Shown here one piece after another: positions 1 through 64,000 of a stretch of DNA of 64,000 nucleotides. Position 1 is the stretch's first letter. Each line of letters opens with the position of its first letter. The notes under the pieces are model-generated. The model did not search any database. It saw only the letters and a program-made list of their open reading frames with translations, and had not been told where the DNA came from. This stretch comes from an uncultured Rikenella sp. (lineage in GTDB: Bacteria; Bacteroidota; Bacteroidia; Bacteroidales; VadinHA17). Made by a program: the position numbers and the translations under genes. The stretch lies in contig CAYYEH010000004.1 of NCBI GenBank assembly GCA_964470815.1, forward strand, positions 16,442 through 80,441, read 5' to 3'.

Positions 1-716
1 TTTGAGAAGTAGGTTTCAGCAGCGCATGAGACAGCGTAGAGTCCGGGGGCAGGGACGAGTTTTGTAACGTCAGTCACGGGGATACGTATCATGGGCACCA
101 GGGTGGTGATACCCGGGTCTTCCTTCAGGGCATTGCCGATGACAAGGTAAAAGTGGTCGAGGTAGGCATTTGCCCGCTGGATGTATCCTTCTGTCAGCGC
201 CTGCCTGATACGTGTTGAGCTTACTGTCTCATTCTGCACCTCCTGCATGGGTATCTCCTCGGCCTCGAAACCGTATTTTTCCCTCCACTCCCACAGAGTA
301 CGATAGTCACCCTGCTGGTTGAACCCGAAATGGTGGTTATGGCCAACAACAATCACCCTGGCTCCAAGGATGCCGCAGAGGATATCACGTACGAATTCCT
401 CGCTTGTAATCCGGGCAAAGTCACGCGTAAACTCAATGATTATTACATTTTCAAGTCCGGCCTTCCGGAGGAGTTCGATCTTCTCTTCCTGTGAACATAT
501 CAGCTTCAGACCTTTGCCTGCGGTCTCCGGGTAGAGCACCACCCTCGGATGGGGATGAAAAGTGATCAGTACGCTCTCCCCTCCGTGTTCCGATGCCAGT
601 TTCTTCAGCCTGTTGATGATGGTCCGGTGACCGATGTGAACCCCGTCGAAGGTACCGGTCGTAACTACCGGGGCATTTATAACCGAGGCTTCCTGAAAGC
701 TCCTGAAGATCCTCAT
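1..716 (-). CDS. ribF: Bifunctional riboflavin kinase / FMN adenylyltransferase (RibF), C-terminus cut by window edge
   Basis: Absent from the ORF track because it is open at the window edge. My translation of the minus strand from ATG 716..714 reads MRIFRSFQEASVINAPVVTTGTFDGVHIGHRTIINRLKKLA...VIVVGHNHHFGF...VSSTRIRQAL, which carries the FAD-synthetase motifs GxFDGxHxGH and SSTxIR. Its ATG overlaps the rex stop (ATGA). Confidence 0.85.
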   Translation of the reverse strand, partial: MRIFRSFQEASVINAPVVTTGTFDGVHIGHRTIINRLKKLASEHGGESVLITFHPHPRVVLYPETAGKGLKLICSQEEKIELLRKAGLENVIIIEFTRDFARITSEEFVRDILCGILGARVIVVGHNHHFGFNQQGDYRTLWEWREKYGFEAEEIPMQEVQNETVSSTRIRQALTEGYIQRANAYLDHFYLVIGNALKEDPGITTLVPMIRIPVTDVTKLVPAPGLYAVSCAAETYFS

Positions 717-1351
717 TGTCCGGCCGGCTGCTTGTTTTCCTTGACATAGTAAGCTACCTTCTCAATGGAGGTGATCATGTCAAACTCTTCGAGGTAGACG
801 TTGTCAGGCACATTAAGGGGTACAGTGGTGAAATTCATGATACCCTTGATACCGTTGCTTACAAGCATTGATGAAGTGGATACAGCCTGGTCTGCGGGTA
901 CAGCCAGTACGGCGACGACAATATCAAGTTCTTCCCTGAGCTTCCTCATCTGGCTGATATTGTAGCACCGCACACCGGCAACAACTTTATCAACCTTCTG
1001 AGGATCAACGTCAAATGCTGCAACCACGTTCATATTGGTACGCCTGCCCATGAAATAGCCTGTGATGGCCCGGCCGAGGTTACCCATCCCGATGATTGCC
1101 ACATTGAGTCCTTTGGGAGCGTCAATTATGGAGCCGATGGTTTTGATCAATTCCCTTACATCATACCCTTTTCGCATGACGCTTCCGTAACCGATGAGCA
1201 TGAGATCACGCCTGACCTGAACGGCAGTGATATGCAGCATCGCCGCAAGCTCATGTGAGAAAACATAATTTCGGTTAGATGCCAGGGTGGTTATAAGTGC
1301 CCTTCTGTACTGGCTGAGGCGTTCAACTGTTTTTCCGGGTAGTGTTTTCAT
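713..1351 (-). CDS. rex: Redox-sensing transcriptional repressor Rex
   Basis: 212 aa. N-terminal winged helix (RLSQYRRAL, VFSHELAAMLHITAVQVRRDLMLIGYGS) and a Rossmann GxGxxG (IIGMGNLGRA), with overall Rex length and layout. There are 4-bp overlaps with both flanking genes. Confidence 0.9.
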   Translation of the reverse strand: MKTLPGKTVERLSQYRRALITTLASNRNYVFSHELAAMLHITAVQVRRDLMLIGYGSVMRKGYDVRELIKTIGSIIDAPKGLNVAIIGMGNLGRAITGYFMGRRTNMNVVAAFDVDPQKVDKVVAGVRCYNISQMRKLREELDIVVAVLAVPADQAVSTSSMLVSNGIKGIMNFTTVPLNVPDNVYLEEFDMITSIEKVAYYVKENKQPAGQ

Positions 1352-2496
1352 ATTCCTGTCTTTATATTGGAAACCTGAGACCTGGGGATGATCACGGTGA
1401 AGACTGATCCCCTGTCCGGGGCGCTCTCCACATTGATCACACCATGGTAGAGATCAACAACCTTTTTCACTATCGAGAGTCCCAGGCCGCTGCCGCTGAT
1501 GTTGCGGGTCTTGTCATTGCGGATCCTGGAGAACTCCTCGAAGAGCATATCACGTTCGTCACCGTTCATTCCAATCCCGGTGTCAGCCACCGAGACGGAG
1601 AATTCACTGTCATTGCAATCAACTGTTACCCTGACTGTTCCGCCGGGCTTGTTGTACTTCACGGCATTGGAGACGAGGTTATTGAGGATTATCTCGAAAT
1701 CGTTAGGGTCAGCCCAGATGGTTTCACATCCCCTGACCTCGGTGACAAACTGAATGTCCTTGTGTATTGCATAAGGGCTGACTGTTCCGACAGCCATGGA
1801 TACAAGCTCCTTCAGGTTCACATTCTGCATTTTCTCCATCTGCCGCTCAAAGTTCACCTTGGTGAAATCGAGCAGGTCCATTATCAGGTTCCTCATGCTC
1901 TCAATTCTCTGAAGTGATCTTTCTATTGCCGATGAATACTCATCCAGTGAATCGCCCATCTGCCTCTCCTGCATCATCCTGAGATAGCCCTCAATGGCAT
2001 TTAGGGGGGCCTTCAGTTCGTGAGACAGGACGGAAAGAAACTGGAACCTCACCTTCCTGCCCTCCACCTTGAGCTTGTGGGTTATCCTCCGAAGGTACTG
2101 CTGCTTTGTTATCTGTTCGATGGAGGCTTTCAGTTCCTGCGGGGTAAAAGGCTTGGGGATGAAGTCTATGGCTCCGTCATTGTGTGCCTTGACGGCAACA
2201 TCAATGGAAGCATAGGAGGTGATCATCGCCACGACAATGTCGTAGTTTTTCTTTCTCACATATTCTAGAACCTCAACACCCTGGATACCGGGAAGCTTAT
2301 TGTCAAGCAAAAGGATATCAGGCATCTCCCGGTCAATTATTTCTATTCCTTCCTCTCCTGTGGCAGCCTCCAGGATATTAAATGTATAATCCTCATCCAT
2401 AAACGGATAGGTGACATGAAAATTTCCCAGGATTCTTGATACACCTGATCGTATACCGGGTTCGTCATCAACTACAAGTACCTTCAGTTGTGCCAT
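1348..2496 (-). CDS. Hybrid response-regulator receiver / histidine kinase (REC-HisKA-HATPase_c)
   Basis: 382 aa. REC domain (VLVVDDEPGIR, LLLDNKLPG), H-box LSVLSHELKAPLNAI and ATPase boxes NLVSNAVKYN, DTGIGM, GSGLGLSIV. Confidence 0.9.
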   Translation of the reverse strand: MAQLKVLVVDDEPGIRSGVSRILGNFHVTYPFMDEDYTFNILEAATGEEGIEIIDREMPDILLLDNKLPGIQGVEVLEYVRKKNYDIVVAMITSYASIDVAVKAHNDGAIDFIPKPFTPQELKASIEQITKQQYLRRITHKLKVEGRKVRFQFLSVLSHELKAPLNAIEGYLRMMQERQMGDSLDEYSSAIERSLQRIESMRNLIMDLLDFTKVNFERQMEKMQNVNLKELVSMAVGTVSPYAIHKDIQFVTEVRGCETIWADPNDFEIILNNLVSNAVKYNKPGGTVRVTVDCNDSEFSVSVADTGIGMNGDERDMLFEEFSRIRNDKTRNISGSGLGLSIVKKVVDLYHGVINVESAPDRGSVFTVIIPRSQVSNIKTGI

Positions 2497-2498
2497 GG

Positions 2499-2891
2499 TC
2501 AGATCTTAAGAAGTTTCCTGATTTCCTGTTCAAGCTGCTCCGGCCTGACACCCTTTTCAAGGTAGAGGTCGGCCCTTATCCATTCACGGTCCTGTCCCCC
2601 GCTGAGTCCGAAGGTAATCCCGGTCTCGCGTGATACGGCAGTGGCGAGGATCACCGGGACTTCGGGGTATTTTCTCTTCAGCTTATAACAGAGTATGAAG
2701 CCGCTGTCATCGCTCTCCATCATAAGATCGAATACTGCTATATCAGGCTTCATCTTCGCTATCACCTGTTCAGCCTCAGCCTGGCTTTCAACGGCCATCA
2801 CCTCGAAACCTGCCTTGCGCAGGTAAAATGCCACCTGGAAAAGGTAATCGGGGTCATCGTCAGCAAGCAGGATTGTATAAATTTTACTCAT
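2499..2891 (-). CDS. Stand-alone response regulator receiver (CheY-like, no output domain)
   Basis: 130 aa, single REC domain (ILLADDDPD, AVFDLMM, VPVILATA). It lies 2 bp upstream of the hybrid kinase gene. Confidence 0.9.
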   Translation of the reverse strand: MSKIYTILLADDDPDYLFQVAFYLRKAGFEVMAVESQAEAEQVIAKMKPDIAVFDLMMESDDSGFILCYKLKRKYPEVPVILATAVSRETGITFGLSGGQDREWIRADLYLEKGVRPEQLEQEIRKLLKI

Positions 2892-2934
2892 TGCCTGGTT
2901 TTTTTTGTTTCTTCATGTTTTCAGTCACCTCCGG

Positions 2935-4899
2935 TTATTCAGGTCTTCTGGGCAAAATTATCCTGAACGTTGTTCCGGTTGGCCCTTTGGCAGGATCACT
3001 GTTTGTTTCAACTGTAATCTGCCCCTTGTGCATCTTGACGATGCCGTAGGTTGTGGCCAGACCCAGACCTGTACCCTTACCGAGCACCTTGGTGGTAAAG
3101 AAGGGTTCAAATATCTTGGGTTTATCCTCATCCTTTATTCCGCTGCCGGTATCGGAGACGATGAATACAACGTCGCTGGGAGTGTCCTCAAGGGTGACTG
3201 TCAGCGTGCCTCCCTCAGGCATTGCATCAATTGCATTCCTGAAGAGGTTTGTAAGCACCTGCGTCATCTGCTCGGAGTCGATGGAGGCATCCGGGCTGGT
3301 GGTACGGTCTTCGATGACTGCTTTCACGTTTTCCGGGAAGACCACTCCGGCCACGCTGTTCTCTGTCAGTTTCCTGATATCAATGAACTGGTGGTTGACC
3401 TGATTCTTGCGGGCAAAGTTGAGCAGCCCGGCAACTATCTTCTTACATCGTGCAGCCTGTTCCACGATGAGCTGCAGGTCCTCACGCACAGGATCTTCCG
3501 GTTTGCATTCATCAAGCAGTATGTTGCTGTACATGATTACCACCCCGAGGGGATTATTGAGTTCATGGGCAATACCGGCAGAGAGCTGACCCATGTGCGC
3601 AAGCTTCTCCGATTGCTTGAGAGCGTTCTGCATGGTGGTGAGCTTGGCATTGGAAAGTGCAAGGTCCTGCACTGACCTGTGCAGCTTTTCTATCGTATAG
3701 GGAAGGCACATCTCCTCCTCGGCCAAGCCCTTGATGATGGCTATGGCATGGTCATAGCATGTGTCATACCCGCATGCCCCGCAGTTAAGGTGATCCTTTT
3801 CAGTCACCTTGCCCATTGAAGCAAGAACTTTTCTGACCTCCTCATCCTCTGCCATCATCTGTCGCTTGTCCTCTTCGCGGAAACGGACAGTCAGATCAAG
3901 CCTGTCATAAATCTCCAGGTTGTTCCGCCACTCCTCCATATCGAGGGATGACATTTTATACTGGGCATATGAGCTCACGAGAGCCCTGCGGTTGTACTGT
4001 TTGCCACCCTTGCTCATGCCGGGACCCATTATGCATCCCTCGCAGCACAGCAGTTCAAGGTGTTGGCCGCCGATCATTCCCTGTTCAAATTCCTTGATGG
4101 CTTCCTGGAAGTCAATTCTTCCTTCGGCGGCTATTATGTTTCCTGTAATGGCATCATCATTGACACCGGCAGTCTGAAGCAGCCCGCGTGTCACCGGGAA
4201 TATGGCTCCCCTACCTCCCAGCGGCGGATCGAATTCGGAAGGCTCAGCCGTATCAGCCGTGATGGATGAAGACTCCAGCATCTCTCGCAGTTCTATGAAG
4301 GTGAGGGCTGCATCAACCTCAGAATTTTCAGCCTTCTTGGCAACACAGGGACCGATGAAGACCACCGAAAGGTCATTACCATGCTTCTTTCTCATCACCC
4401 TGGTCATTGCAACCATGGGTGATACCACAGGAATGAGCTCCGGTGTCAGGCCGGGATGGTAAAACCTGATAAAGGATACTATGGCCGGACAGTCTGATGA
4501 AATATAATTTTTTGCCCCGGCATCACTGATCATGTTACGGTAGCGGTGAGCCACGAGGTCAGCCCCGAATGAGACCTCGGCCACATAGTCAAACCCGAGG
4601 GCCCTGATCATACCGACAACCTTGCGGTGATCGGTCACGTCATGGAACTCGGCGGGGAAGCTCGGGGCTATCAGCGCCGCCTTTCTGCCGGGCCTGGCAA
4701 TAAGCTTCCTTACCAGGTCAACAGTATTGACAAATACCTTTGCACCCTGGCTGCATACCTTGGTGCAGTTACCGCAGGCAATGCATCTCTCGGTGATGAC
4801 CTCTGCCTGGCCTCCTACTATCCGGATGGCGCGGGCAGGGCACTCCCTGACGCAGGTATAGCATGTACGGCAAAGCTCTTTTATTGTATATACAAGCAT
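2935..4899 (-). CDS. Sensory [FeFe]-hydrogenase-like protein fused to a histidine kinase (2x[4Fe-4S] + H-cluster domain + CxxCGYxxC Fe-S motif + HisKA + HATPase_c)
   Basis: 654 aa. Ferredoxin motifs [12 protein letters not shown] and [12 protein letters not shown]-domain motifs [21 protein letters not shown] and [13 protein letters not shown]. An [15 protein letters not shown] motif, the H-box [13 protein letters not shown] and G-boxes SDTGSGI and GTGLGLATT. Confidence 0.85.
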
Positions 4900-4911
4900 C
4901 TCCTGTTCAGT

Positions 4912-6627
4912 TTAAAGCAATACGTCCCTCCTGCTGAAGTGAGTATGAAACAGCTTTTTATCAGCAAGCTCGGAACACTGTTCAAATACCCTGCCATAGA
5001 GGTCGGCGACGGAAGCTGACTGTTCAGGTCCGCGGACAGCTTCCTGGTCATCAGTCTGCCAGATGAATTTTACTCTCTGCCTCACAGCCTCCCTTGACCC
5101 GGCAGGGAGCATCCCGCCACCGTTGACACAGCCTCCGGGGCAGGTCATTACCTCGACGAGGTCATAATGCACCCCGCTTTCAATCATCTGCCTCACTTTG
5201 GACAGGCCTTTCAGCCCGTCAACCACCGCCACTTTATAACTCTCTCCTCCGGCTGTGACCGTCGTCTCGCGGAAGGTTCCGGTGTTGCGCAATTTCTTGA
5301 CTGCAGGCCTGTCAGCCTCCTTTTCACCCTTTCTGGCTGCCAGTGACCGGAGAACAGATTCAGTAATGCCCCCGGCAGATTCTGCCAGGAAGGAGGCAGA
5401 ACTGCGAAGCGCCATCGGCTCGTCAGCAGGCTCCGGATCAATATTCGTGATATCAATGCCATAGAGTACGATAAGCCGTGCCAGTTCCCTCACTGTCAAT
5501 ACGGTATCAATATCACTGATCCCCTTGCGGGTCATGCTGTCACGACGTGCCTCAAACTTCATTGCAGTGCACGGGGTAACGGATACAGTATAAACCCTTG
5601 GTTTATCATCACTTACTGGCACAACCGATTTGATTATTGAGCCTGATATCTGTTGCGGCGTTTTAAGGGTTGAGAGCATCGGCAGGAGTTCGGGTGTGAA
5701 CTGCTCACAGTATTTGACCCAGGCCGGGCATGCCGAGACTATCAGCGGTTTCCCGGCAGGATTTCCTTTTGTGCTGATGATGGCGTCAGTAAGTTCTGTT
5801 ATCAGAATATCAGTTCCTGTTCCCGAGAGGAAAATTTTATCGAAGCCGGTCTTCCTGAGTGCAGCATTGAGAAGCCTGTCGAAGTCGCGGTTGTATTTTA
5901 TGCCCAGTTCCTCTGCCAGGGCATACGGCACCAACGGGGAATACTGGATAACCCTTGTAACATCATGTCGGCTGAGCTGTTCCTGCACCTCTGCAAGATA
6001 ATGCTTTTCATGAAGGGCTCCGGTTGGGCACACCAGAACGCACTGGCCGCAGTGTATGCAGCTCGAGAAGTTGAAATCGCGGTCCATGGCCGGACCCACA
6101 TGTGTATAGCGCCCCCTGCCAATGAAGTCTATTGATGTGGCTGTGACCACCTCCTCGCAGATCCTAAGACAGCGGCCGCAGAGGATGCACTTTGAAAGCT
6201 CGCGGACAATGGCCGGGCTCGACTGGTCACGGCGTGGCTTGATCTTGCTTCCGCGTATGCGCCGCTCCCTCACCTGCATCTCATCTGACAGGCGCTGCAA
6301 TTCGCAGTCAAGATTGCGGTCACAGTACAGGCAGTCATCAGGATGGTTGGAAAGAAGGAGCTCGACGATTGTCTTGCGGGCCCTGATGACGCGGGGTGAA
6401 TGGGTCTTTATTTTCATCCACTCTTCAACAGGTGCCGAGCAGGCAGTGACAAGCCTGTCACGCCCCTCAACCTCCACCACGCACATACGACAGGCACCAG
6501 TAGGGGTGAACTCCGCCATACGGCAGAGTGTGGGAATGATTATGCCATTGCGGTTCAGGGCGGAGAGTATGGTCTCTCCCTTTTCGGCCCTGATGCTCTT
6601 GTTATTGACTTCGATGGTGAACTGCAT
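4912..6627 (-). CDS. hydA: [FeFe]-hydrogenase large subunit HydA-like (M3 architecture: [2Fe-2S] + His-ligated [4Fe-4S] + 2x[4Fe-4S] + H-domain), with atypical H-cluster pocket
   Basis: 571 aa. Cluster motifs are C35/C46/C49/C63, HPDDCLYCDRNLDC, CILCGRCLRIC and CIHCGQCVLVCP. H-domain motifs are VSACPAW (canonical TSCCPxW), TPCTAMKFE (canonical MPCxxKxxE) and EVMTCPGGCVNGGG. A small-subunit-like C-terminal tail is present. Tightly linked to hydB and hydC. Confidence 0.85.
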   Translation of the reverse strand: MQFTIEVNNKSIRAEKGETILSALNRNGIIIPTLCRMAEFTPTGACRMCVVEVEGRDRLVTACSAPVEEWMKIKTHSPRVIRARKTIVELLLSNHPDDCLYCDRNLDCELQRLSDEMQVRERRIRGSKIKPRRDQSSPAIVRELSKCILCGRCLRICEEVVTATSIDFIGRGRYTHVGPAMDRDFNFSSCIHCGQCVLVCPTGALHEKHYLAEVQEQLSRHDVTRVIQYSPLVPYALAEELGIKYNRDFDRLLNAALRKTGFDKIFLSGTGTDILITELTDAIISTKGNPAGKPLIVSACPAWVKYCEQFTPELLPMLSTLKTPQQISGSIIKSVVPVSDDKPRVYTVSVTPCTAMKFEARRDSMTRKGISDIDTVLTVRELARLIVLYGIDITNIDPEPADEPMALRSSASFLAESAGGITESVLRSLAARKGEKEADRPAVKKLRNTGTFRETTVTAGGESYKVAVVDGLKGLSKVRQMIESGVHYDLVEVMTCPGGCVNGGGMLPAGSREAVRQRVKFIWQTDDQEAVRGPEQSASVADLYGRVFEQCSELADKKLFHTHFSRRDVLL

Positions 6628-6630
6628 AGC

Positions 6631-8580
6631 TTATTTTACTGTAACCGCACTGAACTTGCAAACATCATAGCATACCCCACACCCGATGCATTTGTCCTCA
6701 ACAATAAAGAAGGGCTGCAGCCTTGTGCCGTATATGGCATTTACCGGGCATTTGGCGGCACAGACAGTGCAACCCGTGCACTTCTCAACATCGATGCTGA
6801 AGGTCCTCAGTCCGCGACAGACATTGGCACGGCATCGCCTGTCAAAGATATGCTCCTCAAACTCCTCGCGGTAGTTGGCAAGGGCGCTGATAAATGGATT
6901 TGGGGCTGTCTGCCCCAGGCCGCAGAGCGAAGTATCCTTCATCACCGAAGCGATGGTCTCAAGCTGCATCACCCCCTTGAACCTCTCAAGGGTTGCATTG
7001 GAGTCTTCACTATGAGGCTTCCGGACAACGTTTTCAAGAATCTCCTGCATCCGGCCCGTTCCCTCCCGGCAGGGGATGCATTTGCCACAGCTCTCCCGGT
7101 GGATGAACTCCATGTAATACCTCACGAAATCGACAAGACAGGTGGTCTCATCAATGATGATTAGCCCGCCCGAGCCCATGGCAATACCGTTTGCCCTGAG
7201 AACGTCATAATCTACAGGCAGATCGAGGTTCTTCTCTGTTATAAAGGTACCTGACGGACCTCCAATCTGGAGAGTCTTGAATGCCTTGCCGTCCCTGATA
7301 CCGTCAGCTATCCCCTCGGCAATGGTTCTGAAGGTAGTTCCCATTTCAACCTCGATAAGGCCTGTGAATCGCCCCCTTCCTCCGAGGGAGAAGAGTTTGG
7401 TGCCTTTGCTCCCTTCCGTACCCATCGATCTGAACCACTCCGGTCCGTGAGACATAATAAGTGGAACATTCATAAGGGTTTCCACGTTGTTTATTACGGT
7501 AGGCTTGCCGTACAGGCCGCTGGTGGTAGGATACGGCGGTTTGAGCTCAGGCATTCCCCGCTTGCCCTCCAGGGAGGCAATCAGTGCTGTCTCCTCTCCG
7601 CAGACGAATGCTCCGGCCTCTTCCCGTACTATTATCTCGAGGTTGAATCCGCTTGACAGGATATTGTGGCCGGTGATGCCGAATTCAGCGGCGGCGGCGA
7701 GTGCCTTTCGTAAACGTGCCAGCGGGTGGGGTGACCCGGTTTTCAGGTAGATGACTGCAGTGGAGGCCCCTATTGCGTATGAGGCAATGCATATACCTTC
7801 TATCAGCCTGTGCGGGTCACCCTCCATCACTGACCTGTCAGCGTATGATCCAGGATCGCTCTCCTTGGCATTGCAGATCAGGAACCTGTTGTCAGATGCC
7901 GAGTTGAGGGCGTACTTCCACTTCAGCCCGGTGTTGAAGCCGCCGCCGCTGCGACCACGCAGGCCGCTGCGCTCAACAATGTCACACACCTCTTCATGGG
8001 TATAGTTGCGAATTGTCTTCAGAAAGGCCCTGTATCCTCCCCGTGCTATATACTCCTCTATGCTTTCAGGGTCATAACAGCCGCAGTTTCCAAGAACCAC
8101 CCTCTTCTGCAGCCTGAAGAAGGGCACCTCCTCCATGAAGGGTATCTCATGCCAGGCCTCAAAGCCGTAACTGCCCGACTGTGCGACCAGGTCCTCCTCA
8201 GGCATATCATTGTGGAATACGCCGTTAAGAAGGGGCTCAATCTTGTCTTCAGTAATATTCCTGAAGATGAGTTTGTTCTTGCCGGGCAGATGAACACAAA
8301 CCAGGGGTTCAAATGCAGCAGGTCCGTGACAACCGGTCCGTACAACCTCACCCCTGATTCCCATCTCTTCCAGGTAAAGTTCTGCGGCAGCTGCGGTGAC
8401 GTTGGCTCCGGCAATTATTGCTGCGGACCCGGAAGCCACATAGATGACAGGTGCTGAGGGCTTGTCACGCCTTACTTCTGCAAGCCGCCTGGCTGTCTCA
8501 GAGGGCAGGGTGTCAGTGCCGTGCAGCAGCACCTCCCTGATAAGGAAATCTTTCAGGCCGTAGTCAGTAATCTTTTTCAT
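6631..8580 (-). CDS. hydB: NuoF-like flavoprotein subunit HydB of NAD(P)H-linked/bifurcating hydrogenase
   Basis: 649 aa. FMN/NADH motifs GRSGGGFNTGLKWK and GEETALIASLEGKRGMP. N3-type cluster motif ESCGKCIPCREG...CGLGQTAPNP. C-terminal 2x[4Fe-4S] motifs CTGCTVCAAKCP and CIGCGVCYDVC. Confidence 0.9.
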   Translation of the reverse strand: MKKITDYGLKDFLIREVLLHGTDTLPSETARRLAEVRRDKPSAPVIYVASGSAAIIAGANVTAAAAELYLEEMGIRGEVVRTGCHGPAAFEPLVCVHLPGKNKLIFRNITEDKIEPLLNGVFHNDMPEEDLVAQSGSYGFEAWHEIPFMEEVPFFRLQKRVVLGNCGCYDPESIEEYIARGGYRAFLKTIRNYTHEEVCDIVERSGLRGRSGGGFNTGLKWKYALNSASDNRFLICNAKESDPGSYADRSVMEGDPHRLIEGICIASYAIGASTAVIYLKTGSPHPLARLRKALAAAAEFGITGHNILSSGFNLEIIVREEAGAFVCGEETALIASLEGKRGMPELKPPYPTTSGLYGKPTVINNVETLMNVPLIMSHGPEWFRSMGTEGSKGTKLFSLGGRGRFTGLIEVEMGTTFRTIAEGIADGIRDGKAFKTLQIGGPSGTFITEKNLDLPVDYDVLRANGIAMGSGGLIIIDETTCLVDFVRYYMEFIHRESCGKCIPCREGTGRMQEILENVVRKPHSEDSNATLERFKGVMQLETIASVMKDTSLCGLGQTAPNPFISALANYREEFEEHIFDRRCRANVCRGLRTFSIDVEKCTGCTVCAAKCPVNAIYGTRLQPFFIVEDKCIGCGVCYDVCKFSAVTVK

Positions 8581-9044
8581 TTGAGGTCAGCCAGTGCTTT
8601 AAGTTTGGAAATAAGTTCGGGTATATCCTCGGGGCGCAGATGAGTATGGTATGTGTCACCGGTACAGACTACCGGCCCTTCATTGCACCCTCCCTGGCAG
8701 GCTGTAAGCTCATAGCTGAACCTGCCGTCACGGGTGGTCTGCCCCGGCTCAATGCCAAGTACCTCCTTTACAGCAGCAACCACCGATGCCGAACCGTTTA
8801 TGAAACAGGTGGTGCCGTTGCAAATGCGCATATGCATCCTGCCAGCCGGAATAAACCTGAAACGGTCATAAAAAGTTGCCAGTCCGAAAATCTTGGTGGT
8901 TGACATCTGCAGAAAACTGCCGATCTTCACGATAGCAGTCTCGGAAAGATACCCTTCGGCCTCCTGGACATCCTGCAGGATAGGTATCAGGTTTTCATGG
9001 CCTCCCTCCCTGTACCGGCTCAGAATATCATCTATCTTACTCAT
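8577..9044 (-). CDS. hydC: NuoE-like thioredoxin-fold [2Fe-2S] subunit HydC
   Basis: 155 aa. Motifs CNGTTCFINGS and CQGGCNEGP (Cx4C...Cx3C). 4-bp overlap with hydB. Confidence 0.88.
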   Translation of the reverse strand: MSKIDDILSRYREGGHENLIPILQDVQEAEGYLSETAIVKIGSFLQMSTTKIFGLATFYDRFRFIPAGRMHMRICNGTTCFINGSASVVAAVKEVLGIEPGQTTRDGRFSYELTACQGGCNEGPVVCTGDTYHTHLRPEDIPELISKLKALADLK

Positions 9045-9075
9045 TTTAAAAACGATCTGACTTTTCAGAGAAATA

Positions 9076-9083
9076 CAAAGCTA
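9076..9083 (-). promoter_or_regulatory. Bacteroidota-type -7 promoter box (TAGCTTTG) for the hydC operon
   Basis: The minus strand reads TAGCTTTG, matching TAnnTTTG, 32 nt upstream of the hydC ATG (9044). Confidence 0.45.
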
Positions 9084-9110
9084 TTGTTTTTTATTGTTAT
9101 TTCAAAAACA

Positions 9111-9128
9111 TTGTTATTTTATTAACAA
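9111..9128. promoter_or_regulatory. Candidate Rex operator (TTGTTATTTTATTAACAA)
   Basis: 18-bp inverted repeat with perfect TTGTTA/TAACAA arms. It has one mismatch to the Rex consensus TTGTTAAnnnnTTAACAA as I recall it for Clostridia and Thermotogae. It lies in the divergent hydC / ferredoxin promoter region, and rex is encoded in the same operon. Confidence 0.55.
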
Positions 9129-9155
9129 ATAACTGCTGAATTTAACATTTCCCGG

Positions 9156-9458
9156 GTGCAGGCGTTGGAAATTGTTGTACTTTTGAGTGAATATGAACTA
9201 AACTTCAGGCTGTTGGGACAATCGTACAACATCGAGATATGTCTTGGAAGCTCCTGTTTTTCAAGAGGTAACAGGGAGGTAGTACAGGTCATAAGGGATT
9301 ATCTCCGGAAAAATCACCTAGATGACAAGGTGGTGCTCAGGGGAGCACGCTGCATGAACCGTTGCAGCGAGGGTCCCTTTATTATTATCAATGGAAGGAC
9401 TTTTACCGGTACCGGTATCCAGGATATTGAGAAGCTCCTGGAGAAGGAGCTGGTATAG
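9156..9458 (+). CDS. Small thioredoxin-like [2Fe-2S] ferredoxin (NuoE/HydC-like)
   Basis: About 100 aa. Motifs ICLGSSCFSRGN and GARCMNRCSEGP (Cx4C...Cx3C). The start is uncertain: GTG at 9156, or in-frame TTG/CTG codons up to about 9213, with no in-frame ATG near the 5' end. Confidence 0.7.
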   Translation: MQALEIVVLLSEYELNFRLLGQSYNIEICLGSSCFSRGNREVVQVIRDYLRKNHLDDKVVLRGARCMNRCSEGPFIIINGRTFTGTGIQDIEKLLEKELV

Positions 9459-9487
9459 GGATTTTCAGGACAACTAATTTACTGATT

Positions 9488-11365
9488 ATGAAGATACCGG
9501 ATCAGGTAATATATATAAATGAGGACAAGTGTCGCAACTCCTATTCATGTGTGAGGGTATGCCCTGTCAATGCGTTGGAGGTGAGGCCCGAGAGGGCGCA
9601 TCCCGTAATTATTGCTGACAGGTGCATCGGTTGCGGCCTCTGTTTCCTGTCGTGTTCACCCCGTGCCATTGAGTTCAGGGACTCGCGCACCCAGGTGAAG
9701 CAGATACTGCAGTCGGGCCGTCGTACGGCAGCACTGATAGCACCCAGCATAGCGTCAGAGTTTGATGACATAACCGACTACCGCAAGTTTGTGGGGATGA
9801 TCCGAAGCCTTGGATTCACATATGTGCATGAGGTATCATTTGGTGTTGACCTGGTAGCCTATGCCTACAAGAAGCTCTTCGAGGAGTCGAGCGGCAAGTA
9901 CTACATTACCTCCAACTGCCCATCCATAGTAGAGATGATCGAGAAGTACCATCCGCACCTGGTGCCTAACCTCGCACCACTGGTTTCACCGATGGTAGCG
10001 ACGGCGATGGTGACGCGTGACCTTTACGGTGATGATGTGGCAAACGTATTCATCGGCCCCTGCATTGACATCAAGGCTGAAGCAACCCTTTACCAGGAAA
10101 AGAACCTCGTGGAGGCTGTCCTGACTTTCATTGAGATCAGGCAGCTCTTCGAAGAGTACGAGATACAGGAGAAGACCGTAAAGATGGCCGAGTTTGATCC
10201 TCCCTTCGGCAACTGGGGGGCCCTTTACCCTTATCCTGCAGGCATACTGCAGGCTGCAGGCATCAAGCGTGATCTTGTCTCCAGCCAGGTAATAACTGCC
10301 TCCGGCTCCGAGGATGTGAAGGAAGCAATCAACGATTTCGACCATCATATTGATACAATAAGGCACCACTTCAATCTCTTCTTCTGTCCGGGATGCATGC
10401 TCGGTCCGGGAATGATCAGGCATGACGAACGCTTCAGACGCCGTTCTCTGGTCAAACAGTACGCCGAGAAGCGTGTTGAGACCCTCGACAAGGAGCAATG
10501 GAAAAAGGATATGGACCGGTGGTCGGGGCTTGACCTGACGCACAGCTTCAGGGCCAATGATCAGCGGATCCCGGAACCGCCACAGGAGGCAGTAATGGAG
10601 GTTATGAAGATAATTGGCAAGGATAACCGCTCCGAAGAGCTGAACTGCAATGCCTGCGGCTATGGGTCATGCCGGGAGTTTGCTGCAACGGTGGCCAAGG
10701 GCCTGGCTGTTCCGGAGATGTGCCACACCTACAACCTGCGGAACAAGCAGGAATATATTGAGACCCTGAGGCAGACAAACAAAAAACTATCTGAGACCAA
10801 AAAGGCCCTGAAGGAGTCGGAAGAGCAGGCCATGCGTGAAAAGGATGCAGCACAGGATGCATCGGACACCATGAACAGCATGCTCAACAAGCTGCCCAAC
10901 GGAGTGGTTATAGTCGACAATGAGCTGAAAATACTGCAGTCAAACGCACGGTTCCTTGAAATAATCGGAGAGGATGCAAAGGCTATCGCGGAGATAATAC
11001 CAGGGCTGAGGGGCGCCGATCTTAAGACACTTCTTCCTTTCAATGTCTACAATATTTTCTCCTTTGTTCTGCGCGAAAACGAATCTGTCATCAGCCGCGA
11101 CGTTCAGCTTGAAGACCGGATGTTCAACATATCCATCTTCCCAATCAGGCAGAACAGGATAGCGGGGGCGGTGATACGTGACCTTTTCTCACCTGAGGTA
11201 CAGCGTGAAGAGGTTATAAACAGGGTATCCGACGTCATCGATAAAAACCTTGAAATGGTTCAGAAAATAGGTTTCCTGCTGGGTGAAGGGGCTTCAGAGA
11301 CGGAGAAGATGCTGAATTCCATCGTAGAATCATTCCGACAGAAGAAGAATGCACCCGGAAAGTAG
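9488..11365 (+). CDS. Sensory [FeFe]-hydrogenase-like protein HydS type (2x[4Fe-4S] + H-cluster domain + CxxCGYxxC + PAS)
   Basis: 625 aa. Ferredoxin motifs CRNSYSCVRVCP and CIGCGLCFLSC. H-domain motifs YITSNCPSIV, FIGPCIDIKAE and FFCPGCMLGPGM. An LNCNACGYGSCREFA motif and a C-terminal PAS-like segment (LPNGVVIVDNELKILQSNARFLEIIG). Confidence 0.85.
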   Translation: MKIPDQVIYINEDKCRNSYSCVRVCPVNALEVRPERAHPVIIADRCIGCGLCFLSCSPRAIEFRDSRTQVKQILQSGRRTAALIAPSIASEFDDITDYRKFVGMIRSLGFTYVHEVSFGVDLVAYAYKKLFEESSGKYYITSNCPSIVEMIEKYHPHLVPNLAPLVSPMVATAMVTRDLYGDDVANVFIGPCIDIKAEATLYQEKNLVEAVLTFIEIRQLFEEYEIQEKTVKMAEFDPPFGNWGALYPYPAGILQAAGIKRDLVSSQVITASGSEDVKEAINDFDHHIDTIRHHFNLFFCPGCMLGPGMIRHDERFRRRSLVKQYAEKRVETLDKEQWKKDMDRWSGLDLTHSFRANDQRIPEPPQEAVMEVMKIIGKDNRSEELNCNACGYGSCREFAATVAKGLAVPEMCHTYNLRNKQEYIETLRQTNKKLSETKKALKESEEQAMREKDAAQDASDTMNSMLNKLPNGVVIVDNELKILQSNARFLEIIGEDAKAIAEIIPGLRGADLKTLLPFNVYNIFSFVLRENESVISRDVQLEDRMFNISIFPIRQNRIAGAVIRDLFSPEVQREEVINRVSDVIDKNLEMVQKIGFLLGEGASETEKMLNSIVESFRQKKNAPGK

Positions 11366-12563
11366 CACCACCGAAATCATGGAGAGGCAGTTCTTCATTG
11401 AGGTCAACAGTCAGCAGCGCAATCACCACGGAGAGCGTATCTGCGGAGATGTGTTCCTGTCAGAAAACGTGCGCGAGGAAAACCGCATCATCACGGTGTT
11501 GTCTGACGGTATGGGACACGGTGTAAAGGCCAATATCCTGGCTACTCTTACCTCAACCATGTCACTGAATTTCACCCGTGAGCATAAGGAACCTGACCGT
11601 ATTGCCGAGATCATCATGAATACCCTCCCTGTATGCTCGGAGAGGAAGATCAGCTATGCCACCTTTTCAATTGTTGACATTGAAAGTGACGGGAGGGCAA
11701 ACATCCTTGAATATGATAATCCGCGCTGTATCATCCTCAGGGGGAATCAGCCATTTGAACCCGACTGGAGGGATGTTGTGCTTGACAAGGGGCGGAATGC
11801 CGGCAAGCGGCTGCATAAGTGCACCTTCTACCCTTCCAAGGAAGACCGTATAATCCTCCTCTCCGACGGTGTTGCGCAGAGCGGCATGGGTTCAGCTGCA
11901 TGGCCACTGGGATGGGAACGTGACAATGTACAGTTGTATGCCGCCTCGCTTGTTGCCGGTGAACCATCCATCTCTGCCTCCACCCTGGCGGCCAAGATAG
12001 TGAACATGGCTTACAAACATGACAATTACGAGGCTAAGGATGACATCTCATGTGCTGTACTCTACTTCAGGGAGCCGCGCAAGCTGCTGATATGCACCGG
12101 CCCTCCCTATGAGGAGGAAAAGGATAAGGAACTGGCTGAAAAAGTGACCGGATACAAGGGAAAAGTGATACTGTGCGGCGGCACCACGGCCGATATTGTA
12201 GCCCGTGAACTGAACCGCAAGATAGTTGACGAACTGATATTCGAAGACCCTGACCTTCCTCCGGAGAGCTTCATGGAGGGGGTTGACCTGGTCACCGAGG
12301 GAATCCTTACCCTGCAGAAGGTCAATGAGCTGGTCAAGGGTTACAAAAACAGTGTCAAGCTGGGAAAAGGACCGGCAGACAAAATTGTCAAACTGATAAT
12401 GGAAAGCGACGAGATCAACTTCCTTGTCGGTACCCGGATAAATGTGGCTCACCAGGATCCTGCACTGCCGGTTGACCTCGAAATACGGCGGACAGTGGTT
12501 AAGCGCATTGCCCGCATCCTTGAGGACAAGTGGCTGAAGCAGGTCTCCGTTGATTATATCTGA
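11349..12563 (+). CDS. SpoIIE/PP2C-family serine phosphatase with about 170-aa C-terminal domain of unknown function
   Basis: 404 aa. PP2C/SpoIIE signature ERICGDVFL...VLSDGMGHGVKANILA...LLSDGV. An alternative start is ATG 11379 (MERQFF), 13 nt after the upstream stop. Confidence 0.8.
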   Translation: MHPESSTTEIMERQFFIEVNSQQRNHHGERICGDVFLSENVREENRIITVLSDGMGHGVKANILATLTSTMSLNFTREHKEPDRIAEIIMNTLPVCSERKISYATFSIVDIESDGRANILEYDNPRCIILRGNQPFEPDWRDVVLDKGRNAGKRLHKCTFYPSKEDRIILLSDGVAQSGMGSAAWPLGWERDNVQLYAASLVAGEPSISASTLAAKIVNMAYKHDNYEAKDDISCAVLYFREPRKLLICTGPPYEEEKDKELAEKVTGYKGKVILCGGTTADIVARELNRKIVDELIFEDPDLPPESFMEGVDLVTEGILTLQKVNELVKGYKNSVKLGKGPADKIVKLIMESDEINFLVGTRINVAHQDPALPVDLEIRRTVVKRIARILEDKWLKQVSVDYI

Positions 12564-12616
12564 GGCAGCAGTCATTTTTATCCCGCAGCCCCAGATTGCA
12601 GACAAACCTTCTGACC

Positions 12617-13066
12617 TCAGACTTTCAGACTTTTGACATGTCGCCTTGCCACCCTGAACAGGAATGACATCACCTCAGGCAGGGAGAGGTTTCGCGGCAG
12701 CCGGCGGTATACTTTCACACCCTCAATCTCATCGGTGTCAGTCAATTCACCAAGGGTATCAATCTCCGCATAAAACAATCTTCCGTACTGTTTTCCACGG
12801 CCCCCATCAACCGAATAGTAAGTGACCGGTTCCAGTATGAAGTCCAGTGCACCTGTCTCTTCTCCAAGTTCCCTCACTGCGGCCTCAACGCTTCCTTCCC
12901 CGTCGCCGGGATGACCGGCCGGCATCTCATATCCGCCTCTCCTGCGATGCCTTACAAAAAGCCACCCCTCTTTGTGGCGGGCAGCAATAACAACATACGA
13001 GAGAGGCAGTTTCGCGCCACCGGAAGGCACCAGTTCTACAGTTACCATACAGCAAAAGTAAATCAA
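12617..13066 (-). CDS. NUDIX hydrolase
   Basis: Complete Nudix box GHPGDGEGSVEAAVRELGEETGA (Gx5Ex7REUxEExGU). The start may be the internal ATG at 13048. Confidence 0.85.
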   Translation of the reverse strand: MIYFCCMVTVELVPSGGAKLPLSYVVIAARHKEGWLFVRHRRRGGYEMPAGHPGDGEGSVEAAVRELGEETGALDFILEPVTYYSVDGGRGKQYGRLFYAEIDTLGELTDTDEIEGVKVYRRLPRNLSLPEVMSFLFRVARRHVKSLKV

Positions 13067-13101
13067 TAAAAGAATTTTGTACCGGATTATCCCTTAAATA
13101 T

Positions 13102-13109
13102 TACTTTTG
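13102..13109 (+). promoter_or_regulatory. -7 promoter box TACTTTTG
   Basis: Matches TAnnTTTG, 16 nt upstream of ATG 13125. It overlaps the TTG that the ORF track used as start, which argues for ATG 13125 as the true start. Confidence 0.45.
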
Positions 13110-13124
13110 TCCCAAAGTCAAGGA

Positions 13125-14300
13125 ATGTTGTTTTACCTCATACTGCTGACAGCTGACCTGTTTCTGTGGTTTCTGTTGCTGAAGGAGCTCAGGGATAAAA
13201 ACAGGTTCCTCAGGTATGCGGTTTTGTTTGTCAAGGGGGCAGTATCGGCAATATTTATCACTCTTTTCCTGAGGATAGTGTTTTACCGGGGTGAGTTTGC
13301 CGAGCCGGCAAATGCGTTCAGGCAGATCCAGATGGGCACAATGGCCTTTCTCCTGGCAACGGCATCAGGATTATGCCTTTCTGTGACTCTTCTCGGCCGG
13401 CTCCTGGCCTTTTTCAGGAAGAGGGAAAGCAGATGGATCAGCCGGATTAATGTGTTTGTCTTTCTGTCTACCGTGCTCATTGTTGCAGACGGTTATTTCC
13501 GGCAGAGGCTTGATATCCGTTTTGTAAGGGAGGAGGTAACAATACGGGGACTTGATCCGGCGCTCAGCGGCCTGAGGGTAGCTCTTGTTTCCGACCTGCA
13601 CCTGTCATCCTGGCATGGAAGCTATGCACGGCTTGACAGGGCCATGCAGGCTGTGAGTGATGAAAAACCTGACCTGGTTCTGAACACAGGTGACTTCATA
13701 ACCTTCGGGTGGCAGGAATTCGGAAGTTCTGACACGATTTTGCACAAGGCATCCGGGCAGGCAGGGGAATTTGCCGTAACTGGCAACCATGATGACGGGT
13801 CCTACTATCCCGGGTATGATGATAACTATGGAAACCTCTGCCGGGAGATGCTCAAAAACAAGATCGAAGCATCAGGATATACTCTCCTTACCGACAGTGC
13901 TGTCATCATTTCTTACCGGGGTGCTGAAATTGCAATTGCCGGGGTGGACACTCGCGGTCAACATCTTGATATGAGATATGGTGATTTTGAAAAGGTACTC
14001 TCACCGATCCCTGATTCCATATTAACAATACTCCTTCTCCATGATCCGGAAGGATGGCTGCTCTCATCCGTGTCAGGCCGTTTGCCCCACCTGACTGTAG
14101 CAGGCCACACACACGGATTCCAGATCGGATTGCCGGGAGGAATCTGGTCACCTTCATCACTGATTCATGACAGGTGGAAAGGGCTGTATGAGTTCAGGGG
14201 GAGACATCTGTATGTCACCTCCGGACTTGGGACGATGGGCATGGCGGCAAGGTTCTTCATGCCCCCCGAAATAGTGATCCTGACGCTGGTTGCAGGATAA
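13125..14300 (+). CDS. Membrane-anchored metallophosphoesterase
   Basis: N-terminal hydrophobic helices followed by calcineurin-like motifs VSDLHLS, NTGDFITFG, VTGNHDD, LLHDP and AGHTHG. Confidence 0.85.
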   Translation: MLFYLILLTADLFLWFLLLKELRDKNRFLRYAVLFVKGAVSAIFITLFLRIVFYRGEFAEPANAFRQIQMGTMAFLLATASGLCLSVTLLGRLLAFFRKRESRWISRINVFVFLSTVLIVADGYFRQRLDIRFVREEVTIRGLDPALSGLRVALVSDLHLSSWHGSYARLDRAMQAVSDEKPDLVLNTGDFITFGWQEFGSSDTILHKASGQAGEFAVTGNHDDGSYYPGYDDNYGNLCREMLKNKIEASGYTLLTDSAVIISYRGAEIAIAGVDTRGQHLDMRYGDFEKVLSPIPDSILTILLLHDPEGWLLSSVSGRLPHLTVAGHTHGFQIGLPGGIWSPSSLIHDRWKGLYEFRGRHLYVTSGLGTMGMAARFFMPPEIVILTLVAG

Positions 14301-14382
14301 AACTCACCACACGGACGCGGAGCCGTGTTTGCCTGATATGTTCGTCACGGGCAAACGGTATCTGAATAGACTCCGGAATTAC

Positions 14383-14407
14383 CTGCCGGTTTTAATGTTA
14401 CCGGCAG
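14383..14407. repeat. Inverted repeat / hairpin (8-bp stem CTGCCGGT...ACCGGCAG, 9-nt loop)
   Basis: Read directly from the sequence. It is the third of three hairpins in the 14310..14407 spacer downstream of the phosphoesterase gene. It has no T-tract, so a terminator role is uncertain. Confidence 0.35.
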
Positions 14408-14480
14408 TCTGTCAACCCTCGTCCTGCCCCGGAAATGATAAAATTGTACCCCCTCAATAACAATCAATTGACCAAATTAA

Positions 14481-14488
14481 TACCTTTG
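14481..14488 (+). promoter_or_regulatory. -7 promoter box TACCTTTG
   Basis: Matches TAnnTTTG, 26 nt upstream of ATG 14514. Confidence 0.45.
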
Positions 14489-14513
14489 CTTTTTTTACAG
14501 TATCTTTTTGAAG

Positions 14514-16094
14514 ATGAAACTTAAACCTGTTATCGTAGCAGCTGCCCTGTTTGCGGCAGTGCCGGTTTATTCACAGAAGGAGGCCCTGAAAGCCATAACC
14601 CTTAAGGACTCGGAAGTGCATATGAAATATCTTTCTTCCGATGAGCTTGAGGGCAGGAGGACAGGGAGCGACGGCAACAATGCAGCAGCCGAATATATCA
14701 GTAAGGAAGCCCTGAGGCTGGGTCTCAGGCCTCTTCCGGGCAATGACGATCTGTTCCAGCCACTGGAATATCTGAAAGTCTCTGTTGTCCCGGGCGAGTC
14801 AGTGATTGCTTTCAGTGATACCTCTTCCTCTCCCCTGGGGTCAACCCCGATCATACCCCTTATACCTCCTTCTGACTCTGTCAGCCTGACAGGCGAGGTG
14901 GTATTTGCAGGATACGGATACATGAACAGCTCAGAAAAGTACAACGACTTTGCCGGGGTGAGCGTCAAGGACAAAATTGTCATTGTCATGACCAGGATCC
15001 CGGAGATAAAAGGAAGGGGCATACCGGAACCTGGTTCAGGCGTCAGCGAAATGACCGAGGCCCGCAAACTGCCAATGATTATGCTTCAGCAGGCGAAAGC
15101 GGTTCTTTTCGTGGCTGATCCGGCGCTCGGGTCTGATATCTCCTCTGACCTGCTCTCCATGGGTTCATCCTACCAGCTTACCCCTCTCTTCAGGAAACAG
15201 GTATTCAGCTTCAACATCAATGCCTATGCCATCACCACGGAAACTGCCGACATGATGCTCAGCAGGTCCGGAATGAGTCTCAGGAAACTGCAGGACAGCA
15301 TTGCATCAGCCCGCAGGCCGGCATCATTCACCATACCAAACCTCACGGCCCGGGTAAGGGTCAATGTGGTTAAGGACACCGTAACCAGCAATAATGTAAT
15401 AGGTTATTTTGAAGGTTCAGATCCCGAACTGAAAAATGAGGCCGTGATCTTCACCGCTCACTATGATCATGTAGGTAAGGACCCTGCAGGTAACATCTAC
15501 AATGGCGCCAATGACAATGCTTCCGGCAGCGTCGGATTGCTGAACATTACAGCAGCATTTGCCGCACTTGAGAAGAAACCTGCCAGGAGTGCTGTCTTTC
15601 TGTGGGCTACCGGTGAGGAGGAGGGGCTTCACGGTTCAACCTACTACGCGGAGAATCCGCTCTTTCCCATGGACAGGACTGTTGCTGCAATAAACTTTGA
15701 CATGATAGGAAGGTCAAGACGTGATACAGACAAGGGTGCCTCTCTTAACGGTGAAATAGATATCACCGGCAGTGACACGATCAAAGTGATCCATGGCACT
15801 GACTGCCCTGAACTTGTCTCATTTGCCACCCGGGCATGCAAGGAATCGGGTGTTTACCCGCTTGATGAAGGCAAGGGAACACATTTCTCCGGCTCTGACC
15901 ATTATCCGTTCTACCGCAAGAAAGTCCCTGTGCTTTTCTTCTTTACCGGACTGCACAGAGACTACCACAAGCAGACAGATGACTATGAGTTCATCGATTT
16001 CAACAAACTTCTGAAGGTTTCCAAGGCAGGTTTTCTTACAGGTTACAGGGTAGCCTCCCAGCCTCATTTCGGAGGCAGGGCAACGGAACAATAA
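14514..16094 (+). CDS. Secreted M28-family aminopeptidase with PA domain
   Basis: Signal peptide MKLKPVIVAAALFAAVPVYSQ. Zinc-site motifs FTAHYDHVG, NGANDNASGS, ATGEEEGLHGS, NFDMIGR and GSDHYPF. The ORF-track start at 14508 is a TTG, so ATG 14514 is preferred. Confidence 0.88.
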   Translation: MKLKPVIVAAALFAAVPVYSQKEALKAITLKDSEVHMKYLSSDELEGRRTGSDGNNAAAEYISKEALRLGLRPLPGNDDLFQPLEYLKVSVVPGESVIAFSDTSSSPLGSTPIIPLIPPSDSVSLTGEVVFAGYGYMNSSEKYNDFAGVSVKDKIVIVMTRIPEIKGRGIPEPGSGVSEMTEARKLPMIMLQQAKAVLFVADPALGSDISSDLLSMGSSYQLTPLFRKQVFSFNINAYAITTETADMMLSRSGMSLRKLQDSIASARRPASFTIPNLTARVRVNVVKDTVTSNNVIGYFEGSDPELKNEAVIFTAHYDHVGKDPAGNIYNGANDNASGSVGLLNITAAFAALEKKPARSAVFLWATGEEEGLHGSTYYAENPLFPMDRTVAAINFDMIGRSRRDTDKGASLNGEIDITGSDTIKVIHGTDCPELVSFATRACKESGVYPLDEGKGTHFSGSDHYPFYRKKVPVLFFFTGLHRDYHKQTDDYEFIDFNKLLKVSKAGFLTGYRVASQPHFGGRATEQ

Positions 16095-16109
16095 TCCGGC
16101 TTCAGCAGC

Positions 16110-16808
16110 ATGGGAAGGAGAACTCTCTCCCTTTCAACCGGGGAGGTTGAAGTTGACATTGTAAGGTCAGGCAGGAGGACCGTGGCGCTTTATGTGAGGC
16201 CGGGCGGGACATTACTGATAAGGGCACCATGGTATGTTCCCGTCAGGATGCTGATGAACTTTGCCGCAGAAAAATCAAGGTGGATAGAGCGCCAGGTAAC
16301 CCGACTTAAGAATGTAACTCCGCCTGGAGAGGCGATGACGGTCAGTGATGGCACCACGGTACCTTTTCTGGGCAGGGAACTTACCGTTACGGTAAAAGAG
16401 GGCTCCCGCCGTATGGTTTCACATGTTGAAGGAAGTCTTATTCTGACAACCAAGGGCATCACCATCCCCGGGGAACTTGCCCGGATGACTGAAGCATGGT
16501 ACCTTCGCGAGGCCAGGGGATACCTTACAAAACGTACAGAGCAGCTTGCCGCAGAGCATTACCGGTTGATACCTTCACCCGCAACAATAAAAGTCCGCAA
16601 AATGAAACGGAGGTGGGGAACATGCCACACCAGCGGGGTAATCTGGCTCAACAGGGAACTGATTAAGAAGGACCCCGGGCTGATTGACTATGTCATAATT
16701 CACGAATTGTGCCACCTGGTGCATCATAATCACGGCAGGGACTATTATGAACTGCTTGCACGGATAATGCCTGATTACCAGGAACGAAGGAAAAGGCTTC
16801 AGCTTTAG
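16110..16808 (+). CDS. YgjP/DUF45-family (M48-like) metal-dependent hydrolase
   Basis: Motif RWGTC...IWLNRELIKKDPGLIDYVIIHELCHLVHHNH (HExxH). Confidence 0.8.
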   Translation: MGRRTLSLSTGEVEVDIVRSGRRTVALYVRPGGTLLIRAPWYVPVRMLMNFAAEKSRWIERQVTRLKNVTPPGEAMTVSDGTTVPFLGRELTVTVKEGSRRMVSHVEGSLILTTKGITIPGELARMTEAWYLREARGYLTKRTEQLAAEHYRLIPSPATIKVRKMKRRWGTCHTSGVIWLNRELIKKDPGLIDYVIIHELCHLVHHNHGRDYYELLARIMPDYQERRKRLQL

Positions 16809-16812
16809 GCCA

Positions 16813-17523
16813 TTATGCAATATTGGTATAGACAGCCTGGATGTCATCGTCATCCTCGATGCGGTCAATTAGCTTTTCCACATCAGCCATCTGATCCTCG
16901 CTGAGGGTAACCGGGTTGAGCGGGATGCGCTTGAGGGACGCTTTCTTAACCTCTATCCCCTTTTCCTCAAGAGCCCTTGAGAGCGCACCGAAGGTTGAGA
17001 AATCACCATATACATACCATATGTCATCATACTCCTCAAGCGATTCAAGTCCTGCTTCAATCAGTTCAAGCTCAAGGTCATCCCTGGAGATGTTTTCAGG
17101 GGGTTCAAACTCAAACACAGCCTTTCGCGAGAACATGAATTCGAGGGATCCGGTTGGCACAACCGTTCCTCCGTTCTTATTGAATGATGCCCTCACATTG
17201 GCAACGGTACGGGTGTTGTTGTCGGTTGCAGCCTCAACCATGATGAGTACCCCGTGAGGGCCCTTCCCCTCATAAGTCAACTCTGCATAATCAGCAGTAT
17301 CCTTTCCGGATGCACGTTCTATTGCTGCCTTTATATTATCCTTCGGCATGTTCTGTGCCTTGGCATTCAGTATGGCCGTGCGCAGCCGCGGATTCATTTC
17401 CGGGTCCGTCCCTCCTTCCCTTGCGGCCATCGTTATTGCCTTTGCAAGTTTTGGAAAAAGCTTCGACATCTTGTCCCATCTGGCTTCCTTGGATGCCCTG
17501 CGATATTCAAATGCGCGTCCCAT
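16813..17523 (-). CDS. yebC: YebC/PmpR-family transcriptional regulator
   Basis: 236 aa with the characteristic N-terminus [51 protein letters not shown]. Confidence 0.92.
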
Positions 17524-17762
17524 ATATATTAAAGGTAAGTTTTGTTTCCCGGCACCTCCTTCACCCGGGTATTCTGACAGGTGCAGGGCGGGGCAAAATT
17601 ACAACATGGATCGGAGAATCTGTATCCGGAAGATTAAAAAACCACACATAAAACAGTAAAGAGATAATTACCCCTCGCGTTATAGGCATTTAAACATTAA
17701 TATCAACCACTCTTTGAGAGGAGAGCCAGGGATGAAGAGATACAGTAAGAGAAGGACAGTTC

Positions 17763-18995
17763 TCAGGCAAAGAAGAGGTAAGCCACGAATATGGCGGCGA
17801 TGCTTCCGACAATATCGGCAAACAATCCGCATATGACTGCATACCTTGAATTCTTCACTCCCACTGAACCGAAGTAAACGGCAAGCACATAGAAGACCGT
17901 ATCGGTTGATCCCTGGAGGCAGCAGGCAAGCCGTCCGACGAATGAGTCAGCTCCGTGAATGGTCATGGCGTCAATCATCATCCCCCGGGATCCGCTTCCG
18001 CTGAGCGGTTTCATAAGGGCTGTGGGGAGCGCCTCGGTAAATGAGGTGTCAAGCCCCATCCAGGCAACCACGGCTGTGATGCCGTCAACAAGCATATCCA
18101 TTGCCCCCGATGCCCTGAACACCCCGATGGCCACAAGGATGGCAACTAGGTACGGTATGATGGTGATGGCAGTCTTGAACCCGTCCTTCGCACCCTCAAT
18201 GAATGTCTCGTATACGTTGACCCTCTTCACCATGGCCATAACGATAAATGTTATTATTATGCCGAATAATATGAAGTTGGCGGCGAAAGTGGATATGGTG
18301 TTTATCTGCTCCTGGGGAAGGGTGCTGAAATACCATACTATGCCGGCAATGACAGCAGTCAGTCCGCCCAGATAGGCCATGACAACCCGGTTGAGGAGGT
18401 TGATTTTCTGTACTACTGCCACGCTTATCAGCCCGGCCAGGGTGGCTATGTAAGTTGCAATAAGAATTGGTATGAAAACATCGGCAGGATTGGCAGCGCC
18501 GAGCTGGGCCCTGTAAACCATGATAGTAACAGGAATAAGACAGAGACCAGATGCGTTCAGTACCAGGAACATTATCATCGGGTCTGAAGCCACCTCCTTA
18601 TCGGCATTGTGTTCCTGCATCTCCTTCATGGCCTTCAGGCCCATGGGTGTGGCAGCATTATCGAGGCCAAGCATGTTTGCAGCCACATTGAGCATCATGG
18701 GGCCATGGGCAGGACTGTTGGCAGGCAGATGCGGGAAGAGTCTCCTGAAAAAAGGTCCTATTGCCTTCGAAAGGAGCCTGACGGCACCTCCCTTCTCCCC
18801 CACGCGCATCAGTCCCATCCATAGGGTAAGTACCCCGGTCAGCCCGAGTGAAATCTCAAAACCGGTTCGGGCGCTCGTGAATGTAGACTCAACTATCCGG
18901 TTGAATACAGAAGTGTCACCGTTGAAGATAAGCTGTGCCAGGGCAAAGATAAACCCTATCAGAAAAAATGCGATCCAGATATAGTTAAGTGCCAT
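17763..18995 (-). CDS. Nucleoside-recognition (Gate) domain membrane protein, fused SpmA/SpmB type
   Basis: 410 aa, polytopic. The N-terminus MALNYIWIAFFLIGF and overall composition are typical of SpmA/SpmB fusions. Confidence 0.7.
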   Translation of the reverse strand: MALNYIWIAFFLIGFIFALAQLIFNGDTSVFNRIVESTFTSARTGFEISLGLTGVLTLWMGLMRVGEKGGAVRLLSKAIGPFFRRLFPHLPANSPAHGPMMLNVAANMLGLDNAATPMGLKAMKEMQEHNADKEVASDPMIMFLVLNASGLCLIPVTIMVYRAQLGAANPADVFIPILIATYIATLAGLISVAVVQKINLLNRVVMAYLGGLTAVIAGIVWYFSTLPQEQINTISTFAANFILFGIIITFIVMAMVKRVNVYETFIEGAKDGFKTAITIIPYLVAILVAIGVFRASGAMDMLVDGITAVVAWMGLDTSFTEALPTALMKPLSGSGSRGMMIDAMTIHGADSFVGRLACCLQGSTDTVFYVLAVYFGSVGVKNSRYAVICGLFADIVGSIAAIFVAYLFFA

Positions 18996-19059
18996 CCGGT
19001 AATAGTCTCAGATGATAAAAATAGGGAAAATATTTATTTGAGCCGGGCAGATGACAAAT

Positions 19060-19443
19060 TCAGAGTTCATCTACTTCCACTATTTCAAACGGGACCTGCA
19101 GTATGGCCTTGAAGTCCCTCCCGGCATCACGCATGTTATCATCGCCGTTCTCGCAATACCACCTGATAAGCACATCACTGTCAGACAGGTAGATCCTCTC
19201 AAAACGCTTGAAAAGCGCATGTATCCTGTTTGAAGAACTGGTATTGAAAAACTCGAACCTGACGCTGAGCACTGTTCTTTCGGCAGGCCTGCTGCCATAC
19301 TTTTCCACATATTGAAGCAGGGGTCCATAGAAACTGTTTGAGTTCTCGGGTATTGACTTGCCCCTCATCTCAAACAGCCCGCGCTCAGGGTCAAAATTTA
19401 CCGACGGGGTTTTGGAGGTCTCCTTGATATCTATTTTTTCCAT
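19060..19443 (-). CDS. DUF1987 / SiaC-family protein
   Basis: Translation from ATG 19443 reads MEKIDIKETSKTPSVNFDPERGLFEMRGKSIPENSNSFYGPLLQYVEKY...FEFFNTSS. This is the characteristic DUF1987 opening and about 127-aa size. The 18 upstream residues in the ORF track are probably not translated. Confidence 0.7.
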   Translation of the reverse strand: MEKIDIKETSKTPSVNFDPERGLFEMRGKSIPENSNSFYGPLLQYVEKYGSRPAERTVLSVRFEFFNTSSSNRIHALFKRFERIYLSDSDVLIRWYCENGDDNMRDAGRDFKAILQVPFEIVEVDEL

Positions 19444-19547
19444 ATATGTGAACCGGCAGCAGAGTATAAATTTATGGATTTCCTCCAATATAGACAAATC
19501 ACATGCCTGTGTTGAAAAATTCCCGGAAAATTAACACCTCTTTATGC

Positions 19548-19555
19548 TACATTTG
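19548..19555 (+). promoter_or_regulatory. -7 promoter box TACATTTG
   Basis: Matches TAnnTTTG, 36 nt upstream of ATG 19591. Confidence 0.45.
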
Positions 19556-19590
19556 AGGTAGCAGCTATTCATCATCAACTATTTTACAGA

Positions 19591-22308
19591 ATGATCAGTT
19601 TGGCCATGCACATTAAACGACTGTCTGTCAGTGCTATAATAGTTATTTCTTTCATTTCTGCGGCCTTTGCCGGTGACGTTACGGTTACCGGCACGGTATC
19701 AGACCGCGAAGGTTCGCCCATAATGAATGCAAGAGTCTCTTTCTTTCTGAATTCCAGGGAGTTCAGGGTCTCAACCGGAACTGACGGAAGGTATGCGGTT
19801 AAGATCACGGGATCATACAGTGATGTAGCGGGCGAATTCGTTGCAGGCACTCCGTACCCCAACCCCTTTGACAACAGCGTAAATATCCCATTTATTATCA
19901 ACACTTCCGGAGATGTGATGCTCACCATTTACAACCTGGCCGGGGAGAAGGTAAGGGTTATGGTTTTTCCGGACGTGACAGCGGGAAGTTACAATGTTGT
20001 ATGGGACGGTTGCGGGCAGAACAATGCGCCAATGAGTGCCGGGCTGTACATCTATGCCATAGCTTTCCGGGGCAGGTCCTACAGCGGCAGGCTGGTCAAG
20101 GCTTCCTCAGACGGGTCAATTTCCTCCGGAAGCGGGCTGGAGCCGGTGATGTTGCCGCCCGGTGAACCCATCCCTGAGCCTTCGCTTCGTTTTCCTGTAA
20201 CATCAGAAGTAACTGCCCGGGGCTTTTATCCGGTGAGGCTTACAGACATAACCCTTGCTGCTGACACGGTTATAGACTTCGTTCTTACGACAAGCCGCTC
20301 CATGCCTTTTACCGTGGCCGGAGATTATATTGCCAGGTTTATCGGTAATGATTATGAGCCTATGATTCTCAAGGGGGTTAATCTCGGCTCGTCGCCTCCG
20401 GGTTACTTTCCGGGCGAGATAGCATATGCCATCACAGCCGAGACATATAAGAGATGGATTGAACGGATGGCAGAAGCAGGCTTCAATACCGTCAGGGTTT
20501 ACACTCTTCATCCGCCGGTCTTCTATGAGAAGCTGGCCGAGCACAACCAGCGTCATCCCGACAGGCCCCTTCTTCTCTTCCAGGGTATATGGCTTGAGGA
20601 GGTTGAGGACGGAACGGATCCCTTAAGCTATGATCTCATCAGGCGCCGGCAGGCCTTCAGCTCGGAGATAGCTGAGGTGATAGACTGTATCCATGGAAAT
20701 GGTGACATTGCATTCAGGTACGGCAAATCTTACGGTATCTATAAAACCGATGTCTCGCAATGGACAGCAGGTTATATCATTGGCCGTGAGGTTGCTCCGC
20801 AGGAGATAGATTCCACCAATAAGTTCCACCCGGGAACCATTTCCTATTCCGGCACCCGGTTCAGCATCAGCGGCAGGAGTGCTTCGGAGGCATTCATTAC
20901 CGAAATGCTTGACAGGGTGGTTGTCTTTGAGGAGAACGAGTATTCATCCAGCAGGCCTGTAAGTTTTTCAAGCTGGCCGACCCTTGACCCTCTGGAACAC
21001 CCTACCGAGATATACACTGACGAGGATGTGGCATCATTTGATATCACACGGATAACACGCAACGGAGGGCCGGGGCTGTTTGCCAGCTACCATGCCTATC
21101 CCTATTATCCGAACTTCATCAGCCAGGAGCCGTCATACCTGGGATACAATGACAGCCAGGGTCCCAACAGTTATCTGGGTTACCTGACGGCCATGAAAAA
21201 TCATTACTCGGATATGCCACTGGTGATAGCCGAGTTTGGCGTACCTTCAAGCTGGGGCAGCGCACACCAGTCATACAGTTCAATGCACCATGGCGGATAC
21301 TCCGAGATACAGCAGGGGGAAAAGAACATGCGAATGATGCATAACATGCTTGACGCCGGTTGCGCCGGAGGATTTATGTTTGCCTGGATGGACGAATGGT
21401 TCAAACGGACCTGGATAGTGCTTTACCAGGAGGCCTATGGGGTGGATGCCGGGGGAGAAACAATTCCAACACGACAGCTGTGGCATAACGAGACCTCTCC
21501 GGAACAGTGCTTCGGCCTGCTCGCATTCGAGCAGAAGAACAGGCCTGACTTCGTCCCTTACCTCACCGATAACCCCGCCGGTCCGCTGAATTCAGTCAGG
21601 GCCACTCATGACGAAGGATTCCTCTACCTTGAGATAAACACTGCAGCCGACCTGGTTCCGACGGATGAATTCATGGTGGCATTTGACACCTACCGGGGCA
21701 ACACAGGTGAATCAACCCTGCCGGGCGGTATTACCACAGGCAACAGGGCAGAGTTTTTGCTTACCTTCACCCTTGAGGATGACACGGCACTGCATCATGT
21801 GACAGAGGCATACGATATGAACGGTCTCACGGTGCGGTTCAATCTCACTGAACCGGAGCAGCAGTTCAGGAGCACAAACACCGACGGGGCACCCTGGAAG
21901 GTGATGAGATGGACCAATGACGGCTTTGAGCTTACCTACCATGACATAGGCAAGGTTCCCGTTGAGCATTCTTCAACCTTCACCGAAGGCAACAGGGCAT
22001 CTGTAGCCTGGAACGGCAGGAAAATAACCATCAGGCTTCCATGGACCATGCTCCATTTCTTTGATCCCACACAGATGACTGTCAATGACGGGGCTGTATC
22101 ATATGACGGTGGTTATAACTTCGAGATTATCACAGCCCAGTCTGACGGTATTGCCGTCTCAGTATGGCACAAAGGGGTGGTCACCAATGCCATGAACAGG
22201 TACAGCTGGCCCAGGTGGCTCCTGGTTCCGCAGACCATAGAAAGGGAAAAAGCCTCGCTTCATATCATTGAGGAGGGATTGAGAGCGATACCTGATCTGG
22301 TTGATTAA
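19591..22308 (+). CDS. Secreted multidomain protein: CarboxypepD_reg-like + FlgD-Ig/T9SS-CTD-like beta-sandwich + putative clan GH-A (beta/alpha)8 glycoside hydrolase + C-terminal beta-rich region
   Basis: 905 aa with a signal peptide. VTVTGTVSDREGSPIMNARV is CarboxypepD_reg-like. PYPNPFDNSVNIPF...LTIYNLAGEKV...AGSYNVVWDG...GLYIY is FlgD-Ig/Por_Secre_tail-like (nt 19852..20103). The TIM-barrel-like core has GVNLG, FNTVRVYT, YIIGREV (candidate acid/base) and VIAEFGVPSSWG (candidate nucleophile). The GH assignment rests on motif resemblance only. Confidence 0.55.
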   Translation: MISLAMHIKRLSVSAIIVISFISAAFAGDVTVTGTVSDREGSPIMNARVSFFLNSREFRVSTGTDGRYAVKITGSYSDVAGEFVAGTPYPNPFDNSVNIPFIINTSGDVMLTIYNLAGEKVRVMVFPDVTAGSYNVVWDGCGQNNAPMSAGLYIYAIAFRGRSYSGRLVKASSDGSISSGSGLEPVMLPPGEPIPEPSLRFPVTSEVTARGFYPVRLTDITLAADTVIDFVLTTSRSMPFTVAGDYIARFIGNDYEPMILKGVNLGSSPPGYFPGEIAYAITAETYKRWIERMAEAGFNTVRVYTLHPPVFYEKLAEHNQRHPDRPLLLFQGIWLEEVEDGTDPLSYDLIRRRQAFSSEIAEVIDCIHGNGDIAFRYGKSYGIYKTDVSQWTAGYIIGREVAPQEIDSTNKFHPGTISYSGTRFSISGRSASEAFITEMLDRVVVFEENEYSSSRPVSFSSWPTLDPLEHPTEIYTDEDVASFDITRITRNGGPGLFASYHAYPYYPNFISQEPSYLGYNDSQGPNSYLGYLTAMKNHYSDMPLVIAEFGVPSSWGSAHQSYSSMHHGGYSEIQQGEKNMRMMHNMLDAGCAGGFMFAWMDEWFKRTWIVLYQEAYGVDAGGETIPTRQLWHNETSPEQCFGLLAFEQKNRPDFVPYLTDNPAGPLNSVRATHDEGFLYLEINTAADLVPTDEFMVAFDTYRGNTGESTLPGGITTGNRAEFLLTFTLEDDTALHHVTEAYDMNGLTVRFNLTEPEQQFRSTNTDGAPWKVMRWTNDGFELTYHDIGKVPVEHSSTFTEGNRASVAWNGRKITIRLPWTMLHFFDPTQMTVNDGAVSYDGGYNFEIITAQSDGIAVSVWHKGVVTNAMNRYSWPRWLLVPQTIEREKASLHIIEEGLRAIPDLVD

Positions 22309-22322
22309 TAAAGCCTGGGGCC

Positions 22323-23729
22323 CTAAGACTTCTTCTTGTTCTGGAATCCGCTTCTCTCGGCTTTGCCCCACCCTTTCTTGCCCCGCAGTGATTCAAGATT
22401 ACCCCGGACGGCGAAGTAGGTATGAACCGGGTAGAAGAATGGTTCAAGCATTGCGGTGCCTATCAGTCTCAGTACATCCCTTTTTCTCCGGTATTTGTGG
22501 AATGTGATCTCCTCAAACAGCACGGCCCAGGTGGTCAGGCTCACCGCGAAGCTGTACACGAACAGGAACAGCAGCAGGAAGAACGGCCAGTTAAGGGCGC
22601 CCGAAACAGCAAGGTAGATTGAATAAACGATACCAAGGAAGGCGATAAGCGGGGCAGCCCATTCGAAGAGGAGCCAGTACGGATATCCGAGCAGGCCCAG
22701 TCTGCCGTAACGGGTATTCAGCATCATCTTGCGATGTGACCAGAGTGATTCTATCAGGCCTCTTGTCCATCTCGTGCGTTGCTTGCGCATTGACTTCAGG
22801 TCGGAGGGCACCTCTGTCCAGCAGAGGGGGTCAGGTATATAGGTGACTTCGTACTTCTGCTTATGTTCAGCCATGTAGCGTCTCATTCTCAGCACCAGTT
22901 CCATGTCCTCGCCTACGGTCTTGACATTGTAACCTCCGGCCCTGATGACCGTCTCACGGTCAAACATGCCCATGGCGCCGGAAATGAGCATGAGTCCGTC
23001 GAGGTGACTCCATGCCATACGGCCGAGCAGGAATGCACGGGTGTAATCAAGAACCTGAAGTCTGGGAAGGAATTTCTTCGGAAGGTTTATCTGACGGATA
23101 TGACCACGTTCAATGTCGCAGGAATTGACAATCCGGATCACGCCTCCGGTGCCGATGACCTTTTTTTCCTTCTCCTCAAGGAATGGCTTGACGAGTTTAA
23201 GTATTGAATCAGGCTCGATAATCGAATCAGCATCGATAGTAACGATAAGATTGCTGCGGCTGATATTGATTCCGGCATTGAGTGAATCAGCCTTTCCTCC
23301 GTTATTCTTATCAATTACTGTCAGCCTGTTGTAGGCGGGATCCTTTGACCGGTAAACACCCCTGATTCTCTCGCATGGTATCCTGTAGTCAAAATAGTAG
23401 TTAACCCTGACAAGTTCATAGGCATCCCTTATCTTTTCAAAAGTGCCGTCGGTTGAGCCGTCGTTGACGATGATCACCTCAAAGTTGTTATAGTAGAGAG
23501 AAAGAAGGGTCCGGACGTTGTCAATGATGGTCTTGCCTTCATTATAGGCCGGAGCGATGATGGTGATCCTCGGGCTGAGTGGAGAGAGCACCAGTGAGTT
23601 GTAGTTTACGTAACTGTTCTTGCGCAGGTACTTTCTCAGCGCCAGGGCTGAGTGTATGCCGAGCAGCAGGTATGACCCGAAGAGTACGAGGGTCAGGTAG
23701 AATATCAGATGTGCAAAGATAAATCCCAT
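22323..23729 (-). CDS. Processive family-2 glycosyltransferase (PgaC/IcaA/cellulose-synthase-like polysaccharide synthase)
   Basis: 468 aa. N-terminal TM, IIAPAYNE, VNDGSTDGT, DADS (DxD), VGEDMEL (GED/TED), QRTRWTRG (QxxRW) and 3-4 C-terminal TM helices. Confidence 0.88.
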   Translation of the reverse strand: MGFIFAHLIFYLTLVLFGSYLLLGIHSALALRKYLRKNSYVNYNSLVLSPLSPRITIIAPAYNEGKTIIDNVRTLLSLYYNNFEVIIVNDGSTDGTFEKIRDAYELVRVNYYFDYRIPCERIRGVYRSKDPAYNRLTVIDKNNGGKADSLNAGINISRSNLIVTIDADSIIEPDSILKLVKPFLEEKEKKVIGTGGVIRIVNSCDIERGHIRQINLPKKFLPRLQVLDYTRAFLLGRMAWSHLDGLMLISGAMGMFDRETVIRAGGYNVKTVGEDMELVLRMRRYMAEHKQKYEVTYIPDPLCWTEVPSDLKSMRKQRTRWTRGLIESLWSHRKMMLNTRYGRLGLLGYPYWLLFEWAAPLIAFLGIVYSIYLAVSGALNWPFFLLLFLFVYSFAVSLTTWAVLFEEITFHKYRRKRDVLRLIGTAMLEPFFYPVHTYFAVRGNLESLRGKKGWGKAERSGFQNKKKS

Positions 23730-23734
23730 GGTAT

Positions 23735-25474
23735 TCAGTATATCCTGCGGTCAAGCACGTGCCTGACTATGATGTTATAGTTCTTGTACTCTGATTTCAT
23801 CACCTTGACAAGGGCCTGCACACCCACCTCGCCCATGTTCTCGATGGCCTTCACAGCTTCAATCTGAAGCTGAACATCATCCTCCTTGTCAAGTACCAGC
23901 CTGAGGAATCCCAGCATGGAGGTTTCGGGCATTTTGCCCATTGATTTCACTATTTCCAGGCAGTTGTTGTACTCCTGGAACTTATACATGCGCTTCATAG
24001 TATCCAGGGTGGTCCGCATGTCAAGATCCCCTGCCACCTCCACTGCAAGCCTGCTCACGCGGGAATCCCGGTGAAGCAGCGCCTTCCTGATCTCGGGCTC
24101 AGCCTCCTTCTGCCTGAACTCCCTTATCATCCTGAGGGCAAACATCACCACCGTCGGGTTTTCGGAAGAGAGCCATCTCTGGAAGTCAGGGACAGGCAGG
24201 TCATGCTGAATGATGAGGTCATGAAGGGTTATCTGTTCCCACAGGGAGAATGGCCTCCTCAGATGCGAAAGGAAATCGAAATGGTCATTCTCGCTGAGCC
24301 TGACAAGTGCAATCTGTGCTTCCATCCTCAGGATCTCGTTCCTGGAGTTGATCACCCTGTACATCTCATCATTGCCTTCACTGATACCCATAAAGGCCAG
24401 CTCCCGAAAACCCTTGATTTTCTTATGCCAGCGACGGCTGCGGGCCCTTGCCAGGGAGTCACTGTCAAGCTCAAGATCCATGTAGAGCTTCATAAGCTTC
24501 TCCCTGGAGTCACCTTTCAGGTTAACGCTGACGTCAATCATCTGATCTATAAGCACCTGCCTGCGGTAGTTGTCAGATGCTATTTTCCTGAACGGATCCG
24601 GGCTGCTGCTTCCGAAAAGGTAATCTATGATCAGAGACTGGTACTGTTCAAGAAGATACTGTCTCAGTTTCGCCTCCCTTTCCATCCTTCGCCTGTTAAG
24701 GAGAATGACGAGGAGAAGTATCAGCATTGTGGCGAATGATGCCAGTATGGCAAAAATCAAGGCATTGACCAGTGCCACGGACTTGCCGAAATAGTTGTAG
24801 CGGTTAAGCCAGGGGCTGTCTCCCCTTAGAAAAAAGAGGTTTCCTATCCCCGGTCTTACAGTTTGTGTTTCTGCAGGTTTTTCTTCAGCCGGAGTTGTCA
24901 TCTGCCAGGTCTCATGCAGCTCTGATACCGGGATGGCTGCTGTTGCAGGTACGGAATCCGTTCTGTCGGCTGAGGCCCGAAAGGGGATATCCTCCCCTGT
25001 CATGGTTCCGGTGCCTGGCAACACCCCTTTTTGAGATTCTGTTTCAGGCTCAGCGGCTTCCGTCAACGTCTCATTATCTGACGAAGTGCTTCTTCCATTT
25101 TCACCCTCGAATGCCACCGGTATGTACAGGCAGGGTGCCTCACCTCTCAGTGCACTGTTGATGAATACCTTGAACAGGCCGGCATCCTCGATGATGTCAA
25201 CAGGCAGACCTGACATTTCAGTTATCTTCCTGCTCAGAGCCTCGGCATTGGCACGCCTGCCGAATGCACCCATCTGGATGGCATAGTTCCCGTTTGCAAG
25301 TGAAACAAGTCCTCCGACGGTAAGCTCGGAAGGGAATGTTGAAAGGACAGGGACGGCAGATCCTGTTCCCTGTGAGCGTACCGATTCATTCCAGCTTTCT
25401 TCAGCTGCAGTGAAGGAGTGCAATGGAAGGGCACCAACGGCCATGGCCAGCAGTATGGTCAGTGTCATTCTCAT
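23735..25474 (-). CDS. Bitopic membrane protein: signal peptide + SPOR-like domain + TM helix + cytoplasmic HEAT-repeat domain
   Basis: 579 aa. The SPOR-like segment is NGNYAIQMGAFGRRANAEALSRKITEMSGLPVDIIEDAGLFKVFI. An acidic/Thr-rich linker follows, then the TM helix ALVNALIFAILASFATMLILLLVILL and about 300 aa of helical repeats (ENPTVVMFALRMIRE, RDSRVSRLAVEVAGD, DVQLQIEAVKAIENMG). Confidence 0.6.
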   Translation of the reverse strand: MRMTLTILLAMAVGALPLHSFTAAEESWNESVRSQGTGSAVPVLSTFPSELTVGGLVSLANGNYAIQMGAFGRRANAEALSRKITEMSGLPVDIIEDAGLFKVFINSALRGEAPCLYIPVAFEGENGRSTSSDNETLTEAAEPETESQKGVLPGTGTMTGEDIPFRASADRTDSVPATAAIPVSELHETWQMTTPAEEKPAETQTVRPGIGNLFFLRGDSPWLNRYNYFGKSVALVNALIFAILASFATMLILLLVILLNRRRMEREAKLRQYLLEQYQSLIIDYLFGSSSPDPFRKIASDNYRRQVLIDQMIDVSVNLKGDSREKLMKLYMDLELDSDSLARARSRRWHKKIKGFRELAFMGISEGNDEMYRVINSRNEILRMEAQIALVRLSENDHFDFLSHLRRPFSLWEQITLHDLIIQHDLPVPDFQRWLSSENPTVVMFALRMIREFRQKEAEPEIRKALLHRDSRVSRLAVEVAGDLDMRTTLDTMKRMYKFQEYNNCLEIVKSMGKMPETSMLGFLRLVLDKEDDVQLQIEAVKAIENMGEVGVQALVKVMKSEYKNYNIIVRHVLDRRIY

Positions 25475-26565
25475 TCCTTTCGTCCGATACCTCTTGTTAT
25501 TCCGACGTTCCCTTCAAACCTGTTGCGGGATGAGGTTGGATTGTATTTTTCGAAAGAATAGCCTGCCCCGATCCTTACCGACCACCAGTGATTTATCTGG
25601 TTGAACCAGGTCATCCTGACAGAAGTTGCCTTCTGTCGTTCAAGGTCAGTAAGTATATCATACGGTTCATCGGGTGCCGTTCCGGTACCCACTGTAAGCT
25701 GGAGATAATCAGTTGTACCGAGGTATCTCCTGGCAGTAATGAAGAATGATGTTGTAACTCCTATCTCCTTAAAATGGAAATATGTCCTTCCCGAGAACCA
25801 GTAACGGCTCAGGTATTTCTCCAGAGAGAATGTGCCGATAAAGATACTATTATCAAAATAGTAATAATTGACGCCCGCAGAAACAGCCAGTCCTGCCGGG
25901 AGAGTCTGCCACAGCTCAAGGGCTGCCCTGTGGCGGGGGAACCAGGGGCCGTCGCTGAAAGCGTAGGCAACATAGGCATAATTTCTTCTGCCAAGTTCGG
26001 GCCATGCTTCGGCGGCGAACTGGAAATCATTGCCGGCGGTGTCTGAAGGAGGGCCTGTATTAAGGTGTCCGTAATTAACCGATGCAGTTGCGGTACCCCA
26101 TGAAAACCGGTGGCCTGCTCCCAGGCTGAACACCTGCCAGAGACGGTCATAAGGCTCACTGTAGGTATCAAAGGAATAGCCGGCCCTGATATCCGTAGGA
26201 GCGGCAATCTGCTGTGCTCTGTCGCGCGACCATCGCCTGATATCGGTAATCGCCCCGAGGGCGTCCGTGTTATCGGGATCAGAAATCAGCAGGGTGTCTA
26301 TCACGGCAGCTCCTTCGTCATACCTTCCCTGCCAGGCTATTATTCTCCCGAGCAGAACCCGTGCGTCGCCAAACTCCGGATATTCCCTGACAAGCCTGCG
26401 GGCTGCCGGTTCCGCCTCCTCATATCTGCCGTCAAACGCCAGCGAACGGATCCTTGAGTACTCCTCTTCGGGGTTGGTTATGGTCTGGGATAATAACAAT
26501 CCGGTTGTCATGATAAACATAACCGCCAGCGAAAGGGTTTTTATCAGTCTTTTGAACTCCATCAT
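25471..26565 (-). CDS. Outer-membrane protein: N-terminal TPR segment + YaiO-family beta-barrel
   Basis: 364 aa with a signal peptide. TPR-like region: SLAFDGRYEEAEPAARRLVREYPEFGDARVLLGRIIAWQGRYDEGAAVIDTLL. The remainder shows the alternating aromatic/hydrophobic pattern of a beta-barrel (IRAGYSFDTY, FSLGAGHRFSWG, YVAYAFSDG, SAGVNYYYF, RIGAGYSFEKY). The YaiO assignment is from memory of the family pattern. Confidence 0.6.
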   Translation of the reverse strand: MMEFKRLIKTLSLAVMFIMTTGLLLSQTITNPEEEYSRIRSLAFDGRYEEAEPAARRLVREYPEFGDARVLLGRIIAWQGRYDEGAAVIDTLLISDPDNTDALGAITDIRRWSRDRAQQIAAPTDIRAGYSFDTYSEPYDRLWQVFSLGAGHRFSWGTATASVNYGHLNTGPPSDTAGNDFQFAAEAWPELGRRNYAYVAYAFSDGPWFPRHRAALELWQTLPAGLAVSAGVNYYYFDNSIFIGTFSLEKYLSRYWFSGRTYFHFKEIGVTTSFFITARRYLGTTDYLQLTVGTGTAPDEPYDILTDLERQKATSVRMTWFNQINHWWSVRIGAGYSFEKYNPTSSRNRFEGNVGITRGIGRKE

Positions 26566-26928
26566 CTAAACAACTGCCACTGCGGCCCTGATTTTCCTGA
26601 GAAGATCATCGGGATCAAAAGGCTTGGTAATGTACCCGCTAACCTTCATTTCACCCGCCTGACGCTGCATCTGAGGATCGCTGAATGCCGACACTATCAG
26701 GACCGGGGTCTGCTTCTTCAGCTCTGTGCGAAGAAACCTTACCACCTCCAATCCGCTGTGATAGGGCATGTGAATGTCAACAATCACCAGGTCAAAATCA
26801 GTCCTTTTCAATGCCTCGATTGCCCTGTTTCCGTCACCTACAGTCACGGGATCATATCCCTCCCGTTCGATGACCACCGACATTGCCCTGGCAGCCAGCT
26901 GATTATCTTCACAGATAAGTATTTTCAT
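26566..26928 (-). CDS. Stand-alone CheY-like response regulator receiver
   Basis: 120 aa, single REC domain (MKILICEDNQ, DLVIVDIHMPYHSG, VLIVSAF, YITKPF). First gene of the GT2 operon. Confidence 0.9.
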   Translation of the reverse strand: MKILICEDNQLAARAMSVVIEREGYDPVTVGDGNRAIEALKRTDFDLVIVDIHMPYHSGLEVVRFLRTELKKQTPVLIVSAFSDPQMQRQAGEMKVSGYITKPFDPDDLLRKIRAAVAVV

Positions 26929-27104
26929 CCTTTCTTCAGTCCTTTAGCCCAGATGCCTTTTATATAATGCTGTCAACAATTCCGACTTGTGTCAGAGGGT
27001 CAAAAATGGCTCTTTTTGCGGCTCCTGCAAAATATTGAAGCCCTCAATTTGACATTTGTTGATAAATCGTTGATAATCCGCCTCCGGGGCATGATTAAAA
27101 AAAA

Positions 27105-30100
27105 TCACAGTTCCCTGATGCGGATATTCCTGAACCGGACCACCGAGCCATGTCCAAGGAACCCTATATGTCCGCCTGAGTTCTTCAGTCCCGGATGTTC
27201 TCTGCCGTCAATGGGTCCGTTGATGATGGCATCAGTCAGGTCTGAGTCGACGATTACAGCACCATTCAGGACCACTTTTATTTTTGTTCCCTTTGCAGTA
27301 ACCTCCTCGTAATTCCATTCACCCACCGGTCTCAGGAATCCCCTCCTGGCCGGTATGACACCGTAAACGGAACCATGATACTGGTATGGTTCAAGTTCCG
27401 AATATATGGATGCAGTGTTATCGAGTATCTGTATCTCCATCCCTGCGTAAGCGGCATCACCTTCAGGAGGGGTCCGGATTCCGAGTCCGTTATTTGCCCC
27501 CGGGGTAAGCTGAAACTCGAACCGGAAGATAAAATCCGAGTACTCCTTTCCGGTGTAGAGATTTCCGCCGCTGTTATTACCCGGCCTGATCACAATCATT
27601 CCATCTTCAACGGCATAGGAAACCTTGTCGCCGATCCACCCATCGAGGTTCATGCCGTTGAAAAGTGATATGAAACCTGCCTCCTTTTCCTTCTCTGTCA
27701 GGTTATACTCTGCCGTATTGATCTCCCTGATATAGATATCCCTGAAAGCAAGGTCGGTTCCATGGGCCTGAAGCTCAATGCTCCCCTTCCTGAATACCGG
27801 AATGGACCTGTCCCAGTAATTTTCCAGGGTGACCTCGTCAGTCACAAGGTCGCCGTTGAGCCATACAGTTACCTTATCTCCCGTCATAAGAATCCTGAAC
27901 GTATTCCATTCACCCGCGGGGTTATCTGCAACCAGGAGAGGCACTGAGGAATTCTTCTGGTTGTTGTACAGGCCTCCCGATCCCACCTGTGCTCCAACGT
28001 CGGTCCGGGATGTATCCCATATCTGTACCTGCGGTGTCCCGCGGAGGTAAATGCCGCTGTCGCCTCCCCTGGTTATCTTCCAGTCGACATACAACTCAAA
28101 GTCACCGTATTCCTTCACGCTGCACAGGTTATCTCCCACTCCGCTGAACCATATCATTCCATCCCTCACGCTCCAGTTTTCAAGCATCTTTCTGTCAGCC
28201 TCCTTTTGTCTGGCAGCCAGTTCCTTTGGCGTCATGGCAGCCCTGGTCACGGGGTTTCCCACCAGTCCTTTCCAGCCGGTAAGGTCATTGCCGTTGAACA
28301 TTGGTTCAAACGACCCGTCGCCGGGAAGGTTAAGCGATTGTATTGCTTCACCTGCTGCACTCCTCACCTCTTCCGAAGGGTCAGAAAGGTAAGGTGTAAT
28401 GAAGAATTCCGTCTGCCGTATTTCCAGGGAGCCGGCAAGGGCGACCATTCCCGCCCTGGCGCCTGGATCTGCGGCATATGGTGCCATATCCTTAATCATC
28501 AGCAGCTTTCGTTCGGGCTTCAGTCTGGCTGCAGATACCATTCTCATGTATGCATCAAAGGCCGGCATCCCGAAGGTTTTATTCCCTGAGGCGGTTATCT
28601 CACGGAGTATCTTTGCCGACGAGATGTCATTCCAATGAGTCAGAACGTCAAAGCAGACATCCCTGGTGATGGCGTCGCCGTTCTCAAACTCAGCGGCCAC
28701 CCTTTTCAGCGCCTCACCGCCCCCGGTAGCTGACAGAAGGGGGATCAGCTTGAGCCTGTCACGGCTTCTGTCCATGGCTTCAAGGATAAGTGCCGATCTT
28801 GCTGACGGGTCTTTATGGTCCATGGCTGCAGCGAGAATGGCACGCTGAAGTTCGGCCACCTCTGCCTTCTCCCCGGTTGCTTCAAGCAGTCCTATTATCT
28901 CCGGCTGGTCATTATAGGAGGCCAGTGCTGTGAGTGAAGTGATGGCGGCTGCCCTAATACCATAATCAGGAGATGAGGTAAAAGAAAAAACATCCCTGAA
29001 ATATCTCCTGTCACCGGACCAGGCCAGCAGCCTGACAAGGGTGACTGTTGATTGCCCTTTTGATGCCGGCAGTGCAGCAGCTATCTTACTTATGCCAGTG
29101 CTGTCAAGTATGGCTGTCAGTGTCTCTGAAGCAGTACGGTGTCCATCCTCAAGGTCATATTTCATTATCCAGGAAAGGATCTGGTCAACAGCTCCCGGGC
29201 CCTTCAGGCGGGCCAGGGCGGAGACGGCCGCAGAAGATACTTCCGGGGAGGGATCATCAAGTGCCTTTATTATCAGAGGCGCTGCCAGCTGATCTCCTCT
29301 TTCGCCAAGCATGTAAAGTATCCCGGACTTTGCAGGGGCCGAGACCTTTGAATATCTTTTTATCCATTTCATGGTAGCCTCGCTGCCGGGTATCCCTGAA
29401 GCCAGACGCAACGCACCTCCCCTGATGGCCACATCCGTATCGCCGGCAGCATCAAGCAGCATGCCCAGGGCACCGTTCCCTTTAACTGCCGTGATAACAC
29501 TCATTGCAGCAAGTCTCTGGCTGGCAGTCTCAGGTGTCATGCTTGCATCAATCACCTGTTTTGTTATACGTTCCATCTTCTTCACCTCTCCCCCAAGTCC
29601 GATGTTCTTTGCATAAAGCAGGAGAGCCTGAACCGCACCGGTCGGCTCCCACCGGTACGAGGCAGCAGCAGCGGCGCCGTTGAGAAAATCCCCTGCCTCA
29701 GGAACGCCGGTAGTGGCAATGGCATAGAGAGCAGCTGATTTTTCGGGGATGCTTCCCCTGGAATACCACTGCATATATGTTTCTGCTGATTTCCCGGGGC
29801 GGGTCTCCGCAAGAGCAACCATCGCCTGGGCAGCACACGGGCAATCATCCTGCCTCAGGGCCGAATAAAGAAGGCTGGCAGCAGCTTCGGTGCCAACAGA
29901 CTGCAGGACGATCACGGCATCCTCACACATATCGGCAGAGGTTACGTACTCCGCCAGTTCCTTCACGGCCAGTTCCGATCCGATAAGGTTTAACTGCCTC
30001 ATGAAGAATGATCTCACCTCCCGGTCAGTGCTTCTTTTCATAAAATCAATACATTGTTTCTCCCACTGACGCTTCCTGGCCTCATCAGTATCAGCAGAAA

Positions 30101-30371
30101 GGCGGGCAGTAAGAGCCGACACCGCATACCTCGCCCTTAAATCGTCACCGGTTCCCGCAGGCACTATCTGTCCGCAGATCATTCCCCTCCCCTCTTCTCC
30201 CAGTGAATACATTTCCTCCATCAGTCGTGAGGCAAGCTCAGGGTTGTCAGCAGGCATTCTGGCCAGCAGGTCAGCAACCTTTGTCCCGGTAGTTCTCAAA
30301 TCCTGGGCGGAAAGCGCTGTGGTTACAAGCAGCAATGCCGCAATGGTTAGAAGAGTTCTTATTCTGTTCAT
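27105..30371 (-). CDS. Secreted HEAT-repeat protein with two C-terminal DUF1080 (3-keto-disaccharide hydrolase-like) domains
   Basis: 1088 aa with a signal peptide and about 650 aa of HEAT-like repeats. Two DUF1080 copies follow: FEPMFNGNDLTGWKG...WSVRDGMIWF...GDFELYVDWKI...GDSGIYLRG, and FISLFNGMNLDGWIGD...YAVEDGMIVI...SDFIFRFEFQL...NNGLGIR. Confidence 0.8.
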   Translation of the reverse strand: MNRIRTLLTIAALLLVTTALSAQDLRTTGTKVADLLARMPADNPELASRLMEEMYSLGEEGRGMICGQIVPAGTGDDLRARYAVSALTARLSADTDEARKRQWEKQCIDFMKRSTDREVRSFFMRQLNLIGSELAVKELAEYVTSADMCEDAVIVLQSVGTEAAASLLYSALRQDDCPCAAQAMVALAETRPGKSAETYMQWYSRGSIPEKSAALYAIATTGVPEAGDFLNGAAAAASYRWEPTGAVQALLLYAKNIGLGGEVKKMERITKQVIDASMTPETASQRLAAMSVITAVKGNGALGMLLDAAGDTDVAIRGGALRLASGIPGSEATMKWIKRYSKVSAPAKSGILYMLGERGDQLAAPLIIKALDDPSPEVSSAAVSALARLKGPGAVDQILSWIMKYDLEDGHRTASETLTAILDSTGISKIAAALPASKGQSTVTLVRLLAWSGDRRYFRDVFSFTSSPDYGIRAAAITSLTALASYNDQPEIIGLLEATGEKAEVAELQRAILAAAMDHKDPSARSALILEAMDRSRDRLKLIPLLSATGGGEALKRVAAEFENGDAITRDVCFDVLTHWNDISSAKILREITASGNKTFGMPAFDAYMRMVSAARLKPERKLLMIKDMAPYAADPGARAGMVALAGSLEIRQTEFFITPYLSDPSEEVRSAAGEAIQSLNLPGDGSFEPMFNGNDLTGWKGLVGNPVTRAAMTPKELAARQKEADRKMLENWSVRDGMIWFSGVGDNLCSVKEYGDFELYVDWKITRGGDSGIYLRGTPQVQIWDTSRTDVGAQVGSGGLYNNQKNSSVPLLVADNPAGEWNTFRILMTGDKVTVWLNGDLVTDEVTLENYWDRSIPVFRKGSIELQAHGTDLAFRDIYIREINTAEYNLTEKEKEAGFISLFNGMNLDGWIGDKVSYAVEDGMIVIRPGNNSGGNLYTGKEYSDFIFRFEFQLTPGANNGLGIRTPPEGDAAYAGMEIQILDNTASIYSELEPYQYHGSVYGVIPARRGFLRPVGEWNYEEVTAKGTKIKVVLNGAVIVDSDLTDAIINGPIDGREHPGLKNSGGHIGFLGHGSVVRFRNIRIREL

Positions 30372-30390
30372 GATATATTGTATCTCCGTT

Positions 30391-31659
30391 TTACATATGC
30401 CATTCGCCCCTCATGGGCTGGTCTATGAGTGCATTGGCAGCATCATCGCCAATGAATTGCTGGGTGACAGGGTCAAATTTCAGGTTCCTGCCAAGCCGCA
30501 GTGCCACAACCCCCATATTCACAATGGTGCATGACCGGTGGCCGTTCTCCTCGTTAAGCGCAAACGGTTTCCTTGTCTTTACTGACTCTGAGAAGATTGT
30601 TACCCGGGGCTGCGGGTCAGGAAGCCTGCTTAAAAGTTGAGGGAGATCCGGGATATCAGAGAGGAAACCCTTGAATATTTTTCCATGAGGGCCTTCTATA
30701 TAGGCTGCATCCTTATCGCGGTTTTCGCCGTCAAGGATTATCCGGCAGCCGTCATCGTAAGTAAAGGTAATCCTTCGCCATGAACCGACTGCGTCATAAT
30801 GCTGCTGCGGGGCGTCAATCTCCACGGAAACGGGGCTGGTATGGTCCTTGTCAAGGAGGTACTGCACGGGGTCAATATAATGCTGTCCCATGTCACCCAG
30901 TCCTCCCCCGTCATAATCCCAGTATCCCCGGAAGTTCTCATGAACCCTGAGTTTATTGTATGGTTTGTATGGTGCCGGCCCCAGCCACATGTCATAATCG
31001 AGTCCGGCGGGAACCGGTTCGGGCTGAAGGTCAGTTTTTCCGCTCCAGTAGAATTTCCAGTCATAGCCGGTAATACCACTGATTGTCACCTTTAAGGGCC
31101 ATCCGAGCACACCGCTGGCTACGATCTTTTTCAGCGGTTTCACTGTAGTTCCAAGGCCGTAGAATTGCCCGGTAAAGCGGAACCATGTATTAAGCCTGAA
31201 CATCCTGCCGTTTGCCTTCACAGCTTCAACCAGCCTCTTACCCTCGCCTATGGTCCGGGTCATCGGTTTTTCGCACCAGATATCTTTTCCCGCTTCGGCG
31301 GCCATCTTAGCTATCACGCCATGCCAGTGAGGCGGGGTGGCTATGTGAACTATATCAATGTCAGGCCTGGAAATCAGCTCCCGGAAGTCGCGGTAACCCT
31401 TTACGCCGCTGCCAGCCCTGTCAAGGGCCCTCTGCAGATGTGAGGCATCAACATCGCAAACGGCAAGAAGGCGTGTATTTTCATAATTGAAATGTCCGAG
31501 GCCCATTCCCCCGACACCGACGATACCCTTTGTCAACTGGTCACTCGGTGGGATGAAACCTCTGCCGCCAAGCACATGCCGCGGAACGATAGTCAGGCCA
31601 AGGCAGACCGACATACTTCTTTTGATAAAACCTCTCCGGGAGCCATACAGCTTTTCCAT
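30391..31659 (-). CDS. Gfo/Idh/MocA-family oxidoreductase with twin-arginine signal
   Basis: 422 aa. TAT motif GSRRGFIKRSMSVCLG, Rossmann segment GIVGVGGMGLGH and the EKP motif (IWCEKPM). Confidence 0.85.
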   Translation of the reverse strand: MEKLYGSRRGFIKRSMSVCLGLTIVPRHVLGGRGFIPPSDQLTKGIVGVGGMGLGHFNYENTRLLAVCDVDASHLQRALDRAGSGVKGYRDFRELISRPDIDIVHIATPPHWHGVIAKMAAEAGKDIWCEKPMTRTIGEGKRLVEAVKANGRMFRLNTWFRFTGQFYGLGTTVKPLKKIVASGVLGWPLKVTISGITGYDWKFYWSGKTDLQPEPVPAGLDYDMWLGPAPYKPYNKLRVHENFRGYWDYDGGGLGDMGQHYIDPVQYLLDKDHTSPVSVEIDAPQQHYDAVGSWRRITFTYDDGCRIILDGENRDKDAAYIEGPHGKIFKGFLSDIPDLPQLLSRLPDPQPRVTIFSESVKTRKPFALNEENGHRSCTIVNMGVVALRLGRNLKFDPVTQQFIGDDAANALIDQPMRGEWHM

Positions 31660-31838
31660 TTTTCAGATCATTTACAGGAATTATAAAGATAGCAATTTGA
31701 AGATTGTGAAGCTCCGGAGTCTGTTATTTTCCAGGTCCGGAATCCCTTAGGGGTAAAGGAGGAGATGACTGCAGGCCATACGGAATTTGCATAATTTTCC
31801 CTGAAAGGGTTTTTTGTTTAAGGTTTTGTTTGTATTTT

Positions 31839-31846
31839 TAGTTTTG
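31839..31846 (+). promoter_or_regulatory. -7 promoter box TAGTTTTG
   Basis: Matches TAnnTTTG, 20 nt upstream of ATG 31866. Confidence 0.45.
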
Positions 31847-31865
31847 CAATCTACTGTTCATCAAA

Positions 31866-33917
31866 ATGGAAACAATAATGAAAAAAGTCATTGTGTCTCT
31901 TATGACGCTTGTTGCCTTTGTTCCCCTCAAATCCCAGGATCATTTCAAGTTTGACCATATTGATCCTGCTTACCTGAAAATGGACGTCTGTCCGTCTGAC
32001 TCTGCTGCTCAGGCCTTCATTATCTTCAATGAGCAGTCATGCATAACACGATATCACAAGACCACTGCCAGTTTCACTGACGGCAGAATGAACAACGGTC
32101 CTGAATACCGGAATGAAATCCAGATTCACCGGGCTGTCAAGATCCTTGATAATGAAGCCACTCATTGGGGCAACTTCACTTTTGTTTTCAACAAAAAACT
32201 GGAGAAGATAGTGTCTGTCAAAGGTTACACTTATAATCTTGACGGAAACAAGATTGTCAAGTCGAAGCTCGAGCGCAGCCAGATTATCTACGAGGATATA
32301 AGTTCAACAAGGGAAAGGATGAAGATAAGCATGCCACAGGTAAAGAAAGGGTCTGTCGTGGAGATTGAGTTAAATTTGACATCAGATAATTTCTACTCTC
32401 TGGGGCCGTTCCCGATGCAATTCACCATTCCTGTTGAAAAAAACATCCTTATGGTGAAGATGTTTGAATATTATAATTATAACAGGATTATCAAGGGGTA
32501 CTTCGGGGTAAGCCCGAAGCGTTCAAGCACGCGGGTTGAAGTACCCATAACAGTTACAGAGAGCACCTTCAGTGGCAGAACAACCAGCCAGAATAAAATC
32601 ACCTATCTAGAGTTATCTGAGGAATATGCAATGGATAATGTTCCGGCATTCCCGCTGGAATCATATCTTACCACCCCTGACAATTACCTGGCAAGTATCA
32701 GGTTTGAACTTGCATTTACAAAGTTCCCGAATACCCCCCAGAAGCATTTCAACAGTTCATGGGAGTCACTTACGAAAGTTCTGATTGAGGATCCCAATTT
32801 CGGACAACAGTTGAGGAATACGGGATTTCTCGGGGAACTTGCCGGAAAGCTCCGGTCAGGGTCCGACGGCCAGGCAGCCCTTTTACAGGCATGTTATGAA
32901 CATATCAGGGACAATATTACCTGTGACAACAAAACAGGAATATTCTGTGAAAACGGCATACGTGAAGTCTTAAAAAACGGGAAAGGGGATGTCCAGGGCG
33001 TAAATTTGCTTCTCACGGCATTGGTCAGGGAGGCCGGCCTGAGGGCATGGCCGGTAATCCTCAGCACCAGGAGCAACGGGATGATCCAGCCGATATACCC
33101 GTCAATTGACGATTTCAACTATGTGATCTGCCTCGCCGAGGCAGACGGAAAGAGGATATTGCTGGATGCTTCAGACAGGTACCTTACGATGAATCTGCTG
33201 GATCCGGCGTGCCTGAACGATAAGGGAAGAATAATTGATCAGACCGAAACAGGATGGATTGAACTTACCAATCCCGAAAACTCATATAAGATCACAACAA
33301 CATGGAATGTTGAGCTTGGGGACGATGGCGTTGCACACGTTAAAGCTGAAGAGCTATATGAAGACATTGCGGCCTACATGCAACGTGACCGTATCAGAGA
33401 CGCTGGAGGTTTTGAAAAGTACATTGACGGAATAAATCATCCTGATAACGGATTTACAATTTTATCTTCAGGTATCGAGAACCAGGAGGATAAGTCCAAA
33501 CCTGTCAGGCAGACGATGGAACTGGACCTTGACAGGGGATATAAACAGGGTGACCTTTTCATTTTCCTTCCGCTGTTCACTGAAGCGCTGGGTGAAAATC
33601 CCTTTAAGCTTAAGAAAAGGGAATACCCGGTGGAATTTGAATTTCCTGCAACCGAGAAAGTTGTGATCAGGACTAAAATACCTGAAGGATATGAAATTGA
33701 GAGTCTCCCTCAGGGCAAGTCATATAATCTGCCAGGCGGTTCAATTGTATATTGGTACAGGATAACCGGAGAAAATAACGAAATAGTTGCAGAATACAGT
33801 TACCAGATAAAACGGATGGTATTTCCGACTCATGAATATGAGAACCTGAAGGACCTGTACAGGGTAATAACTGAAAGTCAGAATGAGAGTGTTGTCCTTA
33901 AAAGGTCAGCAGAATGA
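31866..33917 (+). CDS. DUF3857 / transglutaminase-like / DUF3858 protein, catalytic Cys replaced (predicted inactive paralogue)
   Basis: 683 aa with a signal peptide. The transglutaminase-core position reads GKGDVQGVNLLLTALVREAGLRAW, with Val (32991..32993) where the nucleophile Cys is expected. Confidence 0.65.
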   Translation: METIMKKVIVSLMTLVAFVPLKSQDHFKFDHIDPAYLKMDVCPSDSAAQAFIIFNEQSCITRYHKTTASFTDGRMNNGPEYRNEIQIHRAVKILDNEATHWGNFTFVFNKKLEKIVSVKGYTYNLDGNKIVKSKLERSQIIYEDISSTRERMKISMPQVKKGSVVEIELNLTSDNFYSLGPFPMQFTIPVEKNILMVKMFEYYNYNRIIKGYFGVSPKRSSTRVEVPITVTESTFSGRTTSQNKITYLELSEEYAMDNVPAFPLESYLTTPDNYLASIRFELAFTKFPNTPQKHFNSSWESLTKVLIEDPNFGQQLRNTGFLGELAGKLRSGSDGQAALLQACYEHIRDNITCDNKTGIFCENGIREVLKNGKGDVQGVNLLLTALVREAGLRAWPVILSTRSNGMIQPIYPSIDDFNYVICLAEADGKRILLDASDRYLTMNLLDPACLNDKGRIIDQTETGWIELTNPENSYKITTTWNVELGDDGVAHVKAEELYEDIAAYMQRDRIRDAGGFEKYIDGINHPDNGFTILSSGIENQEDKSKPVRQTMELDLDRGYKQGDLFIFLPLFTEALGENPFKLKKREYPVEFEFPATEKVVIRTKIPEGYEIESLPQGKSYNLPGGSIVYWYRITGENNEIVAEYSYQIKRMVFPTHEYENLKDLYRVITESQNESVVLKRSAE

Positions 33918-35806
33918 AAACAAAAGCGGCGGTGATTCTTTTCATTTCTGCCACCAGTGTTCTGGCAGGTGAAGGCATCGGAGAACCGGCTCCGGCACTG
34001 CCTGCCCTGGTCAATGCTGTAATCAATGAATGTCATATAACATATGAAGTCAGGTCCGTGACAGACATTCGTAAAACCACTGTTTACAGGGCTACCGTAC
34101 TGAACCAGGGCGGAAGGAATTATGGCAAGTTCAGAGCCGTAGTTGACAACGACAGCAGGATAAGCAGCTTTAATGGCACCATAACAAAAGCTGACGGCAC
34201 TGTCAGCGATAAGATAAGGATTACAGACCTTAAGGACGTACCTTTTTATCCTGACTTTGTCTTTGCAACGGATGACAGGTTGTATTATTATGAACCGGTT
34301 ATTCAGGATTATCCTTATACCCTTACATATGAGACGGTTATCAGTTATTCAGGATTGATCGCATTTGAGACCTGGACTCCCGTTGACAACCTTAATCTTG
34401 CATGCGACACTGCCTCATACACCATTATCTTTCCTGATGGGTACAATATCAGGTACAGGAGTTTCAACATACCTGACAAACCGGTTACCGGGAAACCGGA
34501 TGGAAACCGCTCGCTGATATCATGGGGTATTGGTCACATTGAACCGATAGAACTCAAAAACTTCATACCATCCCTTGAATCATTCCTGCCCTACCTGATG
34601 GTAATGCCGGAAAAGTTCTGCTATGATGGTCACACCGGCGAGTTTTCCGATGCCAGATCATATGGATCATGGATAGCAGGTCTTCTTGCTGACAGGGAAG
34701 AACTTAATCCTGTCATCAGGGCACAGATGGCTGCTCTGACATCAGATGCCACTGGGACAAAGGAGAAGGTCAGACGGATTTACAGGTTTCTTCAGGAAAA
34801 TACACGTTATGTGGCCATTGCCTTTGGCATAGGAGGAATACAACCGGCCCCGGCGGATAAAGTATTAAAATATGGTTACGGAGACTGCAAGGGGCTCTCC
34901 AACTTTATGAGATCACTTCTGGCTTCAGTGGGTATAAGGTCTTACTATGCGGAAATCGGGAACGGCAACATGAAGATCCTGTATGATGATTTCACTTACC
35001 TGCAAACCAACCATGTGGTCTTGTGTGTTCCGGATGCGAATGACACGATCTGGCTGGAGTGTACAAGTCAGTATTATGATGCAGGTTACCTGGGCTATTC
35101 CAACAGTAACAGGAAAGCGCTGTTAATTACTGGAGAGGGTGGTATTCTGGTCAACACACCCAGAGCCGATTCATCGAACAGTTACCGGAATGCAAAATAT
35201 GAACTAAAAATCGGTTCTGACGGTAGTTCTGAATATAAGATTATTACCGAAGCCACAGGGCATTACTATGAAGATCTGCTGTACATCAAACATTTCACCA
35301 GGGATCAGGCATTAAAGTATCTTTACAGGGAGCTCCCTCTAAGGAACCATACAATTACAGACTTTGAAGCAATATCTGACACTTCAAGGATCGCATCGCT
35401 GAAGGCATCCTTTCAGGGCAAGCTGAATAAATACGGCACAATCGCCGGGAAACGTCTCATTGTTCCGGTTATTCCATGCAAAATGTTCGAATCAGTTCCT
35501 AAACTTGAGGCAGACCGCAAGGTTCCGTTTCATATCCCGGAGAATACTGCATGCATTGATACAATAACCATAAAAATCCCGGATGCATATAAAACGGCAG
35601 CCCTTGCTGAGACCAGGGAGTTTTCAAATGAATTTGGAAGATACCGGCAATCAATCAGATCAGACGGGTCTGATCTGCTCGTAATAAGAGAGGTGGTAAT
35701 GCCGGCCGGCACCTTTCCTGCTGAAGAGAGGGACAAGCTGACAGAATTCTTCAAAAAGTGTCATGACCTGGAGGCAATCTCAGCCATGTATGAACTTGCA
35801 GACTAA
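33914..35806 (+). CDS. DUF3857 / transglutaminase-like protein with intact Cys-His core
   Basis: 630 aa with a signal peptide. Motif YGYGDCKGLSNFMRSLLASVGIRSYY (Cys codon 34886..34888) followed by TNHVVLCV...IWLECTS. The ATGA start overlaps the upstream paralogue. Confidence 0.7.
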   Translation: MKTKAAVILFISATSVLAGEGIGEPAPALPALVNAVINECHITYEVRSVTDIRKTTVYRATVLNQGGRNYGKFRAVVDNDSRISSFNGTITKADGTVSDKIRITDLKDVPFYPDFVFATDDRLYYYEPVIQDYPYTLTYETVISYSGLIAFETWTPVDNLNLACDTASYTIIFPDGYNIRYRSFNIPDKPVTGKPDGNRSLISWGIGHIEPIELKNFIPSLESFLPYLMVMPEKFCYDGHTGEFSDARSYGSWIAGLLADREELNPVIRAQMAALTSDATGTKEKVRRIYRFLQENTRYVAIAFGIGGIQPAPADKVLKYGYGDCKGLSNFMRSLLASVGIRSYYAEIGNGNMKILYDDFTYLQTNHVVLCVPDANDTIWLECTSQYYDAGYLGYSNSNRKALLITGEGGILVNTPRADSSNSYRNAKYELKIGSDGSSEYKIITEATGHYYEDLLYIKHFTRDQALKYLYRELPLRNHTITDFEAISDTSRIASLKASFQGKLNKYGTIAGKRLIVPVIPCKMFESVPKLEADRKVPFHIPENTACIDTITIKIPDAYKTAALAETREFSNEFGRYRQSIRSDGSDLLVIREVVMPAGTFPAEERDKLTEFFKKCHDLEAISAMYELAD

Positions 35807-35850
35807 ATGCGGCATAAATTTACAGGACACCGGCAGGCTGGTTAATTACT

Positions 35851-37371
35851 TTATTCAGTGACTTTATACATCCTGCGCAGCCTGGTCAGTCTGTGGCGGA
35901 GTTTGTCTTCCACCCTGTCATAAGAAGGATCATCAATCAGGTTATTCATCTCATGCGGGTCTGCCTGAAGGTCATACAGTTCCCATGCATCGACGTCATC
36001 ATAGAAATGGATCAGCTTATACCTGTCGGTTCTGATGCCGTAGTGTTTCCTTACCGCATGTTCCGCAGGGTATTCATAATAATGATAATAAAGTGCATCG
36101 CGCCAGTTTCCCGGTTTACGCCCCAACAGGAGCGGGACAAGCGAAACTCCCTGCATGTCAGCCGGAGGCTTCACACCGGCCAGCTCGAGGAAAGTGGGTG
36201 CGAAGTCGATGTTCTGTACCATCTCGGTGATGTCACCGTGTGCTGAGAGTGTCTCCGGAAGCCGCATCAGCAGAGGTGTCCGGAATGACTCCTCATACAT
36301 GAAACGTTTGTCAAACCAGCCGTGTTCGCCGAGATAAAATCCCTGGTCAGAGGTATAGACCACCAGGGTGTTCTTCATCAGGCCGGCTGATTCAAGGTAG
36401 TCAAGGAGCCTGCCGGTATTCCGGTCAACAGATTCGATTGTCCGCAGATAGTCTGTCAGGTACCTTTGCAGCTTGTAGACAGCCAGTGAGTCACCCACGG
36501 GCCTGTCAGCGAGGAAGGCCCTGCTGATGCTGTCATACTCCTTCATCCATGCCTTTCGCTGTTCAGGATTCATACGGTGATTGAGATACCAGAGGTAATC
36601 CTTTTCAGCCTGTGAAAGGGAGTCGCCGTCAGCGCCGGTAATCTTGAGATCAGATGACAGGCGCATGTCCTTGATGACACTCATCTCCTGGAGGGAAGCA
36701 GCCAGCCTCCCGTCATAAGTGTCAAAGAAAGTGTGCGGGACCGGGAAATCAACGCCATCGAAGAGGTCAAAGTCAAGAGTGTCAGGCATCCAGTTACGAT
36801 GGGGAGCCTTGTGATGCACCAGCAGGCAGAACGGCCTGGAAGTATCTCTCTTCTGAAGCCAATCTATGGCTTTGTCTGTAATGAGGGTGGTGGCATAACC
36901 CGTCAGGCGGTAGGTGCGGCCCGACTCGATGAAGTCGGGATTGTAGTAGCTTCCCTGCCCGGGAAGGATACTCCAGAAGTCAAAACCGGTCGGCTCGCTC
37001 TTAAGGTGCCATTTGCCTATCAGTGCCGTCTGGTATCCGGCCTGCTGAAGCAGTTTGGGGAATGTTACCTGTGAACTGTCAAACCTTGCCCTGTTGTCAG
37101 TATGGCCGTTGGCATGGCTGTGCTTCCCGGTCAGTAGCGCCGCCCTGCTTGGAGCACATATTGAATTGCACACAAAGCTGTTGCGGAAGATGATTCCCTC
37201 ATCAGCAATACGGTCAAGGTTGGGCGTCTTGTTGATCTCGCTTCCGTAAGCTCCTACCGCCTGGTAAGCATGGTCATCCGTCATGATGTAGATGATGTTC
37301 GGCCGCAATGGCTCCTGCCTGGTACATGACCAGAGGAGAAACAGCATGAAAACGGGAGTGATTCGCCTCAT
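35851..37371 (-). CDS. Cys-type sulfatase (formylglycine-dependent)
   Basis: 506 aa with a signal peptide. Motifs NIIYIMTDDH, the sulfatase signature CAPSRAALLTGK and GKWHL. Confidence 0.9.
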   Translation of the reverse strand: MRRITPVFMLFLLWSCTRQEPLRPNIIYIMTDDHAYQAVGAYGSEINKTPNLDRIADEGIIFRNSFVCNSICAPSRAALLTGKHSHANGHTDNRARFDSSQVTFPKLLQQAGYQTALIGKWHLKSEPTGFDFWSILPGQGSYYNPDFIESGRTYRLTGYATTLITDKAIDWLQKRDTSRPFCLLVHHKAPHRNWMPDTLDFDLFDGVDFPVPHTFFDTYDGRLAASLQEMSVIKDMRLSSDLKITGADGDSLSQAEKDYLWYLNHRMNPEQRKAWMKEYDSISRAFLADRPVGDSLAVYKLQRYLTDYLRTIESVDRNTGRLLDYLESAGLMKNTLVVYTSDQGFYLGEHGWFDKRFMYEESFRTPLLMRLPETLSAHGDITEMVQNIDFAPTFLELAGVKPPADMQGVSLVPLLLGRKPGNWRDALYYHYYEYPAEHAVRKHYGIRTDRYKLIHFYDDVDAWELYDLQADPHEMNNLIDDPSYDRVEDKLRHRLTRLRRMYKVTE

Positions 37372-37437
37372 GATTTCACTGTTTTAATTGTTACCAGAGA
37401 ACCGGGCATTCGGGCAGTAGCCCTTCAACCCGCAGTA

Positions 37438-38631
37438 TCAGATATTGACAATCTTCTTTCTGATAATAATCCATGACACAATCAGCAGGTAGGCAGCACA
37501 GAGCAGCAACACACCCATGCCGGGCACCACACCTGCTGAGTCGCTTACAAGTCCAATCAGCGGCGGTATCAGAGCACCTCCTGAAATGGCCATCATCATG
37601 AGCCCGGATATCTCATTGCTTCTCTCCGGGTACCTCTGCACGGTCAGTGAGAAGACAAGAGGGAAGATATTTGCCACCCCTAGACCGATGAGAAAGACCA
37701 GTATCCAGGCTGCACCCTTTGATGCCGGGATAATCATGAACAGAAGGATAGATATTATTGATAGTATTGCGCTGTAGAGAAAACCCCTGGTGGATGCCAG
37801 TTTTGTAAGGATCAGGGCTCCCGCGAAGGTGCCCAGCATACGTCCGAAAAAATAGACACTGCGTCCCGACTGTGCTGTAACCTCCTCAAAACCAAACCTG
37901 GCTGAAAGGTATTTTCCGGAGAAATAGTTGAATCCCACATCTATCCCGACGACAAGGAATATTGAAAGCACCATCATCAGGATGTATGAATTGCCCAGCA
38001 ACCTGAAGGCTGATGCCATGGAGGCCTTCCTTTCCGTTGCGACGCTCTCTTCGATTTTAACAGTTCCAAGCCAGAGTACACTTAGAAAGGAGATGATACC
38101 ATAAACCAGGAAAAGAAGTTTCCAGTCGCCGAAGCGGCTTGCAAACAGTGCTGCCAGCGGGGCGGCCAGCATTGAGCCAATGGCTTTGATGAATTGTGAA
38201 AAACTGAGGAAACTTGAGGCTCTCCGCCCGGGCACCACATCCACCAGCAATGGGTTAGCCGATACCTGCACAATGGTATTGCCTATTCCCAGGAGGGCAA
38301 AGCCTGCGATAACAGTCACGAAGTTATAGAAGAAATATGGAATGAAGAGCCCCACCCCGGTGATGATCATCCCGATGTTCAGCATCATCCTTTTTCCCAC
38401 GCGGGCCTGGATGATTCCTACAGGGACGGAGAGGAAAAAGAACCAGACGAAAGCCGCAAACGGGATCAGTCCCAGGATGAAGTCGCTCAGCCCAAGGTCA
38501 CCTGCCACACGATCCTTGCCTATTCCCACCAGGTCTACAAAACTCATTACAAAGAAGGAGAGGAGCACCGGCACCACCAGTCTCATCTCGATTTTTTTCT
38601 CATTCATATTGTTCAGGTTGTTCATTCTCAC
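37438..38631 (-). CDS. MFS transporter (sugar-type)
   Basis: 397 aa with about 12 predicted TM helices. 4-bp overlap with the upstream ROK gene. The exact start among several N-terminal Met codons is uncertain. Confidence 0.8.
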   Translation of the reverse strand: MRMNNLNNMNEKKIEMRLVVPVLLSFFVMSFVDLVGIGKDRVAGDLGLSDFILGLIPFAAFVWFFFLSVPVGIIQARVGKRMMLNIGMIITGVGLFIPYFFYNFVTVIAGFALLGIGNTIVQVSANPLLVDVVPGRRASSFLSFSQFIKAIGSMLAAPLAALFASRFGDWKLLFLVYGIISFLSVLWLGTVKIEESVATERKASMASAFRLLGNSYILMMVLSIFLVVGIDVGFNYFSGKYLSARFGFEEVTAQSGRSVYFFGRMLGTFAGALILTKLASTRGFLYSAILSIISILLFMIIPASKGAAWILVFLIGLGVANIFPLVFSLTVQRYPERSNEISGLMMMAISGGALIPPLIGLVSDSAGVVPGMGVLLLCAAYLLIVSWIIIRKKIVNI

Positions 38632-39572
38632 ATAAGGGGGAGGGCGGGCTGCACCGCCTTCCAGAACCCATCATCGAGGAGATAGGCACTGCCCAGCAGG
38701 GCGGCGTCTTCCTTCAGTTCGGAGATGGTTGTCCGCACATTGCATTTCTCTCTCCTCATAGCCTCTTCCATTGCCGGGCCGAACAGGTTCCATGCGTATG
38801 ACACATTTCCACCTATGACCAGGATCTCGGCTCCGAACCGGTTCAGCCAGGGTGCGAGGAATCCACCCAGTGCTGCGCCGAATTCATTGAATATTTCATG
38901 TACTTCAGGTGCCCTGCCGGCCATGACAGCCACCTCCCTGACGCCCGCAGCCTCCTGCCCGGTCACCTCGCGGTAGCGTGCAGTGAACCAACGGGTTGAG
39001 AAATAATCGTCAGCAATTCCTTTGCCGAAGGGCAGGTGATAAACACATCCCATCTTGGGCACCCTGTCACCTTCAACAACAGGGATACGGTTCTCAACAA
39101 ATGCTGATCCGAAACCGGTGCCGAGGGTGATAGCCATCATCCTGCTGAATCCAGCAGCCTTGCCGGCCCATGCCTCACCCACTGCAAAGGAGCTGGCATC
39201 ATTCATGAATCTCACCCTGCAGTCACACGGAAGTCCCAGCCTTGAACTGACAGCCTTGCCCACATTGACACCGTAAAGTTTCTCGTATTTGTCAACTCCA
39301 CGGATAAGGCATATGCCGTTGACATAGTCAAACGGGCCTGGCATGGCAAAACCAATTCCTTTCAGGTTGAAGATCTGAATCCCCTTCATCACCTGCCTAA
39401 GGGTGTCACTCCATATAGTGAGTATCTCATCTGCCTCAGCCTTGTTGTCAACAGGGCTTTCGGCACGTGACCCGCTGATGATACGATGTGCTCCCATGTC
39501 GACGGCTACTGCTGTGATGTGGCTGCCGCCGATATCAACGCCGATGGCTGTGTTCTGAAGTGGTGAATTCAT
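38628..39572 (-). CDS. ROK-family sugar kinase
   Basis: Translation from ATG 39572 reads MNSPLQNTAIGVDIGGSHITAVAVD, with ITLGTGFGSAF. I see no CxCGxxGCxE zinc motif. The 35 residues upstream in the ORF track are probably not translated. Confidence 0.75.
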   Translation of the reverse strand: MNSPLQNTAIGVDIGGSHITAVAVDMGAHRIISGSRAESPVDNKAEADEILTIWSDTLRQVMKGIQIFNLKGIGFAMPGPFDYVNGICLIRGVDKYEKLYGVNVGKAVSSRLGLPCDCRVRFMNDASSFAVGEAWAGKAAGFSRMMAITLGTGFGSAFVENRIPVVEGDRVPKMGCVYHLPFGKGIADDYFSTRWFTARYREVTGQEAAGVREVAVMAGRAPEVHEIFNEFGAALGGFLAPWLNRFGAEILVIGGNVSYAWNLFGPAMEEAMRREKCNVRTTISELKEDAALLGSAYLLDDGFWKAVQPALPLM

Positions 39573-39744
39573 AGTCTGTCTGCTCAGGTTAAAATTTGAG
39601 GCATTGAAAATATCTATTTTCCCAAAGAGTGCAAAGGGAATGTTGTATAATATTCGGAAAAAATAGGAGCTGTCCATGAATTGTTATAAATTCGTAGTAC
39701 CAATAATATCTTTCATAAAACTCACAATCTAATCACATTCTGTC

Positions 39745-41058
39745 ATGCCAAAAGCCACTAAAGAGGATGCGCTCCTTTACCACAGCAGGGGACGCAAGGG
39801 CAAGGTGGAGGTCATTCCCACAAAGCCTTATTGCACCCAGTTTGATTTAAGCCTGGCCTATACACCGGGTGTGGCACACCCATGCCTTGAGATAGAAAAG
39901 AACCCTGATGATGCCTATAACTATACGGCCAAGGGTAACCTTGTGGCAGTAATCTCCAACGGTACTGCCGTTCTGGGTCTGGGAGACATAGGCGCCCTTG
40001 CCGGGAAACCGGTAATGGAGGGGAAGGGGCTCCTTTTCAAGGTTTTTGCCGATGTAGATGTCTTTGACATTGAGATAGACGAAAAGGATCCTGACAAGCT
40101 GATAGAAATATGTGCAAAACTTGCCCCGACATTTGGCGGCATCAATCTTGAGGATATTAAGGCGCCTGAATGTTTTGAAGTTGAGACGAGGCTGAAGGAG
40201 ATGCTTGACATACCGGTGTTTCATGATGACCAGCATGGCACAGCCATCATCTCGGCAGCAGGGTTGCTCAATGCTGTGGAGATCAACGGCAAGAAGCTGC
40301 CTGACCTTAAGGTTGTGGTCTGCGGCGCTGGTGCTGCAGCCAACTCATGCACCAGGCTCTATGTTGCCCTGGGCGTTAAGAGAGAAAATATCATTATGGT
40401 TGACAGCAAAGGGGTGATCAACAAAAAGCGGACTGACCTCAACAAATACAAGATGGAGTGGGTCACCGACCGTGATATAAACACTCTTGCCGAGGCGGTG
40501 GAGGGGTCCGATCTCTTCCTGGGTCTCTCGGTTGCAAATATGCTTACAAAGGAAATGTTGGGCACCATGGCCCCTGATCCTATTGTGTTTGCAATGGCAA
40601 ACCCCAACCCCGAAATAAGCTATGAGGATGCAATGGCCACCCGCGATGACCTGATTTTCGCAACGGGAAGGTCTGACTATCCCAACCAGATCAATAACGT
40701 GCTGGGATTTCCGTTCATCTTCAGGGGAGCTCTTGATGTGAGGGCCAGAACCATAAACGAGGAGATGAAACTGGGTGCGACAAGGGCACTGGCGGAACTT
40801 GCAAAGGAGAAGGTTCCCGAATCTGTTCTCAAAGCGTACGACCTTGAAAACCTTGAATTCGGAAGGGAATACATCATTCCCAAACCACTTGATCCGAGGC
40901 TGATCTCCAGGGTGGCACCGGCGGTAGCCAGGGCTGCCATTGAGACCGGGGTGGCACGCCTCCTGATTGAAGATTGGGATAACTACGCTCTTTCGCTTGA
41001 CATGCGAACATCAGAGCATATCAGCCGCATAGCGAAGATCTGCTGCCTGCAGGGCTGA
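39745..41058 (+). CDS. NAD(P)-dependent malic enzyme (short form, no PTA domain)
   Basis: 437 aa. Motifs [52 protein letters not shown] and ANPNPEI. Confidence 0.92.
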
Positions 41059-41135
41059 AGTGGTGCAGTTGACTGCAGCGGAGCGCTATCGGCGCTCTAA
41101 TGATGCAGATATTGCCTGTGAAGGGCACATAATCA

Positions 41136-41171
41136 GAAAGGGCCGGAAACCAAAGGAGAACCGGCCCTTTC
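41136..41171. terminator. Hairpin between convergent genes (11-bp perfect stem GAAAGGGCCGG / CCGGCCCTTTC, 14-nt loop)
   Basis: Read directly from the sequence. It sits between the convergent malic enzyme and cytidylate-kinase-like genes. There is no clear U-tract on either side. Confidence 0.5.
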
Positions 41172-41228
41172 ATCTACCCTTCTGTTAAACAACCAGCCAG
41201 CTGTGCCAAACTCTGAAAACACACAGCT

Positions 41229-41954
41229 TTATCCTTGCGCCTTTACGCCCATCTTTGTCTCATACATCGTCAGTATCAGCGACGAGATCTGCTCCAGCGT
41301 GAAGCTGCTCCTGTTAAGCGTAACATCAAAAAGATAATCAATGGACTGCGGCTTTTTGTCAAGGAAATCGACAATAAGCCTGTTTCTCTTTTCATCAGTC
41401 TGAAGTACATACTCCTCAGCCTTCTCAATGATCATCCCTTTCTTTTTCATTACATTCTGCACCCTCCAGTAGATGGGAGCCACAAGCCTGACATGCAGTG
41501 CATTGGCCATATCGTGGGTGATTGAGACACCTCCCCTGCCAATTATCACTGCGTACCCGTCACGGGCTATGGAGGTGACTACCTCCCTGATTGCTTTTCT
41601 TACTGAACTGTCAGTGACAAAAGAGCCTGAAAAAGCCATGATCATCTGTGAAATATCAGTCATGCCAAGCCCCTGGTAATAGGTCTCAACCCGGTGTGTG
41701 TCAGTCTTGAGTTCATGGGCAGCATGGTAAATTATGTCCTTGTCAACCCATTTCCACCTGTTGGTATTATACCTCAGATTCAGTTGTGCCACCAGTTCAG
41801 CAGCGACCTCCCTGCCGTCACATCCCGTAAGTCTGGAAATTGTTATCACCGGGCCTGTCTGATCGGCAGGCCTGCCAAGCATTTCAGCCCTGTAGCGGGT
41901 GTCGAAATAATCAAATATCTTCTTCACGGCCAAGGCTTTAGCTGCTGCATTCAA
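41229..41954 (-). CDS. Cytidylate-kinase-like family protein (Cytidylate_kin2-like)
   Basis: 241 aa. Motif VITISRLTGCDGREVAAELVAQL resembles the ITISRexGSGG opening of the family, with a degenerate P-loop (GCDG). Confidence 0.55.
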   Translation of the reverse strand: MNAAAKALAVKKIFDYFDTRYRAEMLGRPADQTGPVITISRLTGCDGREVAAELVAQLNLRYNTNRWKWVDKDIIYHAAHELKTDTHRVETYYQGLGMTDISQMIMAFSGSFVTDSSVRKAIREVVTSIARDGYAVIIGRGGVSITHDMANALHVRLVAPIYWRVQNVMKKKGMIIEKAEEYVLQTDEKRNRLIVDFLDKKPQSIDYLFDVTLNRSSFTLEQISSLILTMYETKMGVKAQG

Positions 41955-42095
41955 CCTTTCGGGTCAACTGAAAGGTGACAGCTGTTAAATCTTACAAAAT
42001 ATAGTAAAAATTTAAAGGAAAAGCAACTAAAAACCATTAAAAATGGCATTCGGAAGGTTGAAATTGCGTAAAAGCGCCAATGGTCTTCAAATGCG

Positions 42096-44465
42096 TCACA
42101 TCCCGTGATGTTCGGTACGACGGATGATCTCGTTCTGAAGGTCCTCGCCAAGGTCATTGAAGTAATCACTGTAACCTGCCACACGCACAATTAGGTCGCG
42201 GTACAGTTCAGGATTTTTCTGTGCATCGCGCAGAATATCTGCATTGACAACGTTGAACTGTATATGATGTCCGTCAAGACTGAAGTAGCTGCGGATGAGG
42301 GCAGTGAGCTTCTGGTAGCTTCCTTCGTCCTCAAAGAACTCCGGCGAGAACTTCTGGTTCAGCAGGGTCCCTCCGGTTCTGAGATGGTCAATCTTGGATG
42401 CTGACTTGATCACCGCAGTCGGGCCCTGGCGGTCAACTCCCTGGAAGGGTGATATCCCTTCTGAAAGGGGAACATAGGCCTTGCGGCCGTCGGGAGTTGC
42501 TCCGGTTACATTTCCAAAATAGACATGAGACGTTGTCGGGAGCATGTTGATCCGGTGTGTGCCTCCCCTGGGTGTAGGCCTGCCGCTGACGGCATCATGG
42601 AAGAACTCAAACACAGCCACAGCCTGGGCATCGGCATAGTCATCATCATTACCGTACTTCGGGGTGTTGTAGATCATGTCATACTGCATCTGCTCAGACC
42701 CTTCGAAGTTCTTCTTCAGTGCGTCAAGCAGCTCATTCCAGGTAAACCGTTTCCTGTCATATACATTGAACCTTACCGAGGTAAGAATGTCGGTGATGCT
42801 TCCGAGGCCCACGCCCTGTATGTATGTGGTGTTGTACCTGGCACCGCCGGCATTGTAATCCCTGCCGTTTGCGATGCAGTCCTCAAGCAGGAGCGACAGG
42901 AACGGAACCGGGAGATGGATAGCGAACGTCTTTTCTATAACGTTGTTTCCTCTTATCTTGACATCTGCGAAGTAGTTTATCTGATCCCTGTAGGCAAGCA
43001 TGAAATCATCAAAAGTGGCGAACGATGCGGGGTCTCCGGTTTTCGGTCCCACCTGTACTCCGGTGCGTGGGTCGAATCCGTTGTTCAGGGTCACCTCAAG
43101 TATCTTCACCAGGTTGAAATATCCGGTCAGCCAGTAGCACTCAGTGCCGAAAGCTCCTGTTTCAACGCATCCCGAGGCGCCTCCATTTCGGGCATCCACA
43201 ATGCTTTTACCCTGCCTGAGCAGTTCCTGTATGATGGCTTCCGTGTTGAATACCGAGGGCTGACCGAAACCTGTCCGGATTATATCAAGAGCCTTGTGCA
43301 CAAACGAATCAGGGTTTTTGCGGCTGACCTGAACCATTGAACTGGGCTGCAGTATCCGCATCTCCCGGATGACGTCAAGGAGGATATATGACATCGGGTT
43401 GACGGCATCGGTGCCGTCAGGCTTTACGCCGCCGAGGTTAATCAGGCAGAAGTCGGTGTAGGTATTGCTCTCCTGTGCGGTGACTCCCATTTTGGGAGGT
43501 GACGGGTGGTTATTGAATTTGACCCAGAAGCATCCGAGGAGTTCATATGCATCCTCCGGGGTAAGGGCGCCATTTTTGATCTGCCTGCTGTAAACGGGCC
43601 ACAGGTGCTGATCAAGCCTGCCGGGATTGAATGAGTCCCACGGATTCAGTTCGGTCACCACTCCGAGGTGTATAAACCAGTAGTGCTGGAGTGTCTCATG
43701 AAATGTCTCCGGGGCATGAGCCGGAACACGGCGGCAAACCTCAGCCATTTTCTGAAGCTCAGCCCGTCTGGCGGCATCCATTTCGCCTGCTGCCAGGGCC
43801 TCCAGTTTTTCAGCATGCCTCATGGCATACATAATGATTGCGTCACAGGCTATTTCCATCGCCTTTAGCTCTTCGTTGCGCTCATACGCATGCGGGTCAT
43901 TCCGGAAATCGAGGGCAGCTGCAGCATCGGCTATCTCTTTCTTCAGATCCAGGAAGCCTGTATGAAACATCTTGTATCCCAGAACGGTATGACCCGGAGC
44001 TCTCTGCTCCTGGAACTCGGTAAAGATCCCTGCCTTATAGGCTGCAAGCCACTCAGGAGTCATACGCTCCATGATGCGGTCACGATTGCTCCTTCCTTTC
44101 CAGTAGGGGATGATCTCCTCGCTGTAAATCTTTTTAACCTCTTCGCTCACCCTGAAATAAACCTTCTCACGGTTGTTGAGAATATCAAGATCCTGCAGCG
44201 AGTGAAGGCTTATCTCCGGATAGGTCGGAGTGGCTTTGGGAGCAGGACCTCTTTCACCGACTATCAGTTCACCATCATTGATGCAGATGGCTTTGTTCCT
44301 GAGAAGGTACTCAAAGGCACGGGCCCTCAGAACAGGAGCCGACAGTCCCTGTGCCTCGCGGCTGGAATAAAACCTGGTTATCAGTTGGGCACGCTCGGCT
44401 GTGAGGGTCTCAGTTGCACTGAGGCTTTGTTCCCTGAGCCTCAAAACTCTTTCTGTCATTTTCAT
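42096..44465 (-). CDS. hypD: Glycyl radical enzyme of the dehydratase/eliminase class, most similar to trans-4-hydroxy-L-proline dehydratase (HypD)
   Basis: 789 aa. Gly-radical motif LIVRVAGYSDYF and Cys loop GGASGCVETGAFG (Cys-x-Glu, eliminase type). From memory, it resembles C. difficile HypD across long N-terminal stretches (INDGELIVGE, TPEWLAAYKAGIFTEFQEQRAPGHTV, GRLDQHL). The activase gene lies directly upstream. Confidence 0.6.
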   Translation of the reverse strand: MKMTERVLRLREQSLSATETLTAERAQLITRFYSSREAQGLSAPVLRARAFEYLLRNKAICINDGELIVGERGPAPKATPTYPEISLHSLQDLDILNNREKVYFRVSEEVKKIYSEEIIPYWKGRSNRDRIMERMTPEWLAAYKAGIFTEFQEQRAPGHTVLGYKMFHTGFLDLKKEIADAAAALDFRNDPHAYERNEELKAMEIACDAIIMYAMRHAEKLEALAAGEMDAARRAELQKMAEVCRRVPAHAPETFHETLQHYWFIHLGVVTELNPWDSFNPGRLDQHLWPVYSRQIKNGALTPEDAYELLGCFWVKFNNHPSPPKMGVTAQESNTYTDFCLINLGGVKPDGTDAVNPMSYILLDVIREMRILQPSSMVQVSRKNPDSFVHKALDIIRTGFGQPSVFNTEAIIQELLRQGKSIVDARNGGASGCVETGAFGTECYWLTGYFNLVKILEVTLNNGFDPRTGVQVGPKTGDPASFATFDDFMLAYRDQINYFADVKIRGNNVIEKTFAIHLPVPFLSLLLEDCIANGRDYNAGGARYNTTYIQGVGLGSITDILTSVRFNVYDRKRFTWNELLDALKKNFEGSEQMQYDMIYNTPKYGNDDDYADAQAVAVFEFFHDAVSGRPTPRGGTHRINMLPTTSHVYFGNVTGATPDGRKAYVPLSEGISPFQGVDRQGPTAVIKSASKIDHLRTGGTLLNQKFSPEFFEDEGSYQKLTALIRSYFSLDGHHIQFNVVNADILRDAQKNPELYRDLIVRVAGYSDYFNDLGEDLQNEIIRRTEHHGM

Positions 44466-44497
44466 ATAAATGTCTCCTTACTTTTTCGCTTAAATTG

Positions 44498-45298
44498 TCA
44501 TCCGCCCTTTTTGACATGAATTCCGAGCGGTAGTAAAATTTCAATATAATCATCCAGGTGTCCGTTTGATATCTGGTTGTATGATGCCATCCTGTCTTCC
44601 ATGCCGAAACGACGGTACTTGGAGCTCCCTGTCTTGTGATAGGGCAGCAGGTTTATCTCTTTGATATGTCCGTTATCACGCCTCCCGATGAAGCCCTTCA
44701 ATTGCTCCATATATGAAGTATCAGCCGACACACCGGGGATGACCGGGATCCGTATCATGACATCCTTCCCCTCCGCCAGGAGCATGTCCAGATTAGATAT
44801 TATCAGCTCATTGCTCACCCCGGTGAATTTTTTATGAAATTCCGGGTCAGTGTGCTTGATGTCATACAGGAAGAGGTCAGTGACGGGCATGACCGACTGA
44901 AGTATCTCCCGCCTGACATATCCCGAGGTGTCTACCGTGGTATGAAAACCTGACTGCTTCAGTAATGAGAGTGTTTCACGAAGGAACTCAGGTTGCATAA
45001 GGGGTTCGCCGCCGGAGAAAGTAACGCCTCCGCCCGAGTGCTCCATGAACACGCGGTCTGTCTCAACCTTAGCCAGGATCTCTTCCGGGGAATATTCATG
45101 ACCAACCTGCTCCATTGACCTGAATTCCTTCTCTCCTACCCTGTCTATCCTCTCAACCATACGTATGCCTCTCTCCTTCCCCTCCGGATTGTGACACCAC
45201 CAGCAGTCAAGCGGACAACCTTTCATGAAGACTGTGACCCTGATGCCGGGGCCGTCATGGATTGCATACTTTTTTATACTGAATATCAAGCCTTTCAT
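44498..45298 (-). CDS. Glycyl-radical-enzyme activating enzyme (radical SAM)
   Basis: Translation from ATG 45298 reads MKGLIFSIKKYAIHDGPGIRVTVFMKGCPLDCWWCHNPE (CxxxCxxC), with GGGVTFSGGEP. It contains only three Cys in total. The 31 upstream residues in the ORF track are unlikely to be translated. Confidence 0.88.
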   Translation of the reverse strand: MKGLIFSIKKYAIHDGPGIRVTVFMKGCPLDCWWCHNPEGKERGIRMVERIDRVGEKEFRSMEQVGHEYSPEEILAKVETDRVFMEHSGGGVTFSGGEPLMQPEFLRETLSLLKQSGFHTTVDTSGYVRREILQSVMPVTDLFLYDIKHTDPEFHKKFTGVSNELIISNLDMLLAEGKDVMIRIPVIPGVSADTSYMEQLKGFIGRRDNGHIKEINLLPYHKTGSSKYRRFGMEDRMASYNQISNGHLDDYIEILLPLGIHVKKGG

Positions 45299-45712
45299 AG
45301 ATAATGAACTGTTCGTGGGGAAAAAAATAACCGGGGAAGCAGGACTCACCGGTCCTGCATGAAAGGCTACCGGGCGTAGAACATGAGGCAATGATAGAGC
45401 CTTCTGCCGAGGCGGTTCATCATAAACCTGTGTTCCAGACTGTTCATACCCGAATTTTGCAACACAAAGATAAAAAAGGTATTTGAGATAACCAAAAAGA
45501 TGTCAACGAGAGGGGGTGTGAATTTTTTTTCAAGTCCCATAATACTGATAATATGATAGTTGGAAAATATTTTTCTCGCTTAACAAAAGTTTAACAAAAA
45601 AAACATGCAACAGAGAGGGGGGTTGCCGGTCTTTATATCGGAAAGAGGATGGAAAAGGACAGTTCCGCTTTTTTCGAAGGACAGTTTAGTGTTAAATAAA
45701 AACGGGTTAGTC

Positions 45713-46171
45713 ATGAAAAGAATTATGGTTGTTTTACTGGTATTTGCCGCATTTTCAGCGTTTTCGTTCGGCAAGGTAATTGCAAGGGGTGATTCAAACA
45801 CCTCCTTTGGAACGTACACCATTGAGTTGAGCGATCAGCCGGTGATGCTGGCAGGTGAGGAGATGAAATGTTACCTCATCAGTTATGAAAAATCACCCTT
45901 ACAGGTAAAGGTACTTGTTGACAAGGAGAAGAATTGCAGGAATTATGTAGTTATCTCCGACGAGCTTTCAGTAATGTACACCTGTAACGGCAAATTCTTC
46001 GGGGTCAACAAGCTTGACGGCAAGTACAAGAAGAGTGGACTCAGCACCTGTGATGAAAAACTTGACAGGAGTGATTATTTCCATCAGAAGGTTATTGCCC
46101 AGGGTCAGACTCAGGATTTTGATGCAACGGTACTTATTGCATCCTATTTCCCGGCACTCATAAAGGAGTAA
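45713..46171 (+). CDS. Small secreted hypothetical protein
   Basis: 152 aa from ATG 45713. Signal peptide MKRIMVVLLVFAAFSAFSFG, with no recognisable motifs. Confidence 0.5.
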   Translation: MKRIMVVLLVFAAFSAFSFGKVIARGDSNTSFGTYTIELSDQPVMLAGEEMKCYLISYEKSPLQVKVLVDKEKNCRNYVVISDELSVMYTCNGKFFGVNKLDGKYKKSGLSTCDEKLDRSDYFHQKVIAQGQTQDFDATVLIASYFPALIKE

Positions 46172-46242
46172 TCCGGAAAGAAAGATTTTTTTCCTTCCTT
46201 AATCAGGCCGTCCGGCCTGTCTACGATCAGGTTTAGGTTGAT

Positions 46243-46277
46243 AAGAAGGTGCTTGAACAAGTGCCTTCTTTCTTTTT
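46243..46277 (+). terminator. Rho-independent-type terminator
   Basis: 10-bp stem AAGAAGGTGC/GTGCCTTCTT (two G-U pairs), 8-nt loop, followed by TCTTTTT. It lies about 70 nt after the 46171 stop. Confidence 0.55.
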
Positions 46278-46318
46278 ATATCATTGACAATTATCAATTT
46301 TACAATCACAAACCGGAT

Positions 46319-46326
46319 TATCTTTG
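46319..46326 (+). promoter_or_regulatory. -7 promoter box TATCTTTG
   Basis: Matches TAnnTTTG, 47 nt upstream of ATG 46373. Confidence 0.4.
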
Positions 46327-46372
46327 AGCCTTCAATGCCGGCTCCCTCCCAGGGGTAAGGCATTTAACAATT

Positions 46373-48121
46373 ATGGCTATGAAGAAGAAGATAAAATTCA
46401 GCCTGCTGTACCGCGACATGTGGCAGTCATCAGGCAAGTATCAGCCAAGGGTTGAACAGCTTACGGCCGTAGCGCCGCATATAGTGGAGATGGGTTGTTT
46501 TGACCGTATTGAGACAAACGGCGGCGCCTTTGAACAGGTACAGCTTCTCTACGGTGAGAATCCGAACACCGCCGTAAGGGAGTGGCTAAAACCTTTTAAT
46601 CGCGCGGGCATTCAGACACATATGCTTGAACGGTCTCTGAACGGGATAAGAATGTACCCCGTTCCTGCTGATGTAAGGCGGCTGATGTTCAGGGTAAAGA
46701 AGGCCCAGGGAGTGGATATCGCCCGCTCCTTCTGCGGACTGAATGACCACCGTAACCTGGAACTGTCGGTAAAATATGCCCGTGAAGCCGGAATGATATC
46801 GCAGGCAGCCCTTTCAATCACCCACTCACCGGTACATACCGTAGATTATTACATGGGTGTGGTTGACCGTGTTGTGGAGTACGGGGCAGATGAGATATGC
46901 CTTAAGGATATGGCAGGTGTAGGAAGGCCGGCCTCGCTGGGTGAACTTGTCCGCAGGATCAAGAAGAAATACCCCGGTATGATTGTGCAGTATCACGGGC
47001 ACAGCGGACCAGGAATGTCAGTGGCAACGATGCTTGAAGTGGCCAGGGCAGGCGCCGATTACCTCGATGTGGCCATGGAACCGCTCAGTTGGGGCATGGT
47101 ACACCCTGACCTGATTGCCGTCCACGCAGTGATGCAGGATGCCGGGTTTGATGTGCCTGAGATAAATATGGACGCCTACATGAAGGTGAGATCACTCACC
47201 CAGGAATTCATTGACGATTTCCTGGGATACTTCATTGACCCGCGCAACAGGCAGATGACCTCGCTGCTAATAGGGTCAGGGCTCCCCGGCGGAATGATGG
47301 GAAGCATGATGGCTGACCTGAAGGGCGTACACCAGGGCATCAATGCTGCCCTGAAAGCAAAGAATAAACCAGAGATGACTGAGGATGAGCTTGTCGTATC
47401 CCTGTTCAGGGAGGTGGAGCACATCTGGCCGATGATGGGTTACCCGCCACTTGTCACTCCTTTCAGCCAGTATGTCAAGAATGTGGCTCTCATGAATATT
47501 GTATCCCTTGTTAACGGGAAGGAAAGATTTGCCATGATAGACCCCAATACCTGGGACATGCTCCTTGGAAAGGCAGGCACACTGCCAGGCCCCCTGGCAC
47601 AGGAACTGATCGACCTTGCCCGCCGGGAAGGGAAGGAGTTCTATGAGGGTAATCCGCAGGACAATTATCCTGATGCGCTTGACGGTTACCGCAAGGAAAT
47701 GGAGGAGAACGGCTGGCCGGCCGGACCTGATGAGGAAGAGCTCTTTGAGCTGGCCATGCATGACAGGCAGTATCGCGATTACAAATCAGGGGTGGCAAAA
47801 AAACGGTTCCTGAAGGAGATAGAGGAGAAACAGGCAGAAATGTCATCAGGAACACCTGCAAAGGTTGCTCCGAGGAAGCTGCTTACCTCACCTGAAGAGG
47901 GAATTGCGCTGCTCTATTCAGGTGCCACCTCAACCTTCTGGCCTGATGAGGAACTGCTCAATGTGGGTGATGAAGTAAAGAAGGGAGAGATACTGATGTA
48001 CCTGATGATTGGAAAAACCTTCAGGGAGATACTGTCTGACCGCGACGGAACCGTAAGGCATATACTGGTAAAAAGCGGAGATAAAATACGAAAGGGAGAT
48101 CCCCTTATTGAGTTTAGTTGA
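46373..48121 (+). CDS. Divergent carboxyltransferase (OadA/PycB 5S-like) with C-terminal biotinyl/lipoyl-type domain
   Basis: 582 aa. Carboxyltransferase metal-site equivalents LYRDMWQS (canonical LRDxHQS), ICLKDMAGVG (KDMAG) and YHGHSGPG (HxH). The C-terminal hammerhead domain GDEVKKGEILMYLMIGKTFREILSDRDGTV carries MIGKT where EAMKM is expected. Confidence 0.7.
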   Translation: MAMKKKIKFSLLYRDMWQSSGKYQPRVEQLTAVAPHIVEMGCFDRIETNGGAFEQVQLLYGENPNTAVREWLKPFNRAGIQTHMLERSLNGIRMYPVPADVRRLMFRVKKAQGVDIARSFCGLNDHRNLELSVKYAREAGMISQAALSITHSPVHTVDYYMGVVDRVVEYGADEICLKDMAGVGRPASLGELVRRIKKKYPGMIVQYHGHSGPGMSVATMLEVARAGADYLDVAMEPLSWGMVHPDLIAVHAVMQDAGFDVPEINMDAYMKVRSLTQEFIDDFLGYFIDPRNRQMTSLLIGSGLPGGMMGSMMADLKGVHQGINAALKAKNKPEMTEDELVVSLFREVEHIWPMMGYPPLVTPFSQYVKNVALMNIVSLVNGKERFAMIDPNTWDMLLGKAGTLPGPLAQELIDLARREGKEFYEGNPQDNYPDALDGYRKEMEENGWPAGPDEEELFELAMHDRQYRDYKSGVAKKRFLKEIEEKQAEMSSGTPAKVAPRKLLTSPEEGIALLYSGATSTFWPDEELLNVGDEVKKGEILMYLMIGKTFREILSDRDGTVRHILVKSGDKIRKGDPLIEFS

Positions 48122-48228
48122 ACAGTTTCAGCCTCCCATGCTGCAAAACAGGCGAAATGAGAACTGTCACTTTGTTATTTAATCCATTAATACATATTTT
48201 AGCCATTCAAACCCAAACAGCAACCGAC

Positions 48229-50322
48229 ATGAAAAAATGCCTTATTATGCTTTTAATTGCATCACTCGGGGTTATCTCCTGCAGGAAGGAGAACTGCGAG
48301 AATCCTTTTTACTGTGACTGGGACACACCATTTGAGGTACCCCCGTTTGACCAGATAAAATTCGAACATTTCAAACCGGCCTTCCTGAAAGGGATGGAAG
48401 AGGAGATGGCAGAAGTCAACGCCATCATCAACAATACTGACGAGCCCACCTTTGACAATACCATCAGGGCCATGCAATTCACCGGCAAGCTGCTTGAAAA
48501 AGCGCAGCGTGCGTTTGGCCCGCTTTCAGGCGCCAATACCAATGATTCAATCCAGGCGCTGTCGAGGGAAATGTCGCCTCTCTTTTCTAAACACAGGGAT
48601 GACATCTCTCTCAATGAGAAACTCTTCGAAAGGATTAAATCGGTTTATGAAAACCGTGATAAATTCGACCTCACTGCCGAGGAGAGCAAACTGCTTGAAG
48701 ACCAGTACCTGGGATTCATCCGCAACGGGATAGGGCTTTCACCGGAGGACAAGGATAAACTTCGCAAGCTCAACAGTGAGCTCTCCCTCCTGGGTGTAAA
48801 ATTCGGAGAGAACCTCCTTGCTGAGACCAATGGTTTTACGCTGGTAATCGACAATGAGGCTGATCTCTCAGGACTTCCCGAAGGACTCAGGGCACAGGCT
48901 GCCGATGCAGCGAAGGCAAAGGGTATGGAAGGCAAATGGCTCTTCACCCTTCAGGCTCCCAGTTACTTCCCCTTTATGACCTACGCTGACAACAGGGCTC
49001 TGAGAGAGAAGATGTTCAGGGGATACTCTATGCGCGGCAATAACGGAAATGAGCGTGACAACAACCAGATCCTGGCCGATATAATCAGGCTTCGCGTTGA
49101 AAAAGCCAGGCTGCTCGGCTACGAAAGCCATGCCGACTATGTGCTCGAGCGGAATATGGCCAAGGAACCGGAAACGGTCCTGAACTTCCTGGCACAGATA
49201 TGGGAGGCAGCACTACCGGTGGCAAAGGCTGAGGCTTCAGCACAGCAGGAGCTCATTGACAGGGAAGGCGGAAAGTTCAAACTGGAGCCGTGGGACTGGT
49301 TCTACTACACCGAGAAGATACGCAAGGAGAAGTATGACCTGAGTGACGAGGAAACGAAACCCTATTTCTCAGCCAAAAACGTCACTGACGGAATGTTTTA
49401 TGTAGCCAACAAACTTTATGGGCTGGAGTTCAGCGAGCGTAATGACATACCTCTGTACCATCCGGATGTCAAAACCTTTGAGGTGAAGCGTGACAAAAAG
49501 CATGTTGGTATTCTCATGATAGACTACCATCCGAGGGCATCGAAGCGCGGCGGAGCATGGTGCAGCGCCATGAGGTCACAGCGGCTTGACGAGAAGGGCA
49601 AATTCGTGACGCCGCTCGTGAGCATGGTGACCAACTTCACTCCTCCCTCAGGCGACACACCTTCACTTCTCACGCCTGACGAGGCCAGCACCCTCTTCCA
49701 TGAGTTTGGTCATGCACTCCATAGTCTCCTTTCAAATACTGAGTATACAAGCGGCACCTCCCGCGATTTCGTGGAGCTGCCATCACAGATTATGGAGCAC
49801 TGGGTATTTGAGCCGGAAGTATTGAAGGTATATGCCAAACACTACCAGACGGGGGAAATCATTCCTGATGCTCTCATCGAAAAAATAGAAAAGGCAGGCA
49901 AATTCAACCAGGGATTCACTACCATTGAGTACCTGGCAGCCTCCTCACTCGATATGGAGTACCACTCCCTGACCGAGCCGGTTGAGCTCAATATCGGAGA
50001 GTTTGAAAAGACAGCCATGGATAAGTATGGGCTTATCAGTGAGATCATTCCAAGATACAGGTCTACATACTTCAATCACATAATAGGCGGTTATTCAGCA
50101 GGTTACTACAGCTACATCTGGTGTGAGCAGCTTGATGCCGATGCATTCAAAGCCTTCAAGGAGACGGGAGACATCTTCAACAGGGAGGTGGCAGCACGTT
50201 TTGAGAAGGAGATCCTGGCCAGAAAGGGGTCAAAGGATGAGCTTGAGATGTGGGTGGCATTCAGGGGCCGCGAGCCGGGTATTGAGGCTCTTCTTGAAAA
50301 CAGGGGTTTTATAAACCAGTAG
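48229..50322 (+). CDS. dcp: M3-family peptidyl-dipeptidase (Dcp-like) lipoprotein
   Basis: Translation from ATG 48229 reads MKKCLIMLLIASLGVISC (lipobox). Zinc motif FHEFGHALH and M3 length. The 37 residues upstream in the ORF track overlap the preceding gene end and are unlikely to be translated. Confidence 0.85.
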   Translation: MKKCLIMLLIASLGVISCRKENCENPFYCDWDTPFEVPPFDQIKFEHFKPAFLKGMEEEMAEVNAIINNTDEPTFDNTIRAMQFTGKLLEKAQRAFGPLSGANTNDSIQALSREMSPLFSKHRDDISLNEKLFERIKSVYENRDKFDLTAEESKLLEDQYLGFIRNGIGLSPEDKDKLRKLNSELSLLGVKFGENLLAETNGFTLVIDNEADLSGLPEGLRAQAADAAKAKGMEGKWLFTLQAPSYFPFMTYADNRALREKMFRGYSMRGNNGNERDNNQILADIIRLRVEKARLLGYESHADYVLERNMAKEPETVLNFLAQIWEAALPVAKAEASAQQELIDREGGKFKLEPWDWFYYTEKIRKEKYDLSDEETKPYFSAKNVTDGMFYVANKLYGLEFSERNDIPLYHPDVKTFEVKRDKKHVGILMIDYHPRASKRGGAWCSAMRSQRLDEKGKFVTPLVSMVTNFTPPSGDTPSLLTPDEASTLFHEFGHALHSLLSNTEYTSGTSRDFVELPSQIMEHWVFEPEVLKVYAKHYQTGEIIPDALIEKIEKAGKFNQGFTTIEYLAASSLDMEYHSLTEPVELNIGEFEKTAMDKYGLISEIIPRYRSTYFNHIIGGYSAGYYSYIWCEQLDADAFKAFKETGDIFNREVAARFEKEILARKGSKDELEMWVAFRGREPGIEALLENRGFINQ

Positions 50323-50325
50323 CCG

Positions 50326-52422
50326 ATGTTCAGCAGGATGGGTGTGCCGGGCAGAGCTTGCCTCAGCCTGCTCCTTCTCCTGATCCTGTCAGGAAGTGCC
50401 AGCGGCACCTCCGGCAGGGTGGAGAAGGGTGTGCTTGATCTCAGGCACATACAGCAGGGCGATGAATTCACCGTCAGGATGAACGGTGAGTGGGAGTTCT
50501 ACTTCGGCACATTCATCTATGGCATCCCGGGAAAAATCTGCGATACCCTCACTCCCGGCTGTTACGGGAAAGTACCGGGATACTGGAGCGATTATGTTGT
50601 TGACGGACACCGTCTCCCCCGGTTCGGTTACGGCACCTACAGGACATTGATCCTGCTACCATCGGGATACCGTGACAGGATGGGTTTTGATATGCCTGTC
50701 TTCGATACTTCATATGAGATCAGCGTCAACGGTGTAACGATGGCAAGGAATGGTACTCCCGGACGCAGCAGGGCAGAATCTATCCCTGCATACGAGCCGC
50801 TCTTCTTCAGCTATGTGCCGAAGAGTGACACCCTGGAACTGCTGATCAGGGTCTCCAACCATGAGCACCGGAGGGGAGGTTTCTGGATGCCGATGAAGGC
50901 TGGTACCTTCCATACTATTCAGACCAACTTCACCAATCAATGGTTCATCTCCATCGCAGCATCAGGGATGCTCTTCGCATCATTCCTGTTCTTCTTCATC
51001 TTCTACATGCTCGACAGAAGAGACAGGAAGCTGCTGATGTTTTCAATACTGGTTCTTTGTCTTGCCCTTCGCCCCTTCCTCTCCGCTCCTTACCTGGTCT
51101 CAATCATTGATATGAGAGCCTGGCATCTTATAATCAGGGGTGAATACCTTATCCTCTGGTTCATGATTACTTCGGGGGCGTGGCTGGCCTGCCTGATCTA
51201 TCCGACAAGGTGGTTCAAAGGCTTTGCTATTGCCGTTGACATATTGTTTATTATCGGGATTGCTTCCATCATACTGCTTCCTGTTTACCTCTTCACCTGG
51301 ATGGTATACGTAATTCAGGCTGTAGCCCTGACAGCCATTCTGTACGCGGTAGTCATGAGCATGAGAGGGGCAATAAAAGGGATAAGGACTGATATTCTCT
51401 ACCTGGTGGCCTTCCTGGCAATCATCGTCGGGGTCATTTCTGACATTCTTCTCGCCAATGCCATGGAAGAGAACCAGCATCTGTACATCCTTTCCTTCCT
51501 CATGCTGGTTTTTGTGCTGATCCAGGCAACGATGCTGATACGTGACTGGGTAAGGCGCGGCAAGGAACGTGAGAAGCTTGCCGTTCAGCTTGAGGAGCTG
51601 AACCGCAGCCTCGAGAGCAGGGTTAAGGAACGGACCAGGGAACTTATGGAAAGAACCGACGAGCTTAACGCCCGTAATGTGCAGATTGCCCTCCAGAATA
51701 AAAAACTCTCTGAAACCATCAGCCTGAAAAACAAGGTCTTCTCGGTTATATCACATGACCTCCGCAGCCCGGTGGTCAATATACTCTATACACTCTACAT
51801 GCTTAAGGAGGAGGAGTTCCGTGACAGGACGGAATCACTCGCTGACTCATGCATCCAGTACTCACAGCAGCTTATCAGTCTCCTTGAAAACATGCTTGTC
51901 TGGGGCAAAGGGCAGGAAGACATGATCAGGTATGCCCCGGCAGAAAATGACCTTGCCGAAATCATCCTTACAAACATAAGTATCCTGAAAGATGGAGCCG
52001 ACAGAAAAAACATCTCCATCAACTTCACACAGGTGGGAAGATCAAAAGGGTGGTTTGACCGCGACCTGGTAGACATCGTCATCCGCAACCTCCTGTCAAA
52101 TGCTATCAAGTACACAAATCACGGTGGACGGGTAACCATCCATGTGAAGGAAAAGGAGGAGTCATCTGACTGGGTGGCCATCAGGATATGTGACAACGGT
52201 GTCGGCATCTCCCCCGAGCGCCAGAATAGACTCTTTACAGGCCAGGAGATTGAGTCCACACAGGGAACCGATTCCGAAAAGGGAACAGGAATCGGCCTGA
52301 GGCTTGTCCATGAACTTGTGACGCTGAGCAAAGGGACTATAACCGTTGAGAGCACCCCGGGAGAAGGGAGCTGCTTCACAGTGATCCTTCCCGGTCCGGA
52401 TCAGGCAGGCAGACTCAGGTAG
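50326..52422 (+). CDS. 7TMR-DISM sensor histidine kinase (extracellular DISMED2-like domain + 7 TM + HisKA + HATPase_c)
   Basis: 698 aa. Signal peptide, about 170-aa periplasmic domain, seven hydrophobic helices, a coiled coil, H-box FSVISHDLRSPV and ATPase boxes LLSNAIKYT, DNGVGI and GTGIGLRLV. Confidence 0.85.
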   Translation: MFSRMGVPGRACLSLLLLLILSGSASGTSGRVEKGVLDLRHIQQGDEFTVRMNGEWEFYFGTFIYGIPGKICDTLTPGCYGKVPGYWSDYVVDGHRLPRFGYGTYRTLILLPSGYRDRMGFDMPVFDTSYEISVNGVTMARNGTPGRSRAESIPAYEPLFFSYVPKSDTLELLIRVSNHEHRRGGFWMPMKAGTFHTIQTNFTNQWFISIAASGMLFASFLFFFIFYMLDRRDRKLLMFSILVLCLALRPFLSAPYLVSIIDMRAWHLIIRGEYLILWFMITSGAWLACLIYPTRWFKGFAIAVDILFIIGIASIILLPVYLFTWMVYVIQAVALTAILYAVVMSMRGAIKGIRTDILYLVAFLAIIVGVISDILLANAMEENQHLYILSFLMLVFVLIQATMLIRDWVRRGKEREKLAVQLEELNRSLESRVKERTRELMERTDELNARNVQIALQNKKLSETISLKNKVFSVISHDLRSPVVNILYTLYMLKEEEFRDRTESLADSCIQYSQQLISLLENMLVWGKGQEDMIRYAPAENDLAEIILTNISILKDGADRKNISINFTQVGRSKGWFDRDLVDIVIRNLLSNAIKYTNHGGRVTIHVKEKEESSDWVAIRICDNGVGISPERQNRLFTGQEIESTQGTDSEKGTGIGLRLVHELVTLSKGTITVESTPGEGSCFTVILPGPDQAGRLR

Positions 52423-52446
52423 AAGGGGACATCCCTTCCAGATACT

Positions 52447-53118
52447 TCAACCTGCCGTGAGTTTCGAGAGACCTTTCAGATTCAGAAGCTTTATCTCCCT
52501 CCGGTTGACAGAGATCAGTCCCTCCTGCTCCATTTCTCCTATCGCCCTGGCCAGTGATGGCCGGGTGACTCCGAAATACTCTGACAACTCCTGCTGTGAC
52601 CGGTCAACCAGAACCTTTCCCGATGAGGCGCCGGGCAGTGATGATAGATAATGGGCAAATTTGCCCTTGATGGTATGGAAAGAATGAAACCTGAGCCGGC
52701 CTGAAAGAAACTGTGCCTTGCTGCAGATAAATGTCAGGTAGTTGGAGAGCAGTCTTTTGTCCCCCGCCATCAGGGACAGGTAAGCATGCCTGTTGATGAT
52801 CAGCAGTTCCGAATCAATGTTGGCAATGACATTTACAGGGTATTTTGCCCCAGCGCCGAAAAGCACTGCAGCTGCCAGCGCATGAGGAGGATTTATGTCC
52901 TCTATCTTCATCGTGCGCCCTGACAGGTCTGTCATTTCTCCCCTGACACTTCCCGAAAGCACTATCATGAGTGAAGAAATTTCCTCTCCGGCAAGGGCCG
53001 CTACAGAGCCTGCATGAAAAAACCTCACCCTGTAATTGACCGCATCAAGCATTTTTTCTATCTCAGTCTCACTGAGTCCTCTGAACAGAGGAGAATTAAT
53101 AAGTACCGGAAACTTCAT
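52447..53118 (-). CDS. hcpR: Crp/Fnr-family regulator, HcpR-like
   Basis: 223 aa with a cNMP-binding-like fold and C-terminal HTH (SQQELSEYFGVTRPSLARAIGEMEQEGLI). It is divergent from the frdX-like/hcp operon, which carries a matching palindrome. Confidence 0.7.
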   Translation of the reverse strand: MKFPVLINSPLFRGLSETEIEKMLDAVNYRVRFFHAGSVAALAGEEISSLMIVLSGSVRGEMTDLSGRTMKIEDINPPHALAAAVLFGAGAKYPVNVIANIDSELLIINRHAYLSLMAGDKRLLSNYLTFICSKAQFLSGRLRFHSFHTIKGKFAHYLSSLPGASSGKVLVDRSQQELSEYFGVTRPSLARAIGEMEQEGLISVNRREIKLLNLKGLSKLTAG

Positions 53119-53267
53119 TCTCTATGCAATTCTTCGTTTGTATCCCTTATTCGTTAATAAACCCTTACTCTGTTGTTCAGGTAATAACCGCACCTGGTTT
53201 TCTGATTTATGCCCTGCCCCGGTTTCTGACCGCTAAGGCTTCATAAAAATAAAAATAAATCGTATAT

Positions 53268-53283
53268 TGTAACATATGTTACA
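53268..53283. promoter_or_regulatory. Candidate HcpR operator: perfect palindrome TGTAACATATGTTACA
   Basis: 16/16 self-complementary. It contains GTAAC-N4-GTTAC, the HcpR motif type I recall from comparative genomics of Clostridia, Bacteroidetes and Thermotogae. Its centre lies about 30 nt upstream of the -7 box, close to -41.5 relative to the inferred TSS. Confidence 0.7.
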
Positions 53284-53304
53284 GACCATCTCCGGCCTGG
53301 CAGG

Positions 53305-53312
53305 TAAATTTG
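53305..53312 (+). promoter_or_regulatory. -7 promoter box TAAATTTG
   Basis: Matches TAnnTTTG, 24 nt upstream of ATG 53336. Confidence 0.5.
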
Positions 53313-53335
53313 CATTGTAAATAACAGAAAAAACA

Positions 53336-54265
53336 ATGCAGAGAGACATAATAAAAATAGATGAGGAAAAGTGCAATGGTTGCGGGCTGTGTGTTCCCAA
53401 CTGCCACGAAGGGGCCCTGCAGGTGATTGACGGGAAGGTCAGGCTGGTATCAGAGCTTATGTGTGACGGACTGGGGGCCTGCATCGGTCATTGCCCCGAA
53501 GGTGCAATCACCATTGAGAAGCGTGAGGCTGAGCCCTATGATGAGATTGCGGTGATCAGTGAAATGGTAAAGAAGGGCGCCAACACTGTAATTGCACACC
53601 TGAAACACCTTAAGGATCACCATGAGTACGGTTACCTGGAAGAGGGTACCACCTGGCTTGAGGTTCACCGCAGTGAGTTGAAATTTGACCTGTCGGAGGT
53701 TCTGTCTGCGGTGAATGGCAGCAACAACCCGGGTAAGAAAGGTGAGCCGGGTCGTAGCCAGGGTCATCAGCTTCAGCATCAGCATCAGCATCAGCATCAT
53801 CATCACGGTGGCGGTTGTCCAGGCAGCGCTGAGAGAGTTATTGCTCCTGCACCTTTCTTTGCCGCTGAAAGTTCTGAAGCTCCTTCACAACTGACCCACT
53901 GGCCTGTGCAGATGCATCTTATCAACCCAAACTCCCCGGTTTACAGGGGTGCGGACCTCCTCCTTGCCGCAGACTGTGTGGCATTTTCACTGGGCTCGTT
54001 CCACAGCCGTTTCCTGAAGGGAAAGGCGCTGGCAATAGCATGTCCCAAGCTTGACCATGGCACCGAAACCTATGTTGACAAATTATCCATCATGATTGAT
54101 ACCGCAAAAGTCAATACCATCACCGTGATGATGATGGAGGTGCCCTGCTGCGGAGGACTGGTTCATATGGTTCGTACCGCATTGGCAAGGTCTGCAAGGA
54201 AGGTCCCCGTAAAGACAATCCTCGTAAGCATCGACGGGAAGGTATTACAGGAAGAATGGATATGA
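53336..54265 (+). CDS. 2x[4Fe-4S] ferredoxin-domain protein with His/Gln-rich linker and Cys-containing C-terminal domain (FrdX-like Hcp partner)
   Basis: 309 aa. Cluster motifs [14 protein letters not shown] and [14 protein letters not shown], the linker [19 protein letters not shown], and a C-terminal domain with AADCVAF, IACPKLD and EVPCCGG. Confidence 0.7.
53764..53806 (+). repeat. Coding microsatellite (CAGCAT)4 + CATCATCAC encoding [14 protein letters not shown]
   Basis: Read directly: catcagcttcagcatcagcatcagcatcagcatcatcatcac. Confidence 0.9.
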
Positions 54266-54308
54266 ATTACACGATGAACTTATAATACAAACAAAAAAAA
54301 TCAAAGAA

Positions 54309-55955
54309 ATGAGTATGTTTTGTTACCAGTGCCAGGAGACGGCAAAAGGAACCGGGTGCGTCATAAAGGGCGTATGCGGCAAGGATGAGAATGTAGCCGG
54401 GATGCAGGACATGCTGGTATGGATTGCCAAGGGGATTTCGATCCTCGGAACCATAGCCAGGCAGAACCGCTATTCAAACGCAAAGGTTGACCGTTTTGTG
54501 CAGGAGGCTCTTTTTACCACAATCACAAACGCCAACTTCGACAATGCAAAGATTATCGCGAAAATCCATGAAGGCATTGCTCTCAGGGATAAGTTTGCAG
54601 ATGAAATCAGGACTCATGGCATTACCATTCCGGGTAACCTTCACGAAAGCGTTCAGTGGAAGCCGGCAAATGAATCTGACCTGGCATTAAAAGCAGCGAC
54701 TGTGGGTGTTCTGTCAACTGATAATGAGGATATCAGGTCACTGCGCGAGCTTACGGTTTACGGCGTAAAGGGAATGGCTGCATATGCCGAGCATGCCGGA
54801 AACCTCGGATTCAACAGTGATACCGTCGATGCCTTCATTCAGAGGGCCCTTGCTGCAACAACAGATGACTCCCTCAGTGCTGATGAGCTTGTTGCCCTGG
54901 TCCTGGAGACCGGCAAGCACGGAGTTGAGGTTATGGCACTCCTTGACAGGGCCAACACAACCACCTACGGTAATCCTGAGATGACCGAGGTATTCATTGG
55001 AGTGAGGAACAACCCGGCCATCCTTATCAGCGGCCATGACATGAGGGACATGGAAGACCTTCTTCGCCAGACAGAGGGAACGGGTGTTGACGTCTACACT
55101 CACAGTGAGATGCTCCCGGCCAATTACTACCCTGCATTCAAGAAGTACGCTCATTTTGTTGGCAATTACGGCAACTCATGGTGGAAACAGACAACCGAGT
55201 TTGAGACCTTCAACGGCCCGATACTCTTCACAACCAACTGCATTGTTCCGCTTCGTGACAGTTACCGCGACCGGGTTTATACCACCGGTTCGTCAGGTTA
55301 TCCGGGTTGCCCCCATATCCCTGACCGGGAACCGGGCAGGGAGAAGGATTTCTCAGCCATCATTGAGCATGCAAGGAGATGTGCCTCCCCGGTGGCAATA
55401 GAGGAAGGGACGATCATCGGCGGGTTCGCCCACAACCAGGTGGTTCAGCTGGCCGATAAGGTAGTGGAGGCAGTAAAAAGCGGAGCCATAAGAAAATTCT
55501 TCGTGATGGGCGGCTGCGACGGACGTGTAAAGAGCCGCAGCTACTACACCGAGTTTGCCGAGAAACTGCCCAAGGACACCGTAATCCTCACCGCAGGTTG
55601 CGCCAAGTACCGCTATAACAAGCTGAAACTAGGAGATATAAACGGTATCCCGCGCATCCTCGATGCCGGCCAGTGCAATGACTCTTACTCACTGGCAGTG
55701 ATAGCACTGACTCTGAAGGATATCTTCGGCAAGAACGATATTAATGAGCTTCCCATAGCCTACAACATCGCATGGTATGAGCAGAAGGCCGTAATAGTCC
55801 TCCTTGCCCTCCTCTATCTTGGAGTGAAGAACATCCACCTCGGGCCGACACTCCCGGGATTCCTCTCAGCCAATGTGGCCGGCGTGCTTGTGGAAAAATT
55901 CGGAATTACCGGCATAACAACACCCGATGAGGATATGAAGATACTGCTCAATTAA
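54309..55955 (+). CDS. hcp: Hybrid cluster protein / hydroxylamine reductase Hcp
   Basis: 548 aa. N-terminal motif [23 protein letters not shown], with Hcp-typical length and internal Cys/His/Glu motifs ([29 protein letters not shown]). Confidence 0.93.
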
Positions 55956-56014
55956 AAGAACATATTGATTAACCGGCCTGCCTTGTATCGGAAAAAAGGC
56001 GTTGCCGGTATATT

Positions 56015-56056
56015 GAAAAGATCGTTCCACATCACGGGGCGATCTTTTCATTTTTC
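56015..56056 (+). terminator. Rho-independent-type terminator after hcp
   Basis: Perfect 10-bp stem GAAAAGATCG/CGATCTTTTC with a 15-nt loop, followed by ATTTTTC. It lies about 60 nt after the hcp stop. Confidence 0.6.
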
Positions 56057-56253
56057 TGCAGCACGACAGATTTGTGGCAACGGAAGCCTCCGGTGAATCA
56101 GTAAGAATACTCCTCCCCCGGAAATTTATCGCGGAACGGCTATGATATTATGTGATATTTGTGCACATTAAGAATATCAATGTGCAAAAATCACTAAATT
56201 GGTATTATCAATTTTAGCCGGAATAGTTCTTTAATTTTCATATCAATGTAACC

Positions 56254-59200
56254 ATGGTCACGCGCGGAGGATTACCTGACGCAGGGATTTTAATCGGTCT
56301 TGACATCGGTTCGGTATCCCTGAACAGTGTTGTTATGGATGAGCATTTCAACATCATCGAGGACTATTATGACTATGTCCATGGCAAACCGTTCCATGTT
56401 CTGCATACCAGGCTGACGAAGCTGTTGGCTGATCACCCTGCTGACACCATCATGGGGCTGGCTGTCACGGGCGCCGGCGGCAGGCTGGCTACTGACCTGA
56501 TCGGAGGACTTTGCGTCAACGAGATAATTGCCCAGGCCACCTCGGCATCCCGGCTTTTTCCCGATGCCCGTACCGTGATTGAGATAGGGGGTGAAGACTC
56601 CAAACTCATCATGCTTGAGAGAGAAGCACCGGATGATTTTCCGAGGCTTGTTGACTTTGAGATGAACAGCATATGTGCGGCAGGCACCGGTTCCTTCCTT
56701 GACCAGCAGGCGAGGAGGATAGGTGTCCGCATCGAGAAGGAATTCGGTGAGCTTGCCCTGAAATCTGTCTCGCCTCCCCGCATAGCAGGGCGTTGCAGCG
56801 TCTTTGCCAAGAGTGACATGATCCATCATCAGCAGATAGCCACCCCACTCCATGACATTGTTGCGGGGCTCTGTTTTGCTCTTGCACGCAACTTCCGCAG
56901 CACCGTGGCAAGAAGGAAGGAGATGAAGAAACCGGTATTATTCACCGGTGGCGTTGCCGCAAACGCCGGAATGGTAAGGGCTTTTACCGAGGTGCTTGAC
57001 CTCGGCCCCGGTGAGCTGATCATCCCGGAACACCATGCTTCAATGGGAGCCATTGGCGCCGTCATGTATTCACGCCTTGACGGACAGCTGACGGCCGGCT
57101 TTGCAGGGCTTGAAAGGCTGGAGGAGTACCTTCACCGGAGTACGGCCTCATTTGTTAGCCTGCCACAGCTGAAAGAATCAGAAGCCCTTTATAACAAGGA
57201 AGTCAAAATCAAGAGTAATGGTGAAGGAAAACTGCGCGTATATCTGGGTATTGACGTCGGATCACTGAGTACCAACGTGGTGCTGATAGATGCCGGTCAT
57301 AATGTGGTGGCCCGCCGTTACCTCCCTACCGCAGGGAAACCCCTCGAGGCTATTAAAAAAGGACTGGGCGAGATCTATGATGAGGCAGGCAGTTTTGTCG
57401 AGGTGATAGGTGCAGGAACCACCGGTTCAGGCCGGTATCTCACAGGTGACTTCATTGGCGCAGACGCCATCAGGAACGAAATTACCGCCCAGGCTACCGC
57501 TGCCATTGACTATGACCCTACCGTTGACACCATTTTTGAGATCGGTGGCCAGGATTCAAAGTATATAAGCATTGAAAACGGGGTGGTAGTAGACTTCGAG
57601 ATGAATAAGGTGTGTGCCGCCGGAACAGGTTCATTCCTTGAAGAACAGGCCGAAAAACTTAACATAAAGATTGTCGGGGAGTTCGGCGACATGGCTCTCA
57701 GCAGCAGGAGCCCAGTGAAGCTGGGTGACCGATGCACTGTTTTCATGGAGTCAGACCTGAACACATTCATGCAGAAGGGTGCCAGGGATGAGAATCTGGT
57801 TGGCGGACTGGCTTACTCCATCGTATACAACTATCTGCAGAAGGTAGTGGCTGACCGCAGGATAGGTAACCGGATCTTCTTCCAGGGGGGTGTCACCAAT
57901 AACAAGGCTGTGGTGGCTGCCTTTGAGCAGGTGCTGGGAAAGAAGATAATTATTCCGCCTCACTTTGATGTCACCGGAGCCATCGGAGCGGCTATACTGG
58001 CCCGGAGATCGATGACCGAAGGACAGAAGACCACCTTCAAGGGGTTCGGCATCAGGAACGCCAGCTACGAGATAAGCAGGTTCGTCTGTAACGCATGTGT
58101 CAACCACTGCGAGATAAGCAGTGTGAAGATCGAAGGTGAGAAAAAGCCCCTTTATTACGGCGGCAGATGCGAAAAATGGGAGACTGACAGCAGGAAGAAA
58201 AAGAATGACCATATTCCGAACCTCTTCCTGAAGAGGACGGAGATGCTGACGGGTGATTACCGCGAACAGGAACCTGACGGGAGGCCTACGGTGGGAATCC
58301 CCAGGGCACTGATGGTCTATTACCAGCAATTTCCATTCTGGAGAACCTTCTTTGAAGAGACAGGTTTCAGGGTGATTCTTTCAAGGGAATCTGACAAGGC
58401 GCTGGTGACCCGCTCCCTGGAGACAGTCACCTCGGAAACCTGCCTCCCTGTGGAGCTGATGCACGGGCATGTGATAGACCTGGTCGAAAAAGGCGCTGAC
58501 TATGTTTTTATGCCCTTTATCGTCAGTGGCAAATACAAGGAGGGAGACACCACATCCAACTCCAACTGCCCATGGATCCAGTCGTTCCCTTTTATGGTTA
58601 AGGCCGCGCTGCGAGACAGGGTTGATGAGAAGAAGTTCCTCACTCCCACCCTCCATTTCAGGTACTTTGAGAGGGCTCTGGAAAAGGAGATGACCTCCTT
58701 TTTCGGGGAGAAGATGGGACTCAGAGGCGAGCGGGTCAGAAAGGCTCTTCTGAAGGCTGACGAAGTGCAGACTGCATTTGAAAAGGAAGTTGTTGCCTAC
58801 GGACGCACCGTCATGGCAAATATCCCTGAAGGATGCCGGCCTGCTGTCATTCTTGGCAGGCCTTACAACAGCAGCGATCCGCACCTCAACCTCAGCCTGG
58901 CGGAGAAGCTCATCGCACAGAATGTGATGCCTGTTCCCCTTGACATGCTTGGCATCTCTGTTGCCGACCTTTACACCAGCTATCGCAACATGTACTGGCC
59001 CAACGGTCAGAAAATGTTAGCCGCCGCCCGGCACGTTGCCCGTACTGACGGCCTTTATGCAGTATATATCAGCAATTTCCGGTGTGGCCCTGATTCATTC
59101 ATCTGGCATTACATCACCGAGGAACTTAAAGGTAAGCCTTTCCTTCACCTGGAAGTTGACGAACACTCTGCCGACGCAGGCATGGTGACCCGGATAGAGG

Positions 59201-60501
59201 CATTCCTGGACAGCCTGGCGGGATCAGAGAAGAATGTGAAGAAAACCATAGAGGTGATCAGGCCAAGGCCCAGTCCCTCCGCACCCCCTTCAAACAGGAC
59301 ACTCTATTTTCCATACATGCATGACGGTGCACTCTTTGTCGCCGCCGCTGCCCGGAGCGTCGGCATTCCCTCCGAGGTTTTACCGCCACAGACAGAGGAG
59401 GATATAGCCCTGGGAAGAAAGTATACCTCGTCCAAGGAGTGCTTCCCGATGATATGCACCACCGGAAGCTTCCTGCGCAAACTGATGGAACCAGGGGGAG
59501 ACCCCTCGAAGATGAGTTTCTTTATGCCTGACCATAACGGTCCCTGCCGCTTCGGTCAGTATAACCAGTTTCAGAGGATACTGTTTGACAGGCTGGGATA
59601 CAGGGATGCCGAACTTATAACACCCTCAAATGATACATCATATGCAGACCTTGCCGGCGACCGCAGCCAGCGGTTCAGGATCAACGCCTGGAAAGGGTTT
59701 GTGTCGTTTGACTTCATCAGGAAGCTGTACAGGGAGACAAGGCCGTATGAGTTACACACTGGTGACAGCGAAGAGGTCTACCGTAAGGCAATGAAGAATG
59801 CCGAAGCCTCCATTGAAAACAACTGCAGGGGTCTTCGAAGGATACTTGTTGAGACCGCTTCAGAATTCGCGGCAGTGAATGTAGACAAAAGGCGGCGTAA
59901 ACCGGTCATCGCCGTACTGGGTGAGATCTTCATGCGTGACAATGCAACCTGTAACGGCAACATCGCCAACCGCCTGGAAGCTCTTGGCGCCGAGGTACTT
60001 GTAGGCCCTTTCTCCGAGTGGATCACCTATTCAACCCATCGCTACTCCCGCGACAGCAGGTGGAAGAACGACAGGAAGGGGCTGGTAAAATCGAAGATAC
60101 AGGGTATAGGCCAGGAGGTTATCGTTGACTACCTTCTCCGGGGAATCAGGAAGATGAGTGACACCTCGAAGGATGTCACGCTTCATGAGATACTGAAACT
60201 GAGTAACCGGTATGTCAGTGAATTCTATGACGGTGACCCTCCGATAGCCCTGGGAATGTCTTCGGCCCTGGCTGAAAGGGGAGTGTCAGGCATAGCAGCC
60301 ATTCTTCCGTTCACCTGTATGCCGGGTACGCTGATAGCATCAGTAAGCGACTCATTCAGGAAGGATCACAACAACATTCCCTTCCTTAACATACCGTATG
60401 ACGGGCAGGACAGCGTGTCGCTGGATACAAGACTCCAGGCCTTCTTCTTCCAGGTCAGGGAGTATGCCGGGGCTCACCAACCAGTGTCATCTCATCAATG
60501 A
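56254..60501 (+). CDS. Fusion of two BcrAD/BadFG-type (2-hydroxyacyl-CoA dehydratase activase-like) ATPase domains with a dehydratase-component-like/DUF2229-type C-terminal region
   Basis: 1415 aa. Two actin-fold ATPase copies: GLDIGSVSLN...EIGGEDSK...NSICAAGTGSFLD...RCSVFAKSD, and GIDVGSLSTN...EIGGQDSK...NKVCAAGTGSFLE...RCTVFMESD. These are followed by CNACVNHCEISS...GGRCEKWE and about 800 aa of C-terminal region. Confidence 0.8.
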   Translation: MVTRGGLPDAGILIGLDIGSVSLNSVVMDEHFNIIEDYYDYVHGKPFHVLHTRLTKLLADHPADTIMGLAVTGAGGRLATDLIGGLCVNEIIAQATSASRLFPDARTVIEIGGEDSKLIMLEREAPDDFPRLVDFEMNSICAAGTGSFLDQQARRIGVRIEKEFGELALKSVSPPRIAGRCSVFAKSDMIHHQQIATPLHDIVAGLCFALARNFRSTVARRKEMKKPVLFTGGVAANAGMVRAFTEVLDLGPGELIIPEHHASMGAIGAVMYSRLDGQLTAGFAGLERLEEYLHRSTASFVSLPQLKESEALYNKEVKIKSNGEGKLRVYLGIDVGSLSTNVVLIDAGHNVVARRYLPTAGKPLEAIKKGLGEIYDEAGSFVEVIGAGTTGSGRYLTGDFIGADAIRNEITAQATAAIDYDPTVDTIFEIGGQDSKYISIENGVVVDFEMNKVCAAGTGSFLEEQAEKLNIKIVGEFGDMALSSRSPVKLGDRCTVFMESDLNTFMQKGARDENLVGGLAYSIVYNYLQKVVADRRIGNRIFFQGGVTNNKAVVAAFEQVLGKKIIIPPHFDVTGAIGAAILARRSMTEGQKTTFKGFGIRNASYEISRFVCNACVNHCEISSVKIEGEKKPLYYGGRCEKWETDSRKKKNDHIPNLFLKRTEMLTGDYREQEPDGRPTVGIPRALMVYYQQFPFWRTFFEETGFRVILSRESDKALVTRSLETVTSETCLPVELMHGHVIDLVEKGADYVFMPFIVSGKYKEGDTTSNSNCPWIQSFPFMVKAALRDRVDEKKFLTPTLHFRYFERALEKEMTSFFGEKMGLRGERVRKALLKADEVQTAFEKEVVAYGRTVMANIPEGCRPAVILGRPYNSSDPHLNLSLAEKLIAQNVMPVPLDMLGISVADLYTSYRNMYWPNGQKMLAAARHVARTDGLYAVYISNFRCGPDSFIWHYITEELKGKPFLHLEVDEHSADAGMVTRIEAFLDSLAGSEKNVKKTIEVIRPRPSPSAPPSNRTLYFPYMHDGALFVAAAARSVGIPSEVLPPQTEEDIALGRKYTSSKECFPMICTTGSFLRKLMEPGGDPSKMSFFMPDHNGPCRFGQYNQFQRILFDRLGYRDAELITPSNDTSYADLAGDRSQRFRINAWKGFVSFDFIRKLYRETRPYELHTGDSEEVYRKAMKNAEASIENNCRGLRRILVETASEFAAVNVDKRRRKPVIAVLGEIFMRDNATCNGNIANRLEALGAEVLVGPFSEWITYSTHRYSRDSRWKNDRKGLVKSKIQGIGQEVIVDYLLRGIRKMSDTSKDVTLHEILKLSNRYVSEFYDGDPPIALGMSSALAERGVSGIAAILPFTCMPGTLIASVSDSFRKDHNNIPFLNIPYDGQDSVSLDTRLQAFFFQVREYAGAHQPVSSHQ

Positions 60502-62623
60502 GATAACCTGCGCCTGCAAACTTGTCTATAATAAACAGTACATACCTGATGTCAAGGCTGATATTGCGGCTCTGGTTCGGGTTGTACATGATGTCTGAGG
60601 CCACTCCCTCCCATGCTCGGTCAAAGTTGACACCAATAAGGTGACCATCAGCGTTCAGAACGGGACTGCCGGAGTTTCCTCCTGTGGTATGATTGTTTGC
60701 GATAAAGCATACCGGCACATCCCCTTCAACACCATACCTGCCGAAGTCCTTCTTCTCATACAGCTCCCTCAGCCTGTCAGGAACATCGTAATCATAAATC
60801 TCCGGGTTATCCTTTTCCATCACTCCTGTCAGGGTTGTCTGGTGTTTGTGATACACCGCATCACGCGAATCGTAGCCCATGACCTTTCCAAATGCCAGCC
60901 TGAGTGTTGAGTTTGCGTCCGGATAGAAGACCCTGTCGCTGCCCTGTTCCATCTGTGCCGCCATATAAAGCTTGTTGAGCTTAGCCAGCCTGGTATCGGC
61001 AGCAACCATTTCTTCCCTTATCCTGGAGTCAATCAGGCCTGCGGCCGAGACTGCCATCGTGTAAAACGGGTCCTTCCTGACCTTTTTAGGGTCAAACCTG
61101 CCGATAAGCTCCTTAACCCTGGCCTCATCGGTAAAGATTGATTTGTCAAATAGCTTGCCGGCCACCGACCCGAAATCGCCCCGGCACGATGCTGCCAGTT
61201 CCCTGTAGGCATCAGCCTGCCAGTCCGGTTCTATATTCCTGCCGTAAAGATCCATTACAGCAACAAAAAGTTGTTCAGACACATTCCGGTCAAAGTTCCG
61301 GAAGAAGCCGTCAGCGTAATCCTGCAGTCTCTTAAGCTCCTTCTCAAGTGCCGGATCCTTTTTTTCAGCCATCTCAACGGCTCTTCTGAAGGCGGCAGCC
61401 AGGTAAGCAGGTTCAACACCTGCAGAACCGAAGACTTCATTGGTATATGTGTTAACAAGGTAATTATGGGTATAGGTTGCATATATATCCCTGTACTCAT
61501 CCAGTATTTTTCCATATTTGGTCACCCGTGCCGGATCAGCTGCCACCCACTTCGTGAACTCCTTCTCAAAAGACTCCTTGCGTGCCACACCGTTCATTTT
61601 ATCAAGGCTCTGTATCTCCCCTATCCACTTCTTCCAGCCATTGGCCAGACCGAACGACTTGCCTGAATACTTAAGTCTTACGAGCTGGTCCTTCGCCATC
61701 TCCTGTTCCATAATGGATATCTTTTTACCCCGGATTTCAACCTGTTTCGGGTAAATCACCTCCTTCAGCATACGGATGTGATAAGAAGGCGCATACTGCT
61801 GTGTTCTGCCCGGGTAGCCGAAGACCATTGTGAAATCTCCCTCCTTCACGCCTGCCAGCGAGACGGAGAAGTGGTATGCCGGGCGGTAAGGAACATTTTC
61901 CGCTGAGTAAGCAGCCGGCTTGTTCTCTCTGTCAGCATAGACCCTGAAGAGAGAGAAGTCACCTGTATGCCTGGGCCACACCCAGTTGTCAGTATCGCCT
62001 CCGAACTTCCCTATGGCTGAGGGGGGCGCCCCAACAAGCCTGACGTCACGGAACACTTCATTGACGATAAGGAAATACTGATTGCCGAGGAAGAAGGGCC
62101 TGACAGCCGAAACAAAATGAGTCCCTTTGACCGCTTCGGCATTGATGGCGGTGATATTTGCATTGATAACAGCATCACGCTTCTCATCCTCCATGTCGTC
62201 AGTAACGCCTTTGAGCACCCTTTCAGTGACATCCTCCATATACTTCAGGATGGTGACCGTGAGCCCGGGATTTGAAAGCTCTTCTGTATTGGAACGGGCC
62301 CAGAAACCTTCGGTAAGGTAGTCATGCTCAAGGGTGGAGTGATTCTGAATGTACCCGTAACCGCAGTGATGATTTGTGATTATCAGCCCTTTATCAGAGA
62401 TGAATTCCCCGGTGCAGCCACCCCCGAAGAGCACCACGGCATCCTTCATTGAGGCCCTGTTTATGCTGTAGATATCTTCAGCTGTCAGTTTGAAACCGTT
62501 CTCCTGCATCGGCTTAATGTTGTACTTATCAATCAGCACAGGTATCCACATCCCCTCATCAGCGAGTGACGCAGGCACTGCAAGTGCCAGTAACAGCAGG
62601 GTTGTCAGAAATCTTTCTTTCAT
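60455..62623 (-). CDS. S46-family dipeptidyl-peptidase, DPP11-type (Arg at S1 specificity position)
   Basis: 722 aa. Signal peptide followed by DEGMWIP, catalytic His ITNHHCGY and Ser TTGGNSGSPV. Arg lies 18 residues after the catalytic Ser (GVNFDRAWEG), as with Ser655/Arg673 in P. gingivalis DPP11 versus Gly in DPP7 (from memory). Confidence 0.85.
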   Translation of the reverse strand: MKERFLTTLLLLALAVPASLADEGMWIPVLIDKYNIKPMQENGFKLTAEDIYSINRASMKDAVVLFGGGCTGEFISDKGLIITNHHCGYGYIQNHSTLEHDYLTEGFWARSNTEELSNPGLTVTILKYMEDVTERVLKGVTDDMEDEKRDAVINANITAINAEAVKGTHFVSAVRPFFLGNQYFLIVNEVFRDVRLVGAPPSAIGKFGGDTDNWVWPRHTGDFSLFRVYADRENKPAAYSAENVPYRPAYHFSVSLAGVKEGDFTMVFGYPGRTQQYAPSYHIRMLKEVIYPKQVEIRGKKISIMEQEMAKDQLVRLKYSGKSFGLANGWKKWIGEIQSLDKMNGVARKESFEKEFTKWVAADPARVTKYGKILDEYRDIYATYTHNYLVNTYTNEVFGSAGVEPAYLAAAFRRAVEMAEKKDPALEKELKRLQDYADGFFRNFDRNVSEQLFVAVMDLYGRNIEPDWQADAYRELAASCRGDFGSVAGKLFDKSIFTDEARVKELIGRFDPKKVRKDPFYTMAVSAAGLIDSRIREEMVAADTRLAKLNKLYMAAQMEQGSDRVFYPDANSTLRLAFGKVMGYDSRDAVYHKHQTTLTGVMEKDNPEIYDYDVPDRLRELYEKKDFGRYGVEGDVPVCFIANNHTTGGNSGSPVLNADGHLIGVNFDRAWEGVASDIMYNPNQSRNISLDIRYVLFIIDKFAGAGYLIDEMTLVGEPRHTP

Positions 62624-63225
62624 ATGGTTTTTGTTTTGTTTTTCGTAAAGCGTATCAATTCGGTAAGGAGATCACTGACAGGCAATCCCACCACGTTGTA
62701 GTATGACCCTTCTATGGCTGTAATGCCCCTCAGCCCGATCCATTCCTGTATACCGTAAGCGCCTGCCTTGTCAAGAGGGTGGTAATTCCGTACGTAGTAT
62801 TCTATCTCGTCATCTCCCAGATTCCTGAAGTTAACACCTGTGGTGACTGAGAATACTGTCCTGCTATCAGCGGATCTGAGGCAGATGCCTGTAATGACCT
62901 CATGCCTGCACCCTGAAAGTTGTCTCAGGAAACTAATTGCCTCGGCATCATCAGCAGGCTTGCCGAGATTAATACCGCGGCACCAGACAATAGTATCAGC
63001 AGTAATCAGGACCTGCCCCGGAGCAATCGGCTCATGCCACGAATCTGCCTTTCCTTCCGCAAGGTATTCGGCAATCTCTTTTCCCCGGAGCTGCAGCGGG
63101 TATCTCTCATCAAACCTGGTAACGGCCACCCTGAACCTGAACCCGGCCTCCTCCATGAGCTGCCGGCGCCTGGGTGAGGCCGATGCAAGAATGAGGTCAA
63201 TGTGCTCTAATTGGTCAGATAGCAT
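62620..63225 (-). CDS. maf: Maf-family nucleoside-triphosphate pyrophosphatase
   Basis: Translation from ATG 63225 reads MLSDQLEHIDLILASASPRRRQLMEEAGF, with TADTIV and DKAGAYGIQE. The ORF-track start at 63288 overlaps the upstream gene and is unlikely to be real. Confidence 0.88.
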   Translation of the reverse strand: MLSDQLEHIDLILASASPRRRQLMEEAGFRFRVAVTRFDERYPLQLRGKEIAEYLAEGKADSWHEPIAPGQVLITADTIVWCRGINLGKPADDAEAISFLRQLSGCRHEVITGICLRSADSRTVFSVTTGVNFRNLGDDEIEYYVRNYHPLDKAGAYGIQEWIGLRGITAIEGSYYNVVGLPVSDLLTELIRFTKNKTKTI

Positions 63226-63226
63226 C

Positions 63227-64000
63227 CTAAAGAATTTTGCCTGAAGAGATGATGGCACCTGCAACAAAGGAGTACAATACTCCTGCAAGCATGATCAGCT
63301 TCATCAGCCTGCTGGCAAAGTGCAGATGGCTCTTTTCATTGCTGCTGACCACCCTGGTTATAACTATGGCAAATGGCAGGGTCAGAAGCAGGGTAATATA
63401 GACAAGTGTGATGGTATCGGTGAGATATCTGAACCAGACGAAATAAAGCAGGGCAACGGTGGCAACAGACAGAAACACCACAACAGTCCTGCAAGCAAGA
63501 AGTCCGGAAATGACAGGAAGGGTCTTTCTGCCTGTCTCCCTGTCACCTTCACAATCCTCCATGTCCTTGATTATTTCACGGATGAGTGTGGTCAGGAATG
63601 CAAACAGGGCAAAGCCTCCAACCCACCAGAATAGTATCGCCACACCGGGGAAGTCCAGAGCAGCCTGTGAATACCAGGCGTATACAGGCGCTGCGTCATA
63701 TACCACCACAACCATCGGCACTGCTGCAACCAGCAGGGCAACAATGATATTCCCGATGAGAAACTGCCTCTTGTAGGTGGCGGAATAGAAATAGAGCAAC
63801 CCGGAGATCAGGATAAAGAATATTCCCAGCCATATGTAACCTATCCGGGCAGACACGTAAGTGCCGCCAATTACACCAAGAATGTTGAAAATATTGTGGT
63901 AGAGCATTGCCATACGCCTTGTGATGGTGTTCCCGACAATGATTGTACCCTTGTTGATAAGGTCAGCACGGATATCAAAATAGTCATTTATGACGTAACC
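63227..64000 (-). CDS. UbiA-family prenyltransferase, N-terminus outside window
   Basis: The reading frame stays open upstream of Met 63913 to the window edge. My translation there reads GYVINDYFDIRADLINKG, the NDxxDxxxD prenyl-diphosphate motif. The polytopic remainder includes the second motif IIKDMEDCEGD. Confidence 0.8.
   Translation of the reverse strand, partial: GYVINDYFDIRADLINKGTIIVGNTITRRMAMLYHNIFNILGVIGGTYVSARIGYIWLGIFFILISGLLYFYSATYKRQFLIGNIIVALLVAAVPMVVVVYDAAPVYAWYSQAALDFPGVAILFWWVGGFALFAFLTTLIREIIKDMEDCEGDRETGRKTLPVISGLLACRTVVVFLSVATVALLYFVWFRYLTDTITLVYITLLLTLPFAIVITRVVSSNEKSHLHFASRLMKLIMLAGVLYSFVAGAIISSGKIL

Follow-up and report, generated by a model that had tools for sequence, protein, structure and literature searches.

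Why would one hydrogenase operon be accompanied by two further hydrogenase-like proteins, each with its own signaling partner, and by a redox-responsive repressor? This question is raised by a gene cluster at one end of the window, the 64,000-nucleotide stretch of Bacteroidales DNA that was analyzed here. We favor, as somewhat better than an even bet with its inferred steps included, the reading that it forms the core of a hydrogen/redox regulon conserved in Bacteroidales, in which a Bfu-type HydABC would be combined with two independent hydrogenase-derived sensor modules and Rex.

Gene content and layout

Genes were assigned from Pfam and NCBIfam profile matches. These place hydC, hydB, hydA, an H-domain::histidine-kinase fusion (HydS-HK), a REC protein, a REC::HK hybrid, rex, and ribF in that order on the minus strand and, divergent from hydC on the plus strand, a [2Fe-2S] ferredoxin, an H-domain::PAS protein (HydS-PAS), and a PP2C phosphatase (Table 1). 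An earlier sequence-only reading of this DNA had described the same two gene sets, with minus-strand junctions of -4 to +43 bp; recomputed from gene coordinates, the junctions are -4, +3, +12, +43, +2, -4, and -4 bp, exactly that range. Its eight-gene run is present as listed but does not end there: beyond ribF, outside the window, the run continues into hydG and then a tandem TM1266-like gene (in locus L001, ribF 14184-15095, hydG 15135-16598, and TM1266-like 16609-17133; a family search of L001 gave a HydG match of 483 bits and assigned the next gene to the CPF_0552/TM1266 family). Because hydG lies within the run and hydE nearby, H-cluster maturation is available. The short junctions suggest that 8 to 10 genes are cotranscribed; a scan for terminator and promoter patterns returned matches at background level.

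Two gene starts probably lie downstream of those tabulated. Translation of the ferredoxin probably begins at TTG 9213 rather than 9156: most of its orthologues align only from about residue 15 to 20, some over their full length, and its -7 box (TACTTTTG, 9178-9185) is conserved among related loci. For PP2C, ATG 11379 is the probable start rather than 11349.

Table 1. Features of the hydrogenase locus, with positions in the window.
Feature	Position	Strand	Evidence
ribF (FAD synthetase), 5' part only	1..716	-	FAD_syn, 151 bits; cut by left window edge
rex, NADH/NAD+ redox-sensing repressor	713..1351	-	Put_DNA-bind_N + CoA_binding; NF003995 Rex 189.9 bits vs cut-off 126
REC::HisKA::HATPase_c hybrid (response-regulator-kinase)	1348..2496	-	Pfam; residues read from sequence
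Stand-alone REC (CheY-like)	2499..2891	-	Pfam; residues read from sequence
HydS-HK, putative kinase-fused sensory [FeFe]-hydrogenase paralogue, C1-like	2935..4899	-	2x[4Fe-4S], Fe_hyd_lg_C, PF04060, HisKA, HATPase_c
HydA	4912..6627	-	Fer2_4, NuoG-type 4Fe-4S, 2x[4Fe-4S], Fe_hyd_lg_C, small-subunit domain
HydB, NuoF-like Bfu-type flavoprotein subunit	6631..8580	-	FMN/NADH site, NuoF [4Fe-4S], two C-terminal [4Fe-4S] motifs
HydC, NuoE-like [2Fe-2S] subunit	8577..9044	-	2Fe-2S_thioredx, 145 bits
-7 promoter box TAGCTTTG, Bacteroidetes-type, hydC operon (predicted)	9076..9083	-	Sequence; conserved TAnnTTTG
Rex-like operator 2 (predicted), ATGTTTTTGAAATAACAA on minus strand	9094..9111	.	2 mismatches; conserved in clade
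Rex operator 1 (predicted), TTGTTATTTTATTAACAA	9111..9128	.	Exact TTGTTA-N6-TAACAA match
Small thioredoxin-like [2Fe-2S] ferredoxin, CX4C...CX3C	9156..9458	+	Pfam; sequence read
HydS-PAS, putative PAS-linked sensory [FeFe]-hydrogenase paralogue, TmHydS/HfsB-like, C3-like context	9488..11365	+	2x[4Fe-4S], Fe_hyd_lg_C, PF04060, PAS_10
PP2C/SpoIIE-type Ser/Thr phosphatase	11349..12563	+	Pfam; fold matches

Conservation of the locus

The gene cluster is real and widely conserved in uncultured Bacteroidales. Twenty-three independent metagenome contigs carry the identical protein in the identical layout, and a synteny survey found the same layout in ~30 GTDB species of the window's clade, so the locus is not an artefact. 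The dual-sensor arrangement recurs in distant lineages (L054, L055, and L056), and Tenuifilaceae are among the distant lineages; the expectation that it would be unusual for Bacteroidota therefore fails. The locus type is already known and still uncharacterized. L052 has only the kinase branch with HydABC and L057 only the PAS/PP2C branch with HydABC, which indicates that the two branches are independent, separable modules. Between lineages the regulators are better conserved than the enzyme subunits, and in L056 the locus is otherwise identical but encodes a canonical HydA.

Two putative sensory hydrogenases

Both extra H-domain proteins show the features characteristic of putative sensory group C [FeFe]-hydrogenases, one kinase-linked and one phosphatase-linked, and by motifs and context they appear C1-like and C3-like. 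The sequence-only reading had seen the 2x[4Fe-4S], H-cluster, and additional cysteine motifs in the window and had named loss of the H-cluster cysteines as an observation that would overturn its interpretation; in alignment, the four H-cluster cysteines and a C-terminal Cx2Cx4Cx16C are invariant in 26 to 32 clade sequences, window included. Both proteins lack C299 and the canonical proton pathway. To our knowledge, the signaling mechanism is known for no group C enzyme. Published group C/D traits (PMC8163306, PMC10055695) include all of these: the four cysteines, a missing C299 and proton pathway, and the Cx2Cx4Cx16C motif. Kinase-linked (C1) and phosphatase-linked (C3) subtypes are, as the earlier reading stated, defined in HydDB (PMC5037454). 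The C-terminal cluster of TamHydS shows no response to H2 (PMC13104023).

HydS-HK comprises 2x[4Fe-4S], the H-domain, the Cx2Cx4Cx16C cluster, HisKA (H445), and HATPase. It has Asp at the position of CpI C299 and Gly at M353 and keeps K358; its motifs APS, S-D-C-P, and GPC[VI]AKK, with one further motif, are invariant across lineages, and it is intact even in L054, where the H-cluster ligands of the PAS-type protein are gone. Expected phosphorelay residues were read from the sequences of both REC proteins (D65, T93, K115, and H149 in REC::HK; an acidic pocket D11/D12/D13, acceptor D55, T84, and K113 in the stand-alone REC). HydS-HK would bind H2 at a slow, sensor-type H-cluster, and the resulting redox or conformational change would reach the DHp/CA kinase core by way of the C-terminal [4Fe-4S] domain and a coiled coil. 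From there phosphate would move to the stand-alone REC and/or to REC::HK, the latter relaying it further. The locus encodes no DNA-binding response regulator, STAS protein, or Ser/Thr kinase, and the final output of the kinase branch would lie outside it.

HydS-PAS has the order 2x[4Fe-4S], H-domain, Cx2Cx4Cx16C cluster, coiled coil, and PAS, the last a borderline call (PAS_10, 23.0 bits vs a cut-off of 22.1). It carries Asn at C299, Gly at M353, and Ile at K358, with K359 kept. Its four H-cluster cysteines are invariant in 26/26 clade sequences, window included, but all four ligands are lost in the L054 orthologues, and C499 is replaced by N in those of L055 and L057; these orthologues nevertheless retain their N-terminal clusters, Cx2Cx4Cx16C, and PAS, and PP2C is still their partner. 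Given the absence of K358 and the loss of cysteines in sister lineages, the conserved role of the PAS-type protein may not be H2 sensing, which is doubtful as a family property of this branch. The neighboring PP2C is 77-98% identical over 120 clusters, and its fold resembles those of SpoIIE, RsbX, and RsbU (E as low as 7e-13); Pfam and fold searches found no REC domain in it. Its C-terminal alpha/beta domain (~160 aa, pLDDT 81) is highly conserved and has only weak MGS-like matches. HydS-PAS, with its own [2Fe-2S] ferredoxin, would control this phosphatase, acting on some phospho-Ser/Thr protein, and the branch would serve as a second, separable input reporting H2 and/or ferredoxin redox state.

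Control region and Rex

The divergent control region between hydC and the ferredoxin gene spans 111 bp. In the predicted hydC promoter, a -33 TTTG (9103-9106) is separated by a 19-nt spacer from the -7 box, and almost every related locus has TAnnTTTG at about -39 relative to hydC. Rex operator 1 is the sole match in the 64 kb at ≤1 mismatch (0.07 expected) and is conserved at -85 in related loci; Rex-like operator 2, with 0-2 mismatches, stands at -68 in all clade loci and shares bases with both the -33 element and the spacer of the predicted promoter. The two operators abut with one base in common, and the tandem is kept in all related loci, even where HydC identity falls to 36-44%. Because the palindrome is unique in the 64 kb and conserved as a tandem pair, Rex control of the hyd operon, proposed earlier from the presence of an NADH/NAD+ sensor gene, is strongly backed, and the Rex protein itself scores above its profile cut-off.

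At low NADH/NAD+, Rex bound to the operators would silence the entire minus-strand run, from hydCBA and hydS-HK through rec, rec-HK, rex, and ribF to hydG and the TM1266-like gene; the divergent fdx-hydS(PAS)-PP2C operon might be shut down as well. As NADH rises, Rex would leave and the whole set would be made, including flavin and H-cluster maturation functions. The only gene for a DNA-binding protein in the locus is rex, far downstream within the predicted regulated operon, where Rex repression would amount to negative autoregulation. Rex operators of anaerobes reportedly read TTGTGAA-N4-TTCACAA or TTGTTAA-N4-TTAACAA (Ravcheev et al. 2012). As in the Rex regulons of anaerobes, an 18-bp TTGTTA...TAACAA-type palindrome lies upstream of the hydrogenase operon and rex is, from the operators, predicted to be autoregulated; unlike in those regulons, two predicted operators abut with a shared base, and rex is embedded far downstream in the operon. 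For HydABC/Hnd in other systems, regulation by Rex and HydS has been suggested (PMC10084766, PMC5707799).

The HydA subunit

The unexpected part of the locus is the “enzyme” subunit HydA itself, which lacks the usual proton-relay residues. Its domain order is the M3 architecture of bifurcating group A3 enzymes, with a noncanonical active-site shell. Direct alignment to CpI gave E279L, E282A, R286T, C299A, M353T, K358M, and S232L, the first six of which are invariant in 29/29 clade sequences, window included. All four cluster ligands (C300, C355, C499, and C503) remain, as do P231, P324/Q325, M497, K359, and the P3 motif, all invariant. HydA falls short of the NCBIfam group A cut-offs (A6 model, 544 bits vs 765), and its H-domain diverges 4-6x faster than its N-terminal FeS domain, compared with 1.5-1.8x in canonical Bacteroidota HydA. 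By an estimate from alignments it is ~40% identical to solved HydA, and its nearest 50%-identity cluster representatives are likewise noncanonical. HydB, a complete Bfu-type subunit, matches bifurcating NiFe-HydB 7t2r_B at 599 bits, A. woodii HydB at 552, and T. maritima HydB at 523. In this clade the complex keeps the electron-transfer and flavin modules of a bifurcating enzyme. The active site of HydA is sensor-like, without a canonical proton path, and the protein is therefore probably a slow or strongly biased hydrogenase rather than a CpI-like high-flux one; with both K358 and C299 absent, a normal [2Fe] subcluster may not be bound at all.

Alternative explanations

The sequence-only reading had the kinase and phosphatase branches acting antagonistically, as a push-pull circuit on one phospho-target that sets hyd expression. 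Both modules do flank the same HydABC operon and a common control region, and they occur together in the window's clade and in L054-L056. Their chemistry is unlike, however (His/Asp phosphorelay vs PP2C on phospho-Ser/Thr); the phosphatase lacks a REC domain, the locus encodes no substrate that both could act on, HydABC is combined with a single branch in each of L052 and L057, and in L054 the PAS-type protein has lost its H-cluster ligands beside an intact kinase sensor. Because the branches are separable, a true push-pull circuit is not supported, and we regard it as improbable. Nor is it at all probable that the extra H-domain proteins are added HydABC subunits that tune catalysis directly, despite the tight linkage of their genes to hydABC and the naming of Hydrogenedentota C3 proteins as T subunits (“BfuT”; PMC11406978): HydS-HK has a complete HisKA/HATPase with H-box, followed by two cognate-looking REC proteins, the other paralogue carries PAS followed by a phosphatase gene, and solved HydABC complexes contain no such subunit, all PDB matches being to A, B, and C subunits.

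A more serious alternative, though still an unlikely one, is that one or both sensors report ferredoxin/NADH redox state through their [4Fe-4S] clusters, the H-domain serving as a scaffold that can do without its [2Fe] site or does not have one; this would apply most of all to the PAS-linked protein. The retained domains and PP2C partner of the ligand-losing L054, L055, and L057 orthologues, the missing K358 in the window's HydS-PAS, and its dedicated ferredoxin are in keeping with this, as are Hydrogenedentota C1 proteins, whose H-cluster motifs are hardly detectable (PMC11406978). It is countered by the 26/26 invariance of the PAS-type cysteines in the window's clade, by strict conservation across lineages of the kinase-fused pocket including K358 and the APS motif, and by the maturation genes hydG and hydE. 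The clade's HydA might also no longer be a hydrogenase, its H-domain holding [4Fe-4S] only and HydABC working as an NADH:ferredoxin oxidoreductase or as the sensors' redox partner. The six invariant substitutions, the accelerated H-domain, and the subthreshold group A scores point that way, and Bfu-type NiFe enzymes hold a plain [4Fe-4S] at the H-cluster position (PMC9304861). Against this, the ligands and surrounding residues listed above are retained and invariant, TmHydS with Ala at the C299 position still turns over H2 (PMC10055695), and L056 has a canonical HydA in an otherwise identical locus; we consider loss of hydrogenase function quite unlikely.

Relation to known systems

The regulon core that we favor resembles several described systems in part. 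Like T. maritima HydS (group C, M2f, PAS) and TamHydS (Thermoanaerobacter mathranii, group D), the putative sensors have N-terminal 2x[4Fe-4S] and a four-Cys H-domain, lack Cys299 and a canonical proton pathway, carry Gly at M353, have a C-terminal Cx2Cx4Cx16C, with PAS in the 9488-11365 protein, and are encoded beside a group A hydrogenase (PMC8163306, PMC10055695). They differ in having Asp (kinase-fused) or Asn (PAS-linked) in place of Ala at 299, a fused HisKA/HATPase instead of PAS in one paralogue, no K358 in the PAS-linked one, and a Bacteroidales rather than Thermotogae/Firmicutes host. Kinase and PP2C linkage are the defining contexts of HydDB C1 and C3 (PMC5037454). In Hydrogenedentota, 21/53 C1 genes and nearly all C3 genes adjoin A3 (BfuABC) genes, and C3 proteins have PAS or His-kinase domains (PMC11406978); in Petrimonas mucosa, a cultured member of Bacteroidales, a C1 gene lies close to hnd (PMC7768429). 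Here, unlike in those cases, a single HydABC operon has a member of each class beside it, and genes for Rex, two REC proteins, RibF, and HydG complete a fixed layout; the adjoining A3-type HydA is noncanonical, and (predicted) Rex operators and promoter are mapped.

A PAS-containing HydS-like protein (HfsB) followed by a Ser phosphatase (HfsC) is also found in hfsABCD of Thermoanaerobacterium and the R. albus hydS unit; genetic evidence from Thermoanaerobacterium supports the hfs module as regulatory, and Rex and HydS have been proposed to set hydrogenase expression by H2 pressure (PMC5707799, PMC11837493, PMC10084766). In these Firmicutes the module accompanies a ferredoxin-dependent monomeric hydrogenase (HfsD/HydA2) and a Ser/Thr kinase, whereas here it diverges from HydABC and the locus lacks a Ser/Thr kinase; HfsA has been described as unlike known proteins, whereas the first gene here encodes a clear thioredoxin-like [2Fe-2S] protein. 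With the bifurcating HydABC/Bfu complexes of T. maritima (7p5h), A. woodii (7q4v), and T. kivui (8a6t), the locus shares the three-subunit set, the HydA domain order, the HydB FMN site and two C-terminal [4Fe-4S], and the HydC [2Fe-2S]; the six invariant HydA substitutions set it apart from them. The missing proton-relay cysteine of HydA, and the presence of hydG and the TM1266-like gene in the same run, had escaped the sequence-only reading.

Layout and distribution of the locus

An ORF map and Pfam and NCBIfam scans reproduced the gene list of the sequence-only reading, which had placed two H2 sensors and Rex around a single set of HydABC genes. Here we refer to the two additional H-domain proteins as HydS-HK (the kinase-fused sensor) and HydS-PAS (the PAS-linked sensor). 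On the minus strand, the successive junctions from hydC to ribF measure −4, +3, +12, +43, +2, −4, and −4 bp in the ORF map. This run had been described as comprising eight genes; the genes and junctions stand, but the run does not end at ribF. In the related locus L001, it extends, on the same strand as ribF, into hydG (483 bits), followed in tandem by a TM1266/CPF_0552-like gene (L001 15135 to 17133, corresponding to sequence left of the window edge). The latter gene is labeled a putative iron-only hydrogenase system regulator. Approximately 3 kb further in L001, on the opposite strand and behind a peptidase M14 gene, is hydE (19977 to 21065), and no hydF was found within 10 kb in that locus. 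No Rfam family reached threshold anywhere in the window.

Features of the hydrogenase locus and its control region, in window coordinates
Feature	Position	Strand	Source
HydC, NuoE-like [2Fe-2S]	8577-9044	-	Pfam/NCBIfam
HydB, NuoF-like, two C-terminal [4Fe-4S] motifs	6631-8580	-	Pfam/NCBIfam
HydA, domain order as in bifurcating enzymes (M3)	4912-6627	-	Pfam/NCBIfam
HydS-HK, kinase-fused sensor, 654 aa: 2x[4Fe-4S], H-domain, PF04060, HisKA, HATPase	2935-4899	-	Pfam/NCBIfam
Stand-alone REC	2499-2891	-	Pfam/NCBIfam
REC::HisKA::HATPase (REC::HK)	1348-2496	-	Pfam/NCBIfam
Rex	713-1351	-	Pfam/NCBIfam
ribF, 5' part	716 to window edge	-	ORF map; L001 counterpart 14184-15095
Small thioredoxin-like [2Fe-2S] protein (ferredoxin)	9156-9458	+	Pfam/NCBIfam
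HydS-PAS, PAS-linked sensor, 625 aa: 2x[4Fe-4S], H-domain, PF04060	9488-11365	+	Pfam/NCBIfam
SpoIIE/PP2C phosphatase	11349-12563	+	Pfam/NCBIfam
C-terminal alpha/beta domain of the PP2C protein, 164 aa	12069-12563	+
Rex-type palindrome, 18 bp	9111-9128
Second, weaker Rex box	9094-9111
Presumed -7 box of hydC	9076-9083	-
Second conserved -7 box	9178-9185	+

HydS-HK was found identical on 23 independent metagenome contigs, with its neighbors unchanged. More than 120 cluster representatives labeled Bacteroidales share ≥83% identity with it, and it occurs in 36 species (GTDB) of uncultured Bacteroidales whose MAG labels read "Rikenellaceae/Rikenella sp." When ten window proteins were searched by tblastn against the related loci, the full layout was recovered in ∼30 species, wherever the contig was long enough; the most distant member of this clade with the layout, L037, is 55 to 74% identical. 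Because the layout is conserved across contigs and species, we conclude that the locus is real, under selection, and common in the lineage. An artefact or chimera is ruled out by the identical layout on the 23 contigs and in the ∼30 species.

The RibF of the clade (L001) matches the FAD-synthetase domain alone in Pfam, even at E values up to 1, and scores under every NCBIfam cut-off for bifunctional RibF; RibF proteins of L055 and L056, two loci from distant lineages, have a flavokinase domain.

Two putative sensory hydrogenases

Putative sensory [FeFe]-hydrogenases of groups C and D are marked by three traits: C299 and the proton pathway are lost, position 353 holds a small residue, and a Cx2Cx4Cx16C motif is present (PMC8163306, PMC10055695; CpI numbering throughout). 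Both sensors carry the sequence hallmarks of putative sensory group C enzymes. Pfam matches the Fe_hyd_lg_C domain at 145 bits in HydS-HK and 138 bits in HydS-PAS, and Fer4-family domains at residues 4 to 53 and 8 to 61, respectively. The counterparts of the H-cluster ligands C300, C355, C499, and C503 are invariant in the 32 and 26 aligned clade sequences of the two proteins, window included. The conserved C-terminal cluster motifs, CGACGYDTC-x16-C and CNACGYGSC-x16-C, give PF04060 matches. Residues 299 and 353 are Asp and Gly in HydS-HK and Asn and Gly in HydS-PAS, which also has Ile at 358. The gene contexts agree as well: HydDB defines putative sensors of group C1 as kinase linked and those of group C3 as phosphatase linked (PMC5037454), and the two proteins have, respectively, a fused kinase and an adjacent PP2C gene. 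The H-cluster cysteines and extra cysteine motif described for both sensors are thus confirmed, and the group C-type identity proposed for them is supported.

Among the three H-domain proteins of the locus, HydS-HK is predicted to have the best-preserved [2Fe] pocket because it combines Asp at 299 with a retained APS motif and K358; Asp alone replaces C299 without activity loss in prototypical enzymes (PMC10055695). Its pocket motifs are invariant between lineages in the alignment. It lacks a PAS domain, and HisKA directly follows the C-terminal cluster region. In HydS-PAS, PAS_10 is borderline (23.0 bits against a cut-off of 22.1), and further PAS matches are weaker. Orthologues of HydS-PAS in distant lineages have lost ligands: all four in L054 (5324 to 7171), and C499, replaced by N, in L055 (5213 to 7078) and L057 (5044 to 6894). 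These three proteins, which retain the N-terminal FeS motifs, Cx2Cx4Cx16C, the PP2C partner, and putatively the PAS domain, look like pseudo-hydrogenase sensors.

A noncanonical HydA in a Bfu-type complex

The Bfu family gene set is complete, with an M3 HydA, a HydB (FMN, NuoF cluster, and two C-terminal [4Fe-4S]), and a [2Fe-2S] HydC, and HydABC is assigned as a Bfu-type complex by this predicted subunit make-up. Direct alignment of HydA to CpI shows that the ligands C300, C355, C499, and C503 are retained, as are P231, P324/Q325, M497, E278, S319, and K359. The same alignment reveals the substitutions E279L, E282A, R286T, C299A, M353T, K358M, and S232L, all in states that are invariant across 29 of 29 clade sequences, window included. 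The canonical P1 and P2 motifs and the E279/E282/R286/C299 proton path are absent by this alignment: HydA has VSACPAW and TPCTAMK, against TSC[CS]PxW and MPCxxKK in canonical group A3 enzymes (PMC11406978). VSACPAW is also the P1 motif of the engineered CpI C299A variant (PDB 6gly, among the PDB matches). Against NCBIfam models, HydA scores 544 for NF040763 (group A6; cut-off, 765) and 332.5 for TIGR02512 (group A; cut-off, 405.95). Judged by its residues, the pocket of HydA, nominally the enzyme, is sensor-like. By analogy with TmHydS and TamHydS and with published C299A data, HydA is probably slow or strongly biased in H2 turnover.

Such departures extend beyond the clade. With clustering at 50%, the closest HydA representatives show 64% identity (own clade), followed by others at ≤47%; the nearest relatives have the same architecture and are likewise noncanonical at positions 299, 353, and 358. 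Proteins with the canonical E-E-R-C-[CS]...M-P-C-x-x-K-K pattern are mostly ≤43% identical to HydA. A profile search from the noncanonical relatives matched mostly canonical Bacteroidota HydA; among the 118 newly returned proteins (P0271 to P0388), position 299 is C, D, S, L, F, or T, and Ala joins these states in HydABC-type HydA overall (P0271 to P0388 and P0123 to P0161). Positions 353 and 358 often change together with 299, where Asp occurs in ∼26 of 114 length-filtered Bacteroidota matches. Separately, many canonical HydABC-type HydA proteins, including A. woodii HydA1 (7q4v), have a P1 of TSCSPxW, with Cys at 299 and Ser aligned with ligand C300; Cys/Ser variation at the C300-aligned position has been described (PMC11406978).

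Within the clade, divergence of the HydA H-domain is 4 to 6 times that of the N-terminal FeS domain, compared with 1.5 to 1.8 times in canonical Bacteroidota HydA; this difference is no more than suggestive, since the binning of pairs by overall identity partly forces the ratio. The most variable stretch is residues 282 to 294, the one-time proton-pathway helix. A broader reading, which we regard as rather unlikely, is that HydABC as a whole has turned slow, sensor-like, or strongly biased and that, in this clade, the locus encodes three H-cluster proteins but no fast hydrogenase of the conventional kind. The features in question are Ala at the proton-relay position, Met in place of Lys358, the cyanide anchor, and a one-time proton-pathway helix that evolves freely, with the flavin and FeS modules of HydABC highly conserved. 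If this reading is true, the locus would be a three-input measuring device for H2, NADH, and ferredoxin or an H2 valve of very high affinity and low flux, and the change of Cys299 to D, S, L, F, T, or A, common in Bacteroidota HydABC, would mark an unrecognized functional subclass of "group A3."

Predicted Rex operators and promoters

Only one site in the 64-kb window fits the Rex-type palindrome TTGTTA-N6-TAACAA when up to one mismatch is allowed (expected, 0.07); it is an exact match and falls within the 111-bp divergent intergenic region. This box lies ∼85 nt upstream of hydC in every related locus. A weaker second box abuts it at ∼−68, and the tandem persists where HydC identity is merely 36 to 44%. 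The consensus of the Bacteroidetes −7 box is TAnnTTTG; scans for sigma-70 promoters and intrinsic terminators gave background level and are uninformative for Bacteroidetes, so this motif was searched instead. One match, conserved at ∼−39, is presumably the Bacteroidetes-type −7 box of hydC, and a −33 TTTG lies 19 nt upstream of it, inside the second Rex box.

Rex scores above its NCBIfam cut-off. This result, together with the unique exact operator, the conserved tandem boxes, and the −33 overlap, argues for the earlier proposal that Rex is part of the control of the hyd locus, which, with Rex and predicted operators over the promoter, has the features of a Rex-regulated operon. Rex on its boxes would occlude the hydC promoter, and because rex lies inside the operon, it would be subject to negative autoregulation. 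From the operators and promoter observed, Rex binding would gate transcription of the whole set by NADH/NAD+.

The second conserved −7 box, TACTTTTG, is within the 5' end of the GTG-started ferredoxin ORF. Given this position and the fact that most ferredoxin orthologues align from about residue 15 to 20 (some align over the full length), the ferredoxin start is probably TTG 9213. In the related loci L016 and L023, the region upstream of hydC is expanded by repeats ∼49 nt apart, each with a TAACTTTG box, in three to five copies, which shifts the Rex boxes to −210 and −303.

Kinase and phosphatase branches

Two-component parts are supported by Pfam matches to HisKA, HATPase_c, and Response_reg. 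The H-box histidines are present (H445 in HydS-HK and H149 in REC::HK), as are the receiver residues D55, T84, and K113 of REC and D65, T93, and K115 of REC::HK. The locus encodes no output domain or helix-turn-helix response regulator; the sole other domain of the REC proteins is a kinase, and Rex is the only DNA-binding protein. HydS-HK would sense H2 at a slow H-cluster and start a phosphorelay via REC, REC::HK, or both.

On the other branch, the PP2C protein matches SpoIIE at 49 bits (Pfam) and keeps the metal-binding motifs DGMGHG, SDG, and DD, and a Foldseek search with its model finds SpoIIE, RsbX, and RsbU (E values, 7e-13 to 4e-11). A Pfam scan and the L001 neighborhood revealed no STAS protein or Ser/Thr kinase encoded nearby. 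The C-terminal domain of the PP2C protein is more conserved than the hydrogenase subunits, with columns that average 89% identity in an alignment of 13 domain sequences and motifs that include GGTTADIVAREL, DLVTEGILTLQKV, and GTRINVAHQDP. It has no Pfam match at E values up to 1. Matches in the whole-protein fold search were confined to the PP2C part, and a model of the C-terminal domain by itself (pLDDT 81) showed no more than a weak resemblance to methylglyoxal-synthase-like or flavodoxin-like folds (best E, 1.2e-3; TM, 0.40). HydS-PAS and its ferredoxin would control the phosphatase, and the input may be H2 or ferredoxin redox state.

The sequence-only reading had joined the two branches in a candidate push-pull circuit, in which kinase and phosphatase, each with its own H-cluster sensor, act on one hydrogenase locus. 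The branches do occur together outside the clade: in distant lineages, the two-sensor layout recurs in L054 (S at HydA position 299), L055 (F at 299), and L056 (Tenuifilaceae, with a canonical HydA), together with Rex, RibF, and a TM1266-like protein, and L055 and L056 also encode HydG. They also occur singly, with the kinase branch alone in L052 and the PAS/PP2C branch alone, without rex or ribF, in L057. Since each is found without the other, the branches are separable, and rex and ribF travel with the kinase branch. We consider push-pull unlikely because the two chemistries differ, no shared substrate is encoded in the locus, and each branch stands alone with HydABC elsewhere. Identity between these lineages is higher for the regulators (62 to 64% for PP2C and 54 to 64% for the kinase sensor) than for the enzyme (44 to 51% for HydA and 36 to 44% for HydC).

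Related systems and significance

Loci of this kind are known but uncharacterized. In Hydrogenedentota, C1/C3-type genes adjoin the genes of an A3 BfuABC (PMC11406978). The layout also occurs in cultivable relatives, such as Petrimonas mucosa, in which a C1 gene is close to hnd (PMC7768429). For Thermoanaerobacterium hfsB/hfsC and R. albus hydS, a regulatory role is supported by genetics or has been proposed (PMC5707799, PMC11837493, PMC10084766). The window locus resembles hfsABCD in having genes for an HfsB-like PAS hydrogenase and an HfsC-like phosphatase. HfsD is a ferredoxin-linked hydrogenase (PMC11837493), and Pfam revealed no HfsD-like monomeric ferredoxin-dependent hydrogenase among the locus genes and larger window ORFs. 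No member of the putative H2-sensing [FeFe]-hydrogenases is known to have a signaling mechanism or to pass an H2-dependent change of state to an output, and in TamHydS the C-terminal cluster was unresponsive to H2 (PMC13104023). The view that the two-sensor arrangement is unusual for Bacteroidota gives way before its presence in ∼30 species and in L054 to L056. As to prior characterization, we found no description in the literature consulted of the combination of a fixed two-sensor/Rex/REC/REC::HK/RibF/HydG layout with tandem Rex operators and a noncanonical HydA.

The value of the locus lies mainly in its tractability and in a caveat on "group A3" annotation. Because HydS-HK joins a sensor directly to a histidine kinase, with two receiver proteins next to it, H2 sensing could be read through a simple autophosphorylation or phosphotransfer assay. 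The mapped predicted Rex operators and promoter provide a concrete model for the combination of NADH and H2 signals in abundant anaerobic Bacteroidales. Given the noncanonical HydA, metagenomic counts of "group A3" may include enzymes of very different kinetics, which bears on how H2 production is modeled for digesters, sediments, and guts.

Other features of the window

Fermentation genes occupy window positions 42096 to 45391, 39745 to 41058, and 46373 to 48121; they encode a glycyl-radical enzyme resembling pyruvate formate-lyase (731 bits), a malic enzyme, and a biotin protein that is oxaloacetate-decarboxylase-alpha-like. A 297-aa ORF after the pyruvate formate-lyase-like gene may encode its activase. 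A 1,415-aa protein with two BcrAD/BadFG ATPase domains and DUF2229 (CoA-enzyme activase type) is encoded at 56254 to 60501. Between 31866 and 35806, GC content dips to 0.45 from ∼0.51 and AT skew is positive; this stretch covers two adjacent DUF3857 genes, the second of which also has a transglutaminase-like core.

Follow-up and report, generated by a model that had tools for sequence, protein, structure and literature searches.

The question raised by this locus is whether four closely packed genes, encoding a CheY-like receiver (REC) protein, a TPR-bearing YaiO-type barrel, a SPOR-TM-HEAT protein and a GT2 synthase, together build and export an exopolysaccharide, and how such a machine might be switched. 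Synthase-dependent systems, such as those for cellulose, PNAG, Pel, alginate and Nfr, are the main model for the building of the biofilm matrix in Gram-negative bacteria, and all five are, to our knowledge, described as gated by c-di-GMP. From sequence comparison we consider it probable (roughly 60%) that the module is a synthase-dependent exopolysaccharide synthesis and export system of FCB-group bacteria under phosphorelay control. Its core would consist of REC, the YaiO barrel, the TM-HEAT protein and the GT2, to which a dedicated candidate GH-A-like hydrolase would be added in this lineage. If true, such systems would keep their overall logic but have a more modular architecture than could be gathered from the proteobacterial examples: three unfamiliar parts would enter it, namely a barrel of YaiO type, a TM-HEAT subunit and a CheY-like switch, and control by c-di-GMP would give way to control by a phosphorelay. 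Equally, the orphan YaiO family, including YaiO of E. coli, would gain its first function, and the matrix biology of anaerobic Bacteroidales and Ignavibacteria in digesters, sediments and soils would be opened to study.

All four genes lie on the minus strand with successive junctions of 0, -4 and +5 bp (Table 1), and the open reading frame coordinates match exactly the operon described in an earlier note on this DNA. The domain calls of that note (REC, TPR and YaiO, SPOR, HEAT, GT2) all passed profile searches against Pfam and NCBIfam. A sigma-70 scan upstream of REC, uninformative for Bacteroidota, established no promoter.

Table 1. Features of the locus; positions are those of the window, i.e. 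the whole 64-kb stretch of DNA analysed.
Feature	Position	Strand	Description
Presumed promoter region	26929-27104	-	176 bp, intergenic, upstream of REC; sole sizeable gap in the gene string
REC gene	26566-26928	-	120 aa, first in operon
TPR/YaiO gene	25471-26565	-	364 aa
SPOR-TM-HEAT gene	23735-25474	-	579 aa
SPOR-like segment	25160-25297	-	residues 60-105 of the 579-aa protein
TM helix	24701-24769	-	~residues 236-258 of the 579-aa protein; Kyte-Doolittle peak 2.97
Cytoplasmic helical/HEAT domain	23738-24700	-	residues 259-579 of the 579-aa protein
GT2 gene	22323-23729	-	468 aa
p905 gene	19591-22308	+	905 aa, convergent, exported, signal peptide

The four genes are a real conserved module, in an arrangement far beyond chance. 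In a Bacteroidales sample of 80 GTDB species-level loci, of which 73-74 were usable for the core genes and 70 for the neighbouring p905 gene, YaiO (73/73) and GT2 (74/74) were found throughout, while REC lay upstream of YaiO in 72 of 73 loci, or in all 73 if a frameshift-split REC in L080 is counted. The junctions were kept as well (YaiO/HEAT -4 or -1, HEAT/GT2 +3 to +8), and p905 was present in 69 of 70 loci, even with differing other flanking genes. REC, YaiO, HEAT and GT2 also occur together, with changed order and accessory genes, in all nine distant lineages sampled (L084, L086/87 from Ignavibacteria, L088, L089, L091, L092, L093, L096 and L097), where HEAT identity is ~26-37% (~30% in Ignavibacteria); the HEAT gene stands directly upstream of the GT2 gene in all loci examined. 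The co-occurrence of the four families across genomes, on which the earlier note had made its proposal depend, is therefore borne out. With 1499 representative clusters (50% identity) in the HEAT family and relatives in 329 GTDB species, the module is not a one-genome curiosity. Every carrier found is an uncultured MAG or a metagenome contig, and so no phenotype is attached to them.

A switch is suggested by the first gene. The encoded protein matches Response_reg (PF00072, E 1.9e-26, Pfam) over residues 3-114 of 120 aa, in keeping with the REC-only protein noted earlier; it keeps the E7/D8 acidic pocket, D51, S80 and K102, has no output domain and is, by its sequence, a single-domain CheY-like response regulator. 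A REC of ~120 aa is encoded in 9/9 distant loci, among which L086 has a hybrid kinase with Hpt, L091 a hybrid kinase, L089 a REC-Hpt protein and L092 a REC-SpoIIE protein. No kinase is encoded in the scanned parts of the window. At profile level, where a cryptic binding site for c-di-GMP could escape notice, GGDEF, EAL, PilZ and MshEN were absent from the gene lists of the nine distant loci, the module proteins and the scanned window proteins. To judge from these profiles, the module appears to be phosphorelay-switched via the CheY-like protein and not by the usual c-di-GMP. Control of this type has been described in M. xanthus, where EpsW, a response regulator of a single domain, binds in its phosphorylated state (EpsW~P) to the membrane biosynthetic enzyme EpsZ and activates it post-translationally (PMC12802240).

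The 579-aa protein is composed of a signal-like N-terminus, a periplasmic SPOR domain, a low-complexity linker, one TM helix and a cytoplasmic HEAT domain. The HEAT part matches HEAT_2 (E 5.6e-11), and the profile of its homologues, which align to residues ~235-578, matches a PBS-HEAT-type alphaRep in the PDB (E 1.7e-46); conserved motifs are W..KG.RE, REAQLALV and F..WEQ. The stretch NRRRMEREAK directly follows the TM helix and fits the positive-inside rule, and a single TM helix precedes the HEAT part in nearly all full-length family representatives. As read from these alignments, the conserved core of the family is the TM helix plus ~340 aa of HEAT. This protein may, as the earlier note proposed, stand in place of a co-polymerase. 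The contacts could be wired differently, which we regard as unlikely: REC might act directly on the GT2, as EpsW does on EpsZ, or be a phosphate sink or connector, with the HEAT protein as a structural co-subunit or chaperone without signalling. The EpsW-EpsZ pair is a case of direct enzyme contact (PMC12802240), the cytoplasmic C-terminal tail of the GT2 is conserved (GN.D...WG.M.R.GF), and several loci carry two REC genes, as is common in phosphate-sink arrangements; it speaks against such wiring that the HEAT domain offers the largest conserved cytoplasmic surface of the module, for which no other role is evident.

In the exopolysaccharide export system that we favour, the YaiO barrel would take the place of the porin. 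The 364-aa protein combines a signal peptide, a TPR region (~32-120) and a YaiO-family beta-barrel (124-360). It scores well above the cutoffs of YaiO PF19413 (E 9.6e-37, 127.1 bits against 23.9, residues 126-358) and of NCBIfam TIGR04390 (E 8e-27, 94.6 bits against 32), also matches TPR_16 and TPR_19, and has homologues that NCBI and JGI annotate as YaiO family. Its AF2 model (pLDDT 86) shows five helices and then a barrel of 14 strands; the TPR plus YaiO-type barrel of the earlier note is upheld by the profile searches. Foldseek matches of the model are porins, with PelB (9h80_M) at rank 2 (TM 0.44) and BcsC (6tzk) at rank 10 (TM 0.41); general porins score about equally, and the lowest rmsd and the strand count fit OmpG, of 14 strands, and CymA. 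Distant YaiO homologues end in ..GYYF or ..SYLF, a type of ending that is the usual C-terminal signal of outer membrane proteins. Known exopolysaccharide porins (PgaA, BcsC, AlgE) have 16-18 strands and are larger than a 14-strand barrel, and a loop helix (301-307) of the modelled barrel could plug the pore. With ~90 aa, the TPR region is too short alone to span the periplasm and far shorter than those of PgaA, BcsC and PelB, and the Ignavibacteria barrel (257 aa) lacks it altogether.

The SPOR segment, located between the signal peptide and the TM helix and thus predicted to be periplasmic, gives a weak and partial match to PF05036 (E 4e-6, 27.5 bits against 21, profile positions 1-48 of 76) and a weak match to the SPOR domain of CwlC (1x60, E 0.004). 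The periplasmic head varies across the family: among 79 representatives, 14 carry SPOR and 6 carry LysM, and others have no such head; L088 has a separate SPOR gene. Profile searches uphold the domains assigned to this protein in the earlier note, but SPOR is not a defining part of it.

This head bears on a second alternative, somewhat less probable still than a different wiring, namely that the glycan made by the module is retained in the envelope or belongs to the division site and is not an exopolysaccharide set free. Denuded septal peptidoglycan is the target of SPOR domains, and LysM binds peptidoglycan; a machine bearing them would therefore be anchored to the wall and might lay down a cell-associated layer (sheath, septal or polar polymer, aggregate glue) under developmental phosphorelay control. 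The occurrence of both domains in the family, the extra SPOR proteins of L088 and L089, the short TPR region and the hybrid kinase and Hpt relays, which resemble developmental circuits, are consistent with such a glycan. Many members of the HEAT family, such as the 360-aa Ignavibacteria protein, are nevertheless without a periplasmic domain, and the constant presence of the outer membrane barrel argues for crossing of the outer membrane.

The synthase of the proposed exopolysaccharide system carries the motifs DGS90, DAD166, GED273 and QRTRW317 and hydrophobic segments at 4-30 and 353-403. In Pfam it matches Glycos_transf_2, Glyco_tranf_2_3, Glyco_trans_2_3 and Chitin_synth_2 (E about 1e-23), while its best NCBIfam match, PgaC_IcaA (TIGR03937, E 1.7e-38), reaches 132.7 bits against a cutoff of 422.3, and no NCBIfam equivalog cutoff is attained. 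Identity to E. coli PgaC is 25% over 325 aligned aa (E 1e-27), and the alignments with PgaC and BcsA run through the QxxRW motif. The GT2 is the best-conserved member of the module, with 49-59% identity to the module GT2s of the nine distant lineages against 26% to PgaC, and the module GT2s have two family-specific insertions. By its motifs and profile matches it is membrane-embedded and of the processive-synthase type, as had been claimed.

A hydrolase had been listed in the earlier note for known systems with none reported here, a picture that changes with the conserved p905 gene just outside the four-gene operon. The p905 protein has a signal peptide, Ig-like domains (30-264), a TIM barrel (~283-600) and C-terminal beta domains. 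Residues 200-905 gave no Pfam or PDB sequence match, and p905 gave no CAZy match; Foldseek places GH2 enzymes at the top for its AF2 model (pLDDT 73, disordered loops), with E 1e-13 and low TM-scores of ~0.24. Two glutamates, invariant in 40 sequences, lie near barrel strands 4 and 7: E400 three residues after strand 392-397 (G-R-E400) and E548 inside strand 544-549 (IAE548FG). Enzymes of clan GH-A have the acid/base glutamate after strand 4, usually as NE, and the nucleophile glutamate on strand 7; in p905 the acid/base glutamate stands in RE instead. On this modelled fold, p905 is a candidate GH-A-like (GH2-like) hydrolase of the module polymer. The p905 slot of L080 holds a protein with PKD and beta-helix, another carbohydrate-active fold.

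That the GT2 makes a membrane glycolipid or periplasmic glucan, the YaiO barrel having an unrelated transport or structural role, is very improbable: although the GT2 stays below every equivalog cutoff, the YaiO family is without a characterised function in the literature searched and E. coli YaiP, beside YaiO, is without a clean QxxRW, the motifs QRTRW, GED and DAD together with a TM bundle at the C-terminus typify processive synthases (PgaC, BcsA), and it would be difficult to account in another way for a barrel, a GT2 and a secreted carbohydrate-active enzyme that are strictly linked across phyla.

In the preferred reading of a phosphorelay-controlled exopolysaccharide system, for which we infer the polymer, its export and the target of REC from sequence, the GT2 would polymerise a nucleotide sugar at the cytoplasmic face, and its own TM bundle would be the passage through which it threads the chain. 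Since the nearest characterised relatives of the GT2 are PgaC, NodC and chitin synthases, the product would most likely be a homopolymer of beta-linked hexosamine or hexose. The HEAT protein could be a fixed partner subunit whose TM helix packs against the synthase, whose cytoplasmic solenoid serves as a docking platform and whose periplasmic domain, SPOR here and LysM in other lineages, would tie the machine to the wall by binding a glycan that contains GlcNAc, be it peptidoglycan or the nascent chain. Phosphorylation of REC would come from a kinase or from an Hpt relay whose genes lie elsewhere; in distant loci, such a relay is observed to adjoin the module. REC~P might then dock on either the HEAT domain or the GT2 and turn on synthesis post-translationally, holding the place of the c-di-GMP receptors of Bcs, Pga, Pel, Alg and Nfr. 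The chain would exit via the 14-strand YaiO barrel with the short TPR region facing the periplasm, and exported p905 may trim or clear the polymer like BcsZ, PgaB, PslG and PelA. It is possible, if still doubtful, that the module is an undescribed class of machine confined to Bacteroidota and Ignavibacteriota, in which REC~P docks on the HEAT solenoid of a wall-anchored (SPOR/LysM) co-synthase and gates a PgaC-like GT2 whose polymer exits through a minimal 14-strand YaiO porin.

Among the features of the synthase-dependent class, the locus has a GT2 with processive motifs and TM segments and, in the same operon, a barrel with TPR, albeit unusually short; profile search found no c-di-GMP receptor, and a REC is in the operon instead. 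No description of a REC/YaiO/TM-HEAT/GT2 module was found in the literature searched. The module cannot be counted as the fifth kind of synthase-dependent system, as proposed in the earlier note, since a 2021 paper had already presented NfrB/NfrA/YbcH of E. coli as one more such system (PMC8669469), and compact systems are therefore known in addition to Bcs, Pga, Pel and Alg. Nfr is made of a GT2 synthase, an outer membrane protein of TPR and barrel and a periplasmic accessory protein (PMC8669469), a composition to which that of the module can be likened. However, NfrB is of GT2-MshEN type, NfrA has an NfrA_C barrel and YbcH is a DUF4434 protein, and none of these match the module proteins; orthology to Nfr was rejected as NfrA_C and DUF4434 match only the E. 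coli proteins and NfrB aligns to the module GT2 with E 0.033.

PgaABCD is likened to the module by a GT2 whose closest curated family is PgaC/IcaA, with DGS, DxD, (T/G)ED and QRxRW in common, by an outer membrane exporter of TPR and beta-barrel, by few genes in one operon and by a dedicated glycoside hydrolase activity, predicted here for p905. In contrast, PgaA has ~500 aa of TPR and matches PF21197, whereas the module barrel is of YaiO type with 14 predicted strands, ~90 aa of TPR and no PF21197; equally, the module is without detected c-di-GMP input and has a TM-HEAT subunit and REC instead. A PgaABCD/Ica orthologue was rejected on the GT2 score (132.7 against 422.3 bits) and on PgaD, the PgaB CE4 deacetylase/GH153 and PgaA_barrel, none of which were matched by the module proteins or p905 in profile search. 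BcsC and PelB, both among the best fold matches, resemble the 364-aa model in the order of TPR helices and then barrel, but have no relation to it at sequence level; the module TPR is minimal, and its barrel has 14 strands.

In E. coli K-12, yaiS-yaiP-yaiX-yaiO lie on one strand, in accordance with the proximity of yaiO to the GT2 gene yaiP given in the earlier note. This uncharacterised cluster likewise encodes a YaiO-family barrel (PF19413) with a membrane GT2, but has no REC and no HEAT and instead an acyltransferase (IS2-disrupted) and a deacetylase. YaiP has 29% identity to the module GT2 in the GT-A part only and is without canonical GED and QxxRW, and YaiO has no TPR and no BLAST match to the module barrel; by sequence, the two are only remote relatives of the module proteins. 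The EpsW-EpsZ system differs in its Wzx/Wzy-dependent pathway, in its target, a phosphoglycosyl transferase, and in having no HEAT partner, but its phosphorylated single-domain regulator that switches polysaccharide synthesis follows the same logic as that proposed for the module (PMC12802240).

Comparative evidence suggests that the minus-strand operon encoding a REC protein, a TPR/YaiO-type barrel protein, a SPOR-TM-HEAT protein (hereafter the HEAT protein) and a GT2 glycosyltransferase is a synthase-dependent exopolysaccharide module under phosphorelay control, a reading to which we assign a probability of roughly 0.6. The module is widespread in uncultured bacteria of the FCB group. ORF calling recovers the four reading frames with the junctions of 0, -4 and +5 bp previously read from the sequence, and every domain called in the earlier note (REC, TPR/YaiO, SPOR, HEAT and GT2) has been borne out by profile searches. 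A gap of 176 bp lies upstream of REC; a scan for terminators and for promoters of the sigma-70 consensus, which is not informative for Bacteroidota, found nothing above background.

Coordinates of the features discussed (L numbers are loci from other genomes)
Feature	Locus	Position	Strand	Properties
REC	window	26566-26928	-	120 aa; Response_reg E 1.9e-26
TPR/YaiO protein	window	25471-26565	-	364 aa; PF19413, TIGR04390, TPR_16, TPR_19
SPOR-TM-HEAT protein	window	23735-25474	-	579 aa; SPOR, HEAT_2
GT2	window	22323-23729	-	468 aa; several GT2 families
p905	window	19591-22308	+	905 aa; signal peptide, N-terminal Ig-like domains
SiaC-family regulatory phosphoprotein	window	19060-19497	-	
HEAT/3-keto-disaccharide hydrolase protein	window	27105-30371	-	1088 aa; HEAT repeats, two PF06439 domains
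Oxidoreductase	window	30391-31659	-	GFO_IDH_MocA
DUF3857 protein	window	31866-33917	+	
DUF3857 protein	window	33914-35806	+	also transglutaminase-like core
Glycyl-radical enzyme	window	42096-44465	-	PFL-like
Activase	window	56254-60501	+	1415 aa; BcrAD/BadFG type with DUF2229
S46 peptidase	window	60455-62623	-	
PKD and right-handed beta-helix protein	L080	11094-13157		convergent slot after GT2 stop
TM-anchored protein, ~390 aa	L086	10093-11244		convergent slot
TM-anchored protein, ~390 aa	L089	12703-13887		convergent slot
TM-anchored protein, ~390 aa	L093	11184-12362		convergent slot
TM-anchored protein, ~390 aa	L097	12303-13484		convergent slot
SPOR protein	L088	8054-8989		311 aa
CotH-domain protein	L092	3419-4759		atypical kinase-like; between YaiO and HEAT genes
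CotH-domain protein	L096	7582-8964		atypical kinase-like; between YaiO and HEAT genes
SiaC-family protein	L096	3616-3990		~2 kb upstream of REC
Sulfatase/alkaline-phosphatase-superfamily and TPR protein	L091	12489-14888		799 aa; between GT2 and YaiO
yaiO, yaiX, yaiP, yaiS	E. coli K-12 (L090)	380069-384616		all on one strand

The REC protein retains D8, D51, S80 and K102. In the barrel protein, the YaiO domain (PF19413, 127 bits, cutoff 23.9; TIGR04390, 94.6 bits, cutoff 32) is preceded by the two TPR matches. The SPOR match of the HEAT protein reaches 27.5 bits against a cutoff of 21 and is partial (residues 60-105), and its HEAT_2 match (E 5.6e-11 with the single sequence) is strengthened by the similarity of the homologue profile to PBS-HEAT-type alphaRep proteins (E 1.7e-46). 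Given a signal-like N-terminus and, just ahead of a stretch of basic residues, a single strong TM segment (~236-258), the SPOR part should be periplasmic and the HEAT part cytoplasmic. The GT2 possesses the catalytic motifs DGS90, DAD166, GED273 and QRTRW317 and hydrophobic segments at 4-30 and 353-403, with PgaC/IcaA as the best curated match (132.7 bits, far under the 422-bit cutoff).

The linkage of the genes is strict. When GTDB species were scanned, each represented by one genome, with patterns derived from the narrower alignment A2 as the 79-sequence alignment A1 was too diverse, the HEAT protein proved to have 329 relatives; the best 80 of these all derive from uncultured Bacteroidales (53-77% identity). 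Upon translation of all ORFs of these best 80 loci and search with the window proteins, counting only contigs with room, YaiO was found in 73/73, GT2 in 74/74 and REC in 72/73 loci, the sole exception (L080) having REC split in two pieces; the exported protein p905, encoded convergently, accompanies 69 of 70. Junctions are equally conserved, with -4 or -1 for YaiO/HEAT and +3 to +8 for HEAT/GT2. In the more divergent half of the best 80 loci these five genes stay together, whereas the window's remaining neighbours of the module have disappeared. These neighbours, the 1088-aa HEAT/3-keto-disaccharide hydrolase, GFO oxidoreductase, SiaC and Gate transporter genes, syntenic in close relatives only, were thus rejected as module members; the first two are probably a sugar-oxidation pair unrelated to the module. 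Elsewhere in the window, two DUF3857 proteins are encoded adjacently, and the glycyl-radical enzyme, the activase and the S46 peptidase are in keeping with a Bacteroidales host that is strictly anaerobic and ferments peptides and sugars.

Searched exhaustively, a set of 1.84 billion representatives yielded 1,499 clusters related to the HEAT protein; the taxon names given by cluster look-ups are almost all Bacteroidota/Bacteroidia and Ignavibacteria. Conserved throughout the family is the TM helix with about 340 aa of HEAT repeats (query residues ~235-578); the periplasmic head ranges from none to about 400 aa and is of SPOR type in 14 and of LysM type in 6 of 79 representatives, both of which are domains binding GlcNAc-containing glycans. 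The genomic contexts of nine distant members (26-37% HEAT identity), fetched one by one, all retain REC, YaiO, HEAT and GT2, with the HEAT gene directly upstream of GT2 in every locus. The absence of co-occurrence in other genomes, which by the earlier note would have counted against its proposal, is thus clearly not what is found in close or distant loci. The GT2 is the most conserved member, with 49-59% identity across the distant lineages versus 26% to E. coli PgaC. Its cytoplasmic tail is conserved, and it displays two insertions specific to the family. In L088, SPOR is encoded separately, between YaiO and the gene for a short HEAT protein; together with the fused form in the window this constitutes a fission/fusion pair that ties the SPOR and HEAT parts together in function. 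Two loci harbour an additional CotH-domain gene. By analogy with BcsG-type transferases, the 799-aa protein of L091 is placed as a polymer-modifying enzyme might be.

Gene order in distant loci
Locus	Order
L084	REC-REC-TPR/YaiO-unknown345-SPOR/HEAT-GT2
L086/87 (Ignavibacteria)	hybrid kinase with Hpt-REC-REC-YaiO (no TPR)-HEAT (no periplasmic domain)-GT2
L088	REC-TPR/YaiO-SPOR (separate gene)-HEAT-GT2
L089	REC/Hpt-REC-TPR/YaiO-SPOR/HEAT-GT2
L091	hybrid kinase-REC-HEAT-GT2-sulfatase/TPR-TPR/YaiO
L092	REC-TPR/YaiO-CotH-HEAT-GT2-REC-REC/SpoIIE
L093	REC-x-REC-TPR/YaiO-HEAT-GT2
L096	REC-TPR/YaiO-CotH-LysM/HEAT-GT2
L097	REC-TPR/YaiO-HEAT-GT2

The module is associated with phosphorelay genes, and the gene lists of the nine distant loci contain no GGDEF, EAL, PilZ or MshEN domain. 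As c-di-GMP enzymes are scarce or lacking in many Bacteroidota, a phosphorelay substitute would be sensible. SiaC-family genes adjoin the module in the window and in close relatives and occur upstream of REC in the distant LysM-type locus L096; in L092 a REC-SpoIIE (PP2C) gene adjoins GT2. These neighbours could represent a partner-switch input or a coincidence.

The AF2 model of the YaiO protein (42 homologues, pLDDT 86) delivers the barrel for which the earlier note had looked to structure prediction: 14 strands (124-360) preceded by five TPR-like helices (32-120) and a signal helix, with a short loop helix at 301-307. Porins were generally retrieved by Foldseek, with PelB (9h80_M) at rank 2, BcsC (6tzk) at rank 10 and the 14-strand OmpG at the lowest rmsd. 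The PelB and BcsC matches include both barrel and TPR. The predicted architecture thus resembles exopolysaccharide TPR-porins; its barrel is smaller than the 16-18-stranded ones of PgaA, BcsC and AlgE, and its TPR is minimal. The C-termini of distant homologues read ..GYYF or ..SYLF, the usual terminal signal of outer membrane proteins.

For p905, residues 200-905 gave no Pfam or PDB sequence match, and PDB searches with single sequence and profile matched the N-terminal FlgD-like Ig domain only, so that structure prediction was needed. The AF2 model (40 homologues, pLDDT 73, pTM 0.72) places a (beta/alpha)8 barrel (residues ~283-600) alongside beta-sandwich domains, with further beta domains at the C-terminus. 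Top Foldseek matches in the PDB are GH2 beta-glucuronidases, galactosidases and mannosidases (E ~1e-13) with low TM-scores (~0.24), as expected from several domains oriented differently. Invariant E400, three residues past strand 392-397, and invariant E548, within the IAEFG motif of strand 544-549, would in this predicted structure form the 4/7 pattern of clan GH-A, though the first motif is RE, not NE. NCBI and JGI label homologues as 'FlgD Ig-like' or 'T9SS type A sorting domain-containing protein'; TIGR04183, however, matches close to the N-terminus (residues 89-170) instead of at the C-terminus, so T9SS cargo is rejected and the name is misleading for a protein whose bulk is predicted to be a GH-A-like TIM barrel. 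In L080 and four distant loci the convergent slot is occupied by other proteins, in the latter by a TM-anchored family with 42-46% identity among members, no Pfam, PDB or p905 similarity and no copy within the 64-kb window; that it is a diverged p905 was dismissed (hhalign probability 0.4%). We read the convergent slot as the place for a candidate polymer-processing enzyme.

Mechanistically, a polymer would be made by the GT2 and subsequently exported via YaiO. The HEAT protein might be the synthase partner, with its periplasmic head binding peptidoglycan or the nascent chain, and p905 might hydrolyse the polymer. Phosphorylated REC would dock on HEAT or GT2 and thereby gate synthesis; gating specifically through REC and HEAT is held more tentatively, at odds well below even.

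Literature searches for YaiO with polysaccharide, HEAT with synthase-dependent and SPOR with HEAT and GT2 turned up neither a paper describing the module nor a role for YaiO; uncharacterised so far, the module deserves experimental follow-up. The observations of the earlier note are confirmed and its interpretation is supported in part: the designation as a 'fifth' kind of synthase-dependent system does not hold, since NfrB/NfrA/YbcH has been published as a further one (PMC8669469). The module is not an Nfr orthologue. Its GT2 is PgaC-like (25% identity, E 1e-27) but under the equivalog cutoff, and PgaD, a deacetylase and a PgaA_barrel match are all absent. The proximity of yaiO and yaiP in E. 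coli, mentioned in the earlier note, is real. This yaiS-yaiP-yaiX-yaiO cluster, only remotely related and without a REC or HEAT gene, encodes a deacetylase (YaiS), an acyltransferase split by IS2A (YaiX) and a membrane GT2 (YaiP) with DGS and DAD, in which a degenerate WRRWRRW replaces QxxRW; it may be a decayed cousin system in K-12. The best precedent for the proposed regulation by REC is found in Myxococcus, where EpsZ is activated via direct binding by EpsW~P (PMC12802240).
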